A DNA stretch of 17,374 bases from contig PBTS01000039.1 of assembly GCA_002729175.1 (NCBI GenBank), positions 2,224 to 19,597 of the forward strand. Reading direction: 5' to 3'. The translations under genes were made by a program, and so were the position numbers. Source of the DNA: Fidelibacterota bacterium (GTDB lineage: Bacteria; Fidelibacterota; Marinisomatia; Marinisomatales; S15-B10). The first letter of the stretch is position 1. Each line of letters opens with the position of its first letter. A model generated the notes under the pieces. That model had not been told where the DNA came from, did not search any database, and saw nothing but the letters and a program-made list of their open reading frames with translations. This document shows, one piece after another, positions 1-17,374 of this stretch.

Positions 1-105
1 CAGTCCGGAGGCACTTTGGGCAAAATCTAATTTTGCATATTTTCTACTCTTCACTACTTCAACAGCCCGGCCCGCCTGTTGGATTATATCAACAGAATTA
101 TTCAT
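1..105 (-). CDS. frdC: Fumarate reductase cytochrome b subunit, Wolinella/Campylobacter FrdC type (5' part only, runs off the window; not in the ORF track)
   Basis: Manual translation from the ATG at 105-103 gives MNNSVDIIQQAGRAVEVVKSRKYAKLDFAQSASGL. KSRxxAKLDxxQSAxGL matches the remembered FrdC N-terminus (W. succinogenes KKSRMPAKLDWWQSATGL). The start overlaps the upstream stop as ATGA. Only 35 codons are visible. Confidence 0.75.
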   Translation of the reverse strand, partial: MNNSVDIIQQAGRAVEVVKSRKYAKLDFAQSASGL

Positions 106-386
106 AGATGTTTTTTACCGGTTGCTTTCATATTTTCAAAAGATAAGCGCAATCCATTGAAAATATGGCTTCCAAAGATTAAAACCAAGACGACCTCAAG
201 GGTTCGGACTAAAGGTTTAAAAGAAGAAAGCGCTAAAACATAATTATTGAAAAACGAAGCGTCGCCAAACAAAGTGAAGTTTCCCACCAAGTGAATAATT
301 AAAAAAAAGAATAACAAGAATCCAGTGGTTGCCACCACTGTCTTTTTACCTATTGAAGAATTTAGAAAAGTTGTAACCCGGTTCAA
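102..386 (-). pseudogene. sdhC: Truncated succinate dehydrogenase cytochrome b558 subunit (SdhC, Bacillus/Bacteroidota type), N-terminal 94 aa only
   Basis: SSIGKKxVxAxTGxxLxxFLxxHLxGN and the second-helix HIxxGxxLxxEN are typical of the b558 family. The ORF stops after two TM helices, whereas the family is usually about 200-230 aa with five helices. TTG start. Confidence 0.7.
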
Positions 387-468
387 TGTTTTCTCTAATA
401 TAGTTAATTTATAATGATTGAAATTAGAAAGAGAATAGGAGTATAAAAATACAATTCTATCTAGGCGC

Positions 469-876
469 TTACACTCGTCCGGCTATCTTCGCCCCCAAGT
501 GCCCCCCATAAAATAAAAAAGAAATTGATATGATTCCGATTAAAAGATAAACCCACCTTAGTCTTAGGTGGGTTAAAACAGAAGAACGCCGGGTTCTCCA
601 AATAAATAAAACTAAAAAGATCAAAAATGAAAAAATCTGAACCGCGCCATGGTTAACCCAAATCGGAAATGTTGAACCAAAATGACCAATGAGCGCATCT
701 TGCCAAATTCCTGTAGCCATACCGGCTGTTGCACTAATAAGCCCAATCAACATGACCCACCATCCCACTTTAGCTAAGTCTTTATCATTGGACATCACAT
801 AAAGAAAATCAAACAATATTGCAGAGGACAATAGCGCTATTGGGAAATGAATAACCAAAGAATGAATTTCGGGCAT
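469..876 (-). CDS. DUF2231-family membrane protein (about 4 TM, His-containing)
   Basis: N-terminal IHSLVIHFPIALL, central ATAGMATG, a conserved-looking His (VNHG) and C-terminal GGHLGAKI, with hydrophobic helices. Confidence 0.75.
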   Translation of the reverse strand: MPEIHSLVIHFPIALLSSAILFDFLYVMSNDKDLAKVGWWVMLIGLISATAGMATGIWQDALIGHFGSTFPIWVNHGAVQIFSFLIFLVLFIWRTRRSSVLTHLRLRWVYLLIGIISISFLFYGGHLGAKIAGRV

Positions 877-889
877 TATATTTTTTGTT

Positions 890-2197
890 TCACGATAAAA
901 ATTGAGAAATGGAATCTGAACAATAATGCTTCAGAAATTCTTTTAAAGACCCACCATCCCGCTCAAAAGCATTTTGAGTTTGGATAGATTTAGGTCCATT
1001 TTTTAATACATTTTCTACAAACGGCTGTAAAAGGGGGCGCTCGTTTTTTATTCTGAAATTCGCAGCCCTTTCATCAAGCCCATTTAAAGCCAAATCTGAA
1101 AGGAATTCCAACCATTCTCTAACAGTTTTGTTTTGAGGCCCAACTTGGTCAAAAGATAAATTATTTCCGGAACGAATAAGCGCCTTTCTTTCATTGTTTG
1201 ACCATCTGGCGATAGCTTCCCGCAATTTTCCCCGAGTTTTTAATGCCGTGAGTAAACCGGCAAGAAGGGCAGCTGGTGCCATTTCCATTCCTTTGGGCGG
1301 ACGGTCGCTGGCCCGAACCTCTAAAACAGTTTTAAATCGTACATGAGTAAAAGACTGATGTAGCGCAGAAAGAATATGTGACTTACTTTTATTCGGATCA
1401 GATTGGATCATCTCCCCAAGTGTGCCATCGTAATATTCTGCGTCGCCGTTTTCATTATATTTAAAAATAGTTTTTACCCCCAGTAGCCAATTAGAATAGT
1501 CATCAACAATCTTATTCTGAGAACATATGCCATGGTCAAAAAGCGATCGACATCGGCCCAGATCCGTATCTTCCCATATTTTCCAACGCATATTTGTATT
1601 CCCAACCGGCTTTCCCCGCATAAAAGGTGAATTAGAAAAAAGAATACTGAATAGAGGTTGAATAATATCTGCGAGAAAAGCCATTTCGTTGGCATCTTCC
1701 TCTGATGTAAAGTCAATATTTAATTGAACACTAGTCGCGTTTCTCATCATCCAGGGCCCCAAGTGCCCACTTTTTTTAAACAAATTATCCATTAATTGAT
1801 ATTTATTAATAGTTATCAAATCTATATCGTCTGGTTTACAAAAAGGTTCTAAAGATAAATATAATCGATGAATACTATTTTTTTTACAAAGGGAATTTTC
1901 TATGACTACGTGTCGGTTAAATTGATCTTGAATATTCCACAGACTAATCGCAGGTGCCGAAGCCCACTCAAGTTGACCGCCAGGTTCTAGAGAGTATGTA
2001 AATGGATCGTCGAATTGGGTGTTTTTTTGAATATCACCAATAAAATCCGTTGCGGAATATTGATTTGTTGGGTTTACGGGTAGACGATTAAAAAGAGAAT
2101 TATAATATAGGCCCTCTATCTCAAGTCCTATTTTTCGTTTCTGTTCGGAAACCGTGCTGGAGAGAATTTCAGATTTAATATTTTCAGATAAAGCCAT
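890..2197 (-). CDS. Glutamate-cysteine ligase family protein (GCS2; GshA/EgtA-like)
   Basis: Motifs KIGLEIE, SLEPGGQLEW, WMMRNATSVQLNIDF, LFSNSPF and HVRFKTVLEVRASD. Confidence 0.85.
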   Translation of the reverse strand: MALSENIKSEILSSTVSEQKRKIGLEIEGLYYNSLFNRLPVNPTNQYSATDFIGDIQKNTQFDDPFTYSLEPGGQLEWASAPAISLWNIQDQFNRHVVIENSLCKKNSIHRLYLSLEPFCKPDDIDLITINKYQLMDNLFKKSGHLGPWMMRNATSVQLNIDFTSEEDANEMAFLADIIQPLFSILFSNSPFMRGKPVGNTNMRWKIWEDTDLGRCRSLFDHGICSQNKIVDDYSNWLLGVKTIFKYNENGDAEYYDGTLGEMIQSDPNKSKSHILSALHQSFTHVRFKTVLEVRASDRPPKGMEMAPAALLAGLLTALKTRGKLREAIARWSNNERKALIRSGNNLSFDQVGPQNKTVREWLEFLSDLALNGLDERAANFRIKNERPLLQPFVENVLKNGPKSIQTQNAFERDGGSLKEFLKHYCSDSISQFLS

Positions 2198-2200
2198 GAT

Positions 2201-2752
2201 TTATAGAGAGAAATTTACTGACATTTTTTTCAACATTCTCGCCATGGATTCCTCAGGGTTTTTATTTAACACATTATCTTTATGGACCCAAGCAATATCG
2301 TGGGACTCATCGCTCACAATTATGTTTTCTGTACCATGGGGGCTCTCCAAAATAAATCGAACATCGTAATGAAAATGTGCGAGCGTATTTTTGTATTTTG
2401 GAATTCGATGAATTCCTAAATCGAATATATCCGGGGACAACACATTAAAGACATTGAAACCCGACTCTTCTCGTGCCTCACTCAAGGCAACCTTTAATAA
2501 ATCAGAACAACCATCGGCATGACCACCCAATTGCAACCAAAGATCTAATTTTCGATGATGTGTCATCAAAACCCATTCTCGAGTTTCGTCTACGATCCAC
2601 GAAGAGCCAGTAAAATGTCCATTTAAATTATTTCGATTAAAACATTGTGGCGTGGATTCCAAAAATTGGATGGAAGTCTCAATCAACGATTTTTCATCGG
2701 AATGATTGTTTTTGTAATTAATTAATAGTTGTTTTAATGGTTGCCGTTTCAA
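2201..2752 (-). CDS. Nudix hydrolase
   Basis: GHFTGSSWIV, HHRKLDLWLQLGGHADG and a Nudix box (GHADG...ALSEAREESG), plus HFHYDVRF. TTG start; stop lies 3 nt from the next gene. Confidence 0.88.
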   Translation of the reverse strand: MKRQPLKQLLINYKNNHSDEKSLIETSIQFLESTPQCFNRNNLNGHFTGSSWIVDETREWVLMTHHRKLDLWLQLGGHADGCSDLLKVALSEAREESGFNVFNVLSPDIFDLGIHRIPKYKNTLAHFHYDVRFILESPHGTENIIVSDESHDIAWVHKDNVLNKNPEESMARMLKKMSVNFSL

Positions 2753-2842
2753 AGAGAATCTTTCGCTGAAAATACTAAGATAATTTAATGCGACCCGCGA
2801 TACAATTTCTTTAAATTAAAGGGCATAATTTGAGGGGAAGCC

Positions 2843-5581
2843 ATGAATAACTTAACTATAAACAACCTTGTGTATTCATTTGGCAACGGGAAAGCCGATG
2901 GCCAAGCCGATATGGTGAATTTATTGGGTGGCAAAGGCGCCAATCTTGCGGAAATGACAAAATTGGGATTACCGGTTCCACCTGGGTTTACAATTACCAC
3001 AGAAGTTTGCACCCATTTTTATAACAACAACAAGTTTCCAAACCACCTTGAAGAAGAAGTGAAAAAGGCAATTTCGCGCATGGAATCCGATATGGGTATG
3101 CTATTTGGTGATGAGGAAAATCCTCTGCTCGTTTCAGTTCGGTCTGGTGCGCGAAAATCTATGCCCGGCATGATGGAAACGGTGTTGAATTTGGGGTTAA
3201 CAACAAAAACTATTCCCGGACTAATTCACAAAACAAAAAATGAACGCTTCGTTTACGATGCATACCGTCGGTTGATTATGATGTATTCGGATGTTGTAAT
3301 GGAAAAATCCGGTGGGATAGATCCAAAGGGAGAAAAAGGAATTAGACAACAACTTGAAGATATTTTAAGTATTTATAAAGCAAAAAAGAGATATCAATCA
3401 GACTTAGATATGAAAGGGAATGACTGGAAATATATTTCTACCGAATTCAAAAATTATATAGAAAAAAAGCTAAACAAACATTTCCCGGATGATCCATATG
3501 AACAACTGTGGGGAGGGATTCGGGCGGTTTTTCGAAGTTGGAGTGGCGCACGCGCGACACATTATCGTCGAATAGAAAACATACCCAACAATTGGGGAAC
3601 AGCGGTGAATGTTCAAGCGATGGTGTTTGGGAACACAGGAGATGCATCGGCCACAGGTGTTGCCTTCACAAGAAACCCAGCCACAGGCGAAAATAAATTT
3701 TATGGAGAATGGCTACAAAACGCCCAAGGAGAAGATGTTGTTGCCGGAGTTCGTACGCCACACCCTTTAAATGAAGCGACAAGAACAAAAGAATCCAAAC
3801 ACTTAAAGTCATTGGAATCCTTTATGCCCAAGGCTTATACCCAACTAAATGACATTAGAACAAGCCTAGAAACACATTATAGTGAGATGCAGGATATTGA
3901 ATTTACAATAGAAAACAATTTTCTATGGATGCTTCAAACGCGAACAGGAAAACGAACTGGGGTGGCTGCGATTCAAATGGCTGTAGATATGGTTACCGAT
4001 GGCATGATAACAAAAGAAGAGGCGATTTCCCGAATTAACCCAGAACAAATTGACGACCTGCTTCACCCAACATTAAATAAAGAAGAAGAAAAAAAAGCGG
4101 AGGTTATTGCCCGCGGGCTACCAGCCGGCCCAGGGGGAGGAATTGGCCAAATTGTTTTTACAGCAGACGAGGCAGAAAAACAAGCAATGGCAGGGAAGAA
4201 AGTGATTTTAGTTCGAGAAGAAACATCTCCAGAAGATGTTCATGGTATGCATGAATCAGAAGGAATTTTAACAGCCAAAGGTGGAATGACATCTCATGCA
4301 GCGCTTGTAGCTAGAGGTTGGGGGAAGTGTTGTATCGTTGGTTGTTCGGCCCTAAACATTGATTTATCTAAAAAAGAAATTACCATTGATGACAAAAAGC
4401 TATATGAGGGCGATTGGATTTCAATGAACGGCTCAAATGGAGCGGTATACAAAGGAAAGGTTGCTTTACAGACTGCAAATCCGGATTCTAATAAAACATA
4501 CCGTCAACTTATGATGTGGGCTGACAAGATTCGAACGCTAAAGATTCGAACAAACGCAGATAGCCCAGAGGACGCATTACAAGCAATTGCATTTGGAGCG
4601 GAGGGTATTGGATTGTGCCGCACGGAACATATGTTTTTTGATCCCCAAAGAGTGATGATAATGCGGAAAATGATTTTGGCGGAAAATGATTATAGTCGTC
4701 GAAAATTTGTTATGGAATTACTACCATATCAACGAAAGGACTTTATCGGTATCTTAAAAGCAATGGATGGAAAGCCGGCAACGATTCGTCTTCTTGACCC
4801 CCCACTCCACGAGTTTTTATCTTTAAACAGTTCGCAAATTAAAAAACTAGCTATAGAGTTAAATGTAATAACCCAAAAAATAAAAAACCGTATTTCTGAA
4901 CTTCATGAATTTAATCCCATGCTAGGGCATCGAGGATGTCGCTTAGGCATTGCTTACCCAGAAATCACCGAAATGCAAGCCCGCGCTATCTTTGAAGCAA
5001 CAGCAGAATTAACCGTAGCCGGCATAGAGGTATTTCCAGAAATAATGATTCCACTGGTTGGCACCCACACAGAGTTAAAAAACCAAGAGGCGCTGGTAAG
5101 AAACATTGCAGAAATAGTTAAAAAAGAACAGAAAACAGATTTTCATTATACGGTTGGAACAATGATTGAATTACCACGAGCTTGTTTAACCGCGAATGAA
5201 ATAGCAAAAAATGCAGAATTTTTTAGTTTTGGAACGAACGATTTAACACAAACAACCTATGGGTTTAGCCGAGATGATATCGGCGGGTTCTTGCCAAACT
5301 ATCTAAACGAAAACATTTTATCCCACGATCCATTTCAGAGTTTAGACCAAAATGGCGTGGGACAATTAATTACAATGGCCGTGGATAAGGGGAGAAGTGT
5401 TCGTAAAAATTTAAAAATAGGCATTTGTGGTGAACACGGCGGAGACCCAGCAAGTATTGATTTTTGTTATCGAAACGGCTTGGATTATGTTAGTTGTTCT
5501 CCATTTAGGGTTCCAATTGCTCGGCTAGCTGCCGCACAAGCAGTAATCAAAAAGAAAAGGTTTGACTCAAACCATAATTAA
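2843..5581 (+). CDS. ppdK: Pyruvate, phosphate dikinase
   Basis: LLGGKGANLAEM, PVPPGFTITT, LLVSVRSGA, phospho-His motif GGMTSHAALVARG, GIGLCRTEHMFF, FFSFGTNDLTQ and GICGEHGGDP. 912 aa; GAGGGG RBS at 2832-2837. Confidence 0.98.
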   Translation: MNNLTINNLVYSFGNGKADGQADMVNLLGGKGANLAEMTKLGLPVPPGFTITTEVCTHFYNNNKFPNHLEEEVKKAISRMESDMGMLFGDEENPLLVSVRSGARKSMPGMMETVLNLGLTTKTIPGLIHKTKNERFVYDAYRRLIMMYSDVVMEKSGGIDPKGEKGIRQQLEDILSIYKAKKRYQSDLDMKGNDWKYISTEFKNYIEKKLNKHFPDDPYEQLWGGIRAVFRSWSGARATHYRRIENIPNNWGTAVNVQAMVFGNTGDASATGVAFTRNPATGENKFYGEWLQNAQGEDVVAGVRTPHPLNEATRTKESKHLKSLESFMPKAYTQLNDIRTSLETHYSEMQDIEFTIENNFLWMLQTRTGKRTGVAAIQMAVDMVTDGMITKEEAISRINPEQIDDLLHPTLNKEEEKKAEVIARGLPAGPGGGIGQIVFTADEAEKQAMAGKKVILVREETSPEDVHGMHESEGILTAKGGMTSHAALVARGWGKCCIVGCSALNIDLSKKEITIDDKKLYEGDWISMNGSNGAVYKGKVALQTANPDSNKTYRQLMMWADKIRTLKIRTNADSPEDALQAIAFGAEGIGLCRTEHMFFDPQRVMIMRKMILAENDYSRRKFVMELLPYQRKDFIGILKAMDGKPATIRLLDPPLHEFLSLNSSQIKKLAIELNVITQKIKNRISELHEFNPMLGHRGCRLGIAYPEITEMQARAIFEATAELTVAGIEVFPEIMIPLVGTHTELKNQEALVRNIAEIVKKEQKTDFHYTVGTMIELPRACLTANEIAKNAEFFSFGTNDLTQTTYGFSRDDIGGFLPNYLNENILSHDPFQSLDQNGVGQLITMAVDKGRSVRKNLKIGICGEHGGDPASIDFCYRNGLDYVSCSPFRVPIARLAAAQAVIKKKRFDSNHN

Positions 5582-5591
5582 AACTTAGGTT
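5562..5591 (+). promoter_or_regulatory. Possible sigma70-type promoter for the asn leader/asnB transcript
   Basis: TTGACT (5562-5567), 18 nt spacer, TAGGTT (5586-5591). It would start transcription only a few nt before the leader ATG at 5602. Pattern match only. Confidence 0.3.
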
Positions 5592-5601
5592 TATTGACGG
5601 C

Positions 5602-5670
5602 ATGGGTTACACAATCAATAATAACAATAACAATAACGCCAATAACAATGGCGTAGGGGCTCTCGTGTAA
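5602..5670 (+). CDS. Putative asparagine-rich leader peptide MGYTINNNNNNNANNNGVGALV (22 aa, 10 Asn)
   Basis: ATG at 5602 and TAA at 5668-5670. Ten in-frame Asn codons use both AAT and AAC. Lies immediately upstream of a terminator and asnB. Confidence 0.85.
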   Translation: MGYTINNNNNNNANNNGVGALV

Positions 5671-5694
5671 CCTAACGAGTTAATTAAATATTTT

Positions 5695-5733
5695 AAAAGC
5701 CCCCAAAGTCGAAAGGTTTTGGGGGCTTTTTTT
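5695..5733 (+). terminator. Intrinsic terminator (candidate attenuator) upstream of asnB
   Basis: AAAAGCCCCCAAAGTC-GAAA-GGTTTTGGGGGC followed by T7: GC-rich stem with two G-U pairs, GNRA loop and U-tract, ending 24 nt before the asnB ATG. Confidence 0.9.
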
Positions 5734-5757
5734 ATTCATATAAATAAAGGAAAAACA

Positions 5758-7344
5758 ATGTGTGGAATTTTTGCCTATAAGGGCAACACATATAGGTGGA
5801 ATGATTTAAAACCCCACGTAGATAAAATACAATATAGGGGCCCAGATAATTCACACGAGAAACAGATCAATGCGAATACAATTTTTGCATTTCATCGGTT
5901 AGCAATAATAGGAACAAGTGAGGCTGGAGACCAACCCCTGTTTCACCCAGAAGATGGAGGCATTTCAATTGTCTGTAATGGAGAAATCTATAATTATGTA
6001 ATATTAGCGAAGAAATATGGAATTGATTTAAAAAGCGGATCTGACTGTGAAATAATTCTGCATTTATATAAACGGTTTGGTATTAAAAAAACGATAGAAT
6101 CCCTTGATGGCGTCTTTATGTTTGTGTTAAACGATCAAAACAAGCAGGAACTATTTGCTGGAAGAGATCCATTTGGTGTGAGGCCTGGGTTTGTAGGACG
6201 AAAGGGGCACGAGATTATGTTTGCATCAGAAGCAAAACCTCTCATTGGTTTGTGTGACAAAATCGATCAGTTTAGCCCGGGCCACTGGTGGCAGCTATCC
6301 ACAGATAAATTCTCCAAATATAATTTTAATAATGATATCGACTTAAACGAAACGAATGAATTAAGTATTCTTGAAGGAATCCGAGAAAAGTTGACCGATG
6401 CTGTTCAAAAAAGAATGATGGCCGAAAGAGAAATTGGATCACTGTTGTCTGGCGGGCTTGATTCAAGTTTAATTTCTGCGTTGGTGAACCAATTTCATAC
6501 TGGACCAACCTTAAAAACTTTTTCAATTGGTATGCCTGGAAGCATCGATTTAGATTATGCGCAAATTGTTGCAAACCACATAGGCACAGACCATCACCAG
6601 ATTCAAATATCAAAAGAAGCATTCTTAGATGCAATTGAAACGGTTATATATAATATAGAATCCTTTGATACCACGACAGTGCGAGCAAGCGTTGGTAACT
6701 ATCTTGTTTCAAAATATATTCGAGAAAACTCGGACTGTAAAGTTATTTTTAATGGTGATGGTAGCGATGAGGTCTGTGGTGGGTATGTATATATGAAAAA
6801 CGCACCGACGGAGAACGATTTTCAACTGGAATGCAATCGTCTCGTTGATGAAATTCATTGGTTTGATGTATTGAGATCCGATCGAAGCATAAGCTCAAAC
6901 GGACTAGAAGCGCGGACACCGTTTTTAGACAAAGCTTTTGTTCAATACTATTTATCCATCCCCGCTAAAATGAAAACATTTGATGGGAAGCTCCGATTGG
7001 AAAAATATTTATTACGAAAAGCATTCGACCAATCAGAATTGTTGCCGGAATCTGTATTATGGAGAAGAAAATGTGCATTCTCTGATGGTGTTAGTGCCAA
7101 AGACAATTCATGGCATCACGTAATCCAATCATTTGTAGATAGTAAAATTTCTGACGAGGAGTACAAAACAAAATCGAAAGCATATGTTCATTGTAAACCC
7201 ATTTTAAAAGAGAGCTATTATTACAGAAAAGTCTTCGAATCTATTTTTGGGAAGCAGGAAAAACTTATTCCGCATTTTTGGATGCCGAAATGGGTTGAAA
7301 CCAATGATCCATCTGCAAGAGAGATGACCGGTTACATAGAATAA
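5758..7344 (+). CDS. asnB: Asparagine synthase (glutamine-hydrolysing)
   Basis: True start is the ATG at 5758 (MCGIF, N-terminal nucleophile Cys), with AAAGGA RBS at 5746-5751. Motifs RGPD, FHRLAI, CNGEIYN, RDPFGVRP, LLSGGLDSS, GDGSDE and LEARTPFLD. Confidence 0.96.
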   Translation: MCGIFAYKGNTYRWNDLKPHVDKIQYRGPDNSHEKQINANTIFAFHRLAIIGTSEAGDQPLFHPEDGGISIVCNGEIYNYVILAKKYGIDLKSGSDCEIILHLYKRFGIKKTIESLDGVFMFVLNDQNKQELFAGRDPFGVRPGFVGRKGHEIMFASEAKPLIGLCDKIDQFSPGHWWQLSTDKFSKYNFNNDIDLNETNELSILEGIREKLTDAVQKRMMAEREIGSLLSGGLDSSLISALVNQFHTGPTLKTFSIGMPGSIDLDYAQIVANHIGTDHHQIQISKEAFLDAIETVIYNIESFDTTTVRASVGNYLVSKYIRENSDCKVIFNGDGSDEVCGGYVYMKNAPTENDFQLECNRLVDEIHWFDVLRSDRSISSNGLEARTPFLDKAFVQYYLSIPAKMKTFDGKLRLEKYLLRKAFDQSELLPESVLWRRKCAFSDGVSAKDNSWHHVIQSFVDSKISDEEYKTKSKAYVHCKPILKESYYYRKVFESIFGKQEKLIPHFWMPKWVETNDPSAREMTGYIE

Positions 7345-7383
7345 AAAACCCTGCTCATCCGTTTTGGGAAAGCAGGGTTTTTT
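7343..7383. terminator. Bidirectional intrinsic terminator between the convergent asnB and fliG-like genes
   Basis: Perfect 13-bp inverted repeat AAAAAACCCTGCT (7343-7355) / AGCAGGGTTTTTT (7371-7383), giving a U-tract on either strand. Confidence 0.9.
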
Positions 7384-7407
7384 CATTAGCGATAAATAAG
7401 AGTGAAT

Positions 7408-8340
7408 TTATTCGACGGTTTCTCCGCCAAGAAGATCTTCAAGTTTGAAGGCTCCATCACTCTCCATTTGTTTGGCAGACTGCACAATGGATTTTCTGGC
7501 ATTATCAACATCCCGCTTGGGGACCGCACCGGCAACAGGTTCGTACATTGCCTGTTTCTTTTTAGGCAACACACCAATTACTCTATCGGAAATTAATTGA
7601 TCCATTCCTTTTAGAGCCATAGCCACTGTATCCAAATCCACCGCATTCATGAGGTCTCGCAGTAGGTTGTCCGGAAAGATTTCAAAAATTGTTTCAAATG
7701 TTATGCGGTATTTTTTTACCTCTTCGGCGAGTTCCGGGTTTTCTTGTTCGAGATTAGTCATGAACATTTCTTCTTCTTCAGGATCCATCGAACCCAATAT
7801 ATCAGCTAAATCTTTACCGCCACCCCTAGAAAAAGCCACCGTTTTGGGAAGCTGTTTTGCTTTTTTCTGAAGTTTATTTGCAATTTGCACAACGGCTTCG
7901 AGAGGTACATCATTTAGGTTGCCAATACTTAAAAGAACCTGACCTTTTTCTTCTTCACCAATACGGCTTAATACTTTCATACGTTTTTCAGCAGAAAGCT
8001 GTGCGATTGAAATTGCGATTACTCGAGGTGATTCCGTAATTAACATTGCAATAATTTGTTCATCGGTTAAGTCATCTAAAAACGCGAAGGGTTTCTTGGG
8101 TTCATCAGACTCTTCATTTCCTTGAAATTTTTCACTGACAAAAGAAAAATAAAATTCTTCCATCACCTGTTTTTTTACAGAAAAAGCAACATTTTCTACA
8201 TCGCGCATGGCCGCTCGAATTTTTCGAACTTCTGTTTTGTCTAAACTCTTAACTAGGTTTAATGCGAGGCTTTCTCCAAGTACGGAAAACAGGATGGCCA
8301 CTTTTTGAAGGCCCGAAAGTTTGTTATAATCTGAAATCAT
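7408..8340 (-). CDS. fliG: FliG-like rotor protein (divergent; N, M and C domains)
   Basis: LSGLQKVAILFSVLG (FliG-N), PFAFL...ESPRVIA (EHPQ position), GG linker RGGGKDLADIL, ITFETI (MFxF position), VAMALKG and the C-terminal VPKRDVDNARKSIV. Confidence 0.85.
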   Translation of the reverse strand: MISDYNKLSGLQKVAILFSVLGESLALNLVKSLDKTEVRKIRAAMRDVENVAFSVKKQVMEEFYFSFVSEKFQGNEESDEPKKPFAFLDDLTDEQIIAMLITESPRVIAISIAQLSAEKRMKVLSRIGEEEKGQVLLSIGNLNDVPLEAVVQIANKLQKKAKQLPKTVAFSRGGGKDLADILGSMDPEEEEMFMTNLEQENPELAEEVKKYRITFETIFEIFPDNLLRDLMNAVDLDTVAMALKGMDQLISDRVIGVLPKKKQAMYEPVAGAVPKRDVDNARKSIVQSAKQMESDGAFKLEDLLGGETVE

Positions 8341-8349
8341 AATTGCCTC

Positions 8350-9855
8350 TTACTTTTTCTTTTTTTTCTTCTTCTTTTTGCCGCCACCATCATCTTCTGG
8401 CGTTTCCTGCGCTGTTGGCTCTGGTTCTGGCGGCGCTTCTTCCAAAATCCAATCCTTTACTATTTTTGAAGCTGCTTGTGGTTGACCAACGCTCATGGAC
8501 ACAACAGCTTGTTTCATATCGTTAACCTCACTTTGAAGTACGCCAATGTCTTCAATTGTTGTTGGTTTTGGTGTGGCGCGGGTTTGTTGTTCCTCAGAAA
8601 CGCTTACTGTTTCATCTTTTTTTTTAGGTTTTGGAGGATAGACCATCCAGGGTGGTGGCGGTGGCATTTGTTGCTTTGGTTTGTTCATTAAAACAAAAAC
8701 AAGAACAACCACGAGAACAATAACAAGCGCGCCAAGAATTGAAACAAAAACAATCATTCCAGTGTTGCTACCGCCAGAACGAGCTTGATTATCTAAATCG
8801 CTTTGCACCTGATCTAACATGGATAGTTTTTCAGCAATTTGGGAATCAAGGTTGGCTTTTTCTTGTAGTTTTTGTTGAACAGATGATTTGGCCTCAATGG
8901 ATGCAGAATCTGTTAATCCTGCGGTTCCAAGGAAAGCTTTTAAGTTTTGAATCTCTTCGTTGATAGATTGGAGACGTATAGAATCCTGTTTGAGTATAGA
9001 TTGTTTTTCCTGATCATAAGATCGATCTCTGGCGACCGATTCAAATTCAGCAAGCTTTGACTGAAAATAAAGACGATCTTCCTGACGTCGACCCTCTTCT
9101 GTTTCTTTATAGTTTTCAAGCTCCTGTTTCCAATCAACTTCTCCCAAACGCTCTCTTTGACTTTCAAGAGATTCAAGCTTTTCAGCAATCGTTTTTAGCA
9201 GAACCTGTTCAGCGGATTTTTCATCCCGCCGTTCTTTAAAACTGGCCGTCATAATGCTGAGCACATCTCCCCTTGGTCTATTAAAACGGGAAGCAACCAT
9301 AACAACCTGGCGGATATTTTCAATTAGTTCTGGCGCGGCCCCCTCTTGAAGAATAATACTGATTTCCATATTTCTAACACTGGCCATTGCCGATCTTTTT
9401 TCAATTTGTGTACGAGATACGACATTATTCTCTGGGGGAGAACCATCCATAGTGCTTATGTTTTCTTCGTTGTCGTTCGCCGACGTAGTTGGGGGAGTTT
9501 CTGCGGTAAAATCAAAACCTGGGATTGGTAGTCCGACACTACCGCGACTGGGCACTTCTCCATCATTTAAAAATCCTTCAGCCGCTTTTAGCGATTCAAG
9601 ATTAGATTCGCCCCCACGTGGCGAAAAAGTGGTTTGACTTTCAAACGCACTGCTGATTTCTAAATCAACACTCACATCAACAACGTACTTACGGTTGTCG
9701 ATTACTTTTTCAAGCGCACCGGCAATTCTCTTTCTCAAATCATTCTCAATCATGAGTTTTTGCGCCAAATACCCACTCGATTGGGCAAAGCCTATGTTTA
9801 AAATAAATCCGACTATGAGGGCAAAAAACAATGCCCCATTTCTCCGCTTAATCAT
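8350..9855 (-). CDS. FliF-like ring protein: signal/TM, RBM3 (YscJ/FliF C-terminal) domain, long coiled coil, TM helix, FliG-binding tail
   Basis: IENDLRKRIAGALEKVI...VVDVSVDL and VRNMEISIIL...IENIRQVVMVASRFNRPRGDVLSIMTASF match the two halves of FliF RBM3. QPQAASKIVKDWI matches the FliF C-terminal P..A..I..W motif. The ATG at 9855 is preferred over 9873 because AAGGGAG precedes it. Confidence 0.7.
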   Translation of the reverse strand: MIKRRNGALFFALIVGFILNIGFAQSSGYLAQKLMIENDLRKRIAGALEKVIDNRKYVVDVSVDLEISSAFESQTTFSPRGGESNLESLKAAEGFLNDGEVPSRGSVGLPIPGFDFTAETPPTTSANDNEENISTMDGSPPENNVVSRTQIEKRSAMASVRNMEISIILQEGAAPELIENIRQVVMVASRFNRPRGDVLSIMTASFKERRDEKSAEQVLLKTIAEKLESLESQRERLGEVDWKQELENYKETEEGRRQEDRLYFQSKLAEFESVARDRSYDQEKQSILKQDSIRLQSINEEIQNLKAFLGTAGLTDSASIEAKSSVQQKLQEKANLDSQIAEKLSMLDQVQSDLDNQARSGGSNTGMIVFVSILGALVIVLVVVLVFVLMNKPKQQMPPPPPWMVYPPKPKKKDETVSVSEEQQTRATPKPTTIEDIGVLQSEVNDMKQAVVSMSVGQPQAASKIVKDWILEEAPPEPEPTAQETPEDDGGGKKKKKKKKK

Positions 9856-9881
9856 ATTGACTCCCTTATTCATATGAATTT

Positions 9882-10676
9882 TTAATTATCCCCGGTATTT
9901 TTTGTACTAGATTCAGATCTTCCAACCGGCCCACCGCGCGGTGCCAAAAACGTGATTTCAACACGCCGGTTTCGAGATTTTTGCTGAGGGTTTGAATTGT
10001 ATTTTTGAACCAAATCCGAAGAAAGCAACTCTGTGTTTTTCCTGTCTCTTGGTACAAACTCTCCATACCCAACGGCTTCCAACCGGGTCGGGTCTACACC
10101 TAACGTGATCATTTGTCTAACGACCGCCGCTGCTCGCGCACCGGACAACTCCCAATTGCTTGGGTATTTTACTTGAAGCGCCTTTGGCAATTGGTCGCTA
10201 TCTGTGTGACCTTCAACAGCAATTTGAAAATAAGATTTCTCAACAGTTGGGATTATTTTTTTTAAAATATCAAGGAACTCCGGTTTTGTTTCTGCCGATC
10301 CAGAGCGAAAACTGATATCAGATGAAATTCCAATGGTAACACCCTTTGGACTGGTTGTAACCTCAACGGGCTTTTCTCCAGTTTTAGGATCAACTGCCAT
10401 TTCTTCAACCATTTTTTGAGCTTCTTTCTGAATGTCTCCGAGTGACATTGCTTGATTTTCAATCTCTTTTTTCTTCCCAACCGATTTACCCATTCCATCG
10501 GCCATATTTTGTAGTTTTACTGGATCGATGGTTGAGATAGCAGCCAATAATACGAAAAAAGCAAAAAGAAGGGTCATCATGTCAGCAAAAGTACCAAACC
10601 ATCCAGGCAGGCCCTCTTCAACCATCCCCATTCCTTTTCGAATGAACTGTTTTTTTTCTTGAGCTGTGGCAGCCAT
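9882..10676 (-). CDS. motB: Stator B subunit, MotB/PomB-like, with OmpA-like peptidoglycan-binding domain
   Basis: PGWFGTFADMMTLLFAFFVLL with the essential Asp; VEGHTD, YPSNWELSGARAAAV, AVGYGE and RNRRVEI. Confidence 0.93.
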   Translation of the reverse strand: MAATAQEKKQFIRKGMGMVEEGLPGWFGTFADMMTLLFAFFVLLAAISTIDPVKLQNMADGMGKSVGKKKEIENQAMSLGDIQKEAQKMVEEMAVDPKTGEKPVEVTTSPKGVTIGISSDISFRSGSAETKPEFLDILKKIIPTVEKSYFQIAVEGHTDSDQLPKALQVKYPSNWELSGARAAAVVRQMITLGVDPTRLEAVGYGEFVPRDRKNTELLSSDLVQKYNSNPQQKSRNRRVEITFLAPRGGPVGRSESSTKNTGDN

Positions 10677-10681
10677 TTAAT

Positions 10682-11452
10682 TTACTCTGCGTCTTTTTTC
10701 CACTCTTTTGGTGGGATGAATGAATTGAGTTTTTCACGAACAATAATGGGATGTTTTTTCTGATGAATTAACCGGGCAGCTTCAACTTGCAAGCTTTGTA
10801 TTGTACTGGAAAAAGATATTCGTGTTTTAATCTTATCCGCCATAGGGAGAAAAAATAAATTGGCGAGAACAGCACCATAAAAAGTTGTAATAAGTGCAGC
10901 AGACATACCCGCACCAAGAGTATCCGTTCCCCCCTCACCAAAGCCGGACAACATAACCACAAGCCCTATTAATGTTCCAACCATACCCCACGCCGGCGCC
11001 ATCGTGCCCATAGATTTGAACAATCCAGCTTGTGTGCTTTCTCTTAACTCTCGGTATTCAATTCGAGTGTTTAAAATTTCAGTAACTTCATCTAATGAAT
11101 ATCCGTCAATCACCATTTGGGCACCATCTCGAAAGAAAAAACTTTTAATGTTTCCAATGTGGTTTTCTAAATCAGCAGTACCTTTACGCGCCACCTCGGA
11201 TGCCTCAACCGCCTCATCGACAATACTACCGAGAGTATCTTTATCACCTTTAAAAACTGCACCCATAGCCGCACCAAGCTGAAGCACATCTTTTAACGGG
11301 AAGGCAACAGAAACAGACGCAATCATTCCACCCATTACAATACCAAGACTCGAAGCCGATCCAAACATCCCTAAATTTGGTGTCATTAAAAAAATACTGC
11401 CAACAATGGCTCCCATTCCTAATATGATTCCTACAAGAGTTGCAATATCCAT
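10682..11452 (-). CDS. motA: Stator A subunit, MotA/PomA-like
   Basis: MDIATLVG start, GIVMGG, ARKG...LE, APAWGMVGTLIGLVVML, GMSAALITTFYGAVLANLFFLPMADK and HPIIVREKL; 256 aa. Confidence 0.93.
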   Translation of the reverse strand: MDIATLVGIILGMGAIVGSIFLMTPNLGMFGSASSLGIVMGGMIASVSVAFPLKDVLQLGAAMGAVFKGDKDTLGSIVDEAVEASEVARKGTADLENHIGNIKSFFFRDGAQMVIDGYSLDEVTEILNTRIEYRELRESTQAGLFKSMGTMAPAWGMVGTLIGLVVMLSGFGEGGTDTLGAGMSAALITTFYGAVLANLFFLPMADKIKTRISFSSTIQSLQVEAARLIHQKKHPIIVREKLNSFIPPKEWKKDAE

Positions 11453-11454
11453 AC

Positions 11455-12807
11455 TTATTCCTTAATCATGCTGGTTGATTTCAATCGTTTTTCATGCAAT
11501 GCTTTCAGCACATTTCTCACATCATCATACTCTGGATCCATACGTAATGCAAGATTCCAATTGATGGTTGCGCGCTGAATATCCCCCAACTTAAAGTAAA
11601 TAGAACCTCGACGCGCATAGGCTAACGCTATATTTGGATTTGCGTCTAATGCTGATTCCACCTCTTGTAGTGATGTTCGATAATCTCCCGCATGGAAATA
11701 TCGCAATGAACGAGATAAATGACGCATTGCTTCATTCATTTTCTGTTCGTTTACATTATTATTTAGTCGAACCGCTTTTAAGGAGTCCTCCAAAAATTTT
11801 GAGTGGTGTTCCATAGCCGAAAGTCGAGTGATTAAATTCCGCATCTCGTTGTTCATCATTCCCATAGAATCCCGAAGAGTGGTGACCATATAATCAGCCA
11901 ACATTAGCGTTGTGTCCATTTCAGCCATATGGATGGGACCCGGTTCATAAATAGGTGGGGCCGGCCCACTCCCTGGTGTTTTGATTGCACTCCCCCTTGG
12001 AGCTGTTATTTCAAAACCAACAGTTAGGCCCGCATGACCTTCCCAATATCGTTCTTTCCATTTAGGTAATTTTTCTATGTGGGTGAACCCTAGGTTAAGG
12101 CGATAATCCGAGGTAAGGGGGATGCGGAGTCCCACATTGATGCCATTCCCGTCAAATTCACCCACAATATCTACACCGCCCCATTTTTCTAGATAGGGCG
12201 TATTAAAAACTGCACCAGCAAAAACGCCGGCATTTGTTCCCGTTATTTCTTCAGTTAGCGTATCCGTATTTACCGTATCGATTGCACCAAAACCACCCGT
12301 TCCAAAACCGATAAATGTGTTCATATTGTATTGCCCGATTTGTTTCTGGCTACTCACAATACCAAAAAAGGATAACTCTTTTGGATCTAGATTAAGACCC
12401 TTAGTTTTATTTTCGAATACAATATCTTGAAGGCCAACGGTAAACGCGATATTTTCTCTTACGTATACCCGCCGCTGGATATGAAATCCAAACTCAACAG
12501 GCGCTTTATAAGTAGAGACCTCCAAGTTGGCGAGGCGAGTGGTATCGGCGCTCTGTGCGGTAGAAAACCCAAGCGTCCACCCAGAGTTGATATCCATACT
12601 GAAATAAGCACCCCCAGCTGTATTAAATGGAGATAAATTGTGAAGCTCAGATCCAAACCCAGCTGTAAACAAATAAGGAGACGGGCCAATTGACGTATAG
12701 GGGATTTTCATCATGGGGCCCGGCCTAAGATATGCAACACGGGTTGCACCAAAAATTGTAGAAAATAATATGAGCGATAATAATAGGGTGCGGTTTATCT
12801 GTTTCAT
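11455..12807 (-). CDS. Exported protein: predicted beta-rich/outer-membrane barrel N-domain, coiled coil and C-terminal TPR
   Basis: Signal peptide; Gly/aromatic alternating strands (FTVGLQDI, NTFIGFGTG, VGEFDGNGINVGLRIP, YRLNLGF, GLTVGFEI); Pro linker; heptad segment; TPR (ALAYARRGSIYFKLGDIQRATINWNLALRMDP). ATGA overlap with the upstream gene. Confidence 0.7.
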   Translation of the reverse strand: MKQINRTLLLSLILFSTIFGATRVAYLRPGPMMKIPYTSIGPSPYLFTAGFGSELHNLSPFNTAGGAYFSMDINSGWTLGFSTAQSADTTRLANLEVSTYKAPVEFGFHIQRRVYVRENIAFTVGLQDIVFENKTKGLNLDPKELSFFGIVSSQKQIGQYNMNTFIGFGTGGFGAIDTVNTDTLTEEITGTNAGVFAGAVFNTPYLEKWGGVDIVGEFDGNGINVGLRIPLTSDYRLNLGFTHIEKLPKWKERYWEGHAGLTVGFEITAPRGSAIKTPGSGPAPPIYEPGPIHMAEMDTTLMLADYMVTTLRDSMGMMNNEMRNLITRLSAMEHHSKFLEDSLKAVRLNNNVNEQKMNEAMRHLSRSLRYFHAGDYRTSLQEVESALDANPNIALAYARRGSIYFKLGDIQRATINWNLALRMDPEYDDVRNVLKALHEKRLKSTSMIKE

Positions 12808-13652
12808 TGGTGTCCGTCAGTGGTTTTTAATTCCATTTTTGCCAATCGAAAATATTCACTATCTGGATGCTGAGAGACAACATTACTAAAAGCAATAATG
12901 GCTAACGATTCATTCCCCATTTTTCGATGCAACAACCCCTTTTGGACCAATGCATCATCAATTCTGAGTGTGCCAGTGATAGAAATTTTATTTAAAAGCT
13001 GTAACGCGTTTTCATATTGCCCCGTTTGTTGGTAAGCATCAGCAGTCCAGTATAATATGTTTTCAACAGTTTTTTTAGGCGCCTCCTGTAAATTGAGGGA
13101 TAGAAATTTACTTAATGCAGTTTGGTAATCTTCTCGTTGGTAGGCAAACACACCAGCCATATATGTTGACTGGTTAAATTCCTGTATAGGTTTAGTTTTT
13201 GTTTTTTTAACCAATTCAGTTTTAGGTGATAAGATTGGTGTGTGCTCACGTCGGTTGGAGAGGTTGTTTCTATTTTGCATTTCTGCTAAACTTTGTTTGA
13301 GTTGCCCGTTCTCCTGGCGAAGGATATTCACTTCCGTGTGAAAGGAGTTTTCTAATCGTTCGATACGGTTATTAATCCGCCCCAAAGTGGATAGTAACTC
13401 CTTGCTGGAGGCCATATACACAGAGCCGCTCTCAACTTTTTTTATTTTAAAGGAAACTTCATCAGAGGGCTTTTCAACAAAATGGGATGAAACCTCAGAC
13501 CCTTTATTGGGTTCAATTACAATACCAAGATCTAAAAAAAATATTTCTGAGAGGGGTATTTCTTGTGCGCCCAAAGATCCGATAATTAATATGAGGGGCG
13601 ACAGGTGTTTTATCAGCGGCTTTCTATGGTTTAACGGGAATTTCAAACCCAT
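12804..13652 (-). CDS. Exported coiled-coil + TPR protein (CpoB/YbgF-like architecture)
   Basis: Hydrophobic N-terminal segment ending SLGA-QE, coiled coil (LGRINNRIERLEN...LKQSLAEMQ) and three TPR-like repeats ending VVSQHPDSEY...A. The likely start is the ATG at 13652 in a TAATG overlap, not the TTG at 13670. Confidence 0.7.
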   Translation of the reverse strand: MGLKFPLNHRKPLIKHLSPLILIIGSLGAQEIPLSEIFFLDLGIVIEPNKGSEVSSHFVEKPSDEVSFKIKKVESGSVYMASSKELLSTLGRINNRIERLENSFHTEVNILRQENGQLKQSLAEMQNRNNLSNRREHTPILSPKTELVKKTKTKPIQEFNQSTYMAGVFAYQREDYQTALSKFLSLNLQEAPKKTVENILYWTADAYQQTGQYENALQLLNKISITGTLRIDDALVQKGLLHRKMGNESLAIIAFSNVVSQHPDSEYFRLAKMELKTTDGHQ

Positions 13653-14800
13653 TATTCGTACTCTTCCCAATCAATGACATAAGAGTATCCAATAAAAGAA
13701 CCAAAATCATGGGGGACATAAAGTTCGAAAGCTCCAGTGGCTCCAGGCAGGAGTGTGGCATCTGTTGTTATACCAGAATCAAAGGTGTGATATCCACCCC
13801 TTACAAAAGTTGTTAGAGTCTTTGTTTCACCGCTCCAATTTTTACGGAAGACAAAATCAACCTTAACAAAATCTGCTCTTCGACCGCCAATATTTTTTAA
13901 TTCCCCATTAAAAACATAATTACCTTGTACGTCTTTCTTTTCAGTAATATTCCCAACCAACACACAGTTTGCAGAGTATTTTTTTGATCCACCCCTTTCA
14001 GCGGATGTATACTGGGGCTCTGCCAGTTTTGGCATAGGTGGCGGTGTGTAGCTGTCACGCACTTGTTCGGGAACATATTCTGCCTGTTCTTCGGTAACAA
14101 CGTTATCAACCATCCGCACCACATCTTGTCGATTGATAATTAAGTAGCCAACAAGGGTTTCAACCTTCAAAGATTCTTCATCTTGATAAATGACTTTTCC
14201 AAAAACGGTAGAACCATTTTTCATGATAATCTCTTTGGAATAAATAGCAAGGGGGTTAACCCACATTTTACTGAGAGCTTTTAAATTTTCTAATTCTTCA
14301 TTGAGATATTTAAGCTCAGCGGTCATTTTTTTAATTTCAAAGCTAAGCTCATTAAGAATATAATCTTTTCCTGGGTCAGGTGTGAATTCTACTGCATCGA
14401 GAGCGGGGCTCTTTACCGTATCTGCTTGTGTGCCAGTTGGTGGTGAATCAGACGACAACTCAAGGTCACCTAGCTTAACATTTTTATCAGCCACCTCAAC
14501 GGGGGAGCTTAGCTTTCCGGTATCACCCCCATCGGCTTCTAATGTATAGTTACCTGGAAGCACTTTCGAAAATTCAAACTTTCCACCACCGCGCCCTAGC
14601 CGTTTTTTAGACGTTTCTGTGCGCTGGACCTCTGTTCCATCTTCTCCCAAAAGCAGGACAGTTGTTTTTACAACACCGTTTCCTTCTGGGTCAACCAGCG
14701 TTCCGGAAATGTTTTGCGGCTTCTGAGCGAACAATGTGGTTACAAGAAGGGTGAACATCACCCCAATTAGTAATTGTTTTAAAAATAATTTATTTGCCAT
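13652..14800 (-). CDS. Exported multidomain protein: carboxypeptidase-regulatory-like beta-sandwich, coiled coil, small beta domain, Pro linker, C-terminal Ig-like (FxLYD-like) domain
   Basis: Signal peptide (LFA-Q); ISGTLVD...G.FEFSKVLPGNYTLEA; heptads ELSFEIKKMTAELKYLNEELENLK; IIMKNGSTVFGKVI; GELKNIGGRRADFVKV...LLPGATGAF. GAGGT RBS upstream. Confidence 0.7.
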   Translation of the reverse strand: MANKLFLKQLLIGVMFTLLVTTLFAQKPQNISGTLVDPEGNGVVKTTVLLLGEDGTEVQRTETSKKRLGRGGGKFEFSKVLPGNYTLEADGGDTGKLSSPVEVADKNVKLGDLELSSDSPPTGTQADTVKSPALDAVEFTPDPGKDYILNELSFEIKKMTAELKYLNEELENLKALSKMWVNPLAIYSKEIIMKNGSTVFGKVIYQDEESLKVETLVGYLIINRQDVVRMVDNVVTEEQAEYVPEQVRDSYTPPPMPKLAEPQYTSAERGGSKKYSANCVLVGNITEKKDVQGNYVFNGELKNIGGRRADFVKVDFVFRKNWSGETKTLTTFVRGGYHTFDSGITTDATLLPGATGAFELYVPHDFGSFIGYSYVIDWEEYE

Positions 14801-14854
14801 TTATCTTTACCTCGGATTGTGTGGCACCTAAAGATTTAAGTCTATAGGTACGAA

Positions 14855-14883
14855 AGTTTAGCTACGTTCTGTTCTTGAATCAA
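14855..14883 (-). promoter_or_regulatory. Putative sigma70-type promoter of the seven-gene motor-like operon
   Basis: On the minus strand: TTGATT (14883-14878), 17 nt spacer, TAAACT (14860-14855), about 55 nt upstream of the ATG at 14800. Confidence 0.5.
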
Positions 14884-14932
14884 GTCAAAAATATCAGAAT
14901 AATATTTGAGGAGGAAGCATAAACTTAAAACG

Positions 14933-15484
14933 TTATTTCCAAAAGTCCTCGTAGGTTTTTTTGCGCTTTAGCAGTTGTTCTCGGGTTGAATCCACCTTTG
15001 TGCGCACTTCATTTGAAAGAAAGAGAGAAAGCGCCTTGTCGTAAGATTCAAGAGGGAGCTCAAAATCCATTTCATCCTTTTTTTCGTATGCAAGGCCCAT
15101 CCAATAATATGGGTCGCCAACAGTATCTATCGCCGTAGCTGCTTTAGCAAAAGATTGAATGGCATCCCATTGGCCATTTTTATGCCCCTTTTTATGATTG
15201 GTAATTCCCTCGGCCATATATATATGGTATTGAGCCGTTCTGTTTTTTGGATCGATCTGCAGCACCTTTTTATATTCATTTAAATTGTTTTTCGACTTTG
15301 CAACACTTAGCCGAGCATCAACAATGGCATTTCTAAGTTCGTCATCTTCTGGATTAGCAAGTAACAATGAATCGCTATTTGCAATCAAATATGATGGGTT
15401 ATTTATTGAGGGCGATAAAGAAGAACACCCCTCATATAGAAAAACGAGGAGCGTTAAAAATGTAAATATAAACGGTTTGTTCAT
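14933..15484 (-). CDS. TPR-containing putative lipoprotein
   Basis: Hydrophobic leader ending LYEG-C-SS (lipobox-like); TPR-type helices (YKKVLQIDPKN, PYYWMGLAYEK, YDKALSL). Confidence 0.7.
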   Translation of the reverse strand: MNKPFIFTFLTLLVFLYEGCSSLSPSINNPSYLIANSDSLLLANPEDDELRNAIVDARLSVAKSKNNLNEYKKVLQIDPKNRTAQYHIYMAEGITNHKKGHKNGQWDAIQSFAKAATAIDTVGDPYYWMGLAYEKKDEMDFELPLESYDKALSLFLSNEVRTKVDSTREQLLKRKKTYEDFWK

Positions 15485-15550
15485 AGAGAGTCTTCCTATT
15501 TAATATTAAAATTAATATACAATTTACTAGAAACGAACATTCAGGTCAAT

Positions 15551-15883
15551 TTACCAGAGCCAAACCAAAGTGATCGCACCATTCTTTTTACCAAGGTCGT
15601 GATCTTGAGGAGATCCGCAATCGGCTCGCATACCAGCCGAATCAGGGTCAAACAGGTCATAATCTTCTCCATATATCACAGCTTGAAACCGCCCGGCCTG
15701 ATCCGTACACCATTCTCGCACACCATGCTTTAAAGCGCCGGTTCCGTGGCCATGAATTATTTTGATGGCTCTAACACCACCACCAAAAACACAAGTACTC
15801 ACCGCCGTTTCTAATTCAGAAAGGGCCCGGTCAAGAGAATAACCTCGATGACCAATATCGATAATTTGAAATCGTGCTGACAT
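15551..15883 (-). CDS. Stand-alone Smr (small MutS-related) domain protein
   Basis: IDIGHRGYSLDRAL, IKIIHGHGTGALKHGVREW and NGAITLVWL. The start is moved to the ATG at 15883 (110 aa) because the longer ORF overlaps the divergent AKR gene. Confidence 0.8.
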   Translation of the reverse strand: MSARFQIIDIGHRGYSLDRALSELETAVSTCVFGGGVRAIKIIHGHGTGALKHGVREWCTDQAGRFQAVIYGEDYDLFDPDSAGMRADCGSPQDHDLGKKNGAITLVWLW

Positions 15884-15932
15884 AATAAGGACGGAGTTTC
15901 CGTAACTTTCCCAATTCAATAAAAGGATAAAA

Positions 15933-16898
15933 ATGGAATATACTATTTTAGGTAGAACCAATGAAAAAGTTTCACGAATTAGCCTGGGCACATGGTCTTA
16001 TGGCGGGGTGACCACAGCCGGAAAAAGCCAGCCCGTCGGTTGGGCTGGGCAAGATGATATTGATAGTCGCGCCGCACTACAAAAAGCCTATGAAGTTGGC
16101 ATCAATCATTGGGATACTGCAGACGTTTATGGCGATGGAAAATCCGAACAAATTATTGGCACTATGTGGGATGAAATTCCCAGAAATGATATTTTTATTG
16201 CTACAAAAGTGGGTTGGGATATGGGTCCCCACAACCATTGGTATCACCCGGAATATATGCGGGTTAACACGGAACGATCTTTAAAAAATTTAAATACGGA
16301 TTGCGTTGACCTTATGTATCTTCATCATTGCAACTTTGGGAAACAGGAACAGTATTTTGATGATGCAGTAGAAACAATACGCCGATTCCAAGCAGAAGGA
16401 AAAGCGCGATTTATAGGACTGTCTGATTGGTCTTCAGATAAGGTTATGAATTTTATTGAGCGCGCTGATCCGGATGTGATCCAACCCTATCGAAATGTAA
16501 TGGACGATACCTACGAGTCTACGGGGTTAAAGAATTATGTTGAAGAAAACAACTTGGGTATTTGTTTTTTCTCTCCAATAAAACATGGGTTACTTACAGG
16601 AAAATATACCACACCGACCACGTTTGAATCTGGAGACTTTCGTACGACCATTAAAGACTTCGCCAAACAGAGTTTGATCGATAAAATACAAGCCAATAAA
16701 GTAAAACTGGAGGAACGATTTTCGGATCACCTTCAGCCGGTGTTGCATGGGCTGGTCGATGCCCTTTTAACCGATGCGCCCAAAGGGTGTGTGTTGTTGG
16801 GTCAGCGGAATGTGGAACAGGTTGAAGCAGCAGCCCAACTGGGCGAGGCCCTATCTAATGAAGCGGCCGGTTGGGTGAAGGAATTGTATAAAGCCTAA
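15933..16898 (+). CDS. Aldo/keto reductase
   Basis: VSRISLGTW, GINHWDTADVYGDGKSE, IATKVG, SLKNLNTDCVDLMYLH, GKARFIGLS and SPIKHGLLTGKY; AAGGA RBS upstream. Confidence 0.95.
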   Translation: MEYTILGRTNEKVSRISLGTWSYGGVTTAGKSQPVGWAGQDDIDSRAALQKAYEVGINHWDTADVYGDGKSEQIIGTMWDEIPRNDIFIATKVGWDMGPHNHWYHPEYMRVNTERSLKNLNTDCVDLMYLHHCNFGKQEQYFDDAVETIRRFQAEGKARFIGLSDWSSDKVMNFIERADPDVIQPYRNVMDDTYESTGLKNYVEENNLGICFFSPIKHGLLTGKYTTPTTFESGDFRTTIKDFAKQSLIDKIQANKVKLEERFSDHLQPVLHGLVDALLTDAPKGCVLLGQRNVEQVEAAAQLGEALSNEAAGWVKELYKA

Positions 16899-16926
16899 AA
16901 AGAGATTGCAATATTTGACCATCGAT

Positions 16927-17130
16927 TCAATTGCAATCGGAACAAGCCAACCCCTCATTCGTCATTTTCCAAAGATGCTCTACCATGCGACGACCATGGG
17001 TGTTGATAACATTGTCAAAATCATACAGCATATATTTTAATGATTCATCCAAATAAACAGATTTTCCATTGGGGACCAAAAGCGTGAGATTAACCCCTTG
17101 GAAGGCATATCCATTATTATTATTTATAGA
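16927..17130 (-). pseudogene. Possible gene remnant or small ORF (67 stop-free codons, no clear start)
   Basis: Translates as SINNNNGYAFQGVNLTLLVPNGKSVYLDESLKYMLYDFDNVINTHGRRMVEHLWKMTNEGLACSDCN*. It is in frame directly after the dipeptidase stop; no family recognised. Confidence 0.3.
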
Positions 17131-17374
17131 TTAATTTTTACTTGCGGTCTCTTCCACCGCCGACCAAACACGCCAAACGTTTTTATAACAAATCTTTTCA
17201 ATATCTTCTTCTGAATAACCGCGCTTTAATAAATGAAAAATAAGGTTGGGGTAAGAAGCCACATCTTTTAAACCGTAAGGAAGGGAATCACCCACACCAT
17301 CATAATCAGAACCGATGCCTACATGGTCTATACCCACCAACGCCACAACACGGTCGAAATGGTTTATCACATCG
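17131..17374 (-). CDS. Membrane dipeptidase (peptidase M19), 3' part; the gene begins beyond the window
   Basis: VGIDHVGIGSDYDG, GLKDVASYPNL and RGYSEEDIEKI...NVWRV. The frame is open to the window edge. Confidence 0.92.
   Translation of the reverse strand, partial: DVINHFDRVVALVGIDHVGIGSDYDGVGDSLPYGLKDVASYPNLIFHLLKRGYSEEDIEKICYKNVWRVWSAVEETASKN

Follow-up and report, generated by a model that had tools for sequence, protein, structure and literature searches.

The window analysed here, a stretch of 17,374 nt, harbours ppdK and asnB separated by a gap of 176 nt, within which a short Asn-rich open reading frame (ORF) is followed by a predicted intrinsic terminator. The features of this region are as follows.

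2843–5581: ppdK, ending 176 nt before the asnB ATG at 5758.
5562–5591, + strand: predicted sigma70-type promoter (TTGACT at 5562–5567, an 18-nt spacer and TAGGTT at 5586–5591).
5602–5670, + strand: leader ORF of 22 codons, 10 of them Asn (peptide MGYTINNNNNNNANNNGVGALV), with no SD-like sequence 5′ of its ATG.
5617–5649, + strand: regulatory codons, that is, seven Asn (5617–5637), one Ala and three Asn (5641–5649).
5604–5673, + strand: P1, a predicted protector helix that pairs GGGUUACAC (5604–5612) with GUGUAACCU (5665–5673) and excludes P3.
5636–5654, + strand: hairpin P2 inside the ORF, ACGCCA (5636–5641) with UGGCGU (5649–5654).
5656–5661, + strand: the G-run GGGGCU, predicted 5′ strand of the antiterminator, pairing with 5698–5703.
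5662–5679, + strand: inner helix P3, CUCGU (5662–5666) with ACGAG (5675–5679), which holds the stop codon in its loop and stacks on the antiterminator.
5695–5733, + strand: predicted intrinsic terminator, a 16-pair hairpin (5695–5730; 7 G-C pairs) with a U-tract (5727–5733), −22.8 kcal mol−1.
5746–7344, + strand: SD-like AAAGGAA (5746–5752) and asnB (ATG at 5758), encoding a glutamine-hydrolysing asparagine synthase B of 528 aa.

The asnB product scored above the NCBIfam equivalog cut-off for asparagine synthase B (NF006949, 503.7 versus 499) and above the cut-off of TIGR01536 (374.1 versus 267.1), and contains the domains Asn_synthase and GATase_7, which bears out the gene assignment of the original prediction. 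The leader ORF has the layout MGYTI-N7-A-N3-GVGALV-stop, with its Asn codons a mixture of AAT and AAC. This ORF, the hairpin plus U-tract of the predicted terminator, and the two complementary pairs of the proposed antiterminator (GGGGCT with AGCCCC at 5698–5703, and CTCGT with ACGAG) were each found at the coordinates originally given, the pairs being fully complementary, while P1, which pairs codons 1–4 with the stop region, had been missed.

The closest asnB orthologues are those of Ca. Neomarinimicrobiota/Marinisomatota. The whole window is 98% identical to genome G218 and 79% identical to G201 (genus g10, family f5), yet just 62–68% identical, over the longer matches, to the three congeners of the source assembly (G000), from which this asnB is absent. 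Moreover, the GC content of the contig is 40.8%, as compared with an assembly median of 45.9% (45.8% overall), 8 of the 87 contigs of G000 (131 kb) are below 42% GC, and contamination of G000 is 7.1%. The contig was therefore judged as probably mis-binned into G000, and genome context was taken from genus g10 and its relatives instead. A gatB gene of G000 was likewise set aside as probably foreign to the true host's genome, since the contig is 98% identical to a genome of another family.

Downstream, on the − strand and converging on asnB, a compact cluster of fliG-like, fliF-C-like, motB and motA genes follows genes for TPR proteins (7408–11452). The cluster diverges from canonical flagellar genes (FliG at 116 bits versus a cut-off of 227), is matched in G001–G003 and thus shared across families, and is accompanied by no other flagellar genes inside the 17,374 nt; it could encode a non-flagellar motor.

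The frequency of such Asn runs by chance was estimated in the 1,833,259-base assembly, which is GC-richer than the window's contig (45.8 versus 40.8%). With all frames of both strands considered, the run was the sole one of at least five AAY triplets, and among 25,648 ATG-to-stop stretches of 10–40 codons just one, the leader, has 10 Asn codons. In five relatives' genomes the five-triplet pattern gave 24 overlapping matches at 14 places, and the leader-terminator layout was absent at all 11 of those that are not at asnB. Thus, short runs arise by chance, while the leader-terminator arrangement does not. The length of the Asn run is 7, 9 and 13 in near-identical strains (the window, L025 and L099, respectively); as these changes occur in repeat units, they are not independent evidence of selection on the frame. 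Separately, genome G161 has two copies of a ~50-nt motif that combines an AAY run with a small hairpin (L210:960–1020 on C6 and L229:1487–1545 on C16), one between divergent cytochrome-c-like genes and one between guaA and glmS; the motif is not a leader of the asnB type.

The original prediction had proposed a survey of asnB upstream regions among relatives, and the frame and its Asn codons proved to be conserved there. Loci were collected from genome contigs, a 401-genome sample of the phylum (58 hits) and metagenome contigs. The asnB start was present in 150 of the 178 loci; four were too short, and the rest gave 102 distinct upstream regions. An ATG-initiated ORF with at least four Asn in ten codons, followed by a terminator, was present in 63 of the 102 in addition to the window, with ORF, G-run and terminator kept, although related sequences are not independent in these counts. 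The filter excluded the remaining 39, two of which (L144 and L150) have the layout without an ATG. By GTDB species genomes, the leader was found in 37 of the 54 examined (out of 57), representing nine genera in four Marinisomatota families, and was missing in genera g25, g29, g34, g41, g44, g72 and g73. A FastTree tree of the 102 proteins placed nine changes of leader state, a pattern that fits repeated loss. In L040 and L154, sisters of the leader-bearing L144 and L150, decay has affected Asn run, G-run and terminator alike; the L040/L085/L154 lineage appears to have lost its attenuator recently, and in the two sisters translation may start at TTG. L039 and L088 carry ~165 extra bases between terminator and asnB, which puts their leaders at −329 to −254 rather than at the usual ~−160 to −87.

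The gene upstream of the leader varies: it is ppdK in only 13 of the 63 leader-bearing loci and lies on the opposite strand in 26, and in L187 ppdK adjoins asnB with the leader absent. Thus, the leader belongs to asnB and not to the upstream gene. In L034 a SAM riboswitch (RF00162, 75.7 bits; 1486–1601, − strand) is located directly upstream of the Asn leader and faces away from asnB. Outside Marinisomatota, the leader was found in none of 22 loci (six asnB relatives found among 301 sampled genomes of the phylum to which G403 belongs, 15 loci from a viral collection and E. coli asnB), nor was the element matched in any plasmid. Contigs of the viral collection (L247–L261) encode asnB relatives at 39–59% identity, without an Asn leader, that are close kin of the Marinisomatota type.

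After removal of one leader with an N and merging of identical cores, 55 distinct leaders were obtained, which fall into two groups: 32 of the window type (22–37 codons) and 23 of a second type (27–38 codons), in which the G-run is 2 nt farther from the stop. The stop codon is kept at a fixed place as TAA (39 of 64) or TAG (25 of 64). The codon at the G-run is GGG in all 55 leaders, as compared with 336 of the 1878 Gly codons (17.9%) in their asnB genes. The N-terminal part of the peptide varies freely in length and sequence (22–38 codons), whereas its C-terminal residues track the RNA helices. As for the two other frames, 11 of 55 leaders have a start codon followed by an open Ile/Thr-rich frame, and none has the third frame open; the overlapping Ile/Thr-rich ORF at 5594–5656 was accordingly rejected. 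These sequence patterns argue that the leader is under selection as an ORF. A search of three leader peptides against the named leader peptides of NCBIfam returned no family at E up to 10, a weak test for peptides this short.

A transcription start downstream of 5602, which the original prediction had raised as evidence against itself, is not what the sequences suggest. The predicted leader promoter overlaps the end of ppdK and stops 10 nt 5′ of the leader ATG, and a comparable site (TTG, 16–18 nt, TAnnnT) is present at a fixed distance 5′ of the ATG in 39 of 55 leaders, versus 17 of 837 control windows. Its distance to the ATG is 5 nt in 17 leaders and 9–11 nt in 22, the window among them. 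An SD-like 4-mer precedes the leader ATG in 3 of 55 cases, as compared with 45 of 55 for asnB. Given a promoter-like site this close to the ATG and the lack of an SD, the leader is predicted to be leaderless or nearly so, with a 5′ UTR just a few nucleotides long. Another promoter-like sequence inside the ORF (TTGACG-17-AATAAT, 5594–5622) matches at 10 of 12 positions, but was rejected as the main start, as it recurs in only 8 of 55 leaders (four of which score at least 9). Parts of the stretch are found in 20 of the 23 metatranscriptome runs listed, all as contigs, which cannot show starts, ends or strand; in the four runs compared with the window no contig spans the terminator, and such contigs are uninformative on ends and expression.

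The 171-nt leader folded with a z of −5.4 relative to 200 shuffles. Covariation was assessed in an alignment (A3) of 25 window-type leaders, which omits seven of the 32 (L038, L042, L142, L181, L184, L185 and L186) on grounds of helix register or redundancy; these seven were included in a swap test that set each leader's own partner strand against swapped ones. The 23 second-type leaders (A4) are 82% identical, and all pair counts are from A3 only. Jointly, P2, P3 and the terminator had 85.8% of their cells paired and 15 of 26 pairs changed on both sides, values equalled by none of 500 shuffles, although relatedness inflates such scores; slid controls paired at 36–50%, versus 86%. Individually, the pairs changed on both sides were 4 of 6 in P2 (94% of cells paired), 4 of 6 in P3 (78%) and 7 of 14 in the terminator. 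P2 is confined to window-type leaders and is a candidate pause hairpin or protector sub-helix. For P3, the swap test favoured the own partner in all 32 window-type leaders and in 12 of the 23 of the second type; for P1, the own partner exceeded the group median in 28 of 32 and 9 of 23, respectively, and compensatory examples exist. When the untranslated window RNA was folded stepwise, P1 had a probability of 1.0 at 3′ ends from 5674 to 5700, that is, before the C-run exists, after which the antiterminator prevailed at equilibrium until the terminator was complete. This modelled behaviour fits that of a protector.

The outer helix of the antiterminator behaves differently. With 75.5% of its cells paired, it had a covariation score of 0.097, which did not stand out from shuffles, 222 of 500 of which scored at least as much, and in the swap test own partners were no better than swapped ones (31 of 55). 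Its core of three G-C pairs is kept in 75 of 75 cells, with single compensatory cases in L041 and L185. As far as alignments can tell, support for the outer helix is therefore the invariance of the G-run and the C-run, not covariation. Of the antiterminator originally proposed, the inner helix stands through its covariation and the invariant GGG codon agrees with it, whereas the outer helix is invariant without covarying. The RNAalifold consensus of the 25 leaders holds P2 and the terminator but neither P3 nor the antiterminator. The 5′ arm of the terminator shares AGCCCC with the antiterminator, while the SD-like sequence of asnB comes after the terminator and stays mostly unpaired in the predicted fold.

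The effect of a ribosome was modelled in the 55 leaders by covering the RNA up to 9 nt from the first A-site base, codon by codon, and folding the remainder. The antiterminator was predicted in 52–54 of 55 leaders for each codon up to −8 from the stop (54 at −8), then in 28 at −7 and in one at −6. The share of Asn is 0.95, 0.67 and 0.04 at codons −9, −8 and −7, respectively. Thus, the Asn codons end where the modelled ribosome begins to cover the G-run. In the window itself, the antiterminator value is 0.8–1.0 through the last Asn codon and falls to 0.0 one codon later, at which point the stop is still five codons away and the ribosome already masks the G-run. Constrained folding hence agrees with the originally proposed logic, in which stalling frees the G-run and translation to the stop masks it, except that masking begins five codons before the stop. 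The assumed footprint shifts the switch by one codon per 3 nt: at 12 or 15 nt the edge moves one or two codons upstream, and at 15 nt the last Asn codons cease to free the G-run, so that 9–12 nt fits.

The likeness to the trp, his, thr and leu attenuators invoked in the original prediction was supported by the same masking of E. coli leaders, in which thrL, leuL, pheL and trpL behaved alike: the drop came directly after the regulatory codons in thrL and trpL, three codons past them in leuL and at the stop in pheL, while hisL was modelled poorly. In untranslated RNA the antiterminator was predicted in most leaders (median 0.79), which, like the weakness of P1 in the second leader type, counts against the model. 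At equilibrium, the terminator of the window has a probability of ~0.97–1.0 at every ribosome position; with the equilibrium on the side of the terminator, a switch could only work kinetically, and read-through would need kinetic trapping. The same dominance was obtained for E. coli thr, leu, trp and his (but not phe), and in this modelling it is no special weakness of the leader described here.

A leader of this kind reports free asparagine only where tRNA-Asn is charged directly. In 51 of the 58 asnB-bearing genomes asnS scored over its cut-off. Besides G000, gatB was found in one of 57 asnB genomes (G277, which has no leader), whereas 9 of 13 hand-picked genomes that lack this asnB have it; in these counts kin are not independent and genomes are incomplete. 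In the Marinisomatota genomes searched, this type of asnB and gatB are thus nearly mutually exclusive, which suggests alternative routes to Asn-tRNA across the phylum. In the five close relatives, asnA was found in none and glnS in all, and AsnB appears, from gene content, to be the cells' route to asparagine. With direct charging of tRNA-Asn in the hosts, what the leader reads would follow the level of free asparagine, the product of AsnB.

As far as a sequence can test, the layout agrees with classical leader-peptide attenuation, and we propose, with a probability of about 0.88, that it is a ribosome-mediated transcription attenuator that senses asparagine via the charging of Asn-tRNA and opens asnB only when asparagine is scarce. 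Transcription would begin ~3–5 nt 5′ of the leader's start codon (right at the ATG in leaders of the second type), and a ribosome would load on the leader without an SD. P1 and P2 would fold behind the polymerase, probably acting as protector and pause until melted by the ribosome. When Asn-tRNA is low, the ribosome would stall on the Asn codons, covering the 5′ strand of P1 or sitting between its strands, and leave the G-run free, so that P3 and then the pairing of G-run with C-run could form before the 3′ arm of the terminator emerges, resulting in read-through. When Asn-tRNA is ample, the ribosome would pass the last Asn codon and mask the G-run, allowing the terminator to form. In RNA that is untranslated or released by the ribosome, P1 would form first and block P3, and termination would probably be favoured.

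It is quite improbable that the same attenuator answers to another signal, such as a general slowing of translation, the status of nitrogen or glutamine, or the queuosine modification of tRNA-Asn. In favour of this reading, the outcome would be the same whatever slows the ribosome on AAY codons, AsnB uses glutamine, and tRNA-Asn carries queuosine in many bacteria. However, Asn accounts for 348 of the 550 codons at −17 to −8 of the stop in the 55 leaders, while the other residues read by queuosine-bearing tRNAs are rare there (Asp 9, Tyr 2, His 0). Moreover, the AAT:AAC ratio of the leaders (264:84) is like that of the asnB coding sequences (997:287), and the controlled gene makes asparagine in hosts that lack GatB. 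Still less probable is a switch that works without translation (a riboswitch, a T-box or a protein-bound leader) or a nascent-chain arrest peptide, in which the Asn run would be a spacer or arrest motif. The absence of an SD before the leader ATG in 52 of 55 cases and the several conserved helices are in favour of an untranslated switch, but the window and six relatives matched no Rfam family at gathering score and no T-box, the Asn frame alone is consistently open with its stop kept as TAA or TAG, and the ATG keeps its distance from the promoter-like site. Also against this reading, the peptide varies freely at the N terminus and follows the RNA helices at the C terminus.

The least probable reading is that there is no attenuation at all: the hairpin would be the terminator of ppdK, the AAY run a microsatellite, and asnB driven from the internal promoter or another start. 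No other + strand terminator was found between ppdK and the hairpin, the internal promoter-like site is a good match, and the run varies by 6-nt units in near-identical strains, all of which count in its favour. Yet transcripts begun internally near 5629 would still run into the terminator, and the internal site is rare among the leaders. The hairpin as a mere ppdK terminator was rejected: of the 63 loci that keep the element, 50 have a gene other than ppdK before it and 26 an upstream gene facing away, and L187 lacks it despite ppdK. Furthermore, a microsatellite leaves the fixed ATG, the stop, the GGG codon and the covarying helices unexplained.

Compared with known systems, the attenuator proposed here has the classical composition of a short ORF with codons of the end product, a putative protector, an antiterminator and a terminator before a biosynthetic gene, as outlined in PMC1183508 and PMC2659441. 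In its end-product codon run, antiterminator and terminator, and in its putative protector, it is like thrL, hisL, pheL, leuL, trpL and ilvL. It differs from the enterobacterial leaders (RF00506, RF00514 and RF01859) in its regulatory amino acid, Asn, and its uncultured Marinisomatota host, in an ATG that has no SD and is located at or a few nucleotides from the predicted 5′ end, in the position of the stop codon within the loop of the antiterminator's inner helix, and in a predicted protector that joins the start and stop regions. The window leader scored below the gathering thresholds of His_leader (28.3/49 bits), Phe_leader (26.9/55) and Thr_leader (17.5/55), and no Rfam amino-acid leader family reached gathering score in six relatives. 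T-boxes were likewise absent from the 41 Rfam matches of the window at E up to 10 and from the matches at gathering score in six related loci, and E. coli asnB has no such leader. AsnC, the DNA-binding regulator of E. coli asnA, shares control of an asparagine-related gene by the status of Asn or tRNA-Asn, but differs in being a DNA-binding protein. Asn T-box riboswitches control asparagine-related genes, according to PMC2494555, yet T-boxes act through direct binding of uncharged tRNA and independently of translation, on which the Asn leader would depend.

In mycobacteria, leaderless short ORFs with a polycysteine run sense charged tRNA through homopolymeric codons and act on translation via a long duplex over the downstream start region, as described by Canestrari et al. 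(bioRxiv 10.1101/834739). The Asn leader resembles them in its codon run and, in 17 leaders, in a short ORF predicted to be leaderless, but differs in its amino acid and in its Rho-independent terminator as output, sequestration of the ribosome-binding site not being supported here. Leader attenuators outside Proteobacteria include Listeria Rli60 (PMC5864092), the Streptococcus leuA leader (PMC5314783) and the His leaders of Bacillus hisS/hisZ (PMC2965389), which, as far as the excerpts of these papers go, follow the same logic without sequence similarity to the enterobacterial leaders, for other amino acids and in other phyla; an Asn leader is not mentioned in those excerpts. In agreement with the original prediction, which knew of no characterised Asn leader-peptide attenuator, none was found in Rfam 15 or in the literature searched, mostly partial texts and exclusive of supplementary uORF tables and closed-access papers. 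The gene lists of Vitreschak 2004 and Lopatovskaya 2010 reportedly contain no asn genes.

The mechanism itself is thus a textbook one, and what would be new is the asparagine specificity together with the unusual, predicted leaderless or near-leaderless start. On balance, we think it probable that this is the first Asn-specific leader-peptide transcription attenuator, with a leaderless or near-leaderless sensor ORF and a protector made from the start and stop regions, in lineages that are without GatCAB and dependent on AsnB, and that the length of the Asn run could tune its sensitivity. Such an element would raise the question of how ribosome and polymerase become coupled early enough on an SD-less leader at the very 5′ end of an RNA. 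If this proposal is true, it would provide a compact asparagine sensor of ~170 nt, asparagine would become one of the few amino acids that classical leader-peptide attenuators sense, and the mechanism would reach an abundant, uncultured marine phylum.

Follow-up and report, generated by a model that had tools for sequence, protein, structure and literature searches.

A seven-gene locus of Marinimicrobia (SAR406) that joins flagellar-type motor genes to genes for envelope proteins

Results

Seven tightly packed genes between housekeeping flanks

The window, the whole stretch of 17,374 nucleotides that was analysed (PBTS01000039.1:2224-19597, from the bin GCA_002729175.1), originates from Marinimicrobia/SAR406 (Fidelibacterota); its contig has probably been mis-binned. 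The ORF listing of the window places seven tightly packed genes on the minus strand between 7408 and 14800. With their flanking signals, and in 5' to 3' order, they are:

14801..14932, minus strand: intergenic region upstream of g1, presumed location of the promoter
14800..13652, minus strand: g1, 382 aa, as in the ORF listing
13670..12804, minus strand: g2, 288 aa; the likely start is the ATG at 13652, giving a TAATG overlap with g1
12807..11455, minus strand: g3, 450 aa, ATGA overlap with g2
11452..10682, minus strand: motA, 256 aa, 2-nt gap after g3
10676..9882, minus strand: motB, 264 aa, 5-nt gap after motA
9873..8350, minus strand: FliF-like gene, 507 aa, 8-nt gap after motB
8340..7408, minus strand: fliG, 310 aa, 9-nt gap after the FliF-like gene
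~7343-7383, minus strand: intrinsic terminator 3' of fliG, with an A-run, a GC-rich stem and a T-run, bidirectional in shape

The first-pass annotation of this DNA had described seven co-directional genes with short overlaps and gaps, and the ORF junctions agree with it exactly. It had also set the operon between a candidate promoter and a strong terminator, of which the terminator was borne out and the promoter was not confirmed. The terminator hairpin folds at -24 kcal/mol (z -6.2), and 0 of 200 shuffles fold equally well. At the other end, a sigma-70 scan gave zero minus-strand sites in 14801-14932, where the promoter presumably lies; overall that scan returned 17 sites against 15.7 expected. 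The promoter and terminator scan was not above chance, and its terminator part missed the real fliG terminator. As had been noted earlier, the window flanks are occupied by housekeeping genes (PPDK, asparagine synthase, GCS2, NUDIX, aldo-keto reductase, Smr and M19 peptidase), and a Pfam scan matched no further flagellar family in the window. No RNA family of Rfam was matched there either.

A stator of the flagellar type

MotA carries the Pfam domain MotA_ExbB (1.2e-24), and its best solved relatives are flagellar MotA/PomA proteins, to which it aligns over its full length (8ucs, 6.8e-38). Its orthologues keep R89, P153 and P203 in 58 of 58 cases each and E96 in 54 of 58. Judged by its sequence, MotA is a stator A subunit of flagellar type. 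MotB combines the Pfam domains MotB_plug (5.7e-15) and OmpA (1.5e-12); its transmembrane aspartate, D32, is kept in 56/56 orthologues, and the motifs G-H-x-D and N-W-E-L-S-x-x-R are kept in 51-56 of 56. The pair has both the MotA_ExbB channel domain in its A subunit and an acidic residue within the membrane in its B subunit. MotA, MotB and FliG all score under the NCBIfam equivalog cut-offs.

A reduced FliF-like protein and a divergent FliG

The FliF-like protein matches YscJ_FliF_C (PF08345) alone in Pfam (4.7e-12); PF01514, which covers RBM1/RBM2, is unmatched, and no NCBIfam model matched the protein. Against solved FliF, the profile of the family aligns with RBM3/collar only (8z5s residues 270-458, 4.6e-06). 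The protein begins with a signal peptide or TM1, followed by an RBM3-like domain split by a variable insert that carries an invariant P-G (P118-G119, 61/61). Then come a variable coiled coil, a transmembrane helix, a Pro-rich linker, a conserved C-terminal motif that resembles a FliG-docking motif (W475 kept in 61/61) and a poly-Lys tail. The coiled coil is missing from the alignment in two loci (L073 and L083), so a fixed periplasm-spanning geometry is not universal.

All three FliG domains are found above their Pfam cut-offs (FliG_N 8.1e-17, FliG_M 2.3e-10, FliG_C 4.1e-19), and the score against the NCBIfam fliG equivalog is 116.2 bits, with a cut-off of 226.7. The EHPQR motif is degenerate: it reads E-S-P-R-V in the window, and only the E is kept (68/68). 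Among single residues, E103 and Q114 are kept in 68/68 and G173-G174 in 67/68; towards the C terminus, position 261 (K261 in the window) is K or R in 68/68, E267 is kept in 61/68 and R276 in 65/68. Alignments to solved FliG (3hjl, 1lkv) show a torque helix that is altered yet conserved, and in the HMMER alignment K-D-E-L-E of T. maritima FliG falls on E-P plus a three-residue gap.

Complex prediction, which had been proposed for the partner pairs, lends weak support to docking of the N-terminal part of FliG on the FliF-like tail. Residues 1-100 of FliG and 430-492 of the FliF-like protein score 0.45, against 0.01 for the best control, and three runs share at least 86% of contacts, with a partner pLDDT of at least 60. 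That mark is reached by 116 of 157 solved complexes and by 2 of 215 mismatched pairs; because a like complex has already been solved, resemblance to it, and not binding by this copy, may explain the pass.

Natural FliF::FliG fusion proteins of 594-777 aa exist and are the nearest relatives of the window FliG, which argues for a 1:1 FliF-FliG unit. The fusions hold the rotor parts in one protein, whereas the window encodes them in two genes with a 9-nt gap. The N-terminal half of the fusions aligns with the FliF-like profile, P-G and R-G-D motifs included (hhalign probability 75%, E 2.4e-05). In a quick FliG tree, 21 window-type and 29 fusion rows split from 51 canonical rows with an SH-aLRT of 100; the flagellar FliG of the phylum itself falls inside the canonical group, separated from the window type by that branch. 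A metagenome search with one fusion protein (P0042) returned one weak 2-kb locus.

Three envelope proteins

The first gene product, g1, is exported and starts with a lineage-specific transthyretin/CarboxypepD_reg-like domain, for which the CarboxypepD_reg match is weak (27.9 bits, below the cut-off of 32.3). In the model (pLDDT 78.5) this domain leads into a helix that is conserved, after which come a small barrel of five strands and, at the C terminus, a beta-sandwich. In deep clades the alignment shows a GC lipobox and no N-domain, making g1 a lipoprotein there. Fold searches with the g1 model placed only the transthyretin-like N-domain and gave no informative match for the conserved core.

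The second protein, g2, has a signal peptide, a coiled coil and C-terminal TPR (Pfam TPR_6, 1.4e-09), an architecture like that of CpoB/YbgF. It matches NCBIfam tol_pal_ybgF at 5.1e-08, but with 33.5 bits lies far under the cut-off of 90.1.

The third, g3, is modelled (pLDDT 75.8) as an outer-membrane barrel joined to a long helix and TPR. A signal peptide precedes the barrel of ~12 strands at residues 45-270; after it the model places a disordered linker, a 74-residue helix at 299-372 and TPR at 376-448, the last also matched by Pfam. Foldseek pairs g3 with 12-strand barrels (9fdg, 8xua, FapF 5o68, OmpG and NanC) and with TPR arrays. Leads from the ESM Atlas were noted in Poribacteria for the FliF-like protein (0.82) and in Margulisiibacteriota for g3 (0.97).

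A conserved block that is independent of flagella

The linkage of the three upstream genes to motAB-fliFG, whose lack the first-pass annotation had named as refuting its reading, is conserved. Of 49 close loci, 29 hold all seven genes in the same order, a further 2 do so except that g2 is not detected, and the other 18 run into the end of a contig. In distant loci g1, g3, motA, motB and fliG stand in order in 20 of 20; g3 is found in all of these with E values of 1e-66 to 1e-113, and g2 is detected in 16. Flank scans of 21 loci gave no further conserved partner, bar one exception in one lineage. An extra TPR gene of ~380 aa follows fliG in four loci of one lineage.

The window type of FliG is present in 80 of the 121 genomes sampled from the order and in about 132 of the 201 sampled from the phylum. 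Flagellar genes are rarer in the order sample, where FlhA is above its cut-off in 16/121 and FliMN_C in 17/121 genomes. Both FlhA and FliM/N are lacking in 72 of the 80 carriers; the other 8 have a complete separate flagellar locus with a second FliG, 19-24% identical to the first. The module is therefore carried independently of flagella.

The same holds close to the window. Profile searches of its own bin did not find FlhA, FliP, FliMN_C or flagellin (Flagellin_N); the bin is 93% complete, so the absence of FlhA and FliP counts as not found rather than as proven. Among the five genomes closest to the window's contig, Flg_bb_rod and FliMN_C were each found in 0/5, and FlhA in 0/4 genomes of the same genus in the order sample; the FliMN_C search matched in 4 flagellated model genomes used as controls. 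These results bear out the earlier expectation that no flagellar set would be encoded elsewhere in the genome. The module is also missing from whole lineages: it occurs in 0/16 genomes of the ~1-Mb family f12, and window-type FliG in no genome of f15 or f16. Because these lineages keep the rest of the envelope, the module is dispensable.

Purifying selection and presence in RNA libraries

Relaxed selection or decay, which had been named as an outcome that would speak against a working machine, is not what we observe. Over 28 gene pairs dN/dS is 0.012-0.092, placing all seven genes under strong purifying selection, and the reading frames are intact across the phylum.

The operon is also present in RNA libraries, as a metatranscriptome check proposed earlier confirmed. 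In 20 RNA runs from 10 studies, 57-89% of its words are present. Contigs assembled from RNA libraries of 4 runs (4 studies) cover 7.1-14.83 kb and span gene junctions, although DNA carry-over is possible in such contigs. They end at 14796-14849, a weak hint of the 5' end of the transcript. RNA cover is low in the flanks, itself a weak hint of transcript ends; its depth is unsuited to ranking the genes.

Discussion

Overall, it is probable that the seven genes form an envelope machine in its own right, not part of a flagellum, with a rotor-stator core of flagellar type. In such a machine, MotA/MotB stators would be anchored to peptidoglycan through the OmpA-like domain of MotB and would conduct ions past the invariant Asp32. 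They would push a ring of FliG seated on the cytoplasmic tail of the FliF-like protein, which would build its own ring with the RBM3-type domain alone. Lacking both a FliM/FliN switch and a type III export gate, such a rotor would be unable to switch, hence one-directional, and would assemble neither rod nor hook nor filament. The periplasmic face of the ring, made of RBM3 and a coiled coil of variable length, may work against or on g3 with its barrel, 11-nm helix and TPR, and the g1 lipoprotein and CpoB-like g2 are candidate periplasmic partners. Ion-motive force at the inner membrane would in this way become mechanical work at the outer membrane. The first-pass annotation had proposed much the same, a flagellar torque core driving another envelope load. 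The absence of flagellar genes, the linkage and the purifying selection support that reading; formation of the ring, its rotation, its contacts with g1-g3, the load and the origin of the core, by repurposing of the flagellum or as an old sister of it, are what we infer. Speaking against it are the altered torque helix of FliG, the scores of MotA, MotB and FliG under the equivalog cut-offs, the lineages that do without the module, the two loci whose FliF-like protein has no coiled coil, the possible DNA carry-over in the RNA-library contigs, and the g1 core with its uninformative fold searches.

As to where such a core came from, we put forward tentatively, and with considerable doubt, that the module and its FliF::FliG-fusion relatives belong to an old, independent FliG-based rotary family that never had type III export and is a sister of the flagellar rotor rather than a cut-down flagellum. 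If this is true, a FliF(RBM3)-FliG-MotAB motor worked in the envelope before or beside the flagellum, the family bears on the origin of the flagellar motor, and a further kind of ion-driven rotary machine exists. With the module and the fusion relatives at hand, that origin becomes testable by rooted phylogeny and structure.

Several features of the module recall the Tol-Pal and TonB systems, and it could be an energy transducer of that kind instead of a motor in continuous rotation. MotAB, by way of periplasmic partners, would then energise g3 to tether or constrict the outer membrane or to keep it intact, and the FliF-like protein and FliG would form a static platform. The likeness of g2 to CpoB/YbgF, the Pal-like OmpA domain of MotB, the modelled g3 with an outer-membrane barrel and periplasmic TPR and the lipoprotein form of g1 in deep clades would all suit this role. 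The bin contains just one other MotA/ExbB-family operon, ExbB-ExbD-ExbD-TonB on contig C70. TolB (TIGR02800) was above its cut-off in 0/41 relatives, where the propeller repeats found belonged to other proteins. In control genomes TolB was above cut-off in E. coli and Caulobacter, but B. thetaiotaomicron also stayed below it, so a missing TolB does not set this phylum apart. We nevertheless think the transducer unlikely: g2 matches tol_pal_ybgF with a score far under the cut-off, the stator belongs to the MotA/PomA and not the TolQ/ExbB type and conserves the R and E of the torque loop, and f12, which has no module, still has an outer membrane. To our knowledge, no described Tol or Ton system makes use of a full three-domain FliG with a conserved C-terminal helix, such as the window encodes.

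It seems improbable that the module is a motor for surface motility or secretion, whether replacing the missing GldLM/PorLM of a type IX system or driving adhesins or polymer through or along the outer membrane in a gliding-like manner. SprA, the type IX translocon, occurs in the bin and in 199 of the 201 genomes sampled from the phylum, GldM was found in 0/41 relatives, and GldL and GldN were not above their cut-offs in the bin; GldL and GldM (TIGR03517) matched no control genome, which leaves their absence uncertain. Small substrate channels such as KdgM-type porins and FapF have a barrel like that of g3. The Agl-Glt machinery of Myxococcus consists of a motor, TPR proteins and outer-membrane barrels, a combination that, by analogy, the module recalls. 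Against this, f12 keeps SprA in 13/13 genomes and the module in 0/13, implying that the translocon is independent of the module and making the module a less likely power source for type IX secretion. In the 21 flank-scanned loci the operon shows no linkage to a type IX gene. A C25 peptidase with Por_Secre_tail lies near one of these loci. Non-motility is reported for the only member of the phylum in culture (PMC11652737).

Finally, the module could be what decay has left of a former flagellum, or an additional rotor and stator set for a true one. Such a reading would account for four core genes homologous to flagellar genes in an order with some flagellated members, but is very hard to sustain, being contradicted by the purifying selection and intact frames, by the 72 carriers without FlhA and FliM/N and the separate FliG of the 8 flagellated ones, by the canonical form of the phylum's flagellar FliG, which the tree sets apart from the window type, and by the constant linkage to three non-flagellar envelope genes.

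The favoured reading, a stand-alone envelope machine, points to an undescribed ion-driven system in abundant, mostly flagellum-less ocean bacteria. The component families are already known; the novelty is the system, whose function is putative. Few bacterial groups are as abundant in the dark ocean as SAR406/Marinimicrobia, so a conserved, transcribed envelope motor in most of their members would mark a large gap in what is understood of these cells. The module is also a natural minimal rotor-stator, with no switch, export gate or axle, and so would be useful for studies of torque generation. We know of just a handful of ion-driven rotary machines and of no described system with a FliF/FliG rotor outside the flagellum. 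In full-text searches of the literature we found no published description of this operon, in line with the earlier statement that no system of such composition had been described. Supplementary Table S2 of a preprint (bioRxiv 10.1101/2024.12.05.626484), according to an excerpt of it, gives flagellar proteins by species and may include such genomes.

Comparison with known systems

A review counts three known proton-driven rotary motors (PMC9127263), namely those of Fo ATP synthase, the flagellum and the type IX system. The module resembles the torque-generating core of the flagellar motor (FliF MS-ring, FliG ring, MotA5B2/PomA5B2 stator) in the full-length alignment of MotA, the plug, Asp and OmpA-like domain of MotB, the N, M and C domains of FliG, and a FliF-like protein that keeps RBM3/collar and a C-terminal motif resembling the FliG-binding helix. 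It differs in having no RBM1/RBM2, FliM/N, FlhA, FliP, rod or flagellin, in its degenerate EHPQR motif and altered torque helix, and in the long coiled coil that, unlike flagellar FliF, its ring protein has between RBM3 and the transmembrane helix. Its core, moreover, always comes with three further proteins: one with an outer-membrane barrel and TPR, one that resembles CpoB, and a lipoprotein.

With Tol-Pal (TolQRA, TolB, Pal, CpoB) the module shares an ion-driven inner-membrane motor from the MotA/ExbB/TolQ superfamily, a peptidoglycan binder with an OmpA-like domain, and outer-membrane partners; its coiled-coil and TPR protein g2 may correspond to CpoB, although its match lies under the cut-off. 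Its stator, by contrast, is of flagellar type, its rotor consists of FliG and FliF-like parts, and no TolB was above the cut-off in 41 relatives. GldLM/PorLM, with its PorKN ring, is likewise an ion-driven inner-membrane motor acting on outer-membrane-associated parts in the FCB superphylum; its rotor parts, however, have no homology to those of the module, and the module and SprA are not co-distributed.

Operon content and bounds

Seven minus-strand open reading frames make up the operon, and their junctions are those that the first-pass annotation had listed: overlaps of TAATG and ATGA, then gaps of 2, 5, 8 and 9 nt. Housekeeping genes lie on both flanks, as it had also stated.

7408-14800, minus strand: operon, in the order g1 (exported, beta-rich), g2 (CpoB-like TPR protein), g3 (outer-membrane barrel, long helix and TPR), motA, motB, fliF-like, fliG
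14933-15484: 183-aa TPR lipoprotein-like gene, 132 nt upstream of g1

The claim that a stator is encoded beside a FliF-like protein and FliG is borne out by Pfam, which reports MotA_ExbB (1.2e-24), MotB_plug with OmpA, YscJ_FliF_C alone (4.7e-12) and FliG_N, FliG_M and FliG_C; TPR repeats were found in g2 and g3, and a sub-threshold CarboxypepD_reg domain in g1. The strong terminator proposed 3' of fliG is a hairpin with a T-run (-24 kcal/mol, z -6.2, equalled by none of 200 shuffles). The candidate promoter 5' of g1 was not confirmed. The upstream TPR gene adjoins the operon across most of the order's loci and is absent from that position in distant classes; its RNA-library cover is far below that over the operon.

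Flagellar-type proteins

Over its whole length MotA aligns with solved MotA/PomA of flagella (6.8e-38), and its orthologues keep the torque-loop Arg and Glu and both channel prolines. All 56 MotB orthologues have Asp32, and the OmpA-type motifs are kept too. FliG matches solved FliG at 1e-23, with the Gly-Gly hinge retained. In the window E-S-P-R-V stands in place of EHPQR, the E alone being invariant; the C-terminal helix is shortened, yet itself strongly conserved (K261, E267, R276).

The FliF-like protein has the following layout, from N to C terminus:

signal-like segment
RBM3-type domain, interrupted by a variable insert in which P-G is invariant
coiled coil
one transmembrane helix
Pro-rich linker
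conserved tail with an invariant Trp at its end

The coiled coil varies in length and is absent from two loci. Against solved FliF, the family profile matches the RBM3/collar only and, weakly, the FliG-binding end. A complex of the FliG N-terminal domain with the FliF tail was predicted with weak support (0.45, against 0.01 for the best control); among solved complexes 116 of 157 reach the 0.45 mark, and among mismatched pairs 2 of 215. At least 86% of contacts recur between the runs, with partner pLDDT of 60 or more. As a similar complex has already been solved, resemblance to it may account for the score. At 8350-8394 the window's FliF-like C terminus carries, behind an acidic stretch, 9-10 consecutive lysines; by alignment this tail is confined to the window's clade, with none in deep lineages, and placement of reads passed over the repeat.

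Envelope proteins

The model of g3 (pLDDT 75.8) shows an outer-membrane barrel of about 12 strands, a linker, a 74-residue helix and TPR. In that of g1 (pLDDT 78.5), a lineage-specific transthyretin-like domain is followed by a helix, a small barrel and then a beta-sandwich; the g1 of deep clades is a lipoprotein that lacks the transthyretin-like first domain. g2 consists of a coiled coil and TPR, with a weak CpoB match. Searched against the ESM Atlas, g3 retrieved a cluster of 409-aa TPR proteins, mostly from Candidatus Margulisiibacteriota (0.97; 226/256 features), and TPR/YaiO-barrel proteins of Pseudomonadota (0.87). Proteins like g3 may occur outside the phylum.

Conservation of the block

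The three upstream genes are linked to motAB-fliFG, as proposed. Among 49 close loci, the full set of seven genes is present in unchanged order in 29, g2 alone went undetected in 2, and the block runs off the contig in 18. The order of g1, g3, motA, motB and fliG is also the same in 20 of 20 distant loci, drawn from elsewhere in the phylum, in other classes and families, with FliG identities of 30-48%; there the fliF-like gene was detected in 19 and g2 in 16. The genes flanking the operon vary between lineages, and the flanks of the 21 loci scanned held no further constant partner gene.

Four loci of one lineage have a TPR gene of about 380 aa directly 3' of fliG, on the same strand, which may be an eighth operon member in that lineage:

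L072:10908-12050, TPR gene after fliG, same strand
L076:8803-9939, TPR gene after fliG, same strand
L080:8770-9945, TPR gene after fliG, same strand
L081:8732-9886, TPR gene after fliG, same strand

In two further loci, motB and the fliF-like gene form a single open frame (L041:7655-9991, 778 aa; L086:10195-12670, 821 aa), either a natural MotB::FliF-like fusion or the product of a stop missing from the assembly.

Selection and RNA cover

The genes are under strong purifying selection. Relaxed selection had been named as the mark of a decaying flagellar relic; dN/dS was 0.012-0.092 for 28 gene pairs against five relatives, values that are approximate given dS of 0.7-3.1, near saturation, and that exclude the near-identical pairs of locus L015.

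Of the operon's sampled words, 57-89% were present in 20 RNA runs from 10 studies, the runs having been chosen for operon content. RNA contigs from four runs of four studies cover about 7.1-14.83 kb and span gene junctions. Those that bridge junctions are:

8617-12025
6802-12094
12121-14822
12569-14796

These observations give moderate evidence that the operon is transcribed, as they come from RNA-library contigs with possible DNA carry-over. The contigs stop at 14796-14849, and cover past 14819 is 0-4.5, against mostly 13-45 inside the operon; such limits offer a weak hint of where the transcript ends.

Within g3, at 12065-12150, contigs break in all four RNA runs and many short contigs are stacked, with bin depths of 209-663 against about 20-30 elsewhere. 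Reads from many strains may collapse here, because the segment codes the best-conserved part of the g3 barrel. Rfam gave no match at 12065-12150.

The window contig and its bin

The bin measures 1.83 Mb, at 93% completeness and 7.1% contamination. The G+C content is 40.8% for the window contig, C60, about 2 sd under the contig mean, and 46.1% for the bin. The bin also holds its own copy of the module on contig C64 (L089, G000:C64:1-7321), which comprises a cut g3, then motA, motB, fliF-like and fliG, with identities of 38-71%. Genes for a MoxR AAA ATPase and a DUF58 protein come next. The window FliG is 56% identical to FliG of same-genus genomes, the same figure as to the C64 cluster, and 87-93% identical to that of genomes from another family (f9/g14). 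From the G+C offset and these identities, C60 is probably a mis-binned contig from an f9-like organism, and there is probably one module copy per genome. A further mis-binned SAR406 fragment is, most likely, the 2.5-kb contig L023, which carries PPDK and a fliG of 85% identity and was assigned to a bin with the name Terriglobia.

Independence from flagella

The module is independent of flagella. A complete flagellar gene set elsewhere in the genome would have spoken against the proposal; the bin lacks FlhA, FliP, FliMN_C and flagellin, and among the five genomes nearest the window Flg_bb_rod and FliMN_C were each found in 0/5. In the order sample of 121 genomes, FlhA passes its cut-off in 16 and FliMN_C in 17. 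The window FliG is matched in 90 of them, 10 only at 17-24% identity, which leaves the window type in 80; 72 of these carriers lack both FlhA and FliM/N. The eight flagellated carriers (G020, G026, G034, G046, G057, G061, G063, G092) have their flagellar genes grouped together, apart from the module: in G034, for example, FliG, FliM/N and FlhA lie at 177-195 kb of C1 and the module on C65. The module is present in 0/16 genomes of f12, a family with genomes of about 1 Mb, and flagellated f16 has the distant FliG type only. Lineages in which the module is rare or absent are f12, f15, f16, f26 and f30. In the phylum sample, 133 of 201 genomes match FliG at E <= 1e-20, one of them at 23% identity only.

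An exhaustive search with FliG returned 30 representatives at E <= 1e-30. The next-best matches, intermixed with canonical FliG, were proteins of 594-777 aa with FliG as their C-terminal half. Their N-terminal half aligns to the FliF-like profile (probability 75%, E 2.4e-05), and the same layout is evident in their sequences. Of the 101 rows in a quick maximum-likelihood FliG tree, 21 were of the window type, 29 were fusions, 43 were canonical and 8 were the phylum's flagellar FliG. In this unrooted tree from a short search, its fusion and canonical rows taken from the best 150 matches, a branch of SH-aLRT 100 has the window-type and fusion rows together on one side, and the phylum's flagellar FliG falls within the canonical group.

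Proposed mechanism and comparison with known systems

Full-text literature searches turned up no description of the module. Passages of Thrash et al. (2017, PMC5596340) mention Por-sorting domains in SAR406 and no motor genes; Fidelibacter multiformis is described as non-motile in a section of PMC11652737; and the phylum goes unmentioned in portions of a paper on MotAB evolution (PMC12505986) and of a preprint on the LBCA flagellum (PMC13277936).

Gene content, linkage, selection, conserved residues and independence from flagella are established here; we infer ring formation, rotation, all contacts of g1-g3 and a load. In our preferred reading, MotAB units anchored to peptidoglycan would drive rotation of a FliG ring that has no switch and sits on an RBM3-only FliF-like ring, whose periplasmic side would engage the outer-membrane protein g3, with g1 and g2.

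The module may have a Tol-Pal-like role. TolB was over cut-off in 0 of 41 relatives, and the bin encodes only one more operon of the MotA/ExbB family, ExbB-ExbD-ExbD-TonB. The module might also be read as a type IX secretion or gliding motor. GldL, GldM and GldN were not detected with NCBIfam/Pfam models, of which those for GldM (TIGR03517) and GldL gave no match in control genomes; no GldM or GldN match anywhere reached cut-off. SprA, the type IX translocon, is encoded in the bin (G000:C5:19479-25421) and in 199 of the 201 phylum-sample genomes. A strict link of the module to type IX secretion is unlikely, because SprA is kept in all 13 of the 13 f12 genomes that lack the module.

What the first reader, a model, noticed from the sequence alone, without database searches (positions are those of the whole stretch)
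8350..9873. FliF-like protein lacks RBM1/RBM2 and has gained a long periplasmic coiled coil
Seen: the RBM3-like motif begins within about 10 residues of the N-terminal hydrophobic segment, which ends IGFA-QS like a cleavable signal peptide. That leaves no room for RBM1 and RBM2. After RBM3 come about 150 residues of charged heptad-like sequence, one TM helix (about 8763-8686), a Pro-rich stretch and the P..A..I..W tail. Known: canonical FliF is TM1-RBM1-RBM2-RBM3-TM2-tail, where RBM1/2 surround the export gate and the tail co-folds with FliG-N. Inference: the ring keeps rotor coupling but has lost the export-gate housing, and is held away from the membrane on a coiled-coil stalk. This is the strongest internal evidence that the machine is not a flagellum.
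Basis: partly seen in the sequence, partly recalled or inferred. Interest (0 to 1): 0.8.

Follow-up and report, generated by a model that had tools for sequence, protein, structure and literature searches.

The report
FliF-like ring protein without export housing
This gene encodes a cut-down relative of the flagellar MS-ring protein that sits in a conserved operon with its own FliG, MotA and MotB in ocean bacteria lacking flagella, so it is probably the rotor ring of an undescribed ion-driven envelope machine.

Summary
Window 8350-9873 (-) encodes a 507-aa protein with these parts:
- a signal-peptide-like N-terminus;
- one FliF RBM3/S-ring domain (Pfam PF08345 E 4.7e-12; fold Z 13.9-15.8 to solved FliF rings);
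- about 150 residues of confidently predicted helix;
- one TM helix (residues 371-396);
- a Pro/Lys-rich linker;
- a tail that matches the C-terminal tail of canonical FliF at profile level.

No RBM1/RBM2 (PF01514) was found in the protein, in 36 family members or in the MAG.

The gene lies in a conserved operon: three secreted envelope proteins, MotA, MotB, the FliF-like gene, then a FliG-like gene. All 80 related Marinimicrobia loci keep this order as far as their contigs reach. Relatives occur in 95 of 151 phylum genomes, most without FlhA. Four of 5 flagellated relatives examined carry it beside a complete canonical FliF. It is therefore a separate system, not a decayed flagellum.

RNA-library contigs from three studies cover the operon.

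The ring's assembly, rotation, height above the membrane and output are inferred, not shown. Whether domains were lost or gained was not tested.

Eight literature searches found no description. This scan has noted the same operon on other DNA at least eight times.

The window's contig is probably mis-binned into its MAG.

The parts
8350..9873 (-). FliF-like gene (507 aa; likely true start M7 at 9855)
   Evidence: ORF. PF08345 E 4.7e-12. 1914 relatives at E<=0.001 among 8000 scored candidates.
9784..9873 (-). Residues 1-30: signal-peptide-like presequence ending IGFA|Q
   Evidence: Rule-based only. Position -1 is A/G/S in 35 of 36 and +1 is Q in 35 of 36 family members. [AGS]Q is enriched after hydrophobic cores of signal-like ORFs in the MAG: 85 of 282 against 159 of 1387.
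9625..9774 (-). Residues 34-83: RBM3 first half (helix, strands 63-73 and 77-83)
   Evidence: AF2 model. Alignment to Salmonella FliF from residue 241.
9415..9624 (-). Residues 84-153: low-complexity insertion at the place of the FliF beta-collar loop. It holds the LPIPGF motif (residues 115-120, nt 9514-9531; P118 invariant; G119 and, in the 13-row alignment, F120 at 90% or more).
   Evidence: pLDDT below 50 over 87-114 and 125-151. P118 invariant, G119 nearly so. P116, P118 and G119 invariant in the 13-row alignment. The insertion between strands at 73 and 163 is 58-173 residues across 36 members.
9238..9414 (-). Residues 154-212: RBM3 second half (strands 154-160 and 164-176, helix 181-194, strand 204-210; R201-G202-D203 nearly invariant)
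8779..9222 (-). Residues 218-365: three long helices, presumed periplasmic stalk
   Evidence: Helices 218-242, 248-316, 322-365. Weak heptad signal. The segment from residue 212 to 371 is 119-207 residues (median 160.5) in 36 members. It is about 30 residues in canonical FliF of relatives, read from the sequences.
8686..8763 (-). Residues 371-396: single transmembrane helix
   Evidence: Helix 371-396 in the model; hydrophobic run seen in the sequence.
8548..8685 (-). Residues 397-442: Pro- and Lys-rich cytoplasmic linker (NKPKQQMPPPPPWMVYPPKPKKK...)
   Evidence: Sequence. pLDDT below 50 over 416-441.
8443..8547 (-). Residues 443-477: two tail helices with the FliF-type motif (SMSVGQPxxASxIVKDW)
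   Evidence: hhalign to tails of 5 canonical FliFs: prob 84, E 7.7e-6, 29 columns. 21 permuted controls score at most 18.0 against 29.2.
8353..8442 (-). Residues 478-507: acidic/Pro stretch ending in nine lysines
   Evidence: Sequence. K-runs also end many close relatives.
7408..8340 (-). FliG-like gene (310 aa) with N, M and C domains
   Evidence: PF14842 8.1e-17, PF14841 2.3e-10, PF01706 4.1e-19. Its profile hits T. maritima FliG-MC at 2.5e-40 and the FliG-N chains of 5tdy (1e-8) and 5wuj (4.4e-4).
9882..10676 (-). MotB-like stator subunit (plug, TM with D32, OmpA-like domain)
   Evidence: PF13677 5.7e-15, PF00691 1.5e-12. NCBIfam MotB/MotD/MotS models hit below their cut-offs.
10682..11452 (-). 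MotA-like stator subunit (256 aa)
   Evidence: PF01618 1.2e-24. MotP 7.3e-49, PomA 4.1e-47, MotA 6.7e-44, all below equivalog cut-offs.
11455..12807 (-). 450-aa secreted protein: unassigned N-terminal part plus C-terminal TPR
   Evidence: TPR hits only. Found in 70 of 80 related loci, always directly upstream of motA.
12804..13670 (-). 288-aa secreted coiled-coil + TPR protein (YbgF/BamD-like repeats)
   Evidence: TPR_6 1.4e-9. TIGR02795 5.1e-8, below cut-off. Found in 58 of 80 loci.
13652..14800 (-). 382-aa secreted protein, first gene of the operon
   Evidence: CarboxypepD_reg 3e-6, below cut-off. Found in 61 of 80 loci. RNA-library contigs of 4 runs end at 14796-14840.

Best explanation
The gene encodes the membrane ring protein of a non-flagellar rotor-stator machine. 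It is a paralogue of the flagellar MS-ring protein FliF reduced to one ring-building domain (RBM3, the S-ring domain).

Most likely course of events:
1. The protein is exported by Sec and its N-terminal signal peptide is cut before Q31 (inferred).
2. It stays anchored only by the C-terminal TM helix 371-396.
3. It assembles through RBM3 into a many-membered periplasmic ring (inferred by analogy with FliF).
4. About 140 helical residues per subunit join ring and membrane. If they run end to end they would reach about 20 nm (inferred from 1.5 A per residue).
5. In the cytoplasm the conserved tail binds the N-domain of the adjacent FliG-like protein, as in FliF-FliG. Homology is shown; binding is only weakly supported.
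6. MotA/MotB units, fixed to the cell wall by MotB's OmpA-like domain, use ion flow (D32 is present) to push on FliG-C and turn the ring (inferred).
7. The ring passes this motion to the three secreted TPR/coiled-coil proteins of the operon.

The output is unknown. Because RBM1/2, the housing of the export gate, is missing and no export-gate genes were found, the machine does not build or spin a flagellum.
For: Domain identity:
- PF08345 over the whole profile, E 4.7e-12.
- The family profile hits Salmonella FliF over its RBM3, E 2e-7.
- The 18 Foldseek hits at E<=0.001 are all FliF S-ring/RBM3 chains, apart from one integrative FliF-YlxF model (E 4e-8 to 1.5e-6); SpoIIIAG follows at E 0.07.
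- VIA-align Z 15.8, 14.9 and 13.9 to FliF; the next fold scores 8.8.

No RBM1/2: 0 of 36; 0 of 5.

Tail: hhalign to canonical FliF tails, prob 84, score 29.2, against at most 18.0 in 21 permuted controls.

Tail with FliG-N, complex prediction: verdict 'weak support'. Score 0.46, best of 3 controls 0.00. That mark was reached by 116 of 157 solved complexes and 2 of 215 mismatched pairs. At 0.60 or under it was reached by only 18 of the 157 and by both mismatches that passed. The runs agree in at least 92% of contacts and the partner's pLDDT is at least 63. Like complexes are solved (5tdy, 5wuj), so the pass may come from memory.

Partners: FliG-like protein with all three domains, MotB with plug and OmpA domain, and MotA.

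A separate system:
- 5 of 5 flagellated relatives have a canonical FliF with both Pfam domains.
- 4 of those 5 also have a PF08345-only protein elsewhere, in the same operon.
- G134 has three MotA-family genes: one 10 kb from its canonical fliF, one ExbB-sized, and one in this operon.

Distribution:
- Relatives in 95 of 151 phylum genomes and 50 of 60 genera.
- FliG_C in 111 of 151 against FlhA in 39 of 151, so at least 72 genomes have FliG without FlhA.
- FlhA in 0 of 10 genomes of the window's nearest family, f5.

Synteny in 80 loci: FliG-like 78, MotB 77, MotA 73, always in the same order.

The long helical segment is family-wide: 119-207 residues in 36 members.

RNA-library contigs of 3 studies cover 7200-14840. 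Summed depth falls from 19-34 (4-12 in X19) over 13944-14786 to 0-8 beyond 14787.
Against: - No ring, rotation or partner contact was observed or modelled; only monomers were folded.
- Signal-peptide cleavage rests on a hand rule. AF2 draws one continuous helix 6-57 and cannot tell.
- The heptad signal is modest: 5 of 300 shuffles reach it.
- The complex prediction is only weak and may reflect memory of solved FliF-FliG complexes.
- FliG-like, MotA and MotB all score below NCBIfam equivalog cut-offs, so they have diverged from working flagellar proteins.
- The one cultured member of the phylum is reported non-motile (passages of PMC11652737). No phenotype points to any output, and whether that strain carries the operon was not checked.
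- RNA libraries can contain DNA, and no DNA run was laid for comparison.
- The 'own genome' absences are weakened because the window's contig is probably mis-binned. For FlhA and PF01514, the genomes of the nearest family give the same answer.
Confidence: 0.6

Rival explanations
1. The same proteins form an envelope-spanning energiser that does not turn a full ring. As in Tol-Pal or TonB, the stator would use ion flow to pull or twist the long helical protein, tensioning or remodelling outer-membrane and cell-wall partners. The RBM3 ring would be a static scaffold.
For: - The operon has a Tol-Pal-like cast: a MotA/ExbB-family channel, an OmpA-like wall binder, a membrane protein with a long periplasmic helix, and a coiled-coil + TPR protein that hits tol-pal YbgF (TIGR02795, 5.1e-8, below cut-off).
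- TolB_N was not found in 4 of 5 genomes searched, including the nearest relatives.
Against: - Coupling here would go through a complete FliG-like protein whose C-domain matches the FliG_C model (PF01706 4.1e-19) and through a FliF-type tail. That is the rotary arrangement. TolA/TonB instead couple inside the membrane.
- The TolB_N control rang in only 2 of 14 named genomes, so its absence says little.
Confidence: 0.2
2. The machine is the missing motor of the type 9 secretion or gliding apparatus of Marinimicrobia. Torque from the FliG/FliF-like rotor would be carried across the periplasm to the SprA translocon or to surface adhesins, in place of GldL/GldM.
For: - T9SS C-terminal sorting domains occur in 26 of 26 genomes of the order, with 6-97 matches each.
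- SprA_N occurs in 59 of 61 phylum genomes.
- GldM (TIGR03517, 0 of 26; PF12081, 0 of 61 over cut-off) and GldL (TIGR03513, 0 of 61 over cut-off) were not found.
- Passages of PMC5596340 also report many Por-sorting-domain genes in SAR406.
Against: - Genera g5 and g30 have SprA (3 of 3 and 6 of 6). Neither the FliF-like gene (0 of 7 and 0 of 22) nor FliG_C (0 of 7 and 0 of 22) was found in them.
- The GldL/GldM searches had no positive control; nothing rang over the cut-off in the named control genomes.
- Earlier unchecked scan notes point to another conserved inner-membrane pair plus barrel cassette in this phylum (e1-1236867).
Confidence: 0.1
3. Anatomical rival. The N-terminal hydrophobic segment is not cleaved but serves as TM1, as in canonical FliF. 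The RBM3 ring would then sit on the membrane, and the long helices would fold back as a hairpin or lie along the membrane instead of forming a stalk.
For: - Canonical FliF has two TM helices.
- AF2 predicts a continuous helix 6-57.
- The uncharged stretch before Q31 is 19 residues in this protein and has a median of 17 in the family, not far from a short TM helix.
Against: - The whole presequence is only 20-31 aa in 35 of 36 members. Residue -1 is small in 35 of 36 and +1 is Q in 35 of 36.
- Canonical FliFs of the phylum have a 22-residue TM1, which begins about 20-25 residues from the N-terminus in the sequences.
- The predicted helices are unequal (69 and 44 residues). This fits a hairpin returning to the membrane poorly (inference).
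Confidence: 0.2
4. The operon is a decaying remnant of a lost flagellum with no present function.
For: - Some lineages of the phylum are flagellated (FlhA in 39 of 151), so flagellar ancestry is plausible.
- The proteins score below flagellar equivalog cut-offs.
Against: - All seven reading frames are intact in the window.
- Gene order is kept in 80 loci down to 34-40% identity.
- Relatives are present in 50 of 60 genera.
- The operon co-exists with a full flagellar set in relatives.
- The family has conserved features of its own, such as the LPIPGF motif and the long helices.
- Contigs from RNA libraries cover it.
Confidence: 0.03

Closest known systems
FliF, the flagellar MS-ring protein (Salmonella and Vibrio structures 6scn, 6sd1, 8z5v, 8z4d)
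   Same: - RBM3/S-ring fold, including the strands that lead into the beta-collar (Z 13.9-15.8; E 4e-8).
- Conserved RGD-type motif at the last strand.
- A C-terminal TM helix followed by a cytoplasmic tail with the P..A..I..W motif, homologous to canonical tails.
- A FliG gene directly downstream.
   Different: - No RBM1/RBM2.
- A signal-peptide-like N-terminus instead of a cytoplasmic N-terminus plus TM1.
- 119-207 helical-segment residues between RBM3 and the TM helix instead of about 30.
- The collar loop is replaced by low-complexity sequence carrying an LPIPGF motif.
- No export-gate, rod or C-ring genes were found in the genomes searched.
- No NCBIfam FliF model is hit at E<=0.1.
Torque-generating core of the bacterial flagellar motor (MotA5B2 stator, FliG ring, FliF ring)
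   Same: All four protein families are present, adjacent and co-oriented. MotB keeps the plug, D32 and the OmpA-like domain; that D32 is the ion-carrying residue is recalled. FliG keeps its N, M and C domains.
   Different: - No FliM/FliN was found (FliMN_C).
- The first half of the FliG EHPQR motif reads E-S-P-R here, read from the alignment. The motif and its role in FliM binding are recalled.
- The operon adds three secreted TPR/coiled-coil proteins.
- It works beside, not within, the flagellum of flagellated relatives.
SctJ/PrgK/EscJ, the inner-membrane ring lipoprotein of injectisomes
   Same: Overall topology: N-terminal signal peptide, periplasmic ring-building domains, one C-terminal TM helix. 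The ring-building-motif fold is shared (PrgK Z 7.8-8.2).
   Different: - SctJ uses RBM1/RBM2 (PF01514), which is not hit here.
- There is no lipobox cysteine.
- SctJ has no FliG-binding tail and no stator (recalled).
SpoIIIAG of the sporulation channel
   Same: A ring-building domain of RBM3 type with an inserted beta region, used in a non-flagellar envelope machine (5wc3: Z 7.6; E 0.07).
   Different: The similarity is far weaker than to FliF. SpoIIIAG has no FliG, no stator and no tail motif, and it works in a different biological setting.
GldL/GldM (T9SS and gliding motor) and TolQRA
   Same: The idea only: an inner-membrane ion-driven motor whose energy is carried across the periplasm by a long helical or extended protein to outer-membrane partners (recalled knowledge, not tested by homology).
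   Different: No sequence relation was found. The GldL and GldM models do not hit over their cut-offs. Coupling here would be cytoplasmic, through FliG.

Membership tests
FliF (flagellar M-ring protein) | RBM3/beta-collar domain (Pfam PF08345) | tested here: met
   E 4.7e-12, 47 bits against a cut-off of 23.8, whole profile. 30 of 36 family members hit it. Fold Z 13.9-15.8.
FliF (flagellar M-ring protein) | RBM1 and RBM2 (Pfam PF01514 YscJ_FliF) | tested here: not met
   No hit at E<=0.1 in the protein. 0 of 36 members at E<=0.01. None in the MAG at E<=1. The control genomes rang. Only 4 residues separate the presumed cleavage site (A30|Q31) from the start of the conserved RBM3 helix at residue 35.
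FliF (flagellar M-ring protein) | Two TM helices flanking the periplasmic region | tested here: inconclusive
   The C-terminal TM helix is clear (371-396). The N-terminal segment looks like a cleavable signal peptide by a hand rule. No SignalP or DeepTMHMM was available.
FliF (flagellar M-ring protein) | C-terminal cytoplasmic tail that binds FliG-N | tested here: inconclusive
   Homology of the tail is met (hhalign prob 84; controls lower). Binding has only 'weak support': 0.46 against 0.00 in controls, and it may be from memory of 5tdy/5wuj.
FliF (flagellar M-ring protein) | Curated whole-protein model (NCBIfam FliF equivalog) | tested here: not met
   No FliF model among the NCBIfam hits at E<=0.1.
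FliF (flagellar M-ring protein) | Works with flagellar export gate and rod (FlhA, FliP, rod proteins in the genome) | tested here: not met
   FHIPEP, FliP, Flg_bb_rod and FliMN_C were not found in the MAG, which is 93% complete. FlhA in 0 of 10 genomes of the nearest family.
SctJ/YscJ injectisome ring lipoprotein | PF01514 domain and lipoprotein signal with lipobox Cys | tested here: not met
   No PF01514 hit. The presequences end in A/G/S then Q, with no Cys at +1 in 36 of 36 members.
SpoIIIAG | RBM3-like ring domain with beta-triangle insertion; sporulation operon context | tested here: inconclusive
   Fold match Z 7.6 and E 0.07, far below FliF. No spoIIIA-type genes among the operon's Pfam hits.
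FliG (neighbouring gene 7408-8340) | FliG_N, FliG_M and FliG_C domains | tested here: met
   All three are over their Pfam cut-offs. The profile hits solved FliG at 2.5e-40.
FliG (neighbouring gene 7408-8340) | Equivalog-level score (TIGR00207) | tested here: not met
   116.2 bits against a cut-off of 226.7.
MotA/MotB flagellar stator (10682-11452, 9882-10676) | MotA_ExbB channel domain; MotB plug, TM Asp and OmpA-like domain | tested here: met
   PF01618 1.2e-24, PF13677 5.7e-15, PF00691 1.5e-12. D32 is read in the sequence. All NCBIfam equivalog scores are below their cut-offs.

The most novel reading that the evidence does not exclude
A phylum-wide, flagellum-independent rotary engine. A FliG ring is driven by MotAB. 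Its torque is carried by a palisade of about 20-nm helices to an S-ring-like RBM3 ring placed near the wall or outer membrane. There the ring turns or loads TPR and outer-membrane partners. The boldest version: it powers the otherwise motor-less type 9 secretion or surface-adhesin system of Marinimicrobia. This would be the first known case of the flagellar rotor-stator core used as a stand-alone motor without any type III export apparatus.
Probability: 0.12. Interest if true: 0.95.

Novelty: new variant of a known kind. Interest (0 to 1): 0.72.

Why it matters
If the reading holds, the torque-making core of the flagellar motor (stator, FliG, S-ring) can exist and be kept by selection without an export gate, rod, hook or filament.

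This bears on two questions:
- How modular the flagellar motor is. That feeds the long debate on whether motor and export apparatus had separate origins.
- What abundant, almost uncultured ocean bacteria (SAR406/Marinimicrobia) do with an ion-driven machine in their envelope.

The protein is also a natural experiment on FliF. It keeps RBM3 and the FliG-binding tail, drops the housing of the export gate, and adds a long spacer. That makes it a simple target for testing what sets ring size and how torque passes through an MS-ring.

Tried and rejected
- The search for related loci with the 36-row alignment failed for lack of a conserved stretch. A 13-row alignment worked.
- Full-length hhalign against canonical FliF returned only the RBM3 match. 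The tail had to be compared on its own.
- A search for longer, fused forms of the protein found none. The tool calls this weak evidence, so fused FliF-FliG forms reported in earlier scan notes were not confirmed here.
- The 450-aa partner: the PDB sequence search gave only TPR hits. The Atlas gave its own family, and 'YaiO outer-membrane barrel' clusters only at 0.87, which is a lead and not evidence.
- TolB_N search: found in 1 of 5 genomes. Controls rang in only 2 of 14, so it says little.
- GldM and GldL searches: nothing over the cut-offs, but no control genome rang either, so absence is not shown.
- Two copies of the operon in the MAG first looked like paralogues. This was rejected. The window's copy is 38% identical to the C64 copy. 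The C64 copy is 83% identical to the same-genus genome. The window's copy is 78% identical to a genome of another family. Contig C60 has 40.8% GC against 46.1% for the bin.
- Literature: searches and passages read in PMC13277936 and PMC12505986 gave no description of this protein or operon. Subscription journals are not covered.
- In the laid RNA contigs, all four runs have a contig break between about 8490 and 8617, and the tool skipped a repeat at 8343-8394. I read these as assembly breaks at low-complexity sequence, not as RNA ends.
Full report
**What is in the sequence**

The window carries seven co-oriented, tightly packed genes on the minus strand between 14800 and 7408. The finding is the sixth of them, 8350-9873, 507 aa.

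Pfam finds one domain: YscJ_FliF_C (PF08345), residues 54-212, over the whole profile, E 4.7e-12. It finds no YscJ_FliF (PF01514) hit. NCBIfam has no FliF model among its hits at E<=0.1.

The neighbours are as follows:
- MotA: PF01618 1.2e-24. The best NCBIfam models are MotP, PomA and MotA, all below their cut-offs.
- MotB: plug 5.7e-15, OmpA 1.5e-12; D32 is present in the TM segment.
- Downstream, a 310-aa protein with FliG_N, FliG_M and FliG_C.
- Upstream, three proteins with signal-like N-termini: 382 aa; 288 aa with coiled coil and TPR; 450 aa with C-terminal TPR.

**Anatomy of the protein**

I aligned 36 relatives taken from a search of 1.84 billion representative proteins. That search gave 226 hits at E<=1e-3 and 41 at E<=1e-30. 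The conserved features are these:

- *Presequence.* It is 20-31 residues in 35 of 36 members. Residue -1 is A/G/S in 35 of 36, and Q follows in 35 of 36.
- *RBM3 first half.* Conserved YLxQKLMLEN...VVDV.
- *Variable insertion.* It is low-complexity, 58-173 residues between the strands at 73 and 163. It contains an LPIPGF motif with P118 invariant and G119 nearly so.
- *RBM3 second half.* PxxIENVRQV...RGDxLSIMTASF.
- *Long helical segment.* 119-207 residues, median 160.5.
- *One TM helix.*
- *Pro/Lys-rich linker.*
- *Tail.* RQSVVSMSVGQPxxASxIxKxW, with W475 nearly invariant.

AlphaFold2 with this alignment gave mean pLDDT 74.9. Its elements are:
- strands 63-73 and 77-83;
- a disordered stretch (pLDDT below 50 over 87-114 and 125-151);
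- strands 154-160 and 164-176, helix 181-194, strand 204-210;
- helices 218-242, 248-316 and 322-365, with block-mean pLDDT 94-97 over residues 251-360;
- helix 371-396;
- helices 443-461 and 465-477.

The region 215-368 is 36% charged and Pro-free. It has a modest heptad signal: 0.413 against 0.33 +/- 0.038, reached by 5 of 300 shuffles. Relatives start at the position of M7, so the true start is probably nt 9855.

**Is the domain RBM3?**

Four independent lines say yes.
1. The family profile hits Salmonella FliF from residue 241, over RBM3, at E 2e-7. It also hits other FliF chains.
2. Foldseek with the full model returns FliF S-ring/RBM3 chains for 17 of its 18 hits at E<=0.001, plus one integrative FliF-YlxF model (E 4e-8 to 1.5e-6). 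SpoIIIAG comes next at E 0.07.
3. A separate model of residues 28-215 (pLDDT 78.7) was aligned to 48,161 representative chains. It gives Z 15.8, 14.9 and 13.9 for FliF of Vibrio and Salmonella. For the best hit, 131 of the 148 modelled residues are aligned. The next fold is OsmC-like at 8.8. PrgK scores 7.8-8.2 and SpoIIIAG 7.6.
4. hhalign against the canonical FliFs of five flagellated relatives aligns the family only to their residues 224-398, which is RBM3 (prob 90.5).

The strands 77-83 and 154-160 flank the insertion. They lie where FliF's beta-collar leaves the domain, so at least the base of a collar is kept. The loop itself is unstructured in the model.

**No RBM1/RBM2**

- PF01514 is not hit in the protein.
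- It is hit in 0 of 36 family members at E<=0.01, while 30 of 36 hit PF08345.
- It is found nowhere in the MAG at E<=1.
- It is found in 0 of 5 genomes of the nearest family at E<=0.1. The named control genomes rang each time.
- There is also no room: only 4 residues separate the presumed cleavage site (A30|Q31) from the start of the conserved RBM3 helix at residue 35.

**The N-terminus**

No signal-peptide predictor was available, so this rests on rules.

- The presequence has a basic start, a median uncharged stretch of 17 residues and a small residue at -1.
- The five canonical FliFs of the phylum have a 22-residue TM1. It begins about 20-25 residues from the N-terminus (sequences).
- The conserved Q at +1 recalls the 'Q-rule' of Bacteroidetes signal peptidase I substrates. 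I saw only the abstract of PMC5837995 in the listing. It says the rule does not hold for the whole FCB group.
- In this MAG, a crude scan finds [AGS]Q just after the hydrophobic core in 85 of 282 signal-like ORFs. It finds it at like positions in 159 of 1387 other ORFs. That is weak support that A|Q is a common cleavage context here.

I rate cleavage likely, not shown.

**The tail and FliG**

A profile of the tail (residues 436-490, 35 rows) was aligned to the last 71 residues of the five canonical FliFs. The result was prob 84, E 7.7e-6, score 29.2 over 29 columns, with QPxxASxIVKDW matching NPExAAxLIRSW. Twenty-one controls with permuted or reversed columns scored at most 18.0.

The FliG-like profile hits the FliG-N chains of the solved FliF-FliG complexes 5tdy (1e-8) and 5wuj (4.4e-4), and FliG-MC at 2.5e-40.

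A complex prediction of FliG-N (1-100) with the tail gave 'weak support':
- score 0.46, best of 3 controls 0.00;
- the mark was reached by 116 of 157 solved complexes and 2 of 215 mismatched pairs;
- at 0.60 or under it was reached by only 18 of the 157 and by both mismatches that passed;
- the runs agree in at least 92% of contacts, and the partner's pLDDT is at least 63.

Because like complexes are solved, this shows likeness more than binding.

**A separate system, not a broken flagellum**

Relatives named by their sources are Candidatus Marinimicrobia, Neomarinimicrobiota or Fidelibacterota.

Counts in 151 genomes of the phylum:

| Query | Genomes with a match |
|---|---|
| The FliF-like protein | 95 of 151 (50 of 60 genera) |
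| FliG_C | 111 of 151 |
| FlhA | 39 of 151 |

At least 72 genomes therefore have FliG without FlhA. In the window's order the only FlhA match is a 20.6-bit hit below the cut-off. The nearest family, f5, has 0 of 10.

Five flagellated relatives all have a canonical FliF of 518-536 aa with both Pfam domains. Four of them also have a PF08345-only protein at another locus. That locus is the same operon: unknown protein, TPR, 445-aa TPR protein, MotA, MotB, FliF-like, FliG-like. The fifth, G004, has the operon too, but its FliF-like member no longer hits PF08345. The complete genome G134 has three MotA-family genes: one 10 kb from its canonical fliF, one of ExbB size, and one in this operon.

In 80 related loci the order is constant. 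Counts of loci with each gene detected:

| Gene | Loci of 80 |
|---|---|
| FliG-like | 78 |
| MotB | 77 |
| MotA | 73 |
| 450-aa protein | 70 |
| 382-aa protein | 61 |
| 288-aa TPR protein | 58 |

Almost all misses are at contig ends. The exception is four full-flank loci without a detectable 288-aa TPR gene.

In the MAG itself, FHIPEP, FliP, Flg_bb_rod and FliMN_C were not found. The MAG is 93% complete with 7.1% contamination.

**Whose contig is it?**

The MAG holds two copies of the motA-motB-fliF-like-fliG-like string.

- The window's contig C60 has 40.8% GC against 46.1% for the bin, and the third most deviant tetranucleotide profile.
- Its protein is 78% identical to a genome of family f5 and only 38% identical to the C64 copy.
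- The C64 copy is 83% identical to the same-genus genome.

So C60 is probably a mis-binned contig of another Marinimicrobia family, and each organism has one copy.

**Expression**

Six runs on record as RNA, from three studies, hold 79-97% of the sampled words of 7408-11452.

Contigs of four of these runs, at 95% likeness or more, cover 7200-14840. In all four, the contig over the first gene ends between 14796 and 14840; the start codon is at 14800. Summed depth over 13944-14786 is 19-34, or 4-12 in X19. It falls to 0-8 beyond 14787.

This fits one transcription unit. However, contigs cannot prove a single transcript, RNA libraries can hold DNA, and no DNA run was laid.

**How it most likely works**

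*Shown:* the domain identities, the missing domains, the conserved operon, and its independence from flagellar genes.

*Inferred:*
- ring assembly through RBM3;
- anchoring by the single TM helix;
- about 138 helical residues which, end to end at 1.5 A per residue, would span roughly 20 nm and put the ring near the wall or outer membrane;
- FliG bound to the tail;
- MotAB turning the FliG ring;
- hand-over of motion to the secreted TPR/coiled-coil partners.

The unequal helices (69 and 44 residues) argue against a simple hairpin. The geometry remains open.

The invariant LPIPGF motif inside a disordered loop suggests a partner-binding or assembly-dependent element. It is unexplained.

**Rivals**

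- *A non-rotating, Tol-Pal-like energiser.* It fits the cast of proteins, but not the FliG-based coupling.
- *A link to type 9 secretion.* This is tempting. Sorting-domain cargo is found in 26 of 26 genomes of the order and SprA in 59 of 61 of the phylum, while GldL and GldM are not detected. But two genera with SprA lack the operon, and the GldL/GldM searches had no positive control.
- *A relic.* Conservation speaks against it.

**Known or new**

Eight full-text searches and passages of two papers on flagellar and stator evolution gave no description of this protein or operon. The one cultured member of the phylum is described as non-motile (passages of PMC11652737); I did not check whether it has the operon.

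Earlier notes of this scan describe the same operon on other DNA at least eight times. They are unchecked AI notes and are not counted as support.

I file the protein as a new variant of a known kind. It is a FliF-family ring protein that fails the membership tests for FliF proper: no RBM1/2, no equivalog hit, no flagellar partners.

Noticed in passing
window 1-17374 (contig C60 of the MAG); second copy at L002 (G000:C64): The window's contig is probably mis-binned. It has 40.8% GC against 46.1% for the bin. Its FliF-like protein is 78% identical to a genome of another family but 38% identical to the bin's other copy. That other copy is 83% identical to the same-genus genome.
   Followed up: yes
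window 9514-9531 (-), residues 115-120: An LPIPGF motif (P118 invariant across 36 relatives, G119 nearly so) lies inside the otherwise variable, low-confidence insertion at the place of the FliF collar loop. Its role is unexplained.
   Followed up: partly
window 8353-8379 (-), residues 499-507: The protein ends in nine lysines after an acidic/Pro stretch. Many close relatives also end in K-runs. The read-laying tool skipped a repeat at 8343-8394.
   Followed up: no
window 11977-12257: In all four RNA-library runs the summed contig depth in this bin, inside the 450-aa gene, is 91-696 against about 5-30 around it. There are loose ends at 12070 and 12144. Some abundant unrelated or conserved sequence seems to share this stretch.
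   Followed up: no
window 8616: Contigs in three of four RNA-library runs carry one extra T after 8616, in the Lys/Pro-rich linker region. In X19 it is the only contig there. It may be a strain variant or an assembly slip at a homopolymer.
   Followed up: no
genomes of the order and phylum: T9SS sorting-domain proteins occur in 26 of 26 genomes of the order (6-97 matches each) and SprA_N in 59 of 61 phylum genomes. GldM and GldL models found nothing over their cut-offs, and no positive control rang.
   Followed up: partly
G010:C14:27121-27561 and 30596-31036 (inside L023): Two weak, sub-cut-off matches to the C-terminal part of the GldL model (22-24 bits) lie 3-7 kb downstream of the FliG-like gene of a flagellated relative. 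They may be only coiled-coil likeness.
   Followed up: no
whole MAG: [AGS]Q right after N-terminal hydrophobic cores is about 2.5-fold enriched in signal-like ORFs (8.1% of [AGS]X dipeptides against 3.2-3.7% elsewhere). This hints at a Q-rule-like habit outside Bacteroidetes.
   Followed up: partly
window 14933-15484 (-), 15551-15991 (-): Upstream of the operon lie a 183-aa protein with one sub-cut-off TPR hit and an N-terminus ending in Cys, detected in 28 of 80 related loci, and an Smr-domain protein. RNA-contig depth drops sharply here.
   Followed up: no
window 890-7344: The flanking genes on the other side (a 435-aa, a 183-aa, a 912-aa and a 541-aa ORF) were not examined with any family search.
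   Followed up: no
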